Shown here: in pieces, positions 1-64,000 of the stretch
Layout of the letters: each line of letters opens with the position of its first letter
Position numbering within the stretch: the stretch's first letter is position 1
NCBI GenBank assembly: GCA_945877035.1
Contig: CAMCQH010000005.1
Location: 124-64,123 of the forward strand
DNA: 64,000 nucleotides
Source: an uncultured Clostridium sp.
GTDB lineage: Bacteria; Bacillota; Clostridia; TANB77; CAG-508
Direction of reading: 5' to 3'
Position numbers and translations under genes: made by a program
Notes under the pieces: generated by a model
Told to the model about the DNA's origin: nothing
Seen by the model: the letters and a program-made list of their open reading frames with translations, nothing else
Database searches by the model: none

Positions 1-1030
<1,030 letters not shown>

Positions 1031-1100
1031 TTACTTCCTTTCTTTTGAGGGGTTACCTCGTTATTTTTTATTTATATAAAGATTAATAACTATTTTTAAT

Positions 1101-1138
1101 AGAGGTTAGAGTTTTGAGGTTAGAAGTTGGAGGTTGGA
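1101..1138. repeat. Short-unit GGTTAGAG/GGAGGTT repeat block, arm flanking the four-helix-bundle gene
   Basis: agaggttagagttttgaggttagaagttggaggttgga. Inverted relative to the block at 1505-1538. Same family as 2050-2190 and 7021-7132. Confidence 0.8.
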
Positions 1139-1143
1139 TTTTT

Positions 1144-1497
1144 TTAGTTCCACTTTTTTATCATTGAATATATCATTCTGCATAATATATCATATTTTTT
1201 ATTAATATCAATGTATTCTTTTTCATTAATATATTTTAAATCCTTTGAAAATTTTAATAATGTCATTGTTTCGTTTGTTGAACCCAAACTTATTTTTAAA
1301 AATCTTTTAAAATCTTCTTTACTTAATCTCCCATAACCTTCAGCTATATTTAAAGTTATTGAAGTAGATGCTCTTCTTATTTGAGATATTAAACCATATA
1401 ATTCATCTTTTGGAAATTTTTTAGTTAATTTATAAATATCTAAAGCTAATTCATAACTTTTTTTATATATTTCCAAATCTTCATATGTTCTTATCAA
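1144..1497 (-). CDS. Four-helix-bundle protein (23S rRNA intervening-sequence protein / Avd-like family)
   Basis: 117 aa, MIRTYEDLEIYKKSYELALDIY...ISQIRRASTSITLNIAEGYGR...GSTNET matches the characteristic pattern of this family. Inserted between grpE and dnaK, same strand. Confidence 0.8.
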   Translation of the reverse strand: MIRTYEDLEIYKKSYELALDIYKLTKKFPKDELYGLISQIRRASTSITLNIAEGYGRLSKEDFKRFLKISLGSTNETMTLLKFSKDLKYINEKEYIDINKKYDILCRMIYSMIKKWN

Positions 1498-1504
1498 TAT
1501 GATT

Positions 1505-1538
1505 TCTAACCTCCAACCTCTATTTCTCTAACCTCTAA
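1505..1538. repeat. Short-unit TCTAACCTC repeat block, inverted partner of 1101-1138
   Basis: tctaacctccaacctctatttctctaacctctaa. Its reverse complement resembles 1101-1138. Abuts the grpE stop. Confidence 0.8.
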
Positions 1539-2032
1539 TTTGCTACAACTACCATTGAATGCCTAATAACTTTATGCCCTATTTTGTAGCCCTTTCTATA
1601 TTCTTGAACAATTTCTTTTTCCCCCTTTGAATCATCTTGAACACTGCTAACAGCTTCATGAAGTTCTGGATCAAAAGTTTCTCCAAGAGCTTTTATTTCT
1701 TCTACACCTTTTGATTTAAGTACATCTTGAAATTGTTTTAATACAAGTTCAATACCTTTTTTGTAATTTTCATCTGATGTTTCAACTTTTGCTGCATTTT
1801 CAAGATTATCTAAAATTGGAAGTATTACTTCTATTATGTCTCCTAAAATTGAATTATATAATCCTTCTCTTTCTTTTTGACTTCTTTTTTTGTGATTTTC
1901 AAATTCTGCTAATATTCTTTTGTATCTATCTGTTAGTTCATCTAATTCTTGTTGTTTTGCTTGTAAATCATTATTTTCTGTTAATTCTTGCTCTTGATTT
2001 TCTTCTTTTTCTAATTTTTCTTTATCTGCCAT
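1535..2032 (-). CDS. grpE: Nucleotide exchange factor GrpE
   Basis: 165 aa with acidic coiled-coil N-terminus and RILAEFENHKKRSQKE...HEAV...GYKIGHKVIRHSMVVV GrpE signature. GGAGG RBS. Lies between hrcA and dnaK. Confidence 0.95.
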   Translation of the reverse strand: MADKEKLEKEENQEQELTENNDLQAKQQELDELTDRYKRILAEFENHKKRSQKEREGLYNSILGDIIEVILPILDNLENAAKVETSDENYKKGIELVLKQFQDVLKSKGVEEIKALGETFDPELHEAVSSVQDDSKGEKEIVQEYRKGYKIGHKVIRHSMVVVAN

Positions 2033-2049
2033 TTTTACCTCCTATTATT

Positions 2050-2190
2050 GATGTTAGTGAAGTATATGTTGGTGAAATGGAGGTTGGTGAAGTAGATGTT
2101 AGTGAAATAGATATCTATATTCTAACCTCTAATCTCTAACCTCTAACTTCTAACCTCTATTTCTCTAACTTCTAACCTCTATTTCTCTAA
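2050..2190. repeat. Long imperfect palindrome built from GTTAGTGAA/TCTAACCTC units between hrcA and grpE
   Basis: Left half is gatgttagtgaag..ggaggttggtgaag. Centre is agatatct (about 2108-2115). Right half is five to six tctaac(c/t)tc units. Starts at the hrcA stop codon. Confidence 0.8.
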
Positions 2191-3203
2191 CTTCTATCAT
2201 CAACATCTTTCAGCTTTTTATTAATATACTTCATAACTGAAATAACTTTTGAATAATCCATTCTTTTAGGTCCTATAATTCCTATTGTTCCTAAATCTTT
2301 GTCACCAACTTTATGTTTAAAAGTAATAACACTAAAATCTTTAAGCTCATCTTTTTCATTTTCATCGCCAATATATACATTTATATCTTTTGCAAATCCT
2401 GAATTTAGCATATCTGTCATTAACTCTTTTTCATCTAGTATATTTATAAAGTTTTTTGCTACTGATAAACTATTAAATTCTGGTAATTCAAATGATTTAT
2501 TAGCACCTTCTAAATATAATTGTCTATCTTCAGTTAGTACCTTTTTTATCTGTTCTATTATAGTTTTAATTACTTTAACACTATACTTCATTTCATTTAT
2601 TAAATATTCTTCTAATGGCACATCAATAATTTCTAATGGTTGACCTTTTAGTTTTTGATTAAACATGTAATTTATTGTTTCAACTTGTTTTTCTGTTATG
2701 TCTTCATCAAATTTTATTATTGTTTCTTTTACCATTCCTGTATTTGTTAAGATTATTGCCATTAACATTCTTGGTCCTAATAACACGAATTTTATTTCTT
2801 CTATTAATAAATCTTTGTTACTTGGTCCTATTGCTAATGTTGTATAATGCGTAATTTCGGAAATTGTTGTTGTTGCTATTTTTGTTAAGTCTTCAATTTC
2901 ATTTACTTTTGTTTCTAGCTTGTCACTGATATATTTAATTTCCTCTAAGCTAATGTTATCATCTTTTAATAACTCATCAACATAGTATCTGTAACCTTTT
3001 TCAGATGGTATTCTTCCACTTGATGTATGTGTTTTTTCTAGATAACCTGCTTTTTCAAGATCTGCCATTTCATTTCTTATTGTTGCACTACTATATTGTA
3101 ATTCTTCATTATTTGTTAATGCATTTGAACTTACAGGCTCTGCTGTGTTTATATATTCTTCTACTATTGCTTGTAGTACCTTCTTTTTTCTATCATCCAG
3201 CAT
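2187..3203 (-). CDS. hrcA: Heat-inducible transcription repressor HrcA
   Basis: 338 aa. N-terminal winged helix MLDDRKKKVLQAIVEEYINTAEPVSSNAL..ATIRNEMADLEKAGYLEKTHTSSGRIPS. CIRCE operators upstream. Operon context. Confidence 0.95.
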   Translation of the reverse strand: MLDDRKKKVLQAIVEEYINTAEPVSSNALTNNEELQYSSATIRNEMADLEKAGYLEKTHTSSGRIPSEKGYRYYVDELLKDDNISLEEIKYISDKLETKVNEIEDLTKIATTTISEITHYTTLAIGPSNKDLLIEEIKFVLLGPRMLMAIILTNTGMVKETIIKFDEDITEKQVETINYMFNQKLKGQPLEIIDVPLEEYLINEMKYSVKVIKTIIEQIKKVLTEDRQLYLEGANKSFELPEFNSLSVAKNFINILDEKELMTDMLNSGFAKDINVYIGDENEKDELKDFSVITFKHKVGDKDLGTIGIIGPKRMDYSKVISVMKYINKKLKDVDDRS

Positions 3204-3216
3204 TTCATCACCTCTT

Positions 3217-3243
3217 TTAGCACTCTTTTATTTCGATTGCTAA
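3217..3243 (-). promoter_or_regulatory. CIRCE operator 1 (HrcA binding site)
   Basis: TTAGCACTC-N9-GATTGCTAA versus consensus TTAGCACTC-N9-GAGTGCTAA (1 mismatch). Lies between the -10 box and the hrcA start. Confidence 0.9.
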
Positions 3244-3252
3244 TCTTTATAT

Positions 3253-3281
3253 ATATTATATCCTTTTTTAGCACTTGTCAA
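3253..3281 (-). promoter_or_regulatory. SigmaA-type promoter of the hrcA-grpE-dnaK operon
   Basis: Minus-sense TTGACA (3276-3281), 17-bp spacer, TAATAT (3253-3258). Flanked and overlapped by the two CIRCE elements. Confidence 0.6.
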
Positions 3282-3294
3282 TACTATCTGCTAA
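3268..3294 (-). promoter_or_regulatory. CIRCE operator 2 (degenerate), overlapping the -35 box
   Basis: TTAGCACTT-N9-ATCTGCTAA; arms are 8/9 and 7/9 matches to the CIRCE consensus. Confidence 0.7.
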
Positions 3295-3420
3295 TTTTTT
3301 TGTGAATTTTTTGTGAACTCTTATAGTATTTTTTATTTTTTATCAATTTCACTTGAATTTATTTCAATTTTATTATAGTATATATAGAAGTAAAATGAGA
3401 TATAACATAGGAGGTAAAAA

Positions 3421-4350
3421 ATGCCAAGAAAAACCAAAGAAGATAAAGAATTAAAAGAAAAAAAGAATATATCAAAAACAAAATCTAGTACAACAAAAAA
3501 AGTAGCAAGCACCAAAAAGACTGATAAAGCAACTGCTACTTCTAAAAAAGTTGCATCAACAAAGACAGCAACTAAAGCCGACAAATCTACAACAAGTAAA
3601 AAAGCTACTACAAAATCAAAAGAACCTGCAACCAAATCAAAGGCAACTTCAAAATCAAAGAACACTACTACTAAAACAAAATCTGCTTCAACAACAAAAA
3701 AAGCTACAAAAACAACTAAAGTAAGAAAATCTACATCAACTACAAAGAAAAGTAAAAAAGTAGAAAGTGCTACTGTTGAATATTATGACTTACCACAAAG
3801 ATATAATCAAACAGTTGTAAAAGTTTTAGCACAAACACCAAAAACACTATTTATTTATTGGGAAATCTCTAATGATGATATTGCTAAATATAAAAATCAA
3901 TATGGTGAAAACTTTTTTGAAACAACAAAACCTGTTCTAATTATTCATAATGATACATTAAATTATAGTTTCGAAGTTGAAATAAACGATTTTGCAAATA
4001 GTTGGTATTTACATGTAAATGACAGTAAATCAGATTATAGAATTGAACTTGGTAGACGTCCTATTTATAATAATGAAAATATTAAAGAGAATTATATATA
4101 TATATCTTCTTCAAATAGAATAGAATCACCTAATGACCATATATTATTCAACAATTCACAAAAGATGGTTTATTATAGAAATGTTAAAACAAATCAGGAA
4201 ATTCAAAAGCCTGTATCTTCATTATTCTTTATGAAGAATATGGGAAAAATTTATGACATTTATGATTTATATCAAGAGTTGTATAAAAACGAAGATAACC
4301 TTGAAAACTTATCAAATCCATCTTCAAACACATCATCTCAATTTAAATAG
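3421..4350 (+). CDS. DUF4912 domain protein with Lys/Thr/Ser-rich N-terminal tail
   Basis: 309 aa, GGAGG RBS. Residues 1-115 are KKxxSTTKK-type low complexity. C-terminal YDLPQRYNQTVVKVLAQTPKTLFIYWEIS is typical of DUF4912. Paired with a GH57 gene, as commonly seen. Confidence 0.7.
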   Translation: MPRKTKEDKELKEKKNISKTKSSTTKKVASTKKTDKATATSKKVASTKTATKADKSTTSKKATTKSKEPATKSKATSKSKNTTTKTKSASTTKKATKTTKVRKSTSTTKKSKKVESATVEYYDLPQRYNQTVVKVLAQTPKTLFIYWEISNDDIAKYKNQYGENFFETTKPVLIIHNDTLNYSFEVEINDFANSWYLHVNDSKSDYRIELGRRPIYNNENIKENYIYISSSNRIESPNDHILFNNSQKMVYYRNVKTNQEIQKPVSSLFFMKNMGKIYDIYDLYQELYKNEDNLENLSNPSSNTSSQFK

Positions 4351-4365
4351 AAGGGAAGAATTAAA

Positions 4366-5952
4366 ATGCAGCAAAAAAAAGGTTATGTAAGTTTTGTATT
4401 ACACGCACATTTACCATTCATACATCATCCAGAGAGTGATGATTATTTAGAAGAATCGTGGTTATATGAAGCTATTTCAGAAACATATATACCATTACTT
4501 ACAAATTTTCAAAAATTAGTTGATGAAGGGGTTAATTTTAGAATCACAATGTCTATGACACCACCTCTTCTTTCAATGTTAGATAATAAATTATTACAAA
4601 AAAAATACATAAATTATCTAAAAAAGATGATTGAACTTTCTAAAAAAGAAGTTGTTAGAACTGCTAATGATAAAAGGCTAAATGAATTATCACAATACTA
4701 TCTTGATAGATATTCTAATGATTTACATCTATTTAAAGATGTTTACAACTGCGATATAATCAGCCAATTTAAACATTTTCAAGATATAGGTGTTTTAGAA
4801 ATAATTACATGTGGCGCAACACATGGATATTTTCCTATTTTATATGTTAATGAAAAAACTGTCAAAGCACAAATCGCAGTTGGAGTTCAAACTTATGAAA
4901 GATATTTCGGTAGAAAACCTCGTGGTATTTGGCTACCTGAATGCGGATATGTACCAGAAGCTGATAAATATCTAAAAGAATTTGGAATTGAATATATTAT
5001 TACTGAATCACACGGAATTCTATATGCTAACCCTACTCCTGTTTATGGAACATTTGCACCTATTGTGTCACCTGAAGGTGTTGTAGCATTTGGACGTGAT
5101 ATGGAATCTTCAAGACAAGTTTGGAGTTCAATAGATGGATACCCAGGTGACTTTAATTACAGAGAATTTTATCGTGATATTGGCTATGATGCTGATTATG
5201 ATTATATTAAACCATATATTGCTCATAATGGTGTAAGAGTTCATACTGGAATCAAATATTATAGAATTACTGGAAAAACTGAAAATAAAGATTACTATAA
5301 TTTACAATGGGCAAAAGATTCAGTAGAAAAACAAGCTGGTCATTTCTTAGATTGCAGAACAAAACAAATAAATGATTTAGCTCCAATAATGGACAAGCCA
5401 CCTATTATTTTGTGTCCTTATGATGCAGAACTTTATGGGCATTGGTGGTATGAAGGTCCATATTGGTTATATACATTATTTAAGAAAATTTATTATGATG
5501 ATTGTAGTTTCGAATTAATTACACCATCTGAATATATAGATAAATACCCAGAAATTCAAGTTGCTTCCCCTTGCCGTTCTAGTTGGGGTGCAAATGGTTA
5601 TAGTGAAGTATGGCTTAATCAAACAAATGACTATGTTCATAAACACTTACATGTTGCAGGTGATAGAATGTGTGAACTTACTAATTTATATCCAAATGCA
5701 AAAGGTTTAAAGAAAAAAGCTTTAAATCAGTGTGCTAGAGAATTGCTATTAGCACAAAGCAGTGACTGGTTATTTATTATTACAAATGGTACTATGGTTG
5801 ATTATGCTAAAAAGCGTATTAAAGACCATATTGGTCGTTTTACTAAATTGTATTATCAGATTAAAAATGATGAAATTGATGAAGATTTTTTGAAAGACAT
5901 TTCTAAAAAAGATTGTGTTTTTCCAGATATTGATTATCAAATTTATGGATGA
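4366..5952 (+). CDS. Glycoside hydrolase family 57 protein (1,4-alpha-glucan branching-enzyme type, DUF1957 C-terminus)
   Basis: 528 aa. GYVSFVLHAHLPFIHHPE and CPYDAELYGHWWYEGP motifs are characteristic of GH57 branching-type enzymes. Confidence 0.85.
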   Translation: MQQKKGYVSFVLHAHLPFIHHPESDDYLEESWLYEAISETYIPLLTNFQKLVDEGVNFRITMSMTPPLLSMLDNKLLQKKYINYLKKMIELSKKEVVRTANDKRLNELSQYYLDRYSNDLHLFKDVYNCDIISQFKHFQDIGVLEIITCGATHGYFPILYVNEKTVKAQIAVGVQTYERYFGRKPRGIWLPECGYVPEADKYLKEFGIEYIITESHGILYANPTPVYGTFAPIVSPEGVVAFGRDMESSRQVWSSIDGYPGDFNYREFYRDIGYDADYDYIKPYIAHNGVRVHTGIKYYRITGKTENKDYYNLQWAKDSVEKQAGHFLDCRTKQINDLAPIMDKPPIILCPYDAELYGHWWYEGPYWLYTLFKKIYYDDCSFELITPSEYIDKYPEIQVASPCRSSWGANGYSEVWLNQTNDYVHKHLHVAGDRMCELTNLYPNAKGLKKKALNQCARELLLAQSSDWLFIITNGTMVDYAKKRIKDHIGRFTKLYYQIKNDEIDEDFLKDISKKDCVFPDIDYQIYG

Positions 5953-6162
5953 GGGATTTAGGGACGTTCCTTTCGCTTCGCTCATCGTCATCCGAAAATT
6001 TTTTCAAAATTTTCGGATGCCAAAAAAATCTTAGAAGGGATTAAGGGACACTCCTTTAATTTCTTTTTTCATTTTAAAACAAGCTCCTTTTATCCTATTT
6101 TGCATATTATAATGTATAACTTTTAAAAATTTAGTAGATACTAATTTAGAAAGGAGCATTTC

Positions 6163-7020
6163 ATGAAATCAATATGTATAAAAACCAATAATTCAAATTT
6201 ATTAGATTATCTACTAAACGAATTAAACTATATTGAAATTGAACCAGTTTATATTTCTTCCAATAAATTCAAGAATTACAAAAATATTATTATACATTAC
6301 AGAGGAAATAATAATAAAAAATTTATTCATGAAGTTTCCTGTATTTTATCATGTTTAGTAATAGACGAATTAGAAGAAAAATTTTTAAAAAATATTATAC
6401 AAAAAAATTATTTTTATTTTAATTCTAATGAGAAAAAACAAATTTTAGATATATGTTTTGATACTTTTTCCAATGATTTTAATACGTATTTTGATAAAAA
6501 ATATAATTGCTTAATTAGTGATTTTGAAAATTATTTAGCTGATAATAAATCTATTGTTTTATCAGGTTTTATAAATTTTAGAATAAAAGATTATATGTCA
6601 ATTTTAGAAGAAGTTGTTGATGATGCTGTAAATGCCTTTGTGATAGAGAAAGAGTATTTTGAATTTGTTTCTCTCTTAAAAATGTATATAAATTCTCAAA
6701 GTAGTAATTGTGAATTAGTTCATTTAATTTATAATAATGAAAATTCTATTTTGCTCGATAAAAATAAAAAAGTTATTAATATTTCAGATGATATTTTTAA
6801 AGCTAAGTATTTGTCTGATATTACTTTTTCCTCAAATGATTATGCTTTAAATAGTTTGCTTACTCTTATACCTAAAAAAATTTATATCCATTTAATTGAT
6901 AATATTGTTGATGAATTTATTCATACATTGGGATTAATTTTTGAGAATAGAGTTGAAATTTGCACAGACTGTAGTATTTGTAGGCTTTATAAAAATAGTA
7001 AGATTAAAAGTAAGAAGTAA
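6163..7020 (+). CDS. YtxC-like putative sporulation protein
   Basis: 285 aa. The segment LSGFINFRIKDYMSILEEVVDDAVNAFVIEKEYFEFVSLLKMYI resembles the YtxC-like family core. Recalled pattern only, not searched. Confidence 0.45.
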   Translation: MKSICIKTNNSNLLDYLLNELNYIEIEPVYISSNKFKNYKNIIIHYRGNNNKKFIHEVSCILSCLVIDELEEKFLKNIIQKNYFYFNSNEKKQILDICFDTFSNDFNTYFDKKYNCLISDFENYLADNKSIVLSGFINFRIKDYMSILEEVVDDAVNAFVIEKEYFEFVSLLKMYINSQSSNCELVHLIYNNENSILLDKNKKVINISDDIFKAKYLSDITFSSNDYALNSLLTLIPKKIYIHLIDNIVDEFIHTLGLIFENRVEICTDCSICRLYKNSKIKSKK

Positions 7021-7132
7021 GAGGTTGGAAGTTGGAGGTTAGATATCGGATGTCAGATGTCAGATATCTGATGTCTTATTTTTTATTTCTACCTTCTGAC
7101 CTCTAACATCTAACCTCTGACTTCCGACCTCC
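7021..7132. repeat. Palindromic GAGGTTGGA/TCCGACCTC repeat element between the ytxC-like gene and gpr
   Basis: gaggttggaagttggaggttaga ... cagatatctg ... tctaacctctgacttccgacctcc. The outer arms are reverse complements. Same family as 1101-1138, 1505-1538 and 2050-2190. Confidence 0.8.
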
Positions 7133-7135
7133 ATT

Positions 7136-7378
7136 TTACATACTCATATTAATTCCTTTTGATACAACATCTTTCATATTTTCTATTAAATCATCAATTT
7201 CTTTTGGAGTTACAATTAAATTATAATCCTTTGGAATCAAAACTTCTCTAATTTCTTCGTAATTATTTTCCTCTTTTAATTTATTTAAATAATCATTTGA
7301 ATTTGCCTCTTCTTGTAATTTTGTTATAAACAAATCTAAACAGTCATTTACAAGCACTGCTGTTTCTACAACTGTTGG
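7136..7378 (-). pseudogene. gpr: Germination protease gpr, 3-prime fragment (C-terminal ~76 codons) separated from the rest by the ICE
   Basis: Minus-sense reading through the 14-bp core gives PTVVETAVLVNDCLDLFITKL...LIVTPKEIDDLIENMKDVVSKGINMSM. It matches the GPR C-terminus (B. subtilis ...LMVTPKEVD..IEDMANVI..GLN). No start codon or RBS of its own. Confidence 0.85.
7365..7378. repeat. att core, left copy (TCTACAACTGTTGG)
   Basis: Identical to 62401-62414. Contains the palindrome CAAC-T-GTTG. Lies inside gpr codons PTVV. Confidence 0.9.
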
Positions 7379-7384
7379 AATAAG

Positions 7385-7394
7385 TTCTTGTAAC
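7385..7394. repeat. Element-side recombinase arm (TTCTTGTAAC), 6 bp from the core
   Basis: Perfect inverted repeat of GTTACAAGAA at 62385-62394, which also lies 6 bp from its core copy. Together they reconstruct a symmetric attP. Confidence 0.7.
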
Positions 7395-7449
7395 TCAAAG
7401 GTTGGTGTAAGTTTTTGTAACTCTATATGGTAAAAAATTAAATATATAT

Positions 7450-9036
7450 TTACTTTAGCTTTTCAAAAGCCTTTATTCTGTAATATATATCTACCTTTTT
7501 ATCTTCGTGAATTTCAATCCTATCTATAATTTTTGACATTATTTCTTTGGTAGGATTTTCTAATTTCAAGAAATCATTTATTAATTCTTTGTAATCAAAT
7601 GAAAACATTTCTTTTTCTTCTTTTGTAAATTCTCCCAATTTTTCTTCAAGAGATTTTATCTCATCTTTTATCTTTTTTAAACCTTCATTCTGCTTTTCGG
7701 ACATTGATTTAAACATTTCCACTGTAATAATGTCATTTAGTCTATCTTCATATAGTCTTTCTAGGTTTTTTTCAATTTTTATTTTTTTATCGTTTGCTTC
7801 TTTTAAAGTTTTTTCAAGAGTTGCTTTATAATTGTTGTTTTCAACCTTTTGCTTTAATGCTTGTTCTATCTTTTCATCATCCATACAAATTTTGCATAAT
7901 TCTCTTACCTTTTCAACTACCATTAATTCTAGTGCTTCATAATTTAAAGTATGTGGTGTGCATAGTTTTCTTTTCGTATATGCTCTGTATAAATTACATC
8001 CAGTATATGAAAAATTTCTTGCTTTGCTACTTGCAATTCCAATACTACCACCACAATCTGCACATTTTAGCAATCCTGTTAGTAGATACGTCTTTTTTAC
8101 TGTTTTCTTTGCACTTGTATCTAATAATCTCTGTACAGTATAAAAAGTATCTTCATCAATTAAAGGTTCATGTGCATTTTCTATTACAATCCATTGTTCT
8201 TTTGGCAGTTTTACTCTTTGCCTATTTTTATAGCTTATGGTTTGGCTCTTTCCTTGTTCCAGCTTTCCTATATAAACATTATTTCTTAATATTCTTCTTA
8301 TACTGGCAGGATGCCAATATCCATATTGATAAGATAGAGCATTAGTTTGATATTTATTTCTCATCGCTGGAGTTGGGATATGTTCATCTGTAAATATATT
8401 TGCTATTTGTGTTGTACCATATCCATCAATTATCATTTTAAACATTCTTCTTACTAATGGTGCTGTTTCATTATCTATAATTAAATGATGTTTATCATTT
8501 GGATCTTTTTTATATCCTATTGGAGCAGATGTACTTACAAATTGTCCATCTTCTTTTTTTTGTTGAAATACTATCCTAATTTTTTTAGAAATATCTTTCG
8601 CATACATTTCATTTAATATAGATCTAAAAGGTGCTATATCATTTTCTGATGAATTCGTCCTTTCTGTATCTATATTATCAAGTATAGACACATATCTAAC
8701 TCTTTTCATTGGAAAATATTGTTCAACATAGTAACCACTTTGAATATAATCTCTACCCAATCTTGATAAATCTTTAGTAACAACCATATTGATTTTTCCA
8801 TCTTCAATGTCATTAATTAATCTATTGAATGCTGGTCTATCAAATGTAGTTCCTGAAACACCATCATCTACATATTCTCCAGCTAAAGCAAGTTTATTTT
8901 CTTTTAAATATGTCAATAAAATGTTTCTTTGATTTGTGATACTTTCACTTTCAATTACTTTGTCATTGTCCTCTTTTGATAATCTTATATAAATACCAAC
9001 TCTATATAAAGCATTTCTAGTTAAGCCCTCAAACAT
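7450..9036 (-). CDS. Large serine recombinase (resolvase/invertase N-domain, recombinase domain, zinc ribbon, coiled coil)
   Basis: 528 aa. RVGIYIRLSKED..SITNQR..YVDDGVSGTTFDRPAFNRLI..VVTKDLSRLGRDY catalytic domain. LLKCADCGG zinc ribbon. C-terminal coiled coil. Adjacent to the att site. Confidence 0.95.
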   Translation of the reverse strand: MFEGLTRNALYRVGIYIRLSKEDNDKVIESESITNQRNILLTYLKENKLALAGEYVDDGVSGTTFDRPAFNRLINDIEDGKINMVVTKDLSRLGRDYIQSGYYVEQYFPMKRVRYVSILDNIDTERTNSSENDIAPFRSILNEMYAKDISKKIRIVFQQKKEDGQFVSTSAPIGYKKDPNDKHHLIIDNETAPLVRRMFKMIIDGYGTTQIANIFTDEHIPTPAMRNKYQTNALSYQYGYWHPASIRRILRNNVYIGKLEQGKSQTISYKNRQRVKLPKEQWIVIENAHEPLIDEDTFYTVQRLLDTSAKKTVKKTYLLTGLLKCADCGGSIGIASSKARNFSYTGCNLYRAYTKRKLCTPHTLNYEALELMVVEKVRELCKICMDDEKIEQALKQKVENNNYKATLEKTLKEANDKKIKIEKNLERLYEDRLNDIITVEMFKSMSEKQNEGLKKIKDEIKSLEEKLGEFTKEEKEMFSFDYKELINDFLKLENPTKEIMSKIIDRIEIHEDKKVDIYYRIKAFEKLK

Positions 9037-9074
9037 ATCTTTCCTCCTTAGAGGGCTAGAAATCTTACAAAAAT

Positions 9075-9103
9075 ATTATACCATATTTATTGAAAAAATC
9101 CAA
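9075..9103 (-). promoter_or_regulatory. Near-consensus sigmaA promoter upstream of the recombinase gene
   Basis: Minus-sense TTGGAT (9098-9103), 17 bp, TGg-TATAAT (9075-9080, extended -10), about 35 nt before the AAGGAGG RBS and ATG at 9036. Confidence 0.55.
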
Positions 9104-9178
9104 CCCATTTAAAAAAGCTATTAGAAAAATTTTTAAGATTAATTTCTTTTTTCTTATAACTTTTTCCAATAACTATTG

Positions 9179-9340
9179 TTACAATTCTAATTTTTTTCTT
9201 TCAACTGGATTACAGTTGTTTAATATTATTTCTTTCATTACAGCATTTATATCTTTTCCATTTTCATTAAAAAAAACATTCAATTTTATATTCTTTGTGT
9301 AATCTATAATTCTTTGTTCATATAATTTTTTTTCAGTCAT
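9179..9340 (-). CDS. Small ORF (53 aa), possible remnant of a Spo0A-like receiver
   Basis: Below the ORF-track cutoff. AAAGGAGGG RBS then ATG at 9340: MTEKKLYEQRIIDYTKNIKLNVFFNENGKDINAVMKEIILNNCNPVERKKLEL. Shares GKDxxAxxxEI and NPVERKK, and 23 identical nt, with the gene at 12105. Confidence 0.4.
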   Translation of the reverse strand: MTEKKLYEQRIIDYTKNIKLNVFFNENGKDINAVMKEIILNNCNPVERKKLEL

Positions 9341-9457
9341 AAAGTTGACCCTCCTTTTGAAAAATGAATTATATTTATATTATTGTTATTTAATGTAATT
9401 TTATTCATCATTATAAAGGTATAAAATAATTATCATATACTGTTTTTATACTAAATT

Positions 9458-9946
9458 TTATTTAAAATATTCTTCCTCATCTTCACCATCTAATTGTTCT
9501 TTATTTCCTACTCTCATGTAGGTATAATAATCGATTTCGTTATTACTTTTTATATAATTTGTATATTCAGGATAACGAATTTTAATTGCCTCCCAAAAAT
9601 AAGGTGCAAATGAACAACAAAATATTTCGCTAGGAGCATAACTACTAGAAATTTTTTCATTCTCTAAATCATCTTCGCTATCATACATCAGACTATGATT
9701 CCATAAATTAAATGCCATCCTTGTTACTTTTTCAGAAGTACCTGTTTGCCATCCTTTTTGTATAGCATCAAGATTTACTTCACTTTGATTAATATTAAAT
9801 ATTTCTTTAAAATGTTCTCTTGTAGTTTCACAAATTCCCAACGTATATACTAATGATTTGTAATAAACATCTTTCTTACCAAGTTTCGCTAATTCTTCCA
9901 TTTTATTTTCAAAAAAACTTTTATGTTCATCATCTATAAAATTCAT
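9458..9946 (-). CDS. Hypothetical protein (DUF6075-like pattern), acidic C-terminus
   Basis: 162 aa. EHKSFFENKM...YYKSLVYTLGICETTREHF...WQTGTSEKVTRMAFNLWN resembles the recalled DUF6075 pattern. Ends GEDEEEYFK. Confidence 0.5.
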   Translation of the reverse strand: MNFIDDEHKSFFENKMEELAKLGKKDVYYKSLVYTLGICETTREHFKEIFNINQSEVNLDAIQKGWQTGTSEKVTRMAFNLWNHSLMYDSEDDLENEKISSSYAPSEIFCCSFAPYFWEAIKIRYPEYTNYIKSNNEIDYYTYMRVGNKEQLDGEDEEEYFK

Positions 9947-9992
9947 ACTATAAACACCTCATTTATATAATGTACATTTTTCCATTTTTTAA

Positions 9993-10145
9993 TCATTTTT
10001 TATAATTTCTTAAATATCTTAATTGCTCTTCATCTTCTAACATTCTCTCTCTTTCAGATTTATTTATATTTCCTCCAACAATAACTAAATACATTCCTAA
10101 TGCTAATAATACAGATAAAATTATTACAACTAATACAATAAACAT
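9993..10145 (-). CDS. Small membrane protein (50 aa)
   Basis: Below the ORF-track cutoff. TAGGAG RBS then ATG at 10145: MFIVLVVIILSVLLALGMYLVIVGGNINKSERERMLEDEEQLRYLRNYKK. One TM helix. Confidence 0.4.
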   Translation of the reverse strand: MFIVLVVIILSVLLALGMYLVIVGGNINKSERERMLEDEEQLRYLRNYKK

Positions 10146-10162
10146 TTATATCGTCTCCTACA

Positions 10163-10372
10163 CTATGAGTTATTTTTATTTTTTTCTTCAATTATTAATT
10201 TATTTTTTGCATCAACAACATCTTCTTTCATGTAAACATCAAATACTGGATCTAAAAAAATTTCTATATTCTCTAAGTCTGTATTTTCATTATTTGCAGA
10301 ACGTTTCCAGTTACTAAATGCTATTAAAGCATATGCTTTAGCTTGTTCCTTGTTATATAACTTTTCTTCCAA
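10163..10372 (-). CDS. Hypothetical protein (69 aa)
   Basis: ORF tightly packed (2-nt gap) behind 10375-10806. No recognisable motif. Confidence 0.45.
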   Translation of the reverse strand: MEEKLYNKEQAKAYALIAFSNWKRSANNENTDLENIEIFLDPVFDVYMKEDVVDAKNKLIIEEKNKNNS

Positions 10373-10374
10373 TT

Positions 10375-10806
10375 TTATACCTCCACTTTTATAAATTCTG
10401 GTACATCAATGCTTCTCCCTAATTCCTTTCTAAATTCATACCCTTTTCTTTTTTCATTATATGTATAAGCACTCTTGTTCCAGTTTCTATATGCCATATT
10501 GTTTAATCTTTTTCCTTTAGAAAGTTCAGCACTTGCTTGATTATGCATATTTTTTAATATCAAATCATCTACATTCCTTTGAAATTGTTTAACTTTTCTA
10601 TCTGATTTAATATAATTTTTAGTTCTTTCCCTATGTCTTTCTTTATTATTAGAGATTCTATTTTCTTTTTCTTTAGTATATCTTTCGTCTTTCTTTAAGA
10701 CTTGTGAAACCGCACTTTTTGAAATGTTTAGTTTCTCTGCAATATCTTTTGGTATTAATTTGTCTATAAAATACATTTGTATTATAGCTTCTTTACAACT
10801 CTTCAT
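10375..10806 (-). CDS. Small HTH regulator (sigma-70 region-4 / LuxR-like HTH, basic C-terminal half)
   Basis: 143 aa with LIPKDIAEKLNISKSAVSQVLKK helix-turn-helix near the N-terminus. Lies in the recombinase-proximal regulatory block. Confidence 0.55.
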   Translation of the reverse strand: MKSCKEAIIQMYFIDKLIPKDIAEKLNISKSAVSQVLKKDERYTKEKENRISNNKERHRERTKNYIKSDRKVKQFQRNVDDLILKNMHNQASAELSKGKRLNNMAYRNWNKSAYTYNEKRKGYEFRKELGRSIDVPEFIKVEV

Positions 10807-11219
10807 CTGTGCCTCTCTTTCTTTTACTTAACTTTTTGCTAACACTTTAAGAAGTCGGTAAAACTAATGAGCCTTTTTTTCTCATTTTTTCCATATGTTT
10901 TTTTGATTTTAAAATTCTCTTTTTAAAATTAGCAACACGCTTCTTTTGAATTGTTTGAACTTTTTTTCTGTGTAGAATTCTTCTTAATCTCTGATACATT
11001 TTCTTCACTCCTTTCACTTATTATAGTCCTGACTTTTTTTCCAAATTCGGACAAAATTTAAAATTTTTTTATTTTTCTCTATTTTTTGTTAAAGTTTTAT
11101 ATATCTCAATTGTAATTTCTTGTTTTAAATCTTCATCTATATTTCCATTTATTCTGCTATATTTATTTATTAAGTTATCGTATTCATTTATAATTTGCAT
11201 AACTTCATCATCTGTCATA

Positions 11220-11654
11220 TTAAAATTTTTGAACATTATTATTCTCCTCTCCCTTTAGCTTTAAATATTCTTTTTCTATTTTCTTTATAGCTCTGTTCCT
11301 TATCTTTCTAACTGTATCTCCTTTTATATGTAGCAATCTTCCAATTTTTTCATCAGTTGTTTCTTCCCAAAAATACGAAAAAAGCACTAACTTTTCTCTA
11401 TAAGTCAATGCTTTTGAACTTCTTAATAAAAATGGATCACTAAATACTTTTTCCATCTCATAGGCACAAATTTCCCTATCATATTTTTTCTCATAATCAT
11501 TTTCAATATTTTCTTCAGACACAAAAATATTATCATCTAACATATCAATATCATCTTCTAAATATGTATAATTATTTGATTTTAAATAATCACTTCTTGT
11601 TCTTCTTGCTATTGTTACTAATGCTGCTTTCTCCTTCCCATTTAATATATACAA
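11220..11654 (-). CDS. Sigma-70 family-like protein (region 4 HTH)
   Basis: 144 aa. REKLVLFSYFWEETTDEKIGRLLHIKGDTVRKIRNRAIKKIEKE is a region-4-type HTH. A 49-aa ORF (about 11069-11218) follows immediately. Confidence 0.55.
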   Translation of the reverse strand: MYILNGKEKAALVTIARRTRSDYLKSNNYTYLEDDIDMLDDNIFVSEENIENDYEKKYDREICAYEMEKVFSDPFLLRSSKALTYREKLVLFSYFWEETTDEKIGRLLHIKGDTVRKIRNRAIKKIEKEYLKLKGEENNNVQKF

Positions 11655-11882
11655 TGCACTCCCTCTTCTGGGAACTTATGATTTATATTCATAGTTCAAA
11701 AAGGAGTATTATAAATTTAATATTCTTTAAATTTTTCTTTTACATATCTACACCACCTTTACATCAAAATTTTAAAAGTATATTTAACATTTTTCCATTT
11801 GTTTTTTTATTGCTTTTGTAACTCCTTTTAAAACTTTGATATAAAGTTCCCGTGGGCATAATAATATGTTTTTTATAAAATC

Positions 11883-11980
11883 TGCGAAAATGTGGACAAA
11901 AAAAGAAAAATGTGGACAAAAAAAGATTAATATTAAATCAACCTGCTTTGTTTCCACTCTTTTTCGACAAAAATCGACAA
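11883..11980. promoter_or_regulatory. Cluster of 0A-box-like direct repeats in the divergent intergenic region upstream of the Spo0A-like gene
   Basis: TTCGACA at 11963-11969 is the exact reverse complement of the 0A box TGTCGAA. ATCGACA (6/7) lies 10 bp later at 11973-11979. Two 19-nt repeats AAAATGTGGACAAAAAAAG sit at 11887-11905 and 11907-11925 (20-bp period). Confidence 0.45.
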
Positions 11981-12104
11981 ACCCTTATCAATACTGCATT
12001 GTAAGCGATTAAAAAATAGATAAAATTATATTTTTCTATTGAATTTACATAATTTTCATGATATAATAATGGAAAAAATTTGAAATACATTTGTGAGGTA
12101 AGTT

Positions 12105-12836
12105 ATGGTAAATTTACTTATTGGCAATAAGGATACAACTGAGCTTGATATTCTTTACCAAAGACTTGCAAATGATAAAGATTATAGAGTTAATAGTGCT
12201 ACTACTGGAAAAGATACTTTAGCAATGTATCTTGAAATAAATCCTGATATATTAATTTTAGACAATACTTTACCAGATATGCTTGTTGAAGATATTGTAA
12301 ACAGACTATCTGTTAATCCAGTTGAAAGAAAAAAATGCAATACAATTTTAACATTGCCACTAAACTATACTATAAAAATGAATAACTATAGAAAGATCAG
12401 CGAAGTTATATATAAACCTTTTAAAAACAATGAATTAAATAATGTAATAAGTGAAATTGCTATTGATTATAATACTCCTGATTTAGAAATAGGAGAAATT
12501 GATTGGTTATTACAATCATTGAATTTTAATTGTCTTTCTAGCGGATATAGGTATATGATAAAAGCTATTTCATATTGTTACTATAGACCTGATAAACTTG
12601 AATACCTAAATAATGTCTTAAAATATCTTGCATACGAGTTTAACACTACTGAGTCACAGGTAAGAGATTCTTTGAATGCTTCAATAAGACCTTTTAACAA
12701 CTCTAATGAATATAACTGCTCTGATGACTTATTTAAGGCTTTGTATAATCATGGACACAAACTCTCTCTTAAAGACTTTTTAGAAAGAATAGTAATATAC
12801 TTAATTAAAATCAAGAAAAAAGGTAGATTATTCTAA
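12105..12836 (+). CDS. Spo0A-like regulator: degenerate receiver domain plus Spo0A C-terminal DNA-binding domain
   Basis: 243 aa. The C-terminal SSGYRYMIKAISYCYY...LKYLAYEFNTTESQVRDSLNASI parallels Spo0A GYxYLxxAI...IAKxxNTTxSRVERAIRHAI. The receiver keeps ILILD and YKPF but has NK where the acidic DD pair should be. One of only two plus-strand genes in the element; the other is the interrupted XRE gene at 16774-17038. Confidence 0.7.
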   Translation: MVNLLIGNKDTTELDILYQRLANDKDYRVNSATTGKDTLAMYLEINPDILILDNTLPDMLVEDIVNRLSVNPVERKKCNTILTLPLNYTIKMNNYRKISEVIYKPFKNNELNNVISEIAIDYNTPDLEIGEIDWLLQSLNFNCLSSGYRYMIKAISYCYYRPDKLEYLNNVLKYLAYEFNTTESQVRDSLNASIRPFNNSNEYNCSDDLFKALYNHGHKLSLKDFLERIVIYLIKIKKKGRLF

Positions 12837-12864
12837 AATTAATTAGAATTATCTACCTTTTTTT
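12821..12864. terminator. Bidirectional rho-independent terminator between convergent genes
   Basis: aggtagattattc-loop-gaattatctacct hairpin, with an A-run before it and a T-run (12858-12864) after it. Confidence 0.6.
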
Positions 12865-12866
12865 AT

Positions 12867-14054
12867 TTAAAATTGTATTTTTTTATATTCTTTGTAATCT
12901 TCTATAATTCCTGTGTATCTAACTGGATTTTGTTCTCTAATTATAGTATTCATTTTATCCCCTATAATTCTTTTTGCTTCTAAAAAATCTTCTTTTGGAA
13001 TATCAGTAGCAATAAAATTAAATGCTGGTACATTATCATTTAATACTTTTTTAGATTGCTTTATTATATCAAGTCCATTCATATTTGTACCAAAATCGTA
13101 TTTTGCAAATACCATTTCTGGTTTATATTTAATGATTTTATTATATGTATCTTCTGGACTTTTAGATGTTGCAACGATCTCCACATCTTTTATTTCATTT
13201 AATATATTAATAATTTTATCTTTTATATCATCATCATCATAAGCTATAAGAGTTTTAATTTTATTCATCAAAGTATCTTTAACTTTAAAATTAATAATAT
13301 CTTGTTTTAGTGCATTTCCCAAATGTATATCTTTTCCTTCCTGTGTTTGTATAATATCTGCATTAGGAAGAACTACGATGCTTTTTTCAAATTCACTTTG
13401 TTTTTTATATTGAACAATTTTTATATTTTCAAAATTATTTAGTTCTTGTATTTTTCCTTCTAATATGTTTTCTGCAATTTCAAATTGTTCTTTATTTTTC
13501 AATGATTTTTCCCTAATAGGCATAAATTTTAGAAATTTCCATTTTTCTATTTTATAGTTATTTAAAAAATCTCCTAATTCTTTTAACATATTTATATTTT
13601 TATTGCTTACAACCGTATTAATTCCTATTTTTATTGGCTTATTTATTGTTTTATCTAATAATTTCTTTATAATTTCAAAATGATTATCTGCTTTTCCTAA
13701 TTCGAGATTTATACTATTTGAAATTGAATCAATTGATAAATTTATTTCATCTAAGTTATTTAAAATGTCTTCTGAATATTCATTATCATTTTGAGATAAA
13801 TATATTCCATTTGTTACTAACTTGTTATATATTCCTTTTGATTTAGAATATTTTATTAGCTCATTTAGTCTAGGGTAAAGTACAGCTTCTCCTCCAGTCC
13901 AGGTTATATAGTTTATTCCATTTCTAGATAAGTTATCTATTACTTTTATATTTTCCTCATATGATAACTCTTGTATATTTGTAAAGCCAAAACAATATTT
14001 ACACCCTTGATTACATTTTGTAGTTATTTTCCAACATACTTTTTTCTTAATCAT
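12867..14054 (-). CDS. Radical SAM enzyme (viperin-like pattern) fused to a C-terminal CheY-like receiver domain
   Basis: Start moved to M14 (AAGAGGA RBS). CNQGCKYC is the CxxxCxxC cluster. ITWTGGEAVL, LVTNG, LSIDS, GINTVV and EKWKFLKF run colinear with viperin NFSGGEPFL, IVSNG, ISCDS, KINSVI and VRWKVFQ. No SPASM cysteines. The last ~120 aa are KTLIAYDDDD..EIVAT..MVFAKYDF..NGLDII..FIATD (receiver fold). Confidence 0.7.
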   Translation of the reverse strand: MIKKKVCWKITTKCNQGCKYCFGFTNIQELSYEENIKVIDNLSRNGINYITWTGGEAVLYPRLNELIKYSKSKGIYNKLVTNGIYLSQNDNEYSEDILNNLDEINLSIDSISNSINLELGKADNHFEIIKKLLDKTINKPIKIGINTVVSNKNINMLKELGDFLNNYKIEKWKFLKFMPIREKSLKNKEQFEIAENILEGKIQELNNFENIKIVQYKKQSEFEKSIVVLPNADIIQTQEGKDIHLGNALKQDIINFKVKDTLMNKIKTLIAYDDDDIKDKIINILNEIKDVEIVATSKSPEDTYNKIIKYKPEMVFAKYDFGTNMNGLDIIKQSKKVLNDNVPAFNFIATDIPKEDFLEAKRIIGDKMNTIIREQNPVRYTGIIEDYKEYKKIQF

Positions 14055-14212
14055 CAATATCCTCTTTTCATATATAATTTTATATGTTAGCATTATATCT
14101 TGAATTGAGCAAAAAAACTATTCTTAACATTTTAATCCGTTTTAAAAATTATTTAACGAAAAAAAATATCCTATACCTAGGATATTCATCTTTCACAATT
14201 ATATGTAAATTT

Positions 14213-15085
14213 TTATTTTCTTAAATAATCTTTAATAAATTTTTTATCTACTTTTGTAAGTTCACCTTTTAAATACATTAAATTTACCTTTACTTTTGGC
14301 AATTCTATTGGCAATTCTACTTCAAATAATTCTTTATTGTTCAATTCCTTTTTCACAGATTCTTTTATTACATAAGCTATTCCCATATTTTTCTTTACAG
14401 CTTCTACTCTTACTTCAGTTGCATCACTTATAATATCTGCCTTTATATTTACATTATATTTTTGTAAAGTTTCTTTTAATTTTTTTGTTGTTCTTGTATT
14501 TTCAAGATTTAATATACAATTTAAATTTTCTATTTCCTTAATATCTATAATTGTTAAAGGTGCTTTTGAAACAAATATATTATCTATTGTTAATAATTCT
14601 TCTATTTCAATATTATTTTTTTCTATATTTGCATCAGTTATTGCAAAATCAACTTCATGATTTTGTAATAATTCAATCATCTTATTTATATCTACTTCAC
14701 ATATAATAGTTATATTAAGTTCTGGAAATACTTTTTTTGCTTTTTCAATCTTATCCATTAGAAAATAACTCGTAAAATGCGATGGACAGGCAATCTTTAT
14801 ACTTCCACTTGATATATCGTTTTTGTCTTTTGCCAACTTCTCTACAAAATCAAAACTGGAAATTGATTTATTAACTATGTCATACAATTCCTTGCCATCT
14901 TCGGTTAATGTTATTCCTTTACTCTCTCTATTAAATAGTTTTAAACTTAGCTGATTTTCGAGATTAGTTATTTGCATACTAATATTAGCAACAGATAAAT
15001 TTAATTTTTCTGCAGCTTCTGAATAGCTTTTTGATTGAGCAACTTTACAAAATATTCTATACAAATTCAAATTTACATTTGACAT
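14213..15085 (-). CDS. LysR-family transcriptional regulator
   Basis: 290 aa. N-terminal LYRIFCKVAQSKSYSEAAEKLNLSVANISMQITNLENQL wHTH, followed by a substrate-binding-type domain. Confidence 0.9.
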   Translation of the reverse strand: MSNVNLNLYRIFCKVAQSKSYSEAAEKLNLSVANISMQITNLENQLSLKLFNRESKGITLTEDGKELYDIVNKSISSFDFVEKLAKDKNDISSGSIKIACPSHFTSYFLMDKIEKAKKVFPELNITIICEVDINKMIELLQNHEVDFAITDANIEKNNIEIEELLTIDNIFVSKAPLTIIDIKEIENLNCILNLENTRTTKKLKETLQKYNVNIKADIISDATEVRVEAVKKNMGIAYVIKESVKKELNNKELFEVELPIELPKVKVNLMYLKGELTKVDKKFIKDYLRK

Positions 15086-15098
15086 TTATATCACGCTC

Positions 15099-15689
15099 CT
15101 ATAAAATCTTTTTTAATTCTATTTCAGCTTTCTTCACAAAATAATCATTTGTATTTATCGGAATTTGTAGCTCATTTAATTTTTCTTTTAGTTTTTCTGT
15201 AGTATCAAACTCTGGATCATTGTCTATTGTTTCTATCTCAATTAATTTCTTACTATTTTCAATGTCTTTTATTGCTAATTTTAGTTTTCCTTTTCCATAA
15301 ACTATTGCTCTCTCTTTTATTGTCATTAAATTTTTATATCCAAGTGCTTCTATAAATTCTTTTCCCTGTTTTATATCCTGAATTTGACAATCTTTTTTAT
15401 CTTGACTAATAATTATTCCATCAGATGCTATGTTTTTGCTTTTTAAAGTTAACTCAAGTACAGTATAGCTTTTTATAAAATCATCTGGAATAAATTGAGT
15501 AACTTTTCTAATCAATATATATTTTTTTAAAATCTCTCTTATAGATTGTTTCTTTATATCAATATCCTTATTTATATAGTAAATATCTTCTAAATTATAT
15601 TTATCAATTATTGAAAATCCTTTACTTTCTAAAATATTATACATTTCTTGTAGTGAACAACTTATTTTAACTGTTATTTCATTACCCAA
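15099..15689 (-). CDS. CYTH-like domain protein (class IV adenylate cyclase / triphosphate tunnel family)
   Basis: 196 aa. NEITVKIS (ExExK with the second E changed to T), ILIRKV, TIKERAIVY and LIEIET align in order with CyaB-type EVELKF, LREM, EKQRSIY and FAEIAI. Confidence 0.5.
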   Translation of the reverse strand: MGNEITVKISCSLQEMYNILESKGFSIIDKYNLEDIYYINKDIDIKKQSIREILKKYILIRKVTQFIPDDFIKSYTVLELTLKSKNIASDGIIISQDKKDCQIQDIKQGKEFIEALGYKNLMTIKERAIVYGKGKLKLAIKDIENSKKLIEIETIDNDPEFDTTEKLKEKLNELQIPINTNDYFVKKAEIELKKIL

Positions 15690-15813
15690 TTTAATACTCT
15701 CCTTTAAAATATTACCTTACAATTATACCACATTATGTCAATTATATCAATAGTAAAATTCAAATAATTATTGAAAACAACGGTTTTCAGAGTATCACTA
15801 TACAAACTATTCT

Positions 15814-16299
15814 TTATTTTATATTTAATAATCTTTTGAAAAATCCTTCTTTTTTAAATCCATTCTTTGTTTGTTCAATTTTCTCTTTTCCTTTTCTTTC
15901 AATGTTTTCATTTTCAATTTTATTTTCTTCAAAATTATTTATATATTCATTTATGCTTTCAGCACTTATTGGTTTATATACTATATCAAACCCTAATTCT
16001 CGTGCTTTTACTATTAATGAGCTGTCTCTATCAGCTGTAACAAGTATAAATTTAGGCTTTTTCAGTATTGACAAATTTCCTTGTATTTCTTCTATAACCT
16101 CTAAACCTGTCTTTTTAGGCATTTGCATATCTGTAAATACAATATCAGGTTTTAAATTCATAATCTTTATTACTTCATCTTCTCCATCAAAAGCTGTCAA
16201 AACTTTTTCTACTCGTGTATTTTTTGCTATTACTGATTGCATATTTTCAGCTATTACTTTTACATCATCTGCAACAACGATTTTTAACTTTGTTTCCAT
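15814..16299 (-). CDS. Stand-alone response-regulator receiver (Spo0A-receiver-like) with basic tail
   Basis: 161 aa. KIVVADDVKV..PDIVFTDMQMPKKTGLEVIEEI..LKKPKFILVTA..VYKPI has all receiver signature residues. The LKKP-FI-VTA stretch resembles Spo0A. Confidence 0.85.
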   Translation of the reverse strand: METKLKIVVADDVKVIAENMQSVIAKNTRVEKVLTAFDGEDEVIKIMNLKPDIVFTDMQMPKKTGLEVIEEIQGNLSILKKPKFILVTADRDSSLIVKARELGFDIVYKPISAESINEYINNFEENKIENENIERKGKEKIEQTKNGFKKEGFFKRLLNIK

Positions 16300-16322
16300 T
16301 AATATTACCTCCTACAATTATT

Positions 16323-16652
16323 TCAGCTATTTTCACATTCAGTTACCACTTGTTCTATAACTTTAAATTCTTCATTTAATTTTGATAATTTATTTTTTAC
16401 ACTAATTACCGAACCTCTTACTGCACTTGCAGTGCAGCCATATATTTTAGCTATTTTATTCAAATTTTTAGCATCTGGACCAAATTCATTTAATCCATAA
16501 TATAAAATAAACCTTTCTTTTTGTGTTTCCGTTGTTTCATTTAAATTTTCTATTATATGTACTATTCTTTTTTTCTGTTCACTATTAAATTTTGATTTCT
16601 TTGCTAGTTCTATAAATTTATCAATAATTATACTTTTATCTTCAAACTTCAT
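16323..16652 (-). CDS. Small sigma-70 region-4-like HTH protein
   Basis: 109 aa. QKERFILYYGLNEFGPDAKNLNKIAKIYGCTASAVRGSVISVKNKLSKL resembles region 4.2 of sigma factors. Confidence 0.5.
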   Translation of the reverse strand: MKFEDKSIIIDKFIELAKKSKFNSEQKKRIVHIIENLNETTETQKERFILYYGLNEFGPDAKNLNKIAKIYGCTASAVRGSVISVKNKLSKLNEEFKVIEQVVTECENS

Positions 16653-16773
16653 AAAATTTTATTTCCTTTCTTTTCTAAATTTTTCGCTCTATGGCGAACT
16701 GGGTTTGCCAGTAAGCGTAAAAAAATATTATAAAATGTATAAAATTGTTAAAACTATGAAAGGAGTAGAGTTT

Positions 16774-17038
16774 ATGGGAAATATAAGAAAATTAGATGAT
16801 AATGTTAATATAGTTCGGCATTAATTTAAAACGCATTCGTGAAAGCAAAAACTTATCTCAAACAGATTTATGTTGTAAATTAGAATTACTTGGTGTAACT
16901 ATGTTTAAATCTGACATATATGAAATCGAAAATAATAAAAGACTTGTAAAAGATTTTGAATCTAAAGCTCTTTGCATTGCTTTATCAATTTCATTAGATG
17001 AATTATATGCTGATACAGATAAATACTTTGAACACTAA
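16774..17038 (+). pseudogene. XRE-family HTH regulator interrupted by one in-register CGG (16816-16818)
   Basis: ATG at 16774 with GGAG RBS. Zero frame reads MGNIRKLDDNVNIVRH-stop. Omitting C16816 gives ...NIV-G-INLKRIRESKNLSQTDLCCKLELLGV...YADTDKYFEH (87 aa), a canonical Cro/C1 HTH. Divergent from 16323-16652. Confidence 0.7.
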
Positions 17039-17393
17039 TATTATGTTAGTGTTTTTATCAATTCTTATTAACTTATATTTTAATTACTATTATTGACTAT
17101 TTCATTAGTTTTAATAATATACAATTTCTATTATATACATTTTAAATTTGTTCTTTTTCTAATATTTATGAAAACCTCCTTTTTTTCTATTTATCATATC
17201 TGTTACTATTTATTTATTTTTCTATTATTTATTATTATATTTTTTATTTCATTTTCTAAATATGACATCTTCCTATATTATAAGTGTTTCTATAATTTTA
17301 GTCAATCTGTTTAACAGTCATTTTTGTTGCTTTTTTGATGTATCTAAGTAAAGAAAATTTTGCGACATTTTTCTACATTTTTCAACAGATGCA

Positions 17394-17421
17394 CAAAAAA
17401 AGAACTAGTTTTTTCTAGTCC
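17394..17421 (-). terminator. Rho-independent terminator after 17432-17755
   Basis: Minus-sense ggactagaaaaaactagttc hairpin followed by TTTTTTT. Confidence 0.5.
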
Positions 17422-17431
17422 TTCAAATATT

Positions 17432-17755
17432 TTAGCTGTTTACTGCATTGTAAATAGCAATATTAACAAGTTTATAAATAGATAGATGATGTTTATCACT
17501 TAATCTTTCTAATTCTTTGTATGCAGATTCTCTAATATTAAAATTATGTGATTCTGAAATTTCTTTTGCTGATCTATCATAAAGATTTATATTATTTTTT
17601 TCTACCATTTCTATTATTGAAACATTTACTAATTTATTGATAGAGGCTTCATAAATTTCTGATAGTTCTTTTAGTTTTTCATATAAACTTGCATCTATTT
17701 CTATTCTTCTTTTTAATATATTATCTCTTTTCAAAAAATACTTATCAAAAACCAT
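17432..17755 (-). CDS. Tandem ribbon-helix-helix-like small protein
   Basis: Start moved to M14 (AAAGGAG RBS). Two internal copies of the pattern E..YEASINKLVNVSIIEMV / DKHHLSIYKLVNIAIYNAV. Confidence 0.45.
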   Translation of the reverse strand: MVFDKYFLKRDNILKRRIEIDASLYEKLKELSEIYEASINKLVNVSIIEMVEKNNINLYDRSAKEISESHNFNIRESAYKELERLSDKHHLSIYKLVNIAIYNAVNS

Positions 17756-17927
17756 CTTTTTCACTCCTTTTTGCAACATAATTATATTGCACAAAATGGA
17801 GCTTTTTAATTCCTTTACAGTACCATTTTTTGACTGTTTTTATAAACATTTTAAATATGACTGTTAATATTTATTAAGAGAGTAGCATAGTTACTACTCT
17901 CCAAAAAATTGCACAACTTTAAAAAAA

Positions 17928-18287
17928 TCAAATAATTCTTGCTCCAAAAGGTGCTAAGGATAACTTTGCAATTTTGAAAAATTGAAGTCCGAATGGAATT
18001 CCTACTATCGTTATACACCAAAGACAACCAAAAACAAGATTTTCTAATGCCATTGGAATACCAAAAAATATAATCCAAATTATATTAGCAAACAATGAAG
18101 GTACTCCTCCACCATATTCTATATCTTTTCCAAATGGTGCAAATGATAATGATGCAAACTTAAAACATTGTTTGCCATAAGGAATTCCTATTATAGTAAT
18201 ACACCATAAAATTCCAGATATAAGCCATGATAAACCACTTAAGAAACCTCCAAAAATAAACCATAAAACATTACCTAAAAGACTCAT
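17928..18287 (-). CDS. YccF-domain inner membrane protein
   Basis: 119 aa. Duplicated GNVLWFIFGG..W.I.G...C.TIIGIP.G.Q.FK.A.L...PFG motif, typical of the YccF family. Confidence 0.8.
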   Translation of the reverse strand: MSLLGNVLWFIFGGFLSGLSWLISGILWCITIIGIPYGKQCFKFASLSFAPFGKDIEYGGGVPSLFANIIWIIFFGIPMALENLVFGCLWCITIVGIPFGLQFFKIAKLSLAPFGARII

Positions 18288-18406
18288 AATTATTCTCCTT
18301 TTCTGCTTGTTTCAATAAATTATTTGTTGTGCAATTATTTCTACAACAGTTACTAAACTGTTATAATTATAATATTTATTAATATTTTTTTCAACTAACA
18401 ACCTAT

Positions 18407-19108
18407 TTAATAACCATTTTGTTCTATTATTTTATTTGCTTCTTCTTGTGTCAAATACTCATATTCAACCATTTTATTCATTACTTGCTTTTGCCTTTGA
18501 ATTGCTAATTTTGGATTTTTGGTTGGTGCATATACACTTGGAGCATTTGGAATACCTGCTAATAATATACATTCGAAATCTGTCATTTCTTTTAATTCTT
18601 TATTGAAATATCCTCTGCATGCTTCTTTAACAGTATAATATCCATCTCCAAAATAACTTGTGTTCAAATACAATTCCAGTATTTGATCTTTATTATATTC
18701 TTTTTCTATTTCAAAAGCCATAAACACTTCTGCTATTTTTCTTGTAACTTTCTTTTCTTGTGTAAAATAGATATTTTTAGACAACTGTTGTGTTATTGTA
18801 CTGCCACCTTCAACAAAATCCATTGCTTTAACATCATTTACTAATGCTCTGCCTATTGCAATTATATCAATTCCATTGTGTTTATAAAATCTATGATCTT
18901 CGACAGATATAACTGCATTTTTATACATTTCTGGTATTTCGCCAATTTTAGTATAATTTTCTTTTTCTCTTATACTTGTAACTTTTTCTGATAACGGTAT
19001 TTCTTCTAGTGCATTTTTATACATATTATAGCCATTTCCTATCACTAATAGAGTTATGCTTACTGCTACTAATATACCCATAAAAATTACTTTTTTTATT
19101 ACTTTCAT
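18407..19108 (-). CDS. Monofunctional peptidoglycan glycosyltransferase (GT51)
   Basis: 233 aa. N-terminal TM. SVEDHRFYKHNGID and GGSTITQQLSKN GT51 motifs. No transpeptidase domain. Confidence 0.85.
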   Translation of the reverse strand: MKVIKKVIFMGILVAVSITLLVIGNGYNMYKNALEEIPLSEKVTSIREKENYTKIGEIPEMYKNAVISVEDHRFYKHNGIDIIAIGRALVNDVKAMDFVEGGSTITQQLSKNIYFTQEKKVTRKIAEVFMAFEIEKEYNKDQILELYLNTSYFGDGYYTVKEACRGYFNKELKEMTDFECILLAGIPNAPSVYAPTKNPKLAIQRQKQVMNKMVEYEYLTQEEANKIIEQNGY

Positions 19109-19160
19109 TCAAACCACCTGACTTCCTGTGGCATTATTTTAATTTATAATCCATCTAATT

Positions 19161-19511
19161 TTACTCTTTATAATTTGCTTTTACTTTGTCTGGAAGTTCA
19201 TTATATTGTACTTCCTCCCAACTATGAACTCCCGTTACAAGCATTACCTCTAATTTTAAATAAGCATTTTCTCTTAATTCTCTGCTAGTTTTAAATTTTA
19301 ATTCTTTTATCTTTCCATTTTCATTATAACAATCTAAAGTATATTGATATTTCATATCATCATTTGCAGAAATTTTTTCTACTCTTGTATTATCTATTTT
19401 AGTATAATAAACTGCTTGATGAAATTCCATAAAATAAAATGCTATTCCACAAATTGCTATCGCTACAATAATTGCAATAATCATTGGTATTTTTTCTTTT
19501 ATATTTTCCAT
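19161..19511 (-). CDS. YxeA-family (DUF1093) small secreted/membrane-anchored protein
   Basis: 116 aa. TM, then YYTKIDN...YQYTLDCYNENGKIKELKFKTSRELRENAYLKLEV. Located downstream of a BceAB-type module, as yxeA is after yxdJKLM in B. subtilis. Confidence 0.65.
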   Translation of the reverse strand: MENIKEKIPMIIAIIVAIAICGIAFYFMEFHQAVYYTKIDNTRVEKISANDDMKYQYTLDCYNENGKIKELKFKTSRELRENAYLKLEVMLVTGVHSWEEVQYNELPDKVKANYKE

Positions 19512-19524
19512 TTTTAAATTCCTC

Positions 19525-20013
19525 CTACTCTGAAATCACATAAATATTGCCTGTAAAATTTTCTAAATTTATTGATAAATAGTAACTCATTCCATCTATA
19601 TAGATAGTATCTTCATATTCTCCATCATCGCTTATTAGTGATAATTTATTTTCTCCTAATTTACTTATTACATTAATATTTCCAGTTTGTTTTTCTACTT
19701 TTATAGTAAGCTTTATATGATCTCCGTTTTTTCTATGTAATGTTGTACCTCCGAATATATCTTCTGTTCCTGTATAATTATCATATTTTGCTTTATATGT
19801 TCCTACATATTTATCTACTCCAAAATTCCTTTCTCCTTTTAAATCTTTATCTTTTGAAAGTCCTTTTGAAGAGAAAGTCTGAATAATACTATCATAAGTA
19901 TTCAATATTTCCTCTTTTGGTAAAGTAACGCCTATCTTTATTGAAATAGCTAATATTACTACAATTATTATAATTCCAATAAATATCATTTTAGGAATTT
20001 TAAATATAAACAT
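19525..20013 (-). CDS. Membrane-anchored hypothetical protein
   Basis: Start moved to M14 (GGAGG RBS, 9-nt spacing). One N-terminal TM, then a ~130-aa beta-rich domain. No motif recognised. Confidence 0.5.
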   Translation of the reverse strand: MFIFKIPKMIFIGIIIIVVILAISIKIGVTLPKEEILNTYDSIIQTFSSKGLSKDKDLKGERNFGVDKYVGTYKAKYDNYTGTEDIFGGTTLHRKNGDHIKLTIKVEKQTGNINVISKLGENKLSLISDDGEYEDTIYIDGMSYYLSINLENFTGNIYVISE

Positions 20014-20017
20014 ATAA

Positions 20018-22105
20018 CTATTCCTCCTCTTTGATGATATTTTTACTTCCAAAATATGTTGCTAGGAAATATGCACCATATATTATTCCTATAATAATTA
20101 TCGTAGCAACTGCTGATGGTAATAAATCTTCTTTGCTTGCTAACCCTGACATTAGTTCTATTGCAAATTGTATTCCAAATACAGAATGTATTATTGCTAA
20201 AATAAGTGGTACTCCAAAGAATATTGCAATTTGTCTAAATAGTGATTTATTTATCATTTTTTCATCACAGCCAATTTTTCTTAAAATAGTATATCTTTGT
20301 TTATTGTCTGAACTCTCTGTTAATTGTTTTAATGCTAATATTGCACTACTTGCTATCAGAAATATTATTCCTAAATAAATTGCAATAAATGTAACTATTG
20401 TTGCTACTCCAACACTTGATTCAATTATAGATATTTTTGTCATACCATCTATTTCTAAACCATTTTCATTCAAGTTTTGAATAAGAACGGAATCATTACT
20501 TCTAAATATTTCTTCTATTTCTTGCTTTTCCTCATCTGTATTTGCATTAAAATTGGCAACTAAAAATTGTTTTTCTTTCATATCATCTGTTAAGTTACAA
20601 CTATCTGGTACTAAAATAATACCTGTATTCATATGACTTGTTGACATCATAATAAAACCACTTTTACATTCATTATATTTTGACTTATATTCTTTTCCTG
20701 CAATCTCCAAGATATTTTCATCTGCTAGTACTCTATCTCTTATAGTTCCAATTCCATCAAAATCACAAAGTACAATATATTCATTATCTTTCAATTCATA
20801 TTGTTCTATTCCATAAAGTGAAGCTACTTTATTATAGTCTGATATTTTTACTATTTCTTCTGCTGTTTCATAAGCAAGCATTGGAAATTCTAATTTTATT
20901 GATTGTAGTTTATTTTTCAAGAAATCTCCCATAGTTAAATCATTGGTTGCATAAATTGGTATTTCTATTACATCTTTAAGTAATGTCATATCTAGTCCAT
21001 TATTCTTCAATGTTTCTTGTAGTGTAATTCTTGAATCTGCTCTTTGAGCTTCTGTTGTCTTTACTTCTTTTCCATATTTTATATAACTTTCTGGTAGATT
21101 TGCTGTTTTATATAGATTCAAATCCACTGGTGTCATTTCTACTAATTCTCTTTGCATTGTATTTCTCAATGCTAAACTTGATGAAAGTATTGAAATTGTC
21201 ATAAACAACATTAAGCAAATAACACTCATACTTATAACTGTTGTATTGATTTTACTGTTAATTTGCCTTAATACAAACATATTAGTGCCATTTAAATAGA
21301 TATTTTTTATTGATTGTACTACTTTTAATATAAAACCAGATAAAGACCAAAATACCAATATTGTTCCAGTAATTCCCATTAATATTGGTGGTAATAATTT
21401 ATCTGCTGTACTTAATGAGTGAACATCTCCTGTCACTTTCCAATAAGCATATCCTAACAAGCAACTTGCTCCAATAAATACAATTATAGAAATAATAGGA
21501 TTTTTTATTTTTACTTTTTCATTTTTCTTTGTAGCATTTAATAGATTTATCAATTTATATCTTGAAACTGTCATTGTATTAAAGAACATAACTGCTATAT
21601 ACATAACTGCAAAATATACACAAGTCTTTATACAAGCTGTTTTTGAAAAGACAAATTGAAAATTACTCATATCTGCTTCAAACATTTTTGCTACTAATAC
21701 AGACATAAATTGTGATGCAAATATTCCTATAACAAGTCCTACTACAAGTGAAATAATACCTACAAATATTGTTTCTAGTATTATAATTTTAGATATTTGC
21801 CTCTTTCCCATTCCAAGTGTCATATATATACCAAATTCTTTTTTTCTACGATTGATTAAGAAATTATTTGCATATACGATAAGCAATCCTAATACTACTG
21901 CAACAAATACCGATACATATCCTAGCATACTTACCATAAGTTTGATAATGTCCCTTGTTGAATTAGATACTTGTAGCATTGCTTCTTGACTATCTAATGA
22001 GTTGAACATATAGAATATTGCAACTCCTAACACTAATGTTAAAAAATATATAGCATAATCCTTAAAGCTCTTTTTCATATTTTTAATTGATAACTTAAAT
22101 AACAT
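20018..22105 (-). CDS. BceB/YxdM-type ABC transporter permease (FtsX-like, 10 TM, large extracellular loop)
   Basis: 695 aa. Two FtsX-like 4-TM bundles plus a ~220-aa loop (residues about 320-540). Overlaps the ATPase gene by 11 nt. Confidence 0.9.
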   Translation of the reverse strand: MLFKLSIKNMKKSFKDYAIYFLTLVLGVAIFYMFNSLDSQEAMLQVSNSTRDIIKLMVSMLGYVSVFVAVVLGLLIVYANNFLINRRKKEFGIYMTLGMGKRQISKIIILETIFVGIISLVVGLVIGIFASQFMSVLVAKMFEADMSNFQFVFSKTACIKTCVYFAVMYIAVMFFNTMTVSRYKLINLLNATKKNEKVKIKNPIISIIVFIGASCLLGYAYWKVTGDVHSLSTADKLLPPILMGITGTILVFWSLSGFILKVVQSIKNIYLNGTNMFVLRQINSKINTTVISMSVICLMLFMTISILSSSLALRNTMQRELVEMTPVDLNLYKTANLPESYIKYGKEVKTTEAQRADSRITLQETLKNNGLDMTLLKDVIEIPIYATNDLTMGDFLKNKLQSIKLEFPMLAYETAEEIVKISDYNKVASLYGIEQYELKDNEYIVLCDFDGIGTIRDRVLADENILEIAGKEYKSKYNECKSGFIMMSTSHMNTGIILVPDSCNLTDDMKEKQFLVANFNANTDEEKQEIEEIFRSNDSVLIQNLNENGLEIDGMTKISIIESSVGVATIVTFIAIYLGIIFLIASSAILALKQLTESSDNKQRYTILRKIGCDEKMINKSLFRQIAIFFGVPLILAIIHSVFGIQFAIELMSGLASKEDLLPSAVATIIIIGIIYGAYFLATYFGSKNIIKEEE

Positions 22106-22862
22106 CGTTCAAATCACCTCCAAGAAGTGTTTGCACCTCAATTATCTTCTCAAAGAATTGTTTTCTTGTATCATTTCCTTTAACTAATTCATTAAAGATT
22201 TTTCCATCTTTTATAAATATAATTCTATCTGCATAACTTGCTGTAAAAGCATCGTGTGTTACCATTAAAATAGTTGCATTTAATTTTTGATGTAAGTAAT
22301 CAAATGTCATCAATAATTGTTTTGCTGATTTACTATCTAATGCACCTGTTGGCTCATCTGCTAATACTATTTTAGGATTTGTTATTATTGCTCTTGCAGC
22401 TGCACATCTTTGCTTTTGCCCTCCAGATACTTGATATGGATATTTGTTCATTATTCCTAAAATATCTAATTTTTTTGCTATTTCGTGAACTCTATTGTTA
22501 ATTTCAGTAGCATTTACTTTTTGAATTGTTAATGCTAAAGCTATATTTTCATAAATTGTTAATGTATCTAACAAATTAAAGTCTTGAAATATGAAACCTA
22601 ATTCCTCTCTCCTAAATTTGTTTAATTTATTTCCTTTAAGTTTTGTAATATCTTCTCCGTTGATAATGATATGTCCTGATGTTACTCTATCAATAGTAGA
22701 TACACAATTCAAAAGTGTAGTTTTACCAGAGCCACTTGCTCCCATAATTCCTACAAACTCTCCATTTTTTACATTAAAGCTAATATTGTCTATTGCTTTT
22801 GTTAAATTAGATTTGTTTCCATAGTATTTTTCTATGTTTTTAACCTCTAATACATTTTCCAT
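22095..22862 (-). CDS. BceA/YxdL-type ABC transporter ATP-binding protein
   Basis: 255 aa. Walker A GASGSGKTT, signature VSGGQKQR, Walker B IVLADEPTGALD. Confidence 0.95.
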   Translation of the reverse strand: MENVLEVKNIEKYYGNKSNLTKAIDNISFNVKNGEFVGIMGASGSGKTTLLNCVSTIDRVTSGHIIINGEDITKLKGNKLNKFRREELGFIFQDFNLLDTLTIYENIALALTIQKVNATEINNRVHEIAKKLDILGIMNKYPYQVSGGQKQRCAAARAIITNPKIVLADEPTGALDSKSAKQLLMTFDYLHQKLNATILMVTHDAFTASYADRIIFIKDGKIFNELVKGNDTRKQFFEKIIEVQTLLGGDLNDVI

Positions 22863-23002
22863 CTAAAAAACTCCTTCCCTTTCTTTGTATATCTACATTA
22901 TAAATTCATTTTAAAATATTTGCCATCGATTTACCTTACAATAACATTACATTTTTTGTAAGATTTCTCATTTATAAAAATAAGCCCATAACTAATATGG
23001 AC

Positions 23003-24019
23003 TTACAAATTCATATAACTGCTTTTAGGAAATATGATTCTAACTTCTGTTCCAATGTCTTTTTCTGAATTTAATTCTATTCCTAATCCTAATTTGTCGC
23101 ATAATTTCTTACATAGATATAACCCAATACCAGTAGATTTCTTATTTATAGTTCTTCCATTTTCTCCTGTAAAGCCTTTTTCAAAAACTCTTGTTATTTC
23201 TCGTTTTTTTATTCCAATTCCATTATCTTTTATATATAAAACAACATTTTCTCTTTTTGTAATAGCATATATTTCTATCTTTCTATCTTTAATTTTTGAA
23301 TACTTAATTGCATTTTGTATAATCTGATTTATTATAAAAACTGCCCATTTGCTATCTGTATATACTTCTCTTTCCAAATCGTGTAATTCTATACTTGTCT
23401 TACTTGAAAGTAATGCACTTTTATTTTTCAAAATTGCCGCATTTACTATTTCTTGCAAATTTGATTTTGTAACAACATAATCTTTGTTAGCGGTATTACT
23501 TCTAGCATAAAACAATGCTTGTTCTGTATAATTTTCTATTTTATCAAGTTCTTCATCAATACTTTTAGTTATTTCATTTTTGTTATTTTCAATAATCAAT
23601 TTACTTGTAGCAATAGGTATTTTTATTTCGTGAATCCATAGCTCAATGTAATCTTTATAATCTTCTTGCAATCTCTTATAAATATTTACATTTTCTAACA
23701 TAGATTTTCCAGCTTCTTGCATAGTTTTTTTTAATATTTTGCCCTCAAGAAAATCTGGAGTATTTATTATTTCTGATATTAAGTATTTATCCTCTAATTC
23801 ATCTAAATTACTTTTTAATTCATTATAAAAATTCTTCTTTTTTCTATATTCAATAGCAATATCAATACCAATTATTAAAATCGGACATATTGCAATATAA
23901 AGCCTTGTAAATACTCCAATTTGTGTATAAGGTAATAATAATATCTCCGAACTTACTATTACAAATAATACTAAAAAAATCAATAATATCTTTTCTTTTA
24001 TAAAATCTTTAAATCTCAT
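23003..24019 (-). CDS. Intramembrane-sensing histidine kinase (BceS/YxdK type)
   Basis: 338 aa. Two N-terminal TM helices with almost no loop. H-box region EIKIPIATS. N/G boxes NAIKYS..DNGIGI..GTGIGL. Confidence 0.9.
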   Translation of the reverse strand: MRFKDFIKEKILLIFLVLFVIVSSEILLLPYTQIGVFTRLYIAICPILIIGIDIAIEYRKKKNFYNELKSNLDELEDKYLISEIINTPDFLEGKILKKTMQEAGKSMLENVNIYKRLQEDYKDYIELWIHEIKIPIATSKLIIENNKNEITKSIDEELDKIENYTEQALFYARSNTANKDYVVTKSNLQEIVNAAILKNKSALLSSKTSIELHDLEREVYTDSKWAVFIINQIIQNAIKYSKIKDRKIEIYAITKRENVVLYIKDNGIGIKKREITRVFEKGFTGENGRTINKKSTGIGLYLCKKLCDKLGLGIELNSEKDIGTEVRIIFPKSSYMNL

Positions 24020-24687
24020 TTTAATAGATACCCCTGTCCCCTTCTTGTTTCAATTTGATCTATTAGTCCTAATTCTTCGAGCTTCGTTCTTAATCTTTTA
24101 ATATTTACATTTAATGTATTATCATCAACAAATTCTTCACTTTCCCATAAATAGTCCATTATTTCATCTCGAGATATTACTTGTTGTCGGTGTAAAACTA
24201 AATACTCTAATATTTTATATTCGTTTTTTGTTAGTTCAACCTTATTATCTTCTTTTTCTATAATTCTCCCTGCTGTATTTAGTACAAACTCTCCACAGTC
24301 TATTTTATCTGGATTATTTCCTGCATTTTGATTTCTTTTTAATAGTCCAACAATTTTGGCAAGAAGTATTTGAATGTTATATGGCTTTGTTACATATTGA
24401 TCCGCACCATAATTTAATGAAAGTAATTCATCCATTTCACTATCTCTACTAGTTACCATTATAATAGGCACATTAGATGTTTTTCTTATTTCTTTGCAGA
24501 TAAATTCTCCATCTGTATATGGTAAATTTATATCTAGTAATAATAAATCTGCTTTTTCATTCAGTATATCTTCTACTGCATTATCAAACTTTTTTAGACT
24601 TGTTGCTACAAATCCATTTTTATTTAAAAATGTTTCTAATTCATTTCTTAATTTTTCATCATCCTCGATTATTAGTATTTTTTGCAT
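24016..24687 (-). CDS. OmpR/PhoB-family response regulator (BceR/YxdJ type)
   Basis: Start at M8 (MQKILIIEDDE). LLLDINLP phospho-acceptor. C-terminal winged helix LTKNEYKILEYLV...RRGQGY. 4-nt overlap with the kinase gene. Confidence 0.95.
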   Translation of the reverse strand: MQKILIIEDDEKLRNELETFLNKNGFVATSLKKFDNAVEDILNEKADLLLLDINLPYTDGEFICKEIRKTSNVPIIMVTSRDSEMDELLSLNYGADQYVTKPYNIQILLAKIVGLLKRNQNAGNNPDKIDCGEFVLNTAGRIIEKEDNKVELTKNEYKILEYLVLHRQQVISRDEIMDYLWESEEFVDDNTLNVNIKRLRTKLEELGLIDQIETRRGQGYLLK

Positions 24688-24819
24688 TTTCACAACCTCC
24701 AACAGCATTATACCATATTTTTTCTAATATGTATCTTACATTTTTCGTAAGATTTCTATGCAAAAAATATAGATTAGTTATGTTGCAAACCAATCTAAAC
24801 AACAACTTGTAATTTGTCG

Positions 24820-25146
24820 CTATATTAATTTTATTTTTATTCCTACAACGCCATATTCTTTTTCTTGTTCATGTGTATAAAATCGAAGCATAGATTTTGT
24901 TTTTCTTTCAATTTCCTCTTTGTCAGTAAATACTTTTTTAAACAATTCCTCAAAACTTACATCTTTATATAAATCTAAAACTTCAACTACTATTTTTTCT
25001 TCTAACTCTGGTAATTTTGAAAATTCAATTTTATCTCCAATTTTTATTTGTTTTCTTTTTTCATCATATAATCTAAATTCTATTGTTTTAGTTCCATTTT
25101 TTATTCTTTCAAATGGACTTTCTTTTAATTTCATTTGATGTAACAT
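24820..25146 (-). CDS. ASCH domain protein
   Basis: 108 aa. MKLKESPFERIKNGTKTIEFRLYDEKRKQIKIGDKIEF is the typical ASCH/PUA-like N-terminus. Confidence 0.65.
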   Translation of the reverse strand: MLHQMKLKESPFERIKNGTKTIEFRLYDEKRKQIKIGDKIEFSKLPELEEKIVVEVLDLYKDVSFEELFKKVFTDKEEIERKTKSMLRFYTHEQEKEYGVVGIKIKLI

Positions 25147-25238
25147 ATTAATTCCTCCCTACAAATTACTATTTCTAGTTGAAATTATAACATAAAAACA
25201 AAAAATACTCCATACATTGCACAGAGTATTTAAAAATT

Positions 25239-25550
25239 TTATATCAAAATGTTTATAATATCGCACATATTAATATTTTCACTTTTATCAATTTGAATCT
25301 TCTTTCTTGTATAATCAATATTAGTAACAACTCCATTAATATCAATATATTGTCTGTTCTTGTAGTATCTTATTTTTGCACAACTTCCTTTTTCAATTTT
25401 ATTAAATTCATTTTCAAGGTCTGTTAAACTTTCTTCAGATAATTCTTTTTTTTCTTCATATTCTATTTCCTTTTCTCGTAATGCTTCTTGAAGCCCTTTT
25501 AGTGCATCAAAGGGAATAAATTGTTTTGCTCTATCAACTCTACTACCCAC
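25239..25550 (-). CDS. YolD-like protein
   Basis: 103 aa (GTG start, GGAGG RBS). RAKQFIPFDALKGLQEALREKE. Directly downstream of a Y-family polymerase gene, the usual uvrX-yolD arrangement. Confidence 0.7.
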   Translation of the reverse strand: MGSRVDRAKQFIPFDALKGLQEALREKEIEYEEKKELSEESLTDLENEFNKIEKGSCAKIRYYKNRQYIDINGVVTNIDYTRKKIQIDKSENINMCDIINILI

Positions 25551-26800
25551 CGATTATGACCTCCTATCAACTCATTTCTAATCATTGTTGTTGCACCTTC
25601 TTCTAAATTCATTCCTCTTAAAATTTTATTTTTTCCCATCTTATTTTTTATACTACACATTGCTAATTCTAATTTTCTTTCTTTATCTATTTTTTCTTGA
25701 TCTGTAAATAAGTTTAATTGTATATTTTCAGTTTCAATTACATTAGCAAAACTAATCCCTATCCTTCTAACCCCTGTAAATCTATTAGTTGTTCTATCAT
25801 ATAAATTTAAAAATGCTTTTAAGAGTTCTGAATAAACATTGGTGCAAGTTGTAATCTTTTGTGTTCCTCCTGTGGCTTTAATGACATCTTTTGAATAGCC
25901 TATATATAACTGTACTGTATCAGTTACTAAGTTACTTTCTATTAGTCTTAAACTTCCCAATTCTACCATTTCCTTTAAGACTAATCTTGCTTTTTCAAAC
26001 GAATAATCTTCAAATAATATCTGACTATTAGAAATTGAGTTAGTTTTTGGTTTGTATGCTTTTATATCAGCAATTGTACAACTTTCCTTCCCCCAGGAAT
26101 GGTCTATTAAATATTCAGCATTTACTCCAAATTCTTTATATAATTTTTTTGGTTCTGAATGTGCAATATCGTACATATCAAATATTCTCATCTTGTTTAA
26201 TCTTCTTTCAATTCCATTTCCAATTTGCCAAAAGTCAGTTAAAGGTTTATGATGCCATAATTCATTTTTATATTTTTCTTCATCTAAATACCCTATATTA
26301 GTTGAACTATGTTTTGCTGTTATATCTAATGCTATTTTGGTTAAATACATATTTGTTCCTATTCCTGCTGTTGCTGTAATTCCATAAGTGTTAAATATAT
26401 CTTTAATTATTGTTTGTGCAAGTTCTACAGCTGTCATATTATACATTTTAAGATAATTTGTAGCATCCATAAAAGCCTCATCAATTGAATACACATGTAT
26501 ATCTTCTTTTGCAAAATACTTTAGATATATTGCGTATATATTTGCAGAATATTCGATGTATTTTTTCATTCTAGGCAATGCTACTATATATTTTACTGTA
26601 GGTGGTATTTCATAAATTCTACATCTATTTTTTATTCCTAACATTTTCATCTTTGGAGATATTGCTAAACATATTGCTCCTTTTCCTCTGCTTGGATCAG
26701 CTACTACTAGGTTGGTGTTGAAAGGATCTAAATGTCTTTCTACACATTCAACTGAAGCATAAAATGTTTTTAAATCTATACATAAATATGTTCTTTGCAT
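25499..26800 (-). CDS. Y-family DNA polymerase (UmuC/UvrX/ImpB type)
   Basis: Start at M23 (GGAGAG RBS). YLCIDLKTFYASVECVERHLDP..NLVVADPSR..SIDEAFMD motifs. The last 17 codons follow an in-register CGG (25550-25552); skipping its C would end the protein at 25543 (...GGHNGG). Confidence 0.9.
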   Translation of the reverse strand: MQRTYLCIDLKTFYASVECVERHLDPFNTNLVVADPSRGKGAICLAISPKMKMLGIKNRCRIYEIPPTVKYIVALPRMKKYIEYSANIYAIYLKYFAKEDIHVYSIDEAFMDATNYLKMYNMTAVELAQTIIKDIFNTYGITATAGIGTNMYLTKIALDITAKHSSTNIGYLDEEKYKNELWHHKPLTDFWQIGNGIERRLNKMRIFDMYDIAHSEPKKLYKEFGVNAEYLIDHSWGKESCTIADIKAYKPKTNSISNSQILFEDYSFEKARLVLKEMVELGSLRLIESNLVTDTVQLYIGYSKDVIKATGGTQKITTCTNVYSELLKAFLNLYDRTTNRFTGVRRIGISFANVIETENIQLNLFTDQEKIDKERKLELAMCSIKNKMGKNKILRGMNLEEGATTMIRNELIGGHNRWVVELIEQNNLFPLMH

Positions 26801-26977
26801 ATTTTTCACTCTCCAATCTATAACTTTTAAAATTATTATAGCACCATTTTTAGTATTTGTAAACATTTGTTTGTATATAATTAAAAAGAATTTTTTTCCA
26901 ACTTTGGAATAATTTAGAAAAATAAAAAAGCTAGTTTATAAAACTAACTTTTTCTGTTTTATTCTTTTATTTAGGTA

Positions 26978-27232
26978 TTATAATTCATATATATTTGCTT
27001 TTACAAGAACTCTCTGTATTTTACTCTTTTCATCAAAAGAGATTTCCCAAATGCTTCCTGATATAGACCTTTTTATTTTCATTTCTTTGGTAGGTTCTCC
27101 TATTAATTTATTTAATTGCTTTTGTAGTTGTACTTTATTAGTATAAATTATTAGTTTTTTCTCATCATAGAGAACATTAATTGTAGTTTCCATCTCTGTT
27201 TTATTTGGTTCTTTATATATTTTCTCTTTCAT
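26978..27232 (-). CDS. Hypothetical protein (84 aa)
   Basis: Start set at the ATG with GAGGAA RBS. No motif recognised. Confidence 0.45.
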   Translation of the reverse strand: MKEKIYKEPNKTEMETTINVLYDEKKLIIYTNKVQLQKQLNKLIGEPTKEMKIKRSISGSIWEISFDEKSKIQRVLVKANIYEL

Positions 27233-27296
27233 AACATTCCTCAAATTTCATATTATTTTATATTTTTTTGTCTTTTGTGAATGTTACTTTTCATAC

Positions 27297-27467
27297 TTAC
27301 TTTGAAAAAATAACTTTTTTTATATCTTTTTCCTCTATTTGCAATATTCCCTTTGACTTTCCATGCTTATCTACAATTTCTACTTTATATCCATTTTTAT
27401 TAATTTCTATAATTGTTGCTTTATTTCCATTATTTAATTCAACAACATCAAAGATTTTTATTTTCAT
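27297..27467 (-). CDS. Small DUF4926-like protein (56 aa)
   Basis: Below the ORF-track cutoff. AGGGAG RBS. MKIKIFDVVELNNGNKATIIEINKNGYKVEIVDKHGKSKGILQIEEKDIKKVIFSK resembles the recalled DUF4926 pattern. Confidence 0.45.
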   Translation of the reverse strand: MKIKIFDVVELNNGNKATIIEINKNGYKVEIVDKHGKSKGILQIEEKDIKKVIFSK

Positions 27468-27477
27468 AAGTTTCTCC

Positions 27478-27807
27478 CTATTTTTTTGTCAATTGATAAC
27501 TTTGTTCAATTAATTCCTTTACTAAATTAACATCAACATTTTCACTCAAAATCACAGTATTCCAATGTTCTTTATTCATGTGGTATGCAGGTATAATATA
27601 ATCGTATGAATTTCTTAACAAATCGGAATAATTAGGTTCTGTCTTTACATTTAGATACAATTCTCCCTTGACTTCCATTATTAAGGCAAACCATTTTTTA
27701 TTATTTGTGTGTTTCATTACTACACTTGCATTATCATCTGGAAAAGGATAATCTTCAAATGTATTTGGCAATGTTAAACAATATTTAATGACATCTCGTT
27801 TATTCAT
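27478..27807 (-). CDS. MmcQ/YjbR-family DNA-binding protein
   Basis: Start at M4. YCLTLPNTFEDYPFPDDNASVVMKH..KKWFALIM...HMNKEHWNTV is typical of the family. Confidence 0.75.
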   Translation of the reverse strand: MNKRDVIKYCLTLPNTFEDYPFPDDNASVVMKHTNNKKWFALIMEVKGELYLNVKTEPNYSDLLRNSYDYIIPAYHMNKEHWNTVILSENVDVNLVKELIEQSYQLTKK

Positions 27808-27823
27808 ATATATCAATCCTATT

Positions 27824-28003
27824 TTAATATAATATACTGCTAAATTTATTATTATATTTATTTATGTCTTTTGTACTTTGGCTCATAATAAAATCAGTTA
27901 CTTTCATTTTTAAATTTTCAACTTCCTCTGTTGTATAATTTTTATCTTCTACACATATTCCTGCTTCATTAAATAATTCTATATCTTTATTTGAAAATTT
28001 CAT
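27824..28003 (-). CDS. Small hypothetical protein (59 aa)
   Basis: Below the ORF-track cutoff. AAGAGGA RBS then ATG at 28003: MKFSNKDIELFNEAGICVEDKNYTTEEVENLKMKV... Confidence 0.35.
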   Translation of the reverse strand: MKFSNKDIELFNEAGICVEDKNYTTEEVENLKMKVTDFIMSQSTKDINKYNNKFSSILY

Positions 28004-28024
28004 TGTTACATCCTCTTTTCCATT

Positions 28025-28660
28025 TTATTGTTTCATTAAAATTATACCTTTTGTTATTGGATGCAAAAGTCTTACAAAGTCAATTGCATCTTGCTCTGTT
28101 CCTACTACACTTCCATAATGTGTTGGTATTGCTATTTTAGGTTTTATTTCATTTATTAAATATGCTGCTTCTTTAAAATCCATTGTATAAGTTCCTCCAA
28201 CTGGAACAAAAGCAACATCACATTTAACTTTTTTGTTTTCTTCAGTAATATCTGTATCTCCTGCTATATAATATCTAATTTCTTTTATTTCAATGATGTA
28301 ACCAACCCATTCATTTTCTTTTGGATGGAATTGTTTATTTGTGTTATATGCTGGTATAGTTTCAAATTTAATTCCTTCTGTCATATACTCTTTGTTTGGC
28401 TCTACTGTAATTATATAGTCTTGCCTAAATCCTTTTCTCAATAGTTTTGTTAATAATTCTTCTGGTGCAATAATTACAGTATTTTCTTTTTTAACTTTGT
28501 CTATATCTTCTTCTGAATAATGGTCATAGTGATCGTGTGTTATAAATATTAAATCTGCATCATTATAGTTTTTTTCGATTTTATATGGATCTATATAAAT
28601 TATTTTTTCTTTATCTATTCTAATGCTACTATGACATAATAGCTCTATATTTTCTAACAT
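28025..28660 (-). CDS. MBL-fold metallo-hydrolase
   Basis: Start at M28 (AGAGGAGG RBS). ITHDHYDHYS is the HxHxDH motif; later GDTD and PTHYG motifs. Confidence 0.85.
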   Translation of the reverse strand: MLENIELLCHSSIRIDKEKIIYIDPYKIEKNYNDADLIFITHDHYDHYSEEDIDKVKKENTVIIAPEELLTKLLRKGFRQDYIITVEPNKEYMTEGIKFETIPAYNTNKQFHPKENEWVGYIIEIKEIRYYIAGDTDITEENKKVKCDVAFVPVGGTYTMDFKEAAYLINEIKPKIAIPTHYGSVVGTEQDAIDFVRLLHPITKGIILMKQ

Positions 28661-28725
28661 ATCTAATAGCCTCCTCTTTTTTTGTTTTCCATAGGCATTA
28701 TAGCATAAAAAATTTAAAAAAGCAC

Positions 28726-28770
28726 AAAAAAGCCAAAACAATTTATATTTTTTTATAAATCATTTTGGCT
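28726..28770 (-). terminator. Rho-independent terminator after the adhesin gene
   Basis: Minus-sense agccaaaa-loop-ttttggct hairpin (28731-28770) followed by TTTTT. Confidence 0.65.
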
Positions 28771-28796
28771 CTTATTTTAATATATTTAATTTTTAT

Positions 28797-31700
28797 TTAA
28801 AATCCTGTTCTTGGAAGTTTCTTTATTTCTAACTTTTTACTATAAGATATTGTAGGCCATTCTGCTTTATCCTCAAGTTCATGTTCTTTATAGTTTCCTG
28901 TAAGTGATGTATAATTTACCCATTTATCCTCTGCTTTTACTGTTGGCAATACTTTTGCAAATATGAATGGTTTTTCTACTGCTTCAAATCCTGGCATTAC
29001 TGTTCCAAATTCGACTTTGTAATCTGTAATATATTCATCTTCTACTAAATCTACCTTTGTAAAATCAATATAGTTATTCTTCTGTGTATTATATGTTCCA
29101 AATTCAATATATTCTTCTGATTTATTTGTTCTATATTTTACTACATAATTCAAATTCTCATTGTATGTTCCAGTAAATAACTTTGTAATTCTTACATATT
29201 CATAAGGCAAATTATCTGTCCATGTAAAGTTGTCTAATGCAACATTTGATGTATTTTTTAATGAATTGAATCCATATTTAATTTCATCATTTGGTTGTGC
29301 TTGTACTATTCCATTTTTATCAATGTCTAGTCCTATATCTACACTTGTATTTTCAATAGTAATTGGAATAGTTTTTAAGTTTTCTCTTATTTCTATTTCA
29401 TACTTTTCTGTATTTAGTAAATAATAATCAGATCCACTATTTTTTTCAACTATATAATAATTTCCATATTCTAATAGTTTACTTGTTCCTATACCTTGTT
29501 TTATTGTAATTGTATCTACAATTTCATCTTTTTCATTATATATCTCAAATACTGCATTTTCTAATTTTGTACCTTTTGTTTCTCCAGTTAATTTATTGTC
29601 ATCTGCAGAAATTTTTGTTATTTCGATTTTACCTTTAATTTTTTCATTCTCAAATTGAATATCTGTTATTTGATCTTGTATCAATGTTACAGTTTGTTTT
29701 TCTTCATTTAATACATAATTCTGTAAAGTTTTGCTCTCTTGAATTGTATAATTTTGGTCTATTGGTAATCTTTTGCTTACTGCTTCACCATTTTCATCAG
29801 TTTTTAATGTATCAACTACATTTCCTTTTTCATCATAGATTTTGAATTCTATGTTTTTGAGTTTTACTTCATTATTGTCTTTATCTACTTTTATAACTCT
29901 TATTTGCCCTTTTTTCTTTTCATTTGTAAATATAATATCTGTTATTTTATCTTCTTCTAATGTAACAGTTTGTAGTTCTTCATTTAACACATAGTTTTGC
30001 AAAGTTTTACTCTCTTGAATTGTATAATCTTGGTCTATTGGTAATCTTTTGCTTACTGCCTCTCCATTTTCATCTGTTTTCAATGTATCGACTACATTTC
30101 CTTTTTCATCATAAACCTTAAATTCTACATTTTCAAGTTTCACTTCATTATTATCTAAATCTATTTTTACAACTCTAATTTGTCCTTTCTTCTTTTCGTT
30201 GGTAAATACTATATCTTTTATTTGATTTTCTTCTAATTTTATTGTTTGTTTTTCCTTATTTAATTTATATGTTTCTAATGTTTCAGTTTCTTGTAAAGTT
30301 AGCTTTTCAAAATCTCTTATTGGATATCTTGATGTTACTGCCTCGCCTTCATCATTTGTTATTATCGATTCTAATATATTATTTTTTTCATCTAATACAT
30401 TGAATTTAACACCTTTTAACCTTACTTCATTATTGTCTTTATCTACTTTTATAACTCTTATTTGTCCTTTTTTTAGTTCATTCTCTATTGTAGATTCATT
30501 TGTTTTTTCCCATTCTACTCTAACATTAATATCTCCAGCTAGATTGTACCATTTATTAGTATTTTTCTCAATCCATTTGTAATCACCAGTTCTAAGATTT
30601 TTTACTAAAATTTCGCCATTAACATCAGTTTTATATGTACCTATAACTTTCTTAAATTCTTCAGAATATAAGTCAAATTCTACATTTCCTAAAGTGATTT
30701 TATTATTGTCTTTATCAACTTTATATACTTTTAAATTGCCTTCTTTGTGTTTATTTGTAAGTGTTACTTCTGTTACTTTATTATAAACTGCTTTTATATT
30801 TATACTTTCTTGTGATATTACATAGTCATCATTACTTTTTACTTCTTTTAATATATAATCATTTTGATATAATTCGTAAAAAGTTAAATTACCTGTGCTA
30901 TCTGTTGTTGCTCTACCAATAACCTTTCCATCAGCTCTTGTTAATTCATATGTTGTATCCTTTATTGGTTGCTTTGTTTCTTCATCAATTTTCTTTATTC
31001 TTATGCTAGCAGTATTGGCTTTTAAACTAATATCTTTTATTGTACTTGTAAGTGATACTGGATCTCCTGTTACTGCATAATCTTGCAAAGATGAATTATA
31101 GCTTGTTGAATAAAACATTGCAAATGATTTTGAATTTACATCTGCTCTTAATTTTCCATTTATATCTTGTGTTTCTACTATATTTTTTGGAATTCTTACT
31201 TGGAATGTTTCTCCATTGTTAAAAATAGTTTGATTTCCGCCAGAAGTATTTGTTATCTTTGTTCCTTCTGGGAATTTTGTCATAGATACTTCATAATTTA
31301 AAATATCTACATTTGAACTTATTGTATAATTTTGGACATAGTAATCCCCACTTAATACCATGTTACCAGAATTGTTAATGTTTGCAACTGGTGTTCTATA
31401 TGTATTTTGTCCATGTTCTCCTTGATCTACTAATCTATGTATTAAATCTACAATAGATTGACCTGTACTATCTGTTGCATAAAAATCATCTACATTACTT
31501 TGACCTAATACACAATAAATTGCCATTTTTGTTGCTTGGTAAGCATATCTCCAATCACTAACTCCTAAACTTTCTGGGGAATTATAAGGATAACCAGCAA
31601 CAACTACTCTCCATATTTTACTATATGTTGCTTGATCTCCTAAAATTTCTGCAAGTGTTACACTATATTCTCTTGTGTCATCTACCCCTGGTCTTGTTTT

Positions 31701-31943
31701 ATTTAAACAATATGCTGGATAGAATTTTCCATTTTCATTATATCCTGCTAAATGAGTTAATACATATCCACCACTTTTCAAAGCATGACTCTTTAAATGT
31801 AATGGTACTTCTCCTATGCTTGTTAGTGCAATAGAATCTCCAACATTATGAACTGCTAAGCTCGTACTTAATGGTAAAATATTTGTCATTACTATTATTG
31901 TTAATAAAAATGTTGCAATAATTTTACTTTTTGACTTTGTCAT
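28797..31943 (-). CDS. Surface adhesin with N-terminal adhesin domain, multiple Cna-B/SpaA-type repeats and a terminal LPRTG motif
   Basis: Start at M35 (GAAGGAGG RBS, then signal peptide MTKSKSKIIATFLLTIIVMTNILPLSTSLA). At least 6 repeats of GxxFxxY....TDxNGE....L..GxY type. Possible thioester-type N-domain (AYCLNKTRPG, ATKMAIY; tentative). Ends ...KKLPRTGF-stop. Confidence 0.85.
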   Translation of the reverse strand: MTKSKSKIIATFLLTIIVMTNILPLSTSLAVHNVGDSIALTSIGEVPLHLKSHALKSGGYVLTHLAGYNENGKFYPAYCLNKTRPGVDDTREYSVTLAEILGDQATYSKIWRVVVAGYPYNSPESLGVSDWRYAYQATKMAIYCVLGQSNVDDFYATDSTGQSIVDLIHRLVDQGEHGQNTYRTPVANINNSGNMVLSGDYYVQNYTISSNVDILNYEVSMTKFPEGTKITNTSGGNQTIFNNGETFQVRIPKNIVETQDINGKLRADVNSKSFAMFYSTSYNSSLQDYAVTGDPVSLTSTIKDISLKANTASIRIKKIDEETKQPIKDTTYELTRADGKVIGRATTDSTGNLTFYELYQNDYILKEVKSNDDYVISQESINIKAVYNKVTEVTLTNKHKEGNLKVYKVDKDNNKITLGNVEFDLYSEEFKKVIGTYKTDVNGEILVKNLRTGDYKWIEKNTNKWYNLAGDINVRVEWEKTNESTIENELKKGQIRVIKVDKDNNEVRLKGVKFNVLDEKNNILESIITNDEGEAVTSRYPIRDFEKLTLQETETLETYKLNKEKQTIKLEENQIKDIVFTNEKKKGQIRVVKIDLDNNEVKLENVEFKVYDEKGNVVDTLKTDENGEAVSKRLPIDQDYTIQESKTLQNYVLNEELQTVTLEEDKITDIIFTNEKKKGQIRVIKVDKDNNEVKLKNIEFKIYDEKGNVVDTLKTDENGEAVSKRLPIDQNYTIQESKTLQNYVLNEEKQTVTLIQDQITDIQFENEKIKGKIEITKISADDNKLTGETKGTKLENAVFEIYNEKDEIVDTITIKQGIGTSKLLEYGNYYIVEKNSGSDYYLLNTEKYEIEIRENLKTIPITIENTSVDIGLDIDKNGIVQAQPNDEIKYGFNSLKNTSNVALDNFTWTDNLPYEYVRITKLFTGTYNENLNYVVKYRTNKSEEYIEFGTYNTQKNNYIDFTKVDLVEDEYITDYKVEFGTVMPGFEAVEKPFIFAKVLPTVKAEDKWVNYTSLTGNYKEHELEDKAEWPTISYSKKLEIKKLPRTGF
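29655..30197. repeat. Two near-identical ~271-bp tandem repeats inside the adhesin gene (one Cna-B module each)
   Basis: Protein copies EKKKGQIRVVKIDLDNNEVKLENVEFKVYDEKGNVVDTLKTDENGEAVSKRLPIDQDYTIQESKTLQNYVLNEE... and EKKKGQIRVIKVDKDNNEVKLKNIEFKIYDEKGNVVDTLKTDENGEAVSKRLPIDQNYTIQESKTLQNYVLNEE.... More diverged copies lie upstream (to about 30740). Confidence 0.85.
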
Positions 31944-32045
31944 TTTTTTAACCTCCTTCAAATAGAAAATAAGTATGAAAAAAGAAACTAGCTTTATTAA
32001 GGGGGAAATTTTGCTAGTTCCTTTTTCATACTTATATTTTTTCAT

Positions 32046-32110
32046 GTTAAAATTTTATCATCTTAATATATATACGTCAATGAATGTTTTTTGAAACAAT
32101 TTTGAAAATT
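32046..32110 (-). promoter_or_regulatory. Conserved ICE promoter-operator module P1 (drives the adhesin gene)
   Basis: Minus-sense TTTCAAAATTGTTTCAAAAAACATTCA-TTGACG (32075-32080), 17 bp, TAAAAT (32052-32057), then tttaac. Same architecture at 35032, 40010 and 50748. Confidence 0.7.
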
Positions 32111-32895
32111 TATTGTACTTTTATATATGAACGATATTGAAATATACTTTCATTTCCTTCTGCTGTTATATGGTATTCTGCCTCAGCATAATAATAAATT
32201 GTAAAATCTTCACTATTATATACTTTATTTTCGACATTTACTTTATTAGCTGTAAAAGCCTGTGCATTACTAGGTTTTGTATTGTTAGGTACTACCTTAA
32301 CATTTGTGTAGCCCATTTCATTTATGCAAGTATCTATTAGTTCTCTTAATTTAGTCATTTCACTATCACTTTTCTTATATGCTTTGTATCCACTACCTAA
32401 TGTTTCATATCTATCATATTTTGACAAATCAATTTTAACTGTTTCTTTTTTAGGTTCTTCAACCTTTGTTTCTTCTTTTTTATTTTGATTGTTACTATTA
32501 TCATTTATAGTGGTTGTTGTTTGTGGTTGTTTTACAGTGCTTTGAGTAACTTCACCACTATTTGTCTTTTGTGTTTCTGTTTTTTTATTATCTTTTGTAT
32601 TCTGAGTGGTTTTATCTTGCGTATTCTTAATATTTTCTTCTTTTGTTTCTTGATTATTTTCATCTTTTGTATTTTCTTTGTTTTCTTCAGTATTTTCAGT
32701 TCTTTCTTCATTTGTAATATTTTCTTTAGTTATTTCATCTTTTGTTTCTTGGGGTTCTTCTTTTGTAATAGTATCATTTAATGTTGATACTTTTAATGTC
32801 TGTTTGTCATGTTGAACTTTATAAAAAACAAATATGCTTACTATGCTTATTACAATTATGGTTATTATAGATATTATTAAGACTTTCTTTTTCAT
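32110..32895 (-). CDS. Membrane-anchored protein with Glu/Thr/Lys/Asn-rich linker
   Basis: Start at M9 (AAGGAG RBS). TM helix, ~110-aa low-complexity linker, ~110-aa C-terminal domain of unknown family. Confidence 0.55.
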   Translation of the reverse strand: MKKKVLIISIITIIVISIVSIFVFYKVQHDKQTLKVSTLNDTITKEEPQETKDEITKENITNEERTENTEENKENTKDENNQETKEENIKNTQDKTTQNTKDNKKTETQKTNSGEVTQSTVKQPQTTTTINDNSNNQNKKEETKVEEPKKETVKIDLSKYDRYETLGSGYKAYKKSDSEMTKLRELIDTCINEMGYTNVKVVPNNTKPSNAQAFTANKVNVENKVYNSEDFTIYYYAEAEYHITAEGNESIFQYRSYIKVQ

Positions 32896-32981
32896 AAGAT
32901 CATCTCCTTCTATCCACATTATACCGTGTAATCAGCTAAACGTCCACCTTTTTTAAGATTTTCTTTTATGTAAGCTATTTA

Positions 32982-33365
32982 TTATAAAGTTTCTTCTTCC
33001 TCTTGTTCTTCTACCTTTTCTTCTTTGGTTTTAGACTTTACGGATTTTTTAGTTTTTTTTTGATTATCTTCTTTTGCATTTTCTCGTTCTTCTAATTTTT
33101 CATAATAGGATTCTAAAACAACTTCTGATATTTGTTCTCTTACTTCTTTTGTAGTAGGATAACAAGCATCTTTATACCTTTTTTCTTGTGTTTCTTTATC
33201 ATAATATGATCTTTGTGGTAATTGAACATATAACTTATCTTCTTTGCTTCTTTTTACTGTTACACCTTCAATATTAAAAACTTCGTCAATGCAAATGGTT
33301 GCAATTCCTTTTGTAATGTTTTGATTGTCATTTGTTAAATTCATATGTCTTACACTTATATCCAT
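32982..33365 (-). CDS. SpoVG-family protein, ICE-encoded, with acidic tail
   Basis: 127 aa. DISVRHMNLTNDNQNITKGIATICIDEVFNIEGVTVKRSKEDKLYVQLPQR parallels SpoVG VTDVRLRRV..GRMRAIASITLD.EFVVHDIRVI....LFVAMPS. Ends EEQEEEETL. Confidence 0.65.
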   Translation of the reverse strand: MDISVRHMNLTNDNQNITKGIATICIDEVFNIEGVTVKRSKEDKLYVQLPQRSYYDKETQEKRYKDACYPTTKEVREQISEVVLESYYEKLEERENAKEDNQKKTKKSVKSKTKEEKVEEQEEEETL

Positions 33366-33409
33366 TTTAGGTGGTCCTCCTTTCTTCTAAATTAAATCTA
33401 TATAAATTT

Positions 33410-33703
33410 TTACATAGCTTCCTCATTTTCTTCTTGACTACTTTCTTCAAAAGTATAACAGAAACCAGCTGCTAAACACATGAAATAGTCTTTTATATTA
33501 CTATTTGAATCTGTTATCTTTTCAAGCATTTTCTTTATTTCTTTTTGTTCACTTTCACTTGTCATTTTTATTATTTCTATAATATTTTTAATTGAAAATG
33601 TACGTTTTTCTCCATTTACTTCAATATCAAATGTTTCAAGTTTATTTATGTCATGTTTTTTTAAATATTTTTCTATCCATATACAAAAATCATTTCTATT
33701 CAT
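33410..33703 (-). CDS. Hypothetical protein (97 aa), acidic C-terminus
   Basis: Translationally coupled (8-nt overlap) to 33696-34397. Ends SQEENEEAM. Confidence 0.5.
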   Translation of the reverse strand: MNRNDFCIWIEKYLKKHDINKLETFDIEVNGEKRTFSIKNIIEIIKMTSESEQKEIKKMLEKITDSNSNIKDYFMCLAAGFCYTFEESSQEENEEAM

Positions 33704-34397
33704 ATTCTTCTTCCTCTTCTAACTCTATATTTTTTTCTTTTGTTTCTTCATATTTTACAATTTTAAACCTTTCTCCCATTCTGTCTTGCCTTATATATGC
33801 TAGTTTATAATCAATAAGACATTCTTGATTTGGTTCTTCATAAGTTCTATATCTATAACCTCTTGTTGTTTCTCCTACAAATTCAATTGTTCTTCCAAAA
33901 TCATCTTGCAAATAATATTTATCTTTTATTTCTTCTTGTATTGAATTTTTGAATATTTCAAACTCCTTTTGATATAGTTTTTTATTTATTTCTCTTTCAA
34001 TTTCATCTACTAATTCCCTATTATTTTTTTCAAATTCGCATGTCTCTTTCCAATTTTCTGTATCTACATATTTAGATAATTCTTTATTATATAGTTCATG
34101 TCTTGCATCATATTTATTTCCATATTCATTAATATTATTTTCTCTGTAATTATTTCTAACTCTTAATAATGCATATTCAAATGGTATTGTTGTTTTGTTA
34201 TATTGCGAAATTTGTATATTTCCATCTAACATACTTATCATCAAATACATTAATTTATCATCTAAACTACATTTTTGTTTAGATGCATATTCACATCTTT
34301 CATAATAAAGTGGTCTTACATTATTACTTGCAACTGTTAAAAATATTTGATTAGTTTTTGGTTTTATTGATATTGTTTTACATTTGCTATAACTCAT
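33696..34397 (-). CDS. Hypothetical protein (233 aa), acidic C-terminus
   Basis: No motif recognised. Ends LEEEEEYE. Starts 3 nt after the sortase stop. Confidence 0.55.
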   Translation of the reverse strand: MSYSKCKTISIKPKTNQIFLTVASNNVRPLYYERCEYASKQKCSLDDKLMYLMISMLDGNIQISQYNKTTIPFEYALLRVRNNYRENNINEYGNKYDARHELYNKELSKYVDTENWKETCEFEKNNRELVDEIEREINKKLYQKEFEIFKNSIQEEIKDKYYLQDDFGRTIEFVGETTRGYRYRTYEEPNQECLIDYKLAYIRQDRMGERFKIVKYEETKEKNIELEEEEEYE

Positions 34398-34400
34398 ATA

Positions 34401-34958
34401 TTATTCTCCTATTCCAATAACACATAATCTTTTTGACTTTTGATTTGCTATACAGGTAATCAGTGTTATTTGATTATTTTCTGTTGGTTCTAGTACACTT
34501 AAATCTGTTTCTTCTATTTCTTTTATTTCATTTACTATATATGTTTTTGTTTCATATTTAGTTGTATATTCAATTTTCATTCCGTTTTTTATATCTTTTA
34601 AATTTTCAAAAAAAGCTGCTTTGCTACCTCTATTATGAGAACACAAACAAACATTACCCTCTAAATAACTACTATTTTGAAAATGTCCTACATACTTGCT
34701 AATTGTTTTGTTATCTGTACCATCTGCTATTGGAGCTTTTATTATATTTAATTCTTCTATTGTTATATATCCAATAATGTTTTTATCATCTTCATTATCA
34801 ATAGCCAGTATATCAGCAGTTTGTTCCTCTATTGTTTTATTCTCATTATTATTTTTATTATCTGTATTTTTAAAATCCGGTCTAAATACTAATGCCAACA
34901 TTAATAAAAAGATTATTACTATAATACCTATACTATATTTTAAAATTTTCTTTAACAT
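34401..34958 (-). CDS. Sortase (transpeptidase)
   Basis: 185 aa. N-terminal TM. LCSHNRG (catalytic His region), ITLITCIA (TLxTC Cys), trailing Arg in KRLCVIG. Confidence 0.85.
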   Translation of the reverse strand: MLKKILKYSIGIIVIIFLLMLALVFRPDFKNTDNKNNNENKTIEEQTADILAIDNEDDKNIIGYITIEELNIIKAPIADGTDNKTISKYVGHFQNSSYLEGNVCLCSHNRGSKAAFFENLKDIKNGMKIEYTTKYETKTYIVNEIKEIEETDLSVLEPTENNQITLITCIANQKSKRLCVIGIGE

Positions 34959-35031
34959 CTAAAACCTCCATAAAAAATAAGCGACGACTAGCTTTTTTTA
35001 AACTAATCATCGCTTATTCATAATATTTGAT

Positions 35032-35096
35032 ATTAAGATATTATCACTTATTTTTTTATAAGTCAATGAACATATTTTGAAGAAATTTTGAAACTC
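35032..35096 (-). promoter_or_regulatory. Conserved ICE promoter-operator module P2 (drives the sortase operon)
   Basis: Minus-sense TTTCAAAATTTCTTCAAAATATGTTCA-TTGACT (35061-35066), 17 bp, TAATAT (35038-35043), then cttaat. Confidence 0.7.
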
Positions 35097-36100
35097 TATA
35101 ATTTAATTTCATAGTAATTGTTCCATAGTATAATGTCTTTTTTCTTATTACCAAAAACTATGCTTATTGTTCTTCCTTTTAGTTTTTCAAATATGATTGA
35201 ATTCACTTTTATTGCGTATATATTTTCATCACTTCTGTTTTTGCAATTTGTAATATCTATTGAAACATTTTTATCACTTAACTTTGTTGCTTTTATTAAT
35301 TTAAATCCTTTGTTTGTTTTACTATAAATATATGTATTTTTTTGATTTATTAAAATTACTAATACAACAATTAATCCTATTCCAGATATTATAATAACTG
35401 GCACAATATTATTATCTTTTGTTTCTTCTTTTTCTACATATTCATATGTTACTTTATAGTTGTAAATTGGATCAATCCTTTCTACTTTTCCTGAATATTC
35501 AACTGTAACTTTATAAGTATCTGGATAAGCTATTTTTTGTACTGTTTGATATATTTTGCTTCCTTTATATGTTTTAGGTACTAACTCTCCATCTATACTT
35601 TCTGTTGTATCCGCTTCCCATTTTACATTTATCAAATAATATGTTGTATTATTTAGTTTAATTTCTTTTTCAATATTATTTAAATCATTATCTGTATAAT
35701 TATTAAAAGTTAATACTTTTTCATCTATCTTTTCATAATATCCATTTTTAATTGTTTCTGTTTTAATATCTGATATATTTAGAATTCCCTTAAACTCTCC
35801 ATCGTTAAATTCTTGTATTTTGCCAAATTCTTTATAGATGTTTTCAGTATTTTTATTATTAATGGTTTTAGTTTTATAAATTTCCTTCGTATCATAATTC
35901 TTTTCTGATATTTCTTTATCTATGCTCTTTATTTTTAATGTATCAGTTTCTGTATTATTAATATTATTTATGAATTCACTTTCTTTGCTTTGTGTTATTT
36001 CATATTTTTTTACTTGTTCCTCTGTATTTGCATAAGTCTTTAAGTTACAACTTATCATAATTAACATTATTGGTATAATTAAATATTTTATTTTTTTCAT
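35096..36100 (-). CDS. Secreted/membrane-anchored hypothetical protein
   Basis: 334 aa. Signal peptide MKKIKYLIIPIMLIMISCNLKTYA. TM helix at about residues 229-251 (VPVIIISGIGLIVVLVILI). Confidence 0.55.
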   Translation of the reverse strand: MKKIKYLIIPIMLIMISCNLKTYANTEEQVKKYEITQSKESEFINNINNTETDTLKIKSIDKEISEKNYDTKEIYKTKTINNKNTENIYKEFGKIQEFNDGEFKGILNISDIKTETIKNGYYEKIDEKVLTFNNYTDNDLNNIEKEIKLNNTTYYLINVKWEADTTESIDGELVPKTYKGSKIYQTVQKIAYPDTYKVTVEYSGKVERIDPIYNYKVTYEYVEKEETKDNNIVPVIIISGIGLIVVLVILINQKNTYIYSKTNKGFKLIKATKLSDKNVSIDITNCKNRSDENIYAIKVNSIIFEKLKGRTISIVFGNKKKDIILWNNYYEIKL

Positions 36101-36103
36101 ATT

Positions 36104-36826
36104 TTATTGAACCTCCTCATCTTCCTCTTCTGGTGCTTCTTCTAAGTTTAAATATCTTTGTACTATTTTAGGTATATTCTTATTACTGAATCCTTTATTT
36201 AGATAATCATTAAAACTATTAAAATCTCCTATATCATATCTTATAGCATTTGTTGTTCCTACTTGTCCTTTTCCATCATCAAAAATAAACATATACTTAG
36301 TCTTTTCATATCCTCCACTAAGTCCAAGCCTTTCACGTTCTTTCTCTAATTTTGCTAATGCTAAATCACAATCTGTTTTAAACTCTTCTATACTCATAAC
36401 TTGATTATCTCTAAACATAGTAGATTCAGACCAAAATACTAATACTTTTATTCCTGATTTTACTTTTTCTATTTCTGGAATATTTTTTATAAGCTCTAAT
36501 TTTGAATTTAATTCATAGAAATTATCAAATTCATCTTGATTTATGTCATAATCTATTGAATTTCCATATTTGTCTATAATTTCTTTTGGTAGTTCTTTTA
36601 ATGCTTCTTTATACTTAGTTTGTATAGCAAATCTTTGCCCTTCTATAAAAGATTTATTTAATTTATCAAATAATTCCTTATTACTTTCTTGTGTTAATCC
36701 AATTGTATTTATTAATTTTTTAAAATCGGAATTTACTATCGCTAAACTAAAAGAATGATTTTCAATTTGTTTTTTTCCACAATCAAAAGCATCTTTTCTT
36801 AAATTTTCTTCAATCGCACTCTTCAT
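36104..36826 (-). CDS. Hypothetical protein (240 aa), acidic C-terminus
   Basis: Start at M7 (GAGGAG RBS inside the upstream gene tail). Ends EEAPEEEDEEVQ. No family recognised. Confidence 0.5.
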   Translation of the reverse strand: MKSAIEENLRKDAFDCGKKQIENHSFSLAIVNSDFKKLINTIGLTQESNKELFDKLNKSFIEGQRFAIQTKYKEALKELPKEIIDKYGNSIDYDINQDEFDNFYELNSKLELIKNIPEIEKVKSGIKVLVFWSESTMFRDNQVMSIEEFKTDCDLALAKLEKERERLGLSGGYEKTKYMFIFDDGKGQVGTTNAIRYDIGDFNSFNDYLNKGFSNKNIPKIVQRYLNLEEAPEEEDEEVQ

Positions 36827-38306
36827 ATTCGTTCTCCTCATCATTTGTTTTTTCTTCCATTTCTTGTCTTACCTTATCTTCTATATCGCTATCATCTAGC
36901 ATTAATATTTTAGGATTATTAAACAATTCACTTCTATTCATATGTTCTTTATTATCTAAGATGTCTTTATTTGTTACTAATGTTCCTGCAAAATCTACCC
37001 ATACACCTTTTTCTATTGTCTTTTGATTATCATTTTCTCTATATTCATAGTAAAATAAATCTTGATTTTTTTGATTTTTTGCTATTCTTTCTGGTATTTC
37101 AGTATATTTTACAACTTCTTTTTGCTCTCTACTCATTGTTTGGACTATTCTTGTATTTTCTATATAATCCTTAATTTCATTTTGATTTTTTGTGTATATA
37201 TGTATTTCTTCTTTTGATTCAAACAATATAATTGTTTCTCTATTGTTTGTTGTTAAGTGTTCTATATTTTTTAATTTCAACTGACTAAAAATTCTTTTAT
37301 ATGTTTCATTAATATATTTATCCTCATTATTTTCATTCATAAATTCTATGTCTGATTTACTCTTGTTACTTCTAACTACCTTTTGTAATTTATAGTCATT
37401 AATCTGCTCAATAATATTATTACTTTTTTCTTCAACTTCTGTATTATTATTAGACTTAACTATATTCAACAATTCTTGCACTTTTCTATCTGGTTCATAA
37501 TCAAGTGAAAAATCTGTCCTTGATATTGCATTTTGCTTATCTTTGTAATTATCTTTAAAGTTTTTATTATCATACTTCATTATAAAATCAACTATTATTT
37601 TTGTAAGTTTTTCTTTTTCTTTTTGAATTTTTATTTCATTTGAAATTTCAGTATATGGTACATAGTCATCTTCATAAAATTCTGGTCTAAATTCTTCATA
37701 ATCAACTTTCAATGGTTCTTTTGTTATTTCTATATTTTGAACATCATCAATATATTTTCCTACCATATTACAGTTATTTCCCCAATAATCTCCTCCACCC
37801 ATTCCATTTCCTAATGCTAATAATAAAGATATTGGAGAAATCTTGACTTGAACATAATTATTTTTTTCTTTATATAACCATGCCAAAGGACAATGTTCTA
37901 AATTGATAAATTCTTTTTTATTGTGATTATAAATATATTTATATTCTTCATCTTCTAATCTCTCTAAATTAATTTTTTTAAAATTCTTATCTGCAAAATT
38001 ATATAAAGTTTCATTATACTTACCATCTTTTTTATCATAAATACCTAATTCTTTTTCTATTTTCTTTAATGTTTCATAGTCATAATCTTTTTTAGTTATT
38101 CCATTTTCTTCATCAATTCTATCTTTACTTAAAGCATAATCACCTACTACAAATACTCTATCATTTTTCCATTCATTAGCTAATTTCTTAATTAGATTTA
38201 AAATTAAAGAATTTCTGTTATAAGACCATTCCATTAATTTTACTCCACTTTCTGCTTCCATATATTCTTTTTTATCTATATTAACAACAACATAATATTG
38301 TCCCAT
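36810..38306 (-). CDS. Hypothetical protein (498 aa), acidic C-terminus
   Basis: Start at the ATG with GGAGGAG RBS. N-terminal ~190-aa globular region (..GNGMGGGDYWG..). Ends DEENEYEECD. No family recognised. Confidence 0.55.
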   Translation of the reverse strand: MGQYYVVVNIDKKEYMEAESGVKLMEWSYNRNSLILNLIKKLANEWKNDRVFVVGDYALSKDRIDEENGITKKDYDYETLKKIEKELGIYDKKDGKYNETLYNFADKNFKKINLERLEDEEYKYIYNHNKKEFINLEHCPLAWLYKEKNNYVQVKISPISLLLALGNGMGGGDYWGNNCNMVGKYIDDVQNIEITKEPLKVDYEEFRPEFYEDDYVPYTEISNEIKIQKEKEKLTKIIVDFIMKYDNKNFKDNYKDKQNAISRTDFSLDYEPDRKVQELLNIVKSNNNTEVEEKSNNIIEQINDYKLQKVVRSNKSKSDIEFMNENNEDKYINETYKRIFSQLKLKNIEHLTTNNRETIILFESKEEIHIYTKNQNEIKDYIENTRIVQTMSREQKEVVKYTEIPERIAKNQKNQDLFYYEYRENDNQKTIEKGVWVDFAGTLVTNKDILDNKEHMNRSELFNNPKILMLDDSDIEDKVRQEMEEKTNDEENEYEECD

Positions 38307-38345
38307 TTGCACTCCTCCTAGATTTCTTCCGTTTCTTCTAATTCT

Positions 38346-39266
38346 TCATTTTTTTCTTTTCCGCTCTATCATCAGATTTTTACTATTAATTTTTAATTCA
38401 CTCTTTCCATACCTTAAACTTTCTAATTGATCTACTTTGTATTGATGAGTTCTAAAATTCTCTCCTTCTATTATTGTTTGAGAATAATTTTGTGCTATAT
38501 AAATATCTCCAGTAGAAGAAATATCAAAAATATTTCTTATTATTGCATCTGTTTTAAAAATAGTTCCATTTTTTAATTTAACAGTTATACTTTTCTTATC
38601 TTGTAAAAATTCATTTATTTTTGCAAATTCACTATAAAATGTAGAACCAATGCCACATTTGTATTTTTCATATGATAAAATATGCCTTATTTCATTCTCA
38701 TTATAAAAAGCTAATATAATTTCTCTATCTGTATTTAAAAACTTATCATTAATAAGATCGTATTTTATATTAGTTTCCATTACAGAAATAAGTCCTTTAT
38801 TTATTTCTTTAATTCCTAAATTTAAATATCTTGTTCTATATTCATCATCTCTTAAATTTTTCCCAAATTGATATGCTTCATTAATTATTTGGTATTCTTT
38901 CCATACTGTTATTTCTCCTGTGCTTTGATCTACATTCTCTTTTATGTCATAGTCTAAGGCAAAATCTGCTTTATCCATACTTTGTTCAAATATTTTACTT
39001 ATTTCTTTGTCTATTATTGTTTTGACTTTTCCTTTAATCCTTTTTTCTAAATCTATAATTTCATAATTAGATTGCATTATTTCTTTGACTAAATCACTTG
39101 GATACTCTGTTTCAATTTCATTACTTTTTAAGCAAAAAATTTTATCTTCAATTCCTTTAATAAGTAGCCATTTAGTTTCCATTTCACTTTTATACTTAAC
39201 ATTAAAATTTGCATCTTTTCCTATTAAGATAACCTTATCTAAATCAATTTTTATATTAAAATTCAT
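38346..39266 (-). CDS. Hypothetical protein (306 aa); in-register CGG five codons before the annotated stop
   Basis: No family recognised. CGG at 38361-38363. Skipping its C extends the ORF to 38318 with the tail GKEKNEELEETEEI, which matches the acidic tails of neighbouring genes and ends at the next gene's RBS. Confidence 0.55.
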   Translation of the reverse strand: MNFNIKIDLDKVILIGKDANFNVKYKSEMETKWLLIKGIEDKIFCLKSNEIETEYPSDLVKEIMQSNYEIIDLEKRIKGKVKTIIDKEISKIFEQSMDKADFALDYDIKENVDQSTGEITVWKEYQIINEAYQFGKNLRDDEYRTRYLNLGIKEINKGLISVMETNIKYDLINDKFLNTDREIILAFYNENEIRHILSYEKYKCGIGSTFYSEFAKINEFLQDKKSITVKLKNGTIFKTDAIIRNIFDISSTGDIYIAQNYSQTIIEGENFRTHQYKVDQLESLRYGKSELKINSKNLMIERKRKK

Positions 39267-39937
39267 TCTTCTTCCTCTTCTTCGTATGTTTTTTCTTCAT
39301 ATTCTTTTTTTATATTACCTTTTCCATCTGAATAAAATTTTCCTCTAAACTCTTCACATTCGCCTATAAATTCCCATTCAATTTTTTGGTTTAAATGTTT
39401 AGAAAATAGTTTTTCAATAACTTTTATTGGTTCTGACCATGCTGTTAAAAAAGTTAATTCACCATCTTCTGGTGTTCCTTGTCCTTCTACTGCGTCCCAT
39501 TTAGTTCCCCAATTTTTACAAGACCAATCATACCATGATACACAACCATATTTTGATACATTGTCTAAACATAGATTTCCAAATTGTTCTAATGTTTTTA
39601 TTCCTAACTTTCTTTCTGTTTCAGATGGTATATATCTTTGAGCTGATTTTTCTATTTCTTTAATGTTCTCTATTGTAAATTTACGTTTGTACTTATCCCA
39701 CAAATTCCCATAATAATCATCTTTTGTACTTTCCAACATCATTTTTAGTTTTATAAATTCATCTGGCTCTTTTTTATTCATTGCATAAGCTATCGCATTA
39801 TCTATTGTTGTTGATTCTGTTATGTTTAATGCTTTTGGCATTGGAATTAATTTTTCAAAAGTTATTTTTCCATTATCGAATAAATCATCTAATACTTCTT
39901 TCGGTGCTCTTACTACATTCGTACAATAATTTGGCAT
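39263..39937 (-). CDS. DUF1281 / Api92-like protein, poly-Glu C-terminus
   Basis: Start at M9. MPNYCTNVV... and NWGTKWDA..LTFLTAWSEP match the recalled DUF1281 pattern (MxNWCxN..., WGTKW). Ends YEEEEEE. Confidence 0.55.
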   Translation of the reverse strand: MPNYCTNVVRAPKEVLDDLFDNGKITFEKLIPMPKALNITESTTIDNAIAYAMNKKEPDEFIKLKMMLESTKDDYYGNLWDKYKRKFTIENIKEIEKSAQRYIPSETERKLGIKTLEQFGNLCLDNVSKYGCVSWYDWSCKNWGTKWDAVEGQGTPEDGELTFLTAWSEPIKVIEKLFSKHLNQKIEWEFIGECEEFRGKFYSDGKGNIKKEYEEKTYEEEEEE

Positions 39938-40009
39938 TTTAAACCTTCCTTTCTTGAGCATGAAAAAAAAGCCAGTTTCTATAACTGACTTTTCCTCACA
40001 ATTCTTTAT

Positions 40010-40076
40010 ATTAAAATCTTACATTGTTATTTTATATATGTCAATGAATGTTTTTTGAAATATTTTTGAAAAATTT
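40010..40076 (-). promoter_or_regulatory. Conserved ICE promoter-operator module P3
   Basis: Minus-sense TTTTCAAAAATATTTCAAAAAACATTCA-TTGACA (40039-40044), 17 bp, TAAGAT (40016-40021), then tttaat. Confidence 0.7.
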
Positions 40077-40393
40077 TATAGGTAATTTCTTCTTCCATAA
40101 TACATATGTGAAATATAAACTGTCTTCTTATCTTCATCAATAGTATATAAAATAATATAATTATCTATTACAATTCTTCTAAACTCTCTTTTTCTTCTAT
40201 CTTTTTTCTCGATTTTCATGTATAGCTTTGGTGATTCTGCTAAATCCATTATTATATTTTTCATTTTTCTCATTAAATCTCTAGCTGCTTGTTTTGCTAC
40301 AAGATTTTCTGAAATATATTTATAAATTTCTCTAATTTCATCTCTACAATCTTCAGTAAATTCTATTTCATATATTTCTTTTTTAGAATCCAT
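40076..40393 (-). CDS. RelE/ParE-family type II toxin
   Basis: 105 aa. Typical YEIEFTEDCRDEIREIYKYI...ESPKLY...RRIVIDNYIILYTID layout. Overlaps the antitoxin gene by 11 nt. Confidence 0.75.
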   Translation of the reverse strand: MDSKKEIYEIEFTEDCRDEIREIYKYISENLVAKQAARDLMRKMKNIIMDLAESPKLYMKIEKKDRRKREFRRIVIDNYIILYTIDEDKKTVYISHMYYGRRNYL

Positions 40394-40622
40394 ATATTTC
40401 TTCCAACTCCTTAAAAACCTCAGTAGATTTTACTGTTTTTCCACTTTCAATTTGTTCTTCTGCTTTTAATAATTTTCTTTCAACTTCATCTTCTAATAAT
40501 TTATTTTTATACTCTTCTATACTCATAACAATTACATTATTTTTATTATTTTTTGTTACAACCATTTCTCCATTTTGACTTATTACTGTTTCCAATTCTT
40601 GCAAATTTGTTACTTGTTGCAT
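40383..40622 (-). CDS. Phd/YefM-family antitoxin
   Basis: Start at M9 (AGAGG RBS). TNLQELETVISQNGEMVVTKNNKNNVIVMSIEEYKNKL fits the Phd/YefM N-terminal fold. Confidence 0.7.
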   Translation of the reverse strand: MQQVTNLQELETVISQNGEMVVTKNNKNNVIVMSIEEYKNKLLEDEVERKLLKAEEQIESGKTVKSTEVFKELEEIYGF

Positions 40623-40706
40623 AAAATCACCTCTTTCTCCTAACATCTATATTTATTATAGCACATAACCTTATATTTTTGAATACTTTTTTAAATTTTT
40701 GTTATA

Positions 40707-40949
40707 CTAATAATTAAGTTTTAGTATGTTTATTATTTGTTCTCTTAATGTGCTATTTAATAATACTGTTGCTCCTATTGTTAATAGTATAAACAAAAAT
40801 ATATATAATATTAGTTTAAAAATTTTTCCTATAATTTCAAATATTGTAATTATAAATGACCTTTTTTTTACTATTATTATATTCTCGTTTTCTATTGTTT
40901 GATTTTTCTTTTTTTCCATAGCTATATCAAAAAGTGATTTTTTCTTCAT
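40707..40949 (-). CDS. Small membrane protein (80 aa)
   Basis: One TM (IFKLILYIFLFILLTIGATVLL). Last gene of the T4SS operon. 4-nt overlap with the upstream gene. Confidence 0.5.
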   Translation of the reverse strand: MKKKSLFDIAMEKKKNQTIENENIIIVKKRSFIITIFEIIGKIFKLILYIFLFILLTIGATVLLNSTLREQIINILKLNY

Positions 40950-42106
40950 TTCTTACCTCTTTTTCTTAAAAAATTGAATTTCTTTTTCTTCTCTGTTATA
41001 TCAGTGTTTATTAAATATGGCTTTAATATTGTTTCAAAGAAATATCTGTTTCCCACTTCAAATGGATCAGTAATATACTCTGAAAAGGTTGCTCTTTCTT
41101 TCCAATAATCACCCAGACTAATTCTAAAATTTTCTTTTTCACTTTCCTTTGCAAAATTAAATAATAAATATGTATTTATATCTTCTCCAACTATTTGAAA
41201 ACAATTTATTAAGTTTGGAATTTCCCATGCTTTATTGCCTGTTACTATTATTTTTAAATCTTTAGTTAAAAAAGACATATTTTCTTCTTCTGTTATTTCA
41301 TTTAATGCTCCATAGTCATAAATATAGAAATTATAATTATTAGATAGAATATCTGACATATTTTTAGGTTTTAAAAACAAGTCTATTCCTTTATATTTTA
41401 TTTTGTTTAAATTTTCTGAATAAATTGCTTCTTTGCTTTCTGTTAACAAATTCATAATAGAATTATGATTATTATTTTCAATATAACAAACTCTTATATT
41501 AGTTAATTCACTCAAATATTTTACTAAATTTATTGCTACTGTTGTTGCCCCTATATGTTTTTCTGTTCCAACTATTCCAATACTTACAGTTTGTTTTACT
41601 TTTATAAAGTTTTCTTTTACTAGCTTAGTATTTTGATTTACTGCTATTATTTGACTATCTACTTTATACTTTATTGAATTTCCAAATGTCATTCCTTCTT
41701 CACTTAATACTTTTTCTAATTCTTCTTTGAATTTCAAATCATCTGTTGCTGTTATAATATTATAAATTCCTAAATTAAAAATTTTGCCTAATAGTATATT
41801 TCCGTACTTATATCCTTCTGCCATTATTATAACTCTTAGGTTATACATTTTTCTTATTAATGTTATTTTTGAAATAATTTCATCATCTTCTGTTAAATTC
41901 TCTATTGCTTTTAAATCTATAATTAAGTAATCAACACTATTTAGATTTCTTAATTCTGTTTGCATGAATTTTTCTAAATTATACTCATTTATAAATCTTG
42001 TTACTAATGTTATATTATGATTACTGCAATATTCTTCAATTAATGGTTGTATATTTTTTGATATATAAATATACTTTTTATATTTTCTTTTCTCTTCCAT
42101 AATCAA
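40946..42106 (-). CDS. CpaE/TadZ-like protein: receiver-like N-domain plus MinD/ParA-fold domain with degenerate P-loop
   Basis: 386 aa. N-terminal beta-alpha pattern (..DYLIIDLKA..VIIMAEG..). SIGIVGTEKHIGATTVAINL replaces the deviant Walker A KGGxGK[ST]. Confidence 0.35.
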   Translation of the reverse strand: MIMEEKRKYKKYIYISKNIQPLIEEYCSNHNITLVTRFINEYNLEKFMQTELRNLNSVDYLIIDLKAIENLTEDDEIISKITLIRKMYNLRVIIMAEGYKYGNILLGKIFNLGIYNIITATDDLKFKEELEKVLSEEGMTFGNSIKYKVDSQIIAVNQNTKLVKENFIKVKQTVSIGIVGTEKHIGATTVAINLVKYLSELTNIRVCYIENNNHNSIMNLLTESKEAIYSENLNKIKYKGIDLFLKPKNMSDILSNNYNFYIYDYGALNEITEEENMSFLTKDLKIIVTGNKAWEIPNLINCFQIVGEDINTYLLFNFAKESEKENFRISLGDYWKERATFSEYITDPFEVGNRYFFETILKPYLINTDITEKKKKFNFLRKRGKK

Positions 42107-42117
42107 ATACCTCTAAC

Positions 42118-42426
42118 TTATTCTTTTATTATTACAGTTTCACCATTATTGGTTTTTACTGTTTTTTCATTTGTTCCTTCTGTTTCGTCTTGTATGTATT
42201 CTTCTTCATTTTCTTCTGGTTCTTGTAACAATCCTTTTAAATTTTCTATCATTTTTTCTTCTTCTGTCTTTTCTTGCATAATACTATTTATTTCATTATT
42301 GTTTACTATATTTGTGTCAATGTTTTTACTTTTTCCTGTATTCAAAATAATTGCAAGAACTATTACTAATATTAAAACTAAACTTAATATAATTACTTGT
42401 TTTTTTAATTCATCTTTATTGTTCAT
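42118..42426 (-). CDS. Small membrane protein with acidic ectodomain (102 aa)
   Basis: TM VIILSLVLILVIVLAIIL, followed by an E-rich segment. Confidence 0.5.
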   Translation of the reverse strand: MNNKDELKKQVIILSLVLILVIVLAIILNTGKSKNIDTNIVNNNEINSIMQEKTEEEKMIENLKGLLQEPEENEEEYIQDETEGTNEKTVKTNNGETVIIKE

Positions 42427-42440
42427 TTCAATATAACCTC

Positions 42441-43151
42441 CTAGTTTCCAAATAAATATGTATAAGGATCTACTGCACTCATACTACTATTTTGTCCAAT
42501 TCTAACTTCAAAATGTAAATGTGCTCCTGTACTATTACCTGTACTTCCCATTATTCCCAAAACTTGACCTGCAACAATTTCTGTTCCTTCTGCTACCATT
42601 ATAGAGCCCTCTTTCATATGTCCATATAATGTATAAAATGTTTTATTATCTGCAGATGTATGTTGTATTACCACATAATTTCCATACCCAGTATTTCCTG
42701 CTTTTGCAACTACTACTTTTCCTGATAATACTGAACAAATTTTAGGATTACTTATTGATATTACAACTAAATCTATACCAGTATGAGCTCTTGTTTGTGT
42801 TACTCCATTTACTGTTATAGTTCTACATTTACTAAATTTTGATGTAACAACATCTTTATTAACATCCCAAGTTTCAAAAGGCATTGGAAATGTTGCACCA
42901 ACATATTTTTTTAATTTATCCGATGTTATTACTTCATTTACTATAATTCCAGTTTCATTTGAGCTACTACCACCATTTTTTTGATTTGATTGTTTTTCAT
43001 CTGAAAACATACTTGTAATTGCTACTACTGGCACAATTATAATTAAAAATATACCAACTATTACTCCAATAATTATCATTTTTATTTTAAAAGAGAAAAA
43101 GGAAAAGGCTGTCTTTCCCATCTCTAAAACTTCATTCTTATCTTCTGCCAT
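42441..43151 (-). CDS. Membrane-anchored M23-family peptidoglycan hydrolase (T4SS cell-wall hydrolase)
   Basis: 236 aa. TM, then HTGIDL (HxxxD) and GSTGNSTGAHLHFE (HxH). Immediately follows VirB4. Confidence 0.85.
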   Translation of the reverse strand: MAEDKNEVLEMGKTAFSFFSFKIKMIIIGVIVGIFLIIIVPVVAITSMFSDEKQSNQKNGGSSSNETGIIVNEVITSDKLKKYVGATFPMPFETWDVNKDVVTSKFSKCRTITVNGVTQTRAHTGIDLVVISISNPKICSVLSGKVVVAKAGNTGYGNYVVIQHTSADNKTFYTLYGHMKEGSIMVAEGTEIVAGQVLGIMGSTGNSTGAHLHFEVRIGQNSSMSAVDPYTYLFGN

Positions 43152-44975
43152 TTATTTTCCACCGCCAATCAAATATGGTTTCTCCCATTCCTCAGCTTTT
43201 ACATTTATTAAACTATGTCCCGGTCCAACAAACATAAGTCCACGTCCTCTATCTTTTTGAGAAAGAATCGTTTTTTCTTCTGTGTTTAAATTGTATATTC
43301 TTACTATTTCTTCCAAATCTTGTCCATCTGTTCCAAAAAAGAATTTATATGTTGAATTATCTAGTATTGCTTGTCCATACTGCTTAATTTCATCTGCCAA
43401 AAAATCAAGAATATTTTGCGAAATTGTAATTAATCCACATTCGTATTTTCTGCATCTTTTACTGAAATTTCTCATAAATTCAATTGCTTGTGGTACTTTT
43501 TTATCTATTAGTAAATATGCTTCATCACATACTACATAACATTTTTCTTCTCTATTTCTAAAAGCCCTATCTTCACAATATCTAAGCATATTTAGGTATT
43601 GGCAACTTTTTATATTTGCTGATGCACCTTGCAAAGAGTAAATATCCAGACATATAAAATCGTTATCTTCTTCTACTGTTGTATATCCATTAAATATTTC
43701 TGCATTGTGTCCTATTGCTAAACTTCTTACAATAGATTTAATCATTTCAATTTCATCTCTATGTTTTATATTCTTATCATTTACTTTTGCTTCTAGTATT
43801 TCGTATAAGTCCTTCATAATTGGGAATTTATCTTTTGGTATATTATCTATATTAGTATCATAATCTATATTAAATTTTTTATATAATTCTTCTAATATTT
43901 CCATCAATAAACTCATTTGAAAACTTGTTATTTCTGGAAAATATAAAGAAAAAAATGCAGTTAAAAAATCCATATGTAATGCTAATGCTGATTTTGTACT
44001 ATTATATTCATCATCCTCATCTTCTATATTTTTAGGTAATTTATTTACTTGTAAAGGATTAATTCTTCCAACATTTTTTCCCTTTCCTCCACTACAATCA
44101 ATCCATTTTCCACCAATTTCTTTACACATTGCTTTATATTCTGATTCGGGATCTAAAATGTAAAATTTACAGCCATTCATCCACTCATTAAGCATAATTT
44201 TTTTAGCTAGATATGACTTTCCGCTTCCACTTGCTCCACTTATTGTTATATTTGAATTTGGTCTATCTGGTGATTTAATAAACGTATCTAAAATAATAGC
44301 TCTGCCATCTTCATCTGTTCCAATATAGTAACCTTTTTCATCTATTAGTCCACTACCAGAAAAAGGCAGACCTTTGAACAATGCTGCTAATGACATTTGT
44401 TTATTTGATATATCTGTTATTTTTTCATAACTTACATCATATGGACTTGCTTGTTTTAATGCTAATTCTTGTTGAAATGCTGGCAATCTTGCCTTTAATC
44501 CCATACCTGCAATTTTATTCTTTACAATTCTCATATTTTCTGTAAAATTGTTTTCCGTATTTCCATTTGTTTTTGTTAAAAAAGATAAATTAATATATGG
44601 TATATTATCTATTGTAATTTCCCTAATCATTGTTTCGGCACTAGCAATTTTATATTCTGCTTGTGTTCTCAAAAATTCATTTTGTGTAGTATTGTATGTA
44701 TTTTTATCAGTTGTAATTCCTTTAGAAACTCCTTCAACAAATCCTTGTACATCTTCTATTGGTGTTACTACTAAACTAACAATTGTATTTGGAATATCTT
44801 TTAAACTTAATAACCATCCTGTATTTACTCTTGATGGATATCCTGAAATATATTGAATTTTTGATAAAAATTCGCCCATTTGTACCCTGCTAGATTTAAT
44901 GTCTATTCCTTGTGGTGCAATTAGTGCTAAAAGTTCTTGATTAATTGGCATTGTTTCAATTTCTTTTGTTTTCAT
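43152..44975 (-). CDS. VirB4-type conjugation ATPase (central and C-terminal domains)
   Basis: 607 aa. Walker A GASGSGKSYL, Walker B VVCDEAYLL. GYPSRVNTGWL region typical of Firmicute VirB4/TcpF/Orf16 proteins. Confidence 0.9.
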   Translation of the reverse strand: MKTKEIETMPINQELLALIAPQGIDIKSSRVQMGEFLSKIQYISGYPSRVNTGWLLSLKDIPNTIVSLVVTPIEDVQGFVEGVSKGITTDKNTYNTTQNEFLRTQAEYKIASAETMIREITIDNIPYINLSFLTKTNGNTENNFTENMRIVKNKIAGMGLKARLPAFQQELALKQASPYDVSYEKITDISNKQMSLAALFKGLPFSGSGLIDEKGYYIGTDEDGRAIILDTFIKSPDRPNSNITISGASGSGKSYLAKKIMLNEWMNGCKFYILDPESEYKAMCKEIGGKWIDCSGGKGKNVGRINPLQVNKLPKNIEDEDDEYNSTKSALALHMDFLTAFFSLYFPEITSFQMSLLMEILEELYKKFNIDYDTNIDNIPKDKFPIMKDLYEILEAKVNDKNIKHRDEIEMIKSIVRSLAIGHNAEIFNGYTTVEEDNDFICLDIYSLQGASANIKSCQYLNMLRYCEDRAFRNREEKCYVVCDEAYLLIDKKVPQAIEFMRNFSKRCRKYECGLITISQNILDFLADEIKQYGQAILDNSTYKFFFGTDGQDLEEIVRIYNLNTEEKTILSQKDRGRGLMFVGPGHSLINVKAEEWEKPYLIGGGK

Positions 44976-45052
44976 TTTCTAATACTCTCCTTATTCATAA
45001 TGTCCCCCTTATTTAAGTCTTTTGACATATTAGACTTTTTCATTTGTATTTT

Positions 45053-45664
45053 TCAATCTACTATGAATGGCATTTGCATATATTCTTGATTTTCAATATA
45101 AGCTACATCTGGATTTGTGTAACTATTAACTAATTGAATAATTAGTCTTTCTTCTAATATTTCTGTTCTGTATCCACTATTAGTAAATTTCATTTTTAGA
45201 TCATTTAGTCTTTTAATTAATTCTTGTTCTATATATTCTGTATTTTCTCCCCATATCATTAAGTAAATTTCACTTTCTAATGCTTTACCTCTTACTGATA
45301 GATTACCAAAACTTCTACTTCTTTTTCCTTGTAATGTAAATTTCAAAGCATTCTTTTCTTTATCCATTAACTCTGCTTGATAGTCTTGATTCTTTTGTAA
45401 GTTAACTGGTCTATTAGTAAAATATAATTTAAAAGGTTTTAATTCACTTGCAAAATTTCTTGTAAGAATTTGAGCATGATTTAGTTGTTCTTCCTTGCTC
45501 ATCAGTTTGCAATTTTTAGGATATATTTTTAAATATGCTAGAACTTTATTGTCTAATGTATATAAAAAATTTCCTTGTATATCTTTTATGTTTAAAAATC
45601 TATTAGCTGATATTTTAGGCTTTTTCTTAAAAATTTTATCTATTAACTTATCTAACATGCTCAT
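45053..45664 (-). CDS. VirB4 N-terminal-domain-like protein (separate ORF)
   Basis: 203 aa. LNIKDIQGNFLYTLDNKVLAYLKIYPKNCKLMSKEEQ resembles the N-terminus of single-chain Firmicute VirB4 proteins; 203 + 607 aa is close to their ~800 aa. Separated from 43152-44975 by 77 nt that carry their own AAGGAGAG RBS. Confidence 0.5.
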   Translation of the reverse strand: MSMLDKLIDKIFKKKPKISANRFLNIKDIQGNFLYTLDNKVLAYLKIYPKNCKLMSKEEQLNHAQILTRNFASELKPFKLYFTNRPVNLQKNQDYQAELMDKEKNALKFTLQGKRSRSFGNLSVRGKALESEIYLMIWGENTEYIEQELIKRLNDLKMKFTNSGYRTEILEERLIIQLVNSYTNPDVAYIENQEYMQMPFIVD

Positions 45665-45983
45665 TTATATCATTCTCCTTTAACACATATTCATAAAACT
45701 TTTGTCCTTTTAAATATTTGTATATATTAACAATTAAATCTGCTATACAACTATTATTTTTGTCTTTCATAACCGCTATAAATGTAAAAGATGTTATTAT
45801 TCCAACAAGTATTACACAAATCAAGTAATTTAATGTTATAAAATATATAGGTATTGCAACTAATATACTAATTGCTCCTGCTATTGCTGTTATTATAATT
45901 TCTTTTATTCCAATACCATTAATTAATTCTGTTCGTGTTTTTACATTAGCTGGAATTTGTACTTGATATTTCTCTTCTTCCAT
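45648..45983 (-). CDS. PrgI/TcpE-family conjugation membrane protein
   Basis: Start at M11 (AGGAG RBS). YQVQIPANVKTRTELINGIGIKE followed by two TM helices. Confidence 0.6.
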   Translation of the reverse strand: MEEEKYQVQIPANVKTRTELINGIGIKEIIITAIAGAISILVAIPIYFITLNYLICVILVGIITSFTFIAVMKDKNNSCIADLIVNIYKYLKGQKFYEYVLKENDINEHVR

Positions 45984-45996
45984 TTTTCTTTTTCTC

Positions 45997-46621
45997 CTAA
46001 CTAATCCATTCAAATTGTTTGTATTTTTCTGTTAACCAATTTCCCATTAAATCTTTAAAATCATTATCATCTTTTATTGTTCCTTTAACATTTGCTGACA
46101 TTAAAAAACCTTTTGATTCTCCCTTTAACTTTGTATTTTCCCAAGATAGATAATATATGTCATCTGCCATTGCTCCTCTAGTAATTCCGTTGACAATCAT
46201 CGTATAGTTTATATACTGAACACCATATTTTATATGAATCCCAAAATCCACCAATATTAATTAGCTTCTCTCCTGTATTTACATAGTAATTTCCATCTAC
46301 TCTTATTACACTTCTGCCTTCTACATCCTCATATTTGTCAGTTAATGCTCCATCTGTTAATGAAACTTGAATACTAGAGAAATCTCCTATAGCATCACTA
46401 CTTTGAACATAAGGGAAATAATTTAATACTGTATTTTTTACTGTACTAATACAAATAATTAAAATAAGAGCTATTAATCCATTTTTTATTCTAACTTGAT
46501 ATTTTTTATATTCTGTTTCATCACTTGTCATTATTTTAAATACTGCAACTGTTATCATAGCTACACATGCTATTCCTGCAAGTATTCCTAAAAAATTAGT
46601 AATATAGTAAATTGTTTCCAT
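45997..46621 (-). pseudogene. TrbC/VirB2-like membrane protein with C-terminal domain, interrupted by one in-register CGG (46187-46189)
   Basis: ORFs 46178-46621 and 45997-46254 join if the C of CAA-CGG-AAT is skipped: ...KLYDDCQ-G-ITRGAMADDIYYLSWENTK... (207 aa). The N-terminal FKIMTSDETEYKKY motif is shared with 48183-48545. Confidence 0.6.
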
Positions 46622-46631
46622 CTTGTACCTC

Positions 46632-47477
46632 TTACTTTCCTTTACTTACTCCACTTCTAAACATTGTTACAACTCTACTTACTGTATTTACCTTTCCGCT
46701 TGTGCTTCCTCCACCAGCACTAATCATAAATTCTTGTAGCATTGCTGGTGTTCTTAATGCTATACTTGATGCTGAAAAAGCAAGTATAAAGTGTCCTCCA
46801 TTTAAAAGTAAAATCGAAAATTGAACTAATAATAATTGAATTATTATTGTAAAAGCATTATTTATAAACTTTTGTATATAACCTTTAAATGCTCCTTGAT
46901 TTGCATTTAGTAATCCTATACAAGCAAATGGTATGCCGTAATCTTAAAATTAACATTTCAAATCCTCTTGTCAAGAATTGAAAATATAATAAAGTTAATT
47001 GAATCGCTATTATTAAATATAGAAATGCACCAAAAACATTTAATCCTAAATTCTTATATACTGGTACAACTGGCTCCATACTGCCTGTCATTCCCATTAA
47101 CAAATTGTTATATATGTCGTAAAAAATATTTACAAATTGCGTATATATAAAACCGAAAGCATATCATTACAATCATTGCTTTAATAAAACCTATTAGCAC
47201 ATTTAAAGGATTTTCATCTGGATCACCGATTAGACCAAGTCATATATGTTTCTATCATTTTCTTTACAAAAAACATTATCAAAACAGCAATTGCTACAAT
47301 ATAAATTGCATTGTATAATCCAGAAATACTAAAATTTGTTGCAATATTTCTAAATGATATTTCTATCGCAAATGCTAAATAAAACATTGATGTATATACA
47401 CCAGAGAGCCAATTTAAAATTGCTTGTGATATCCAACCTAATAAATATATAATTATTGTTGCTATTAAAGCTGCCAC
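46632..47477 (-). pseudogene. VirB6/TrbL-like polytopic membrane protein interrupted by three in-register CGG codons
   Basis: Fragments 47223-47477, 46885-47103 and the 46632-46935 frame join when the C is skipped at 47226-47228, 47153-47155 and 46936-46938. Result: ...TWSN-G-DPDENPLNVLIGFIKAMIVMICF-G-FIYTQFVN...EMLILRL-G-IPFACIGLL...AGGGSTSGKVN (280 aa, multi-TM). Confidence 0.65.
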
Positions 47478-47506
47478 TTTTTTTCTCCTTCTACTTCATA
47501 GAAAAT

Positions 47507-64000: not shown

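Follow-up and report, generated by a model that had tools for sequence, protein, structure and literature searches.

A Spo0A-like protein with a degenerate receiver and adjoining 0A boxes on a conjugative element within gpr

A conjugative element inserted in gpr

The stretch of DNA analyzed here (the window, 64,000 nucleotides) contains gpr (Peptidase_A25) in two parts, 62370-63179 and 7136-7357, which match positions 3-233 and 291-339 of the Peptidase_A25 profile. Copies of a 14-bp direct repeat lie at both junctions and delimit 55,036 bp of inserted DNA (Table 1). Joining the flanks in silico restored gpr with GIPTVVETAVLVNDCLDL in frame, and the reconstructed empty site reads …GGAATACCAACAGTTGTAGAAACAGCAGTG…; a scan of JGI metagenomes for this empty junction gave no match, and the host species may be missing from that collection. 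Samples in which the element occurs include SRR16597001 and DRR849459. The insertion carries genes for a MobL relaxase, a VirB4-like TraG/AAA_10 ATPase, a T4SS-DNA_transf coupling protein, whose gene is split over several ORFs, and a serine recombinase. With recombinase, relaxase, coupling protein, VirB4-type ATPase and direct repeats it is an integrative conjugative element, and the sequence-only reading, which had placed a mobile element of this kind inside a sporulation gene, was correct in both respects.

Intervening elements in sporulation genes include skin in sigK and SPbeta in spsM. The present element resembles them in its large serine recombinase, its location in a sporulation gene, the short flanking direct repeats and an excision that restores the frame, here by in silico joining. 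The intervening elements known to us all reside in mother-cell-expressed genes, so that their excision costs the germ line no element. In contrast, gpr, the spore protease gene, is expressed in the forespore, and the element found here bears conjugation genes. To our knowledge gpr is universally conserved in spore-formers.

The Spo0A-like gene analyzed below lies near the recombinase end of the element. A sigma-like gene and a gene for a small HTH protein are divergent from it and are oriented towards the element's terminal recombinase gene. This layout recalls the regulatory region of Tn916 and Tn5397, where orf9 is divergent from orf7-orf8, followed by the recombinase gene; the likeness to orf7 and orf8 is judged from Pfam domains alone (Sigma70_r4, HTH_16). 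As in Tn5397, a large serine recombinase stands in place of Xis/Int. The divergent regulator is a Spo0A_C protein here, whereas in Tn916 it is a small HTH repressor.

Table 1. Positions of genes, repeats and promoter-like sites in the window
Feature	Position	Strand	Remarks
Left 14-bp direct repeat CCAACAGTTGTAGA	7365..7378	-	junction of the element with the gpr C-terminal fragment (7136-7357)
Large serine recombinase	7450..9036	-	Resolvase, Recombinase and Zn_ribbon_recom domains
55-aa HTH_16 protein	11069..11236	-	Tn916 orf8-like by domain content (Pfam)
Sigma-70 region-4 protein	11220..11654	-	Tn916 orf7-like by domain content; divergent; first gene of the run ending in the recombinase
Weak promoter-like site	11888-11861	-	promoter-like sequence abutting the B boxes
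Pair of identical 20-nt repeats in tandem, AAAATGTGGACAAAAAAAGA (B boxes, GTGGACA core, 11892-11898 and 11912-11918)	11887..11926 (11887-11906, 11907-11926)	+	candidate operators of the paralogue
Tandem 0A boxes TTCGACA-AAA-ATCGACA (plus strand; TGTCGAA on minus)	11963..11979 (11963-11969, 11973-11979)	-	10-bp phase; 60 bp upstream of the -35
Promoter-like site TTGAAT-17-(TG)TATAAT	12039..12067	+	extended -10, near consensus; upstream of the paralogue
Spo0A-like paralogue, 243 aa, ATG start	12105..12836	+	receiver ~1-120, predicted Spo0A_C-fold C-domain ~122-243
Viperin-like radical-SAM enzyme with C-terminal receiver-like domain	12867..14093	-	convergent; most conserved neighbor of the paralogue
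LysR-family regulator	14213..15085	-	conserved neighbor
CYTH / class IV adenylate-cyclase-like protein, 196 aa	15099..15689	-	weak match (30.4 bits; cut-off 58)
Stand-alone canonical receiver, 161 aa	15814..16299	-	Spo0A receiver as best match in both NCBIfam and PDB
Promoter-like site TTGACT-17-TATAAT	17305-17277	-	second 0A-like array lies 56 bp upstream
Second 0A-like array, three 10-bp-phased boxes TGCGACA, TTCTACA, TTCAACA (plus strand)	17361..17387	-	conserved in L010, L011, L015 and L028
Right 14-bp direct repeat	62401..62414	-	junction of the element with the gpr N-terminal part (to 63179)

Effector and receiver domains of the Spo0A-like protein

The ORF and its Spo0A-type C-domain were found as previously read from the sequence. 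The Pfam family PF08769 (Spo0A_C) matches residues 135-232 over positions 4-103 of the 104 in the profile with 30.2 bits (E 4.8e-7; gathering cut-off 25 bits), and the same model matches 26 of 36 members of the paralogue family. A search of PDB sequences with the single sequence scarcely detected the Spo0A C-domain (1FC3, E 0.93), and Foldseek with the full-length model returned receivers alone; the family profile and a model of the isolated domain were therefore required. The family C-domain profile found only Spo0A C-domains among the PDB sequences (1FC3, E 2e-4; 1LQ1, E 9e-4). The AlphaFold model of residues 122-243 has a pLDDT of 90.9, and its top seven Foldseek matches are chains of 1LQ1 and 1FC3, both Spo0A C-domains, with TM scores of 0.66-0.72 by query length and 0.70-0.83 by target length and an rmsd of 2.2-3.5 A. 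All remaining matches have E values of at least 2. The C-domain is thus predicted to be the six-helix Spo0A effector fold. PHROGs matched the protein through the receiver alone, leaving the C-domain without any match, and PADLOC gave no match for the paralogue itself.

Homology to Spo0A is collinear across both domains (hhalign probability 97.8%), as expected of the paralogue that had been suggested. The Spo0A equivalog model TIGR02875 scores 29 bits against the whole protein (E 5.9e-7), far from its curated cut-off of 200. By these profile comparisons the product is a Spo0A-derived paralogue and not a Spo0A orthologue. Compared with Spo0A (TIGR02875; 1QMP, 1FC3, 1LQ1) it has the same order of receiver and Spo0A_C, and the position of the HTH and several framework residues (GY.Y, AI, NTT) are common to both. 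It differs in a linker about 25 residues shorter, in N and K at D10/D11, in a recognition helix changed at most positions, and in its location on a mobile element beside recombination and viperin-like genes instead of at a chromosomal sporulation locus.

The Pfam receiver match reaches only 24.7 bits against a cut-off of 30.2. In the profile alignment to B. subtilis Spo0A, N8-K9 stand opposite D10-D11, which agrees with the proposed replacement of the acidic DD pair by NK, while D53 (equivalent to D56) and K104-P105 are retained. For the full-length model (pLDDT 86), TM scores to receiver structures reach 0.86 by target length. The protein is therefore an atypical (pseudo-receiver) response regulator, with the receiver fold retained and the acidic pair gone. 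Within the subfamily the site reads GNK(N) (family consensus G-N-K-N); in most of the distant members it reads AN, AD, GD or SD, the next residue being non-acidic. Some members (L035, P0118 and P0122) have lost even the acceptor Asp. Since the Mg2+-binding acidic pair is gone, and in some members the acceptor Asp as well, we infer that the paralogue probably works independently of aspartate phosphorylation. As most members retain D53 and K104, phosphorylation of an unusual kind is conceivable. By score the receiver is not specifically Spo0A-like, and the receivers of RitR are among its best profile matches. RitR (5U8M), HP1043, ChxR and NblR are atypical response regulators with degenerate phosphorylation pockets and OmpR-type or other winged-helix outputs. 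The paralogue is like them in keeping the receiver fold while losing pocket residues, with phosphorylation-independent activity to be expected; it differs in its Spo0A_C output and in the pattern of loss, which affects the metal-binding pair and mostly spares the acceptor Asp.

In the recognition-helix region NTTESQVRDSLNASI of the paralogue stands opposite NTTASRVERAIRHAI of Spo0A. The motif SRVERAIRHAI, which is invariant in true Spo0A, is aligned with SQVRDSLNASI. Ten of the 15 aligned positions of the segment are unlike the Spo0A motif, among them all of its charged positions, in agreement with the earlier remark that this region departs from Spo0A. The R-D of the helix (V-R-D against V-E-R in Spo0A) is invariant throughout the paralogue family. 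These changes argue for a DNA specificity altered relative to TGTCGAA boxes. Our literature search did not find the base-contacting residues of Spo0A; the contacted box bases G2, C4 and G5 alone are cited (PMC3485338).

The paralogue belongs to a large uncharacterized family of pseudo-receiver and Spo0A_C proteins of ~240 aa from uncultured gut Clostridia. We collected 111 close homologues and 167 clusters at 50% identity, mostly of ~240 aa. One candidate programmed-frameshift subfamily (L031, L032, L035) has a predicted 160-aa product consisting mostly of the receiver; the putative site of +1 recoding is CU-C-GG. Decayed pseudogenes were considered for these 160-aa homologues and dropped, since purifying selection acts on the downstream frame.

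Spo0A_C proteins on mobile elements have been noted before: PF08769 is enriched in mobile elements of gut Firmicutes (Jiang et al., bioRxiv 10.1101/214213), and truncated spo0A homologues carried by phages lack the receiver entirely (Schwartz et al. 2023, PMC10294663). Like the present protein, the phage homologues have a Spo0A_C domain, come from mobile elements of gut spore-formers and presumably regulate independently of the phosphorelay, but the paralogue family has a receiver fold with a disabled pocket. The features reported below, namely the conserved 0A array, the repeats of 20 bp and the synteny with viperin-like and LysR genes, appear in neither study (PMC10294663; 10.1101/214213). 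For the mobile-element Spo0A_C proteins we know of no described mechanism for any member.

Conserved repeats and neighbors of the gene

The region upstream of the gene contains two kinds of repeats. The first are the B boxes, which had been noted as two 19-nt GTGGACA repeats; they are indeed exact and tandem, with a length of 20 nt. The GTGGACA repeat has no further occurrence anywhere in the window, hence no element-internal regulon can be deduced from it. Tandem repeats with a period of 20-21 bp precede the paralogue gene in the window and in four of five distant loci, with differing cores. Within the subfamily of the window the core tracks the recognition helix: TT[EY]SQ occurs with GTGGACA, VPE[ST]R with GGGTACA and V[SP]xSR with GTGTACA, a co-variation seen in about 8 inspected lineages and confounded by phylogeny. 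The proximal repeat copy is also present in loci without the divergent sigma-like gene. The promoter-like site upstream of the paralogue and the leader ACATTTGTGAGG are nearly invariant family-wide, distant members included. With its near-consensus sequence and extended -10, this promoter would not obviously require an upstream Spo0A~P activator site. An Rfam search of 9000-19000 found nothing, so that neither a riboswitch nor a known RNA explains the long leaders.

The second kind are the tandem 0A boxes, one exact and one with a single mismatch as previously noted, which adjoin the gene as canonical tandem boxes with a 10-bp phase and thereby add to its likeness to Spo0A. Exact TGTCGAA boxes occur three times in the window against 1.7 expected; this count is not significant, and we dropped it as an argument. 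The tandem form is expected 0.07 times per window, and we count the array as more than chance because it is conserved across loci: most of the 21 distinct subfamily loci keep boxes arrayed in a 10-bp phase, one or more of them the canonical TTCGACA. The central TTCGACA box is all but unchanged among the helix variants and lies at a near-fixed distance of 126-158 bp from the ATG. From the likely start site the array is about 95-111 bp away in the upstream direction, a long distance for direct activation. Its 7+3-bp spacing is that of the tandem boxes in 1LQ1, on which two Spo0A C-domains reportedly sit head-to-tail. The array retains G2, C4 and G5, the bases that Spo0A specifically contacts (PMC3485338). 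In the most widespread relative, P0022 (L017, L036), one perfect 0A box is accompanied by boxes that retain only GACA, to which a binder other than Spo0A would fit too. Upstream of the gene in the distant subfamilies 0A boxes are absent; these have 20-21-bp repeats of their own instead.

In 16 genome loci the paralogue is followed by the convergent radical-SAM/receiver gene, the LysR gene and the CYTH-like gene. The radical-SAM product matches the PADLOC pVip profile nearly over its full length (127 bits, positions 2-235 of 257), and its best NCBIfam match is viperin with 108 bits against a cut-off of 180. Its C-terminal receiver-like domain is not typical of pVip. The radical-SAM and LysR neighbors are kept even in the very distant members P0113, P0116 and P0118, and LysR only in P0123. 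Upstream, P0113, P0116 and P0123 have the module of sigma-like, 55-aa and recombinase genes, whereas in P0118 this place is taken by a tyrosine integrase and a PemK-like gene. In L004 the same accessory region adjoins a tyrosine integrase, and in L036-L040 it occurs at several chromosomal sites. A weak Spo0E-like gene is present in relatives. That the paralogue might be tied to the sigma-like gene alone was considered and dropped, as it is present in several loci that lack this gene. The paralogue gene is a constant component of the control region beside the recombinase in Tn916-like elements of gut Clostridia, which are conjugative or mobilisable.

A candidate regulator of the element and other readings

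The reading we favor, tentatively and at somewhat less than an even chance, is that the paralogue is the element's own phosphorylation-independent regulator acting on the 20-bp repeats, and that the 0A array receives host Spo0A~P. The paralogue would act as a transcription factor without aspartate phosphorylation, bind the direct repeats of 20-bp period (the GTGGACA boxes) and through them control its own promoter, the divergent sigma-like/HTH/recombinase operon, or both. In this subfamily, direct input from host Spo0A~P would most plausibly enter through the conserved tandem 0A array; if it does, the switch of the element would read the entry of the host into stationary phase or sporulation. 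We infer both the assignment of proteins to repeats and the direction of regulation; the sigma-like, HTH and LysR proteins are also syntenic, so that each of them is another candidate for binding the 20-bp repeats.

A precedent for the 0A part is phage phi29, whose control region reportedly contains 0A boxes through which host Spo0A~P sets a developmental switch. In both cases a mobile element has 0A boxes in a control region. phi29 has no Spo0A relative of its own, whereas here the boxes adjoin an element-encoded paralogue on a conjugative element and the binding of Spo0A is putative. It had been proposed that the element could tap into or override the sporulation decision of the host. Tapping into host Spo0A signaling is plausible, given the second 0A-like array, the Spo0A-like stand-alone receiver and the weak Spo0E-like gene in relatives. 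The mimicry and override part is unsupported in view of the altered helix, the distant members without 0A boxes and the non-sporulation partners, and so is a takeover of host sporulation by the paralogue. If confirmed, the favored reading would show mobile elements of gut spore-formers reading or rewiring the sporulation decision, could explain how the element persists inside gpr, and would tie a viperin-like cassette to developmental signaling. The locus offers a testable layout, a pseudo-receiver Spo0A_C family at the control regions of conjugative elements, with repeats particular to each subfamily as candidate operators and, in one subfamily, canonical tandem 0A boxes.

The paralogue could instead be a mimic or competitor of Spo0A that has kept 0A-box specificity, autoregulates via its own array and binds host 0A boxes. 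As phosphorylation is not needed, such a protein would activate the Spo0A regulon of the host or block it, and thereby alter the sporulation decision. The Spo0A fold and collinear homology fit this reading, as do the canonical tandem boxes, which adjoin the gene at their near-fixed distance whatever stands upstream, and the second 0A-like array upstream of the module's other promoter, which would be expected of a module-specific factor; the phage-borne homologues without receiver have been proposed to behave in this way (PMC10294663). We nevertheless consider it unlikely, in view of the 10 of 15 substituted recognition positions with all charged residues among them, the family's own invariant R-D at the recognition site, the distant members that combine related helices with other repeats and zero 0A boxes, and conserved partners (viperin-like enzyme, LysR, recombination module) that are not sporulation genes.

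Those partners lead to another reading of similarly low probability, in which the paralogue is a dedicated regulator or partner of a viperin-like defence module and the link to recombination is mere adjacency. The operon of pVip-receiver, LysR and CYTH-like genes would be a cargo anti-phage or nucleotide-modifying cassette, controlling the paralogue or controlled by it, and the receiver-like domain of the pVip fusion may be a binding partner of the pseudo-receiver. Synteny with the radical-SAM/receiver and LysR genes is the deepest and tightest of all, the enzyme matches the pVip models over nearly their full length and has viperin as its best NCBIfam match, a pyrimidine 5'-nucleotidase gene is added between two cassette genes in L043, and L019-L025 keep the cassette without adjoining sigma-like or recombinase genes. 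However, the 20-bp repeats lie on the other, divergent side of the paralogue, away from the pVip operon, the NCBIfam viperin score stays below its cut-off, and L046 has the paralogue, the sigma-like module and LysR in the absence of the radical-SAM gene.

An extension of the favored regulator reading, sporulation-timed excision, appears improbable to us: host Spo0A~P on the 0A array would switch on or release the paralogue, which would act through the 20-bp repeats on the divergent sigma-like/HTH/recombinase operon, so that the element leaves gpr as sporulation begins and the spore obtains an intact germination protease gene. If true, a Spo0A-to-paralogue relay would be built into a mobile element, and this would be the first known intervening element in a forespore-expressed gene.

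Very improbable is a signaling decoy whose pseudo-receiver pairs with Spo0A~P or occupies sporulation kinases or phosphatases, the C-domain being secondary: the N-terminal domain is modelled as a receiver fold with high confidence and evolves under purifying selection (dN/dS about 0.22), the candidate frameshift product is mostly receiver and the module also has a Spo0A-receiver-like stand-alone receiver, but the paralogue's receiver lacks specific likeness to that of Spo0A, conserved cis repeats beside the gene favor DNA binding, and the C-domain, which bears the family-invariant residues, is at least as constrained as the receiver (dN/dS 0.08-0.33).

The Spo0A-like protein and its domains

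Residues 135-232 of the 243-aa protein match Spo0A_C in Pfam (PF08769, 30.2 bits, E 4.8e-7; gathering cut-off 25), and its receiver domain scores 24.7 bits, under the Pfam cut-off of 30.2. The NCBIfam model of true Spo0A (TIGR02875) gives 29 bits where its cut-off requires 200, so the protein is no Spo0A orthologue. Searching PDB sequences with the single sequence scarcely revealed the Spo0A C-domain (1FC3, E 0.93); the family profile of the C-terminal 122 residues matched only 1FC3 (E 2e-4) and 1LQ1 (E 9e-4), the next-ranking entry being BsaWI (E 0.048). The AlphaFold model of the C-terminal domain (pLDDT 90.9) has Spo0A C-domain chains as its top seven Foldseek matches (TM 0.70-0.83 by target length, rmsd 2.2-3.5 A), and all other matches have E >= 2.

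We aligned the family profile with a B. subtilis Spo0A sequence whose C-terminal half is consistent with the 1LQ1 sequence. Both domains align collinearly (probability 97.8%, E 1e-12). N8-K9 stand opposite the acidic pair D10-D11 of Spo0A, its acceptor D56 corresponds to D53 and its K108-P109 to K104-P105, and the recognition helix reads NTTESQVRDSLNASI opposite NTTASRVERAIRHAI. The sequence-only reading had described a Spo0A paralogue with a crippled receiver and a divergent recognition helix, and all three points are borne out.

Upstream boxes, repeats and promoter

The 0A boxes (Spo0A sites) proposed upstream of the paralogue gene are present (table). A lone exact heptamer is of little weight, since three occur in the window versus 1.7 expected; the tandem form is rare: with two mismatches or fewer allowed, a window should contain 0.07. 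In most of the 21 distinct upstream regions of the subfamily, two or three boxes in 10-bp phase, at least one of them a perfect TTCGACA, form an array on a constant strand and 126-158 bp from the ATG. This array is kept even where the flanking DNA is unalignable, also in the 50%-identical relative L035. G2, C4 and G5, the bases specifically contacted by Spo0A (PMC3485338), are retained in its central box.

Coordinates of features in the window and in related loci
Feature	Position	Strand	Remark
gpr part	7136-7357	-	Peptidase_A25 profile positions 291-339
14-bp direct repeat CCAACAGTTGTAGA	7365-7378 and 62401-62414		
Exact 20-nt tandem repeat AAAATGTGGACAAAAAAAGA	11887-11906 and 11907-11926		
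TTCGACA box	11963-11969		upstream of paralogue
ATCGACA box	11973-11979		upstream of paralogue
Promoter-like site TTGAAT-17-TATAAT	12039-12067		TG extension, near consensus
Paralogue CDS	12105..12836	+	243 aa, ORF confirmed
Stand-alone canonical receiver, 161 aa	15814-16299		DD, D, T, K all present
Strong promoter-like site TTGACT-17-TATAAT	17305-17277	-	
Array TGCGACA-TTT-TTCTACA-TTT-TTCAACA	17361-17387		
gpr part	62370-63179	-	Peptidase_A25 profile positions 3-233
Split paralogue genes, one subfamily	L031 6001-6730; L032 (= L033, L034) 6001-6730; L035 3457-4189		

GTGGACA boxes occur in two arrangements, as a single copy just 5' of the -35 or as an array of 20-bp period farther upstream, and within the subfamily the core (GTGGACA, GGGTACA or GTGTACA) follows the recognition helix. 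Distant members are without canonical TTCGACA arrays; one locus, L043, carries a pair of TGTCG-type boxes spaced by 10 bp, in the opposite orientation. Tandem repeats of 20-21 bp period are found in 4/5 distant members, with the cores AAGTGTA, AAGGGGC, AAACGGT and AAGGGTCC. The promoter is almost unchanged throughout the subfamily and the distant members. Even where the proteins share only about 25-30% identity, there is almost no change in its spacer TTGAATTTACATAAT...TGATATAAT or in the leader ACATTTGTGAGG (window 12030-12104 and the equivalents in L041-L048), and the spacer itself may be a binding site.

A repeat architecture conserved with a subfamily-specific core resembles the operator of an element-encoded factor, and an invariant canonical box resembles what host Spo0A, itself invariant, would recognise. 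Judged from these comparisons, an element factor would act on the 20-bp repeats and host Spo0A on the canonical box. The co-variation of repeat core and helix is confounded by phylogeny, and a sigma-like, HTH or LysR protein, all of them syntenic, is an alternative binder of the repeats. An element-encoded regulator with Spo0A~P input is better supported than the earlier proposal of a mimic that overrides sporulation, for which we found no support. Such a regulator, probably phosphorylation-independent, would be placed at the control region of a Tn916-like element family and linked to a viperin-like cassette, with host Spo0A~P as the likely input via the canonical 0A array.

Neighbouring genes and the element in gpr

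In 16 genome loci three genes, convergent with it, follow the paralogue: one for a radical-SAM protein whose receiver-like C-terminus is conserved, a LysR gene and one for a CYTH-like protein of 196 aa. PADLOC pVip models match the radical-SAM domain over almost the full length of the models (127 bits), and the domain's top NCBIfam match is viperin (108 bits, below the cut-off of 180). In the window (12867-14093) the viperin-like enzyme is fused to a receiver-like domain of about 130 aa, which is the most conserved piece of the fusion and a separate ORF in some relatives. The gene adjoins the CYTH-like gene, and in L043 also a pyrimidine 5'-nucleotidase gene. Radical-SAM and LysR neighbours are retained in the very distant homologues P0113, P0116 and P0118, and P0123 has LysR only. 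On the opposite side P0113, P0116 and P0123 have genes for a sigma-like protein, a small protein of ~55 aa and a recombinase; in P0118 their place is taken by a tyrosine integrase gene and a PemK-like one. The stand-alone receiver has the N-terminal half of Spo0A as its top NCBIfam match (58.6 bits) and Spo0A receivers as its top PDB matches; it could serve as a phosphate sink or sporulation-kinase partner.

The second 0A-type array is kept in four relatives (L010, L011, L015, L028). The minus-strand promoter-like site 56 bp downstream of it points at a run of genes for a 109-aa protein, the receiver, CYTH-like, LysR and pVip, so that 0A-type arrays bracket the module. Within the long leader downstream of this promoter lies, antisense, an XRE-type HTH gene (16775-17038, +), apparently frameshifted into 39-aa and 45-aa ORFs in different frames; in relatives (L036) the gene at this place is intact and encodes an 81-aa HTH_26 protein. 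In L019 and L024 (about 5284-5515) a similar, second box pair, TTCGACAAATTTCAACA, covers part of the -35 of a gene for a 54-aa protein that weakly resembles Spo0E (19.8 bits, cut-off 23; signature SQKLD). This gene sits between box pair and paralogue.

The chromosomal flanks hold grpE, hrcA, a YtxC-family sporulation gene and the split gpr, a forespore-expressed gene universally conserved among spore-formers. Joining the flanks gives in-frame GIPTVVETAVLVNDCLDL. The element measures 55,036 bp and has genes for a large serine recombinase, a MobL relaxase, a TraG/AAA_10 ATPase and a coupling protein and, from translations alone, a sortase-like and a large surface protein. The suggested ICE in a sporulation gene is thus confirmed by the split gpr, the 14-bp repeats, the restored frame and the conjugation genes. 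The coupling-protein gene (T4SS-DNA_transf) is broken into two or more ORFs separated by a gap (48563-50693) and, from translations, a cytosine-5 methyltransferase gene into three (57422-58774; its homologue in L025 is intact, 420 aa), so this copy may be in decay or transfer-defective. The identical paralogue recurs in many samples beside the same recombinase and gpr fragment, but the genes on the far side of gpr differ; this suggests site-specific targeting of gpr. One contig has a tyrosine integrase in place of the serine recombinase beside the identical paralogue.

Distribution of the family and split genes

Literature searches returned no description of the family, its repeats or its synteny. 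PF08769 is reported to be enriched in gut mobile elements of Firmicutes (bioRxiv 10.1101/214213), and spo0A homologues without receiver are reported on phages (PMC10294663). We found 111 close metagenomic homologues, almost all of 243 aa, and 27/27 genome loci come from MAGs of uncultured Clostridium or Clostridia. Among 1.84 billion representatives the C-domain profile recovered 167 clusters at 50% identity, the majority ~240 aa with Spo0A_C at residues 122-243, some domain-only (90-170 aa) and a few with repeated domains; true-Spo0A lengths are not prominent. The degenerate acidic pair is a family-wide feature. Some proteins (P0126, 849 aa; P0162, P0172, P0176, P0232) consist of 4-6 Spo0A_C-like domains in tandem. 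In P0126, the sole multi-domain sequence read, helices have E at the Spo0A E213 position (e.g. SIERNIR, NIEHGIR), unlike the window's family. A distant member (L041 218-1367) has as neighbours a GH25/LysM lysin gene and a second, independent protein of 115 aa that is Spo0A_C only, which suggests that some of the family is found in prophages.

The split genes of the L031/L032/L035 subfamily are all interrupted by a single additional C in the same position (ATG TCC ACT C GGC TAT, or CCT C GGA). CGG is the 0-frame codon there, and omitting the C yields the family consensus MSxGY. Downstream of it dN/dS is 0.08-0.33, indicating purifying selection on that frame, and the 0-frame products of 160 aa (P0099-P0109) are often met in metagenomes. 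These genes are candidates for programmed +1 frameshifting or for encoding two products.

Follow-up and report, generated by a model that had tools for sequence, protein, structure and literature searches.

Genes at the locus

The window (the whole stretch of DNA that we analyzed, 64,000 nucleotides or 64 kb) comes from an uncultured gut Clostridium. Within it we studied a gene for a 395-amino-acid protein, which is a fusion of two domains: a radical SAM domain that resembles viperin, and a domain with the fold of a response-regulator receiver (Table 1). The gene belongs to a previously undescribed module that also includes genes for a CYTH-like protein and a LysR-type regulator, and that faces a gene for a Spo0A-like regulator. 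The module lies inside an integrative conjugative element (ICE).

Table 1. Features of the module and its surroundings, with positions in the window.
Feature	Positions	Strand	Evidence
ICE-terminal large serine recombinase (context)	7450..9036	minus	CcrB/XisF-like by NCBIfam
Spo0A-like regulator (degenerate receiver and Spo0A_C)	12105..12836	plus	Spo0A_C 30.2 bits, Response_reg 24.7 bits
Whole gene: fusion of viperin-like radical SAM domain and pseudo-receiver, 395 aa plus stop	12867..14054	minus	ORF list, ribosome-binding site, homolog lengths
Pseudo-receiver (REC fold), residues 266-395	12870..13259	minus	DSSP, profile matches, CheY alignment
Inter-domain linker, residues 256-265	13260..13289	minus	Low pLDDT at 260-263; column identity 0.47
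Radical SAM domain with the viperin-like fold of a partial TIM barrel, residues 1-255	13290..14054	minus	Pfam Radical_SAM (residues 9-163), AF2, Foldseek
CxxxCxxC [4Fe-4S]/SAM cluster motif (C14, C18, C21)	13992..14015	minus	Invariant in 120 close homologs; viperin alignment
Conserved regulatory spacer between LysR and enzyme genes	14055..14212	minus	Sequence; alignment of 10 loci
LysR-type transcriptional regulator, conserved partner	14213..15085	minus	Pfam HTH_1 and LysR_substrate; syntenic in 20+ genomes
CYTH / class IV adenylate-cyclase-like protein, first gene of apparent operon	15099..15689	minus	Profile matches
Promoter-like site TTGATA-17-TG-TATAAT, 5' of CYTH-LysR genes	15722..15750	minus	Consensus scan 11/12, pattern match only
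Stand-alone canonical receiver (context; module membership uncertain)	15814..16299	minus	Pfam Response_reg 1.5e-16

The open reading frame is a real gene: a ribosome-binding site (AGAGGA) lies 6 nt 5' of the ATG, and all 120 of the homologs listed are 394-401 amino acids long. We rejected a longer reading frame that starts at 14093, since the homologs start with MIKKK and the ribosome-binding site precedes 14054. (We regarded a plus-strand ORF of 109 amino acids within the gene, at 12913-13242, as an artefact that AT-rich sequence produces on the antisense strand.) The gene is common in gut metagenomes, where single clusters at 90% occur on up to 229 contigs. Phage and plasmid collections yielded no full-length match to the 395-amino-acid protein. 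A search of the 64-kb window for Rfam families and tRNAs found none.

The profile of the CYTH-like protein matches five CYTH structures, including 2een (8e-6), 1yem (7e-4), and 3n0y and 2fjt (both 0.03). It also matches TIGR00318 (cyaB) over its full length (30.4 bits, E = 3e-7, with a cutoff of 58). However, E-I-T-V-K replaces the ExExK motif, and the threonine in place of the second glutamate is invariant in 11 orthologs. The CYTH protein in the window may be non-catalytic.

The spacer between the LysR and enzyme genes contains a terminator for the LysR gene (a hairpin at 14166-14185 and a T-run at 14159-14165), and the alignment of 10 loci includes compensatory changes in the hairpin. Downstream of the terminator are a conserved stretch (14111-14135), an invariant TATAAT (14092-14097), and the ribosome-binding site (14060-14065). 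Given this conserved terminator and promoter region, expression of the enzyme gene appears to be regulated.

On the other side, the Spo0A-like gene is convergent with the enzyme gene, with a gap of 30 nt. Its product is above the cutoff for Spo0A_C (25 bits) and far below that for TIGR02875 (29 bits, versus a cutoff of 200). The acceptor aspartate of its receiver domain is present, and the acidic pair is replaced by G-N. The stand-alone receiver nearby has the full DD/D/T/K signature in our alignment. No histidine kinase is adjacent to the module; the nearest (23003-24019) has an OmpR-type regulator of its own as a partner.

The genes farther to the right are those of a conjugative element: a MobL relaxase, a VirB4/TraG-like ATPase, ParB, a sortase, and a TED adhesin. 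There is precedent for an element that manipulates the development of its host, namely devI of ICEBs1 (PMC8032392).

The radical SAM domain is related to viperins but lies outside their family

The AlphaFold (AF2) model of the protein has a pLDDT of 92.8, with low values at residues 260-263. Among the 120 close homologs, the two domains have column identities of 0.85 and 0.87, as against 0.47 for the linker, so both are equally constrained. The first-pass annotation of this locus had given the N-terminal domain about 285 residues; in the AF2 model, the catalytic domain ends near residue 255. The same annotation had described one CxxxCxxC motif and no SPASM or twitch cysteines, and indeed the whole protein contains just four cysteines (C7, C14, C18, and C21), with none beyond residue 21. 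The family-specific C7-W8-K9 sits just upstream of the cluster motif. C14, C18, C21, GGE, N82, S107, D109, N146, W172, and R181 are invariant in the 120 homologs. With no variation in the cysteines of the cluster, in GGE, or at the remaining SAM-motif positions, the N-terminal domain is apparently a catalytically intact radical SAM enzyme.

In every sequence and fold search, the best matches of the domain are viperins. The best match in NCBIfam is viperin_w_prok (NF038283, 107.9 bits), and the pVip models of PADLOC match the radical SAM domain with 127 bits (E = 2e-37). The best sequence matches in the PDB are viperins as well: a profile of the family matches viperin structures with E-values of 1e-30 to 7e-34, versus 6e-21 for MoaA. 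When we compared the AF2 model to known structures with Foldseek, the top 19 matches were all viperins (E = 2.5e-14, target-normalized TM of 0.74-0.84, and rmsd of 2.5-3.0 Å across about 263 columns), with MoaA well behind (E = 4.5e-9). Thus the best HMM and structural matches are not to some other clade. Like viperins and pVips, which synthesize ddhNTPs, the enzyme has a single CxxxCxxC motif and no auxiliary clusters. The viperin landmarks that had been proposed for it hold up in an alignment to solved viperins, where GGE (54-56), TNG (81-83), SIDS (107-110), INTVV (145-149), KWKF (171-174), and the C-terminal beta segment (226-247) are colinear.

MoaA (GTP 3',8-cyclase), the usual outgroup of viperins, has a related radical SAM core and is the second-best named family. 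But at 79 bits the match is far below the MoaA cutoff of 284, and the enzyme lacks MoaA's C-terminal cysteine set for a second [4Fe-4S] cluster. We ruled out a SPASM/twitch or MoaA identity, given the absence of cysteines after residue 21 and NCBIfam scores for such models that are far below cutoff.

Despite the resemblance, four lines of evidence place the domain outside the viperin family.

First, its score of 107.9 bits falls short of the cutoff for NF038283 (180 bits). As controls, two true pVips score 259 bits (P0246) and 213.5 bits (P0268). Relatives of the enzyme within its own family score 123-171 bits, which is also below the cutoff.

Second, residues that are typical of viperins are missing. 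The N-(aromatic)-H motif of the first beta strand, ahead of the cluster loop, is reportedly diagnostic for viperins, a view that is attributed to Lachowicz and colleagues in 2021. This motif is present in the viperins of mouse (N77 and H79) and N. vectensis and in the first enzyme from T. virens; the second T. virens enzyme (9dfn) has N-Y-F. In the window protein, N77 is replaced by cysteine and H79 by lysine, which bears out the earlier remark that the first strand lacks N-x-H; the rest of the family has C-W-N. We take the basic and polar residues of the triphosphate site of mouse viperin, from the work on 6Q2P, to be K120, S124, K220, N222, R245, and K247. Of this set, the alignment to solved viperins retains three positions (S124 as T53, N222 as N146, and K247 as K173) and changes three: K120 becomes Y49 (histidine in most homologs), K220 becomes G144, and R245 becomes K171. 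S124, K220, N222, and K247 have been named as pocket residues (PMC11970327). Also, Tyr302 of mouse viperin, which is the proposed donor of a proton or an electron (PMC9642334), is deleted in the window protein and in its relative P0121, while many other family members have a tyrosine.

Third, viperins have a C-terminal extension with the segment (K/E)RGG(K/I)Y (R347 in mouse), which orders over the nucleotide. It is absent here, and the domain ends about 30-40 residues earlier. The target-normalized TM is higher for the viperin structures with a disordered tail (0.79-0.84 for 5vsl and 5vsm) than for CTP-bound 6q2p (0.74-0.75).

Fourth, in a neighbor-joining tree of 112 sequences (a distance method, with five sampled viperins, namely those of mouse, N. 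vectensis, and T. virens together with P0246 and P0268, and without MoaA as an outgroup), the viperins and both pVips are separated from all members of the C-W-N family with 99/100 bootstrap support. The window protein is nested on the C-W-N side. In this tree, a clade of the sequences with a fused receiver lacks support (4/100), which is compatible with a single origin of the fusion as well as with several.

By these sequence comparisons, the score, the missing N-x-H, K120, K220, Tyr302, and tail, and the 99/100 split, the domain does not belong to the viperin family; we assign it instead to a large sister family whose first strand reads C-W-N-I-T (C-W-K-I-T here). The description of the protein as viperin-like therefore survives as a statement of resemblance and fails as one of membership. 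We found no description of a fusion of viperin to a receiver in the searchable literature, in line with the first-pass annotation, which was not aware of any prokaryotic viperin with such a fusion.

The C-terminal domain is a pseudo-receiver

The C-terminal domain had been described as a CheY-like receiver with a DDDD acidic pocket. The fold and the homology are as proposed, and the canonical pocket is not. By DSSP, residues 266-394 of the AF2 model form the (beta-alpha)5 fold of CheY. Profile matches are to CheB (1e-9), VraR (4e-9), CheY (3e-8), and the N-terminal domain of Spo0A (2e-7). A Pfam search with the window protein by itself found no match for this domain; 13 of 17 relatives match PF00072 at E-values up to 1, the best being 3.7e-8. 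We also considered flavodoxin and B12-binding domains and rejected both, given that there is no FMN P-loop (S/T-x-T-G-x-T) and no DxHxxG after beta1. All of the significant profile matches are receivers, and the sole match to the B12-binding Pfam family is in one relative (E = 0.21).

The residues for phosphorylation are another matter. The position of the phospho-acceptor (Asp57 of CheY, at the end of beta3) is occupied by K318 (codon at 13101-13103). Among 120 close homologs it is a lysine in 68 and a glutamine in 52, and in distant relatives it is K, E, R, S, or G. D320, at the D+2 position, is invariant in the close family and gives way to asparagine in most relatives whose identity is 61% or lower. 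In the alignment to CheY, D12 corresponds to Y272, D13 is kept as D273, and T87 corresponds to I348. There is no equivalent of K109: the Lys-Pro after beta5 is absent and R373 follows the strand. Within the DDDD run, D273 and D274 alone are conserved in close relatives, and position 276 is an aspartate in 4 of 120.

The domain is derived from receivers, and homologous to them, and it has lost the phospho-acceptor, which makes it a pseudo-receiver. Aspartate-less receivers are known that keep the CheY fold while the phospho-acceptor and the signature residues are replaced, and the C-terminal domain resembles them in its fold, its REC homology, and its replaced acceptor. It likely serves for contact between proteins. 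It differs from them in that it is joined to a radical SAM enzyme, or encoded next to one, and in that it is strictly co-inherited with a Spo0A-like regulator; we know of no pseudo-receiver that has been described with either property.

These results bear on the proposal that the protein is a genuine prokaryotic viperin, making ddhNTPs, whose activity is gated by phosphorylation of the receiver, possibly via the sporulation phosphorelay. One might cite the viperins among its best HMM and fold matches, the invariance of D273, D274, and D320 in the close family, and the canonical receiver and Spo0A-like genes nearby. Against this, the viperin residues and tail discussed above are absent and the enzyme falls on the far side of the 99/100 split, while the domain lacks the acceptor aspartate, T87, and K109, and D320 is mostly an asparagine in the more distant relatives. 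Also, the nearest histidine kinase has a partner of its own. With a pseudo-receiver, phosphorylation gating is unsupported, and we consider this proposal to be very improbable and largely refuted by the sequence already. The enzyme is probably not an ordinary viperin and is probably not switched by phosphorylation.

Conserved partners across the family

The order of the CYTH, LysR, and enzyme genes is kept in 20+ genomes. We then took a census of 106 species' genomes that carry a member of the family, using a scan with a degenerate DNA pattern and counting neighbors within 3 kb of the radical SAM gene. A CYTH gene was present in 57 and a LysR gene in 54 (5 of these fused), with both in 39. The receiver-like domain was found in 33 genomes, fused in 24 and as a separate gene in 9. 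A Spo0A-like gene accompanies 27 of the 33 loci with the receiver-like domain and none of the 73 loci without it. The Spo0A-like neighbor that was first noticed here is real, and it is strictly linked to the receiver-like domain.

The family, with about 1,180 representatives at E < 1e-10, occurs chiefly in Clostridia and Bacilli, largely uncultured ones and mostly from the gut. Its radical SAM genes are linked, and sometimes fused, to CYTH, LysR, NUDIX, Ham1, and PfkB. Independent contexts include CYTH-[rSAM-LysR]-NUDIX; Ham1-CYTH-rSAM-LysR; a locus with NUDIX, NUDIX-HD, CYTH, rSAM, and LysR; and LysR beside rSAM-PfkB and a stand-alone receiver-like gene. Viperins and pVips are linked to nucleotide enzymes as well, and fusions of eukaryotic viperins to CYTH or cyclase domains have been reported (bioRxiv 10.1101/2023.09.13.557418). 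In the window, however, the enzyme is linked to LysR, CYTH, and Spo0A-like genes instead of nucleotide kinases or defense islands. A literature search for CYTH with viperin and radical SAM found no paper, and one for CYTH, LysR, and radical SAM found nothing relevant among the papers listed.

One reading of these contexts is metabolic. The family would modify a nucleoside or nucleotide in salvage, in modification, or in a pathway to a nucleoside analog (comparable to OxsB/OxsA in the synthesis of oxetanocin), and LysR would be an ordinary pathway regulator. Several contexts are chromosomal and non-mobile, and besides PfkB, NUDIX, and Ham1, the neighbors or fusions include AAA_18/thymidylate-kinase-like, cytidine-deaminase-like, methyltransferase, peptidase U32, and HD proteins. 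This reading would leave unexplained the strict pairing of receiver-like and Spo0A-like proteins, the enzyme-LysR fusions, the cysteine-less variants, and the ToxN fusions (see below), and the module in the window has no other biosynthetic genes on either side. We think it unlikely.

In sister lineages, the enzyme and a full LysR protein form a single polypeptide (P0177, P0191, and P0242). These resemble trigger enzymes, in which an enzyme is fused to a regulator, such as BirA or NadR. Such fusions suggest that LysR binds DNA under the control of the enzyme's product or its substrate. Compared to BirA and NadR, the regulator is of the LysR class and the enzyme is a radical SAM enzyme, and the two are separate genes in the window.

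A different kind of partner heads the module in 14 related loci that belong to the receiver/Spo0A-like type: a type III toxin-antitoxin pair, as in ToxIN or AbiQ. The toxin has a ToxN domain (PF13958, E = 1.8e-44) and is usually fused, or else adjacent, to the CYTH-like domain, with LysR and the enzyme following. Upstream of ToxN, in 10 of the 10 loci that were checkable, is a tandem array of about three copies of a 34-37 nt repeat. Such an array is typical of type III antitoxin RNAs. A search for ToxN and for ToxI-like repeats in the window found neither, so the CYTH protein there stands without them.

These loci favor abortive infection or addiction over plain regulation. The enzyme would make an antiviral or toxic nucleotide analog, or an alarm nucleotide; the CYTH protein and the transcription factors would execute or control the response; and the module would be cargo or an addiction system of the element. 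Consistent with this, the closest known family is antiviral (and the pVip models match), the module is carried on an ICE, and its genes are far more divergent than the flanking genes of the element (29-82% versus 90-99%). The NUDIX and Ham1 neighbors could detoxify the product, and a relative on an E. coli plasmid sits with a deoxynucleoside kinase and NudI. On the other hand, the window lacks the toxin and its repeats, the viperin residues for NTP binding and the tail are absent, and a PADLOC search of the partner proteins gave no matches. Also, two transcription factors would be an unusual core for an effector system, and many members of the family are in housekeeping contexts, such as beside ftsZ-spoIIGA-sigE or acetate kinase. 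We regard a role in abortive infection or defense as a serious rival to our main model, albeit a doubtful one.

Some receiver-fused relatives call into question whether catalysis is always needed. P0146 and P0188 have lost all of the cluster cysteines and yet retain the adjacent Spo0A_C gene, which implies that at least some of the function can do without catalysis. In four other loci (L019-L022), a radical SAM domain of a different type occupies the same slot and is fused to the same receiver-like domain. Such variants would fit a sensor or pseudo-enzyme: the radical SAM domain would mainly sense SAM, redox state, oxygen (via the cluster), or a nucleotide, and would use the pseudo-receiver to pass the signal on to the Spo0A-like regulator, with no diffusible product. 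But the catalytic-motif positions are all invariant across the 120 homologs of the window's lineage, and conserved partners of the CYTH, NUDIX, and kinase types speak for real chemistry. A caveat about L019-L022 is that these genes carry frameshifts and might just be in decay. Overall, a sensor without a product seems quite unlikely.

A model for the module

In our main model, which we largely infer, a nucleotide-modifying enzyme on a mobile element has its output read by transcription factors; we give it a probability of roughly 42%. The enzyme and the CYTH protein would make or transform a small molecule that is derived from a nucleotide. Since the enzyme lacks the triphosphate-binding set and the C-terminal tail, its substrate would probably be bound differently than NTPs are by viperin. 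As the gene linkage and the fusions suggest, the LysR regulator would read the small molecule as a ligand. The pseudo-receiver would couple the enzyme to the Spo0A-like regulator, and the strict linkage of the two argues for contact between proteins rather than phosphotransfer. The output would be transcriptional control of genes of the element or of the host.

Besides the ToxN-headed loci and the relatives without cluster cysteines, other considerations weigh against this model. LysR may do no more than control its operon, with an unrelated cue as the trigger. The CYTH protein, with ExTxK in place of ExExK, may be non-catalytic. And since Tyr302 is deleted and several pocket residues differ in the window protein, the chemistry may not involve nucleotides at all.

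A more ambitious form of the model is tentative and, in our view, rather unlikely. The C-W-N-I-T family and its CYTH partners would make a new nucleotide-derived signal, which dedicated transcription factors would read directly, namely LysR and the Spo0A-like regulator (with the pseudo-receiver as an adaptor); in some elements ToxN-CYTH would read it as well. This would be a new system for signaling and abortive infection on mobile elements.

Implications

Viperins are a flagship example of immunity that is common to bacteria and humans. Just outside the curated boundary of viperins sits a large uncharacterized family with its own conserved partners and fusions. Since PADLOC-type pVip models match the window protein at E = 2e-37, automated annotation may be too quick to label such genes viperin defense. 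The module also draws attention to Spo0A-like regulators that are carried on elements in gut Firmicutes and that belong to a defined unit. More broadly, the family offers a concrete and testable way into new nucleotide chemistry of radical SAM enzymes, and into possible signaling from enzymes to transcription factors on mobile elements. If the more ambitious form of the model is true, then the system would be an evolutionary sister of viperin immunity that acts by signaling rather than by chain termination.

Viperin-like fold outside the viperin family

Viperins were the top match to the enzyme's N-terminal domain in every comparison. Pfam finds Radical_SAM alone in this domain (residues 9-163). 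Among NCBIfam models, viperin_w_prok scores highest (107.9 bits) and MoaA is second (79), and the PADLOC models for prokaryotic viperins (pVips) match at 127 bits. A search of PDB sequences finds viperins at 1e-13 to 1e-14 when the query is the protein alone; a family profile brings them to 1e-30 to 7e-34 and MoaA to 6e-21. We also compared an AlphaFold model (from a 49-sequence alignment; pLDDT 92.8) to the PDB with Foldseek. The top 19 matches were all viperins, followed by SkfB, SuiB, and MoaA; CTP-bound mouse viperin ranked first (E = 2.5e-14, rmsd 2.5-3.0 Å, about 263 columns). The resemblance that the first-pass annotation had described therefore holds. Alignment confirmed all of its landmarks (GGE, TNG, SIDS, INTVV, KWKF, and the terminal beta segment), and the protein has only four cysteines, C7 and the CxxxCxxC motif (C14, C18, and C21), with no SPASM/twitch or MoaA-type auxiliary cluster among them.

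But resemblance is not membership. First, 107.9 bits is far under the curated NCBIfam viperin cutoff of 180. The protein's relatives score 123-171 bits, and two true pVips, P0246 and P0268, score 259 and 213.

Second, residues that viperins share are lost. We aligned the protein to the viperins of mouse, N. vectensis, and T. virens (sequences taken from PDB alignments). In mouse numbering, N77 is replaced by C7, H79 by K9, K120 by Y49 (His in most close homologues), K220 by G144, and R245 by K171, and Tyr302 is deleted. S124 (as Thr), N222, and K247 are kept. The domain stops 30-40 residues early, so the KRGGKY-bearing C-terminal tail of viperins is missing. Consistent with this, Foldseek TM scores are higher for viperin structures with disordered tails (0.79-0.84) than for the CTP-bound form (0.74-0.75). 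(Part of the list of viperin's nucleotide contacts reportedly goes back to the work on 6Q2P.) S124, K220, N222, and K247 have been named as viperin pocket residues (PMC11970327).

Third, in a neighbor-joining tree of 112 sequences, the three eukaryotic viperins, P0246, and P0268 are split from the rest with 99/100 bootstrap support, and our protein is nested within the rest. Judging from its sequence, it is not a viperin. The non-viperin side is a large family marked by the first strand (S/E)-V-C-W-N-I-T. Among 1.84 billion representatives searched, 1,182 matched at E < 1e-10, and the best 150 of these are nearly all of this type. The members that we checked are named merely "radical SAM protein" by NCBI.

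The gene's start at 14054 is preceded, at 6 nt, by an AGAGGA ribosome-binding site. This site argues against a longer reading from 14093, as do the homologues among the matches listed, which all have 394-401 residues and start with MIKKK. The nearest genomes come from uncultured gut Clostridia (for example, Clostridium sp. UMGS1711, CAG:354, and CAG:921). Single 90%-identity clusters of the protein span up to 229 contigs, so the gene is common in gut metagenomes rather than an oddity of one assembly. A hydrophobic, low-complexity antisense ORF of 109 codons within the gene is most likely just an effect of the AT-rich sequence (G+C is 22-29% across the window).

A C-terminal pseudo-receiver

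In the AlphaFold model, residues 266-394 form a clean (beta-alpha)5 CheY fold. The window sequence alone has no Pfam receiver match. A profile of the domain family matches CheB (1e-9), VraR (4e-9), CheY (3e-8), and the Spo0A receiver (2e-7), and the domains of 13 of 17 relatives touch PF00072, so this domain is derived from a receiver. The CheY-like domain of the first-pass annotation thus stands, but its acidic DDDD pocket is not that of a canonical receiver. Both the HMM alignments and a MAFFT alignment to CheY, CheB, VraR, and the canonical receiver of the window itself place K318 opposite the acceptor Asp. The counterparts of D12, D13, and T87 are Y272, D273, and I348, respectively, and the Lys-Pro after beta5 is absent. 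Across 120 close homologues, position 318 is Lys in 68 and Gln in 52. The DDDD run is specific to this variant: only 4 of the 120 have Asp at position 276. Because of these losses, we read the domain as a pseudo-receiver. They also speak against the proposal that phosphorylation of the receiver, possibly by the sporulation phosphorelay, gates a pVip, which we now consider very improbable. D320, two residues past K318, is present in all 120 (and is Asn in most relatives of at most 61% identity), and its phosphorylation would be possible on sequence alone.

A conserved module on a mobile element

An integrative conjugative element takes up most of the window (see the table). Near its recombinase are DUF6075, sigma-like, and HTH genes that are reminiscent of Tn916 orf7/orf8. 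Further right are genes for a UmuC-like polymerase, a thioester (TED)/SpaA adhesin, a sortase, an LPD28 protein, a VirB4/TraG-like ATPase, an M23 peptidase, a MobL relaxase, a ParB-like protein, and an orphan N6/N4 DNA methylase. An HTH_36 protein is also encoded on the element. To its left, a GH57 branching enzyme looks chromosomal.

Features in the window and in related loci (P, homologous proteins; L, related loci in other genomes)
Feature	Location	Strand	Remarks
Integrative conjugative element	7450-64000		right end not located
Large serine recombinase	7450-9036		conjugative element
Sigma-like gene	11220-11654
Direct repeat	11887-11926		two perfect 20-nt copies (AAAATGTGGACAAAAAAAGA)
Spo0A-like protein	12105-12836		243 aa; convergent with enzyme gene, 30 nt apart
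Enzyme	12867-14054	-	395 aa
Antisense ORF	12913-13242	+	109 aa
LysR regulator	14213-15085	-	immediately upstream of enzyme gene
CYTH-like protein	15099-15689	-	196 aa; upstream
Stand-alone receiver and 109-aa protein	15814-16652		just upstream of module
Closest histidine kinase	23003-24019
Radical SAM-LysR fusions	L024 642-2336 (P0191); P0177, P0242, L056, L082, L090, L100, L133
PfkB locus	L032 3250-7386
Methyltransferase-radical SAM fusion	L116 4579-6069		alphaproteobacterium
Cysteine-less relatives	P0146 (L038 4217-5395); P0188 (L039 4095-5312)		receiver-fused; ~30% identity
Other radical SAM type, same slot	L019 8895-10414; L022 8899-10417		fused to same receiver-like domain
ToxN loci	L007 1269-2506; L087 2289-3507; L044, L047, L058, L073, L078, L086, L127, L129, L139, L146, L151, L152
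E. coli plasmid relative	L160 5971-7981 (NZ_CP027324)		29% identity; first strand D-F-R-I-T; conjugative IncK2/Z plasmid

The profile of the 196-residue protein matches five CYTH structures (best 8e-6), and the protein matches TIGR00318 over its full length (E = 3e-7); its ExExK motif reads E-I-T-V-K. From these matches we tentatively assign it to the CYTH (class IV cyclase) fold. A promoter-like site lies 5' of its gene. Between the LysR and enzyme genes, compensatory changes preserve a hairpin with a T-run; a conserved element and an invariant TATAAT follow, so the enzyme gene probably has its own regulated promoter. The facing Spo0A-like protein has a Spo0A_C domain and a receiver without the acidic pair. 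The direct repeat, in the divergent region between the sigma-like and Spo0A-like genes, may be an operator. The stand-alone receiver (161 aa) is canonical, with the full DD/D/T/K signature; the 109-aa protein in the same interval has, by eye, an HTH-like C-terminus and gave no family match. The closest histidine kinase is paired with its own OmpR-type regulator. Identity between L011 (1-4413) and the window (20018-24708) is 78-99% in the ABC/FtsX transporter and histidine-kinase genes but only 29-82% in the module genes of the genomes compared. This pattern suggests either that the flank was exchanged recently or that the module diverges fast.

The order CYTH-LysR-enzyme with a facing Spo0A-like gene recurs in more than 20 species-level genomes (enzyme identity 59-90%). 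For a wider census, we searched a single genome of each species for DNA that encodes C-W-N-I-T-x-x-C-N-x-x-C and annotated at least 120 stretches with purpose-built HMMs; at least 106 genomes have a family member. Among the matches listed, the 106 genomes have within 3 kb a CYTH gene in at least 57, a LysR gene in at least 54 (fused in at least 5), both in at least 39, a receiver-like domain in at least 33 (24 fused, 9 as a separate gene), and a Spo0A-like gene in at least 27; 23 have none of these partners. Many scanned stretches are incomplete, so the partner counts are lower bounds. The Spo0A-like gene occurs in 27 of the 33 genomes with a receiver-like domain and in 0 of the 73 without.

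More distant arrangements include NUDIX, NUDIX-HD, CYTH, radical SAM, and LysR genes; Ham1, CYTH, radical SAM, and LysR genes adjoining ftsZ-spoIIGA-sigE; and a divergent LysR gene with a radical SAM-PfkB fusion and a stand-alone receiver-like domain. The PfkB locus L032 encodes PfkB, a nucleotide-kinase-like protein, peptidase U32, a methyltransferase, the radical SAM protein, and a cytidine-deaminase-like protein. In the radical SAM-LysR fusions, single polypeptides of 560-574 residues include a complete LysR regulator. A CYTH gene is usually in front, and NUDIX follows in two lineages (L024-26; L056 and L133), giving the order CYTH, fusion, NUDIX.

In two relatives, P0146 and P0188, none of the three cluster cysteines remains, and from their sequences both are likely pseudo-enzymes. 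They lack the LysR and CYTH neighbors and keep the adjacent Spo0A_C gene, in mobile-element-like surroundings (restriction-modification and PemK genes). That the window protein is itself a sensor or pseudo-enzyme seems quite improbable to us; all its catalytic-motif positions are the same throughout the 120 close homologues. In L019-L022, the enzyme's slot holds a MoaA/SPASM-like radical SAM protein with extra cysteines, frameshifted in four MAGs. Its neighbors are decaying, with truncated or split LysR and Spo0A-like genes in L019.

Possible roles in regulation, defence, or metabolism

We regard the architecture, fold, placement outside the viperins, loss of the receiver signature, conserved partners, and mobile-element setting as shown. 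The substrate would be nucleotide-like, given the CYTH, NUDIX, Ham1, HD, PfkB, and kinase partners and the viperin ancestry, and would be bound otherwise than viperin's NTP. A metabolic role for such an enzyme strikes us as doubtful. LysR may read the enzyme's product or substrate, a trigger-enzyme logic suggested by the radical SAM-LysR fusions. Because the two strictly co-occur, the pseudo-receiver could be an adaptor between the enzyme and the Spo0A-like regulator. Our leading reading, at a probability of roughly 0.4, is that the enzyme, with the CYTH protein, makes a regulatory signal that controls the element or its host.

Defence or abortive infection as the end purpose is somewhat unlikely. 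It is kept very much alive by 14 loci of the receiver/Spo0A-like type in which a ToxN domain (PF13958, E = 1.8e-44) heads the module; the enzyme of one, L007, is 62% identical to ours. In most of them ToxN and CYTH are fused; L044 encodes ToxN in a gene of its own next to CYTH, and a CYTH gene is missing from L139. We know of no described ToxN-CYTH fusion. A tandem array of about three 34-37 nt copies lies directly 5' of ToxN in all 10 loci with upstream DNA, matching the repeat array that is a hallmark of type III toxin-antitoxin systems, and we predict that it encodes a ToxI-like antitoxin RNA. Neither a ToxN domain nor a ToxI-like array was found in the 64-kb window.

In the searchable literature we found no viperin-receiver fusion, in keeping with the first-pass annotation, and no CYTH-LysR-radical SAM module. 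A survey of viperins describes, for eukaryotes, fusions to kinases, E3 ligases, cyclase/CYTH, and a reverse transcriptase, and its list has no receiver or LysR fusion (bioRxiv 10.1101/2023.09.13.557418). We class these proteins as a sister family of viperins whose architectures and partners are new. The best match on a sequenced plasmid is a "radical SAM protein" from E. coli, whose operon also encodes a deoxynucleoside kinase and NudI. This distant homologue is amenable to genetics.
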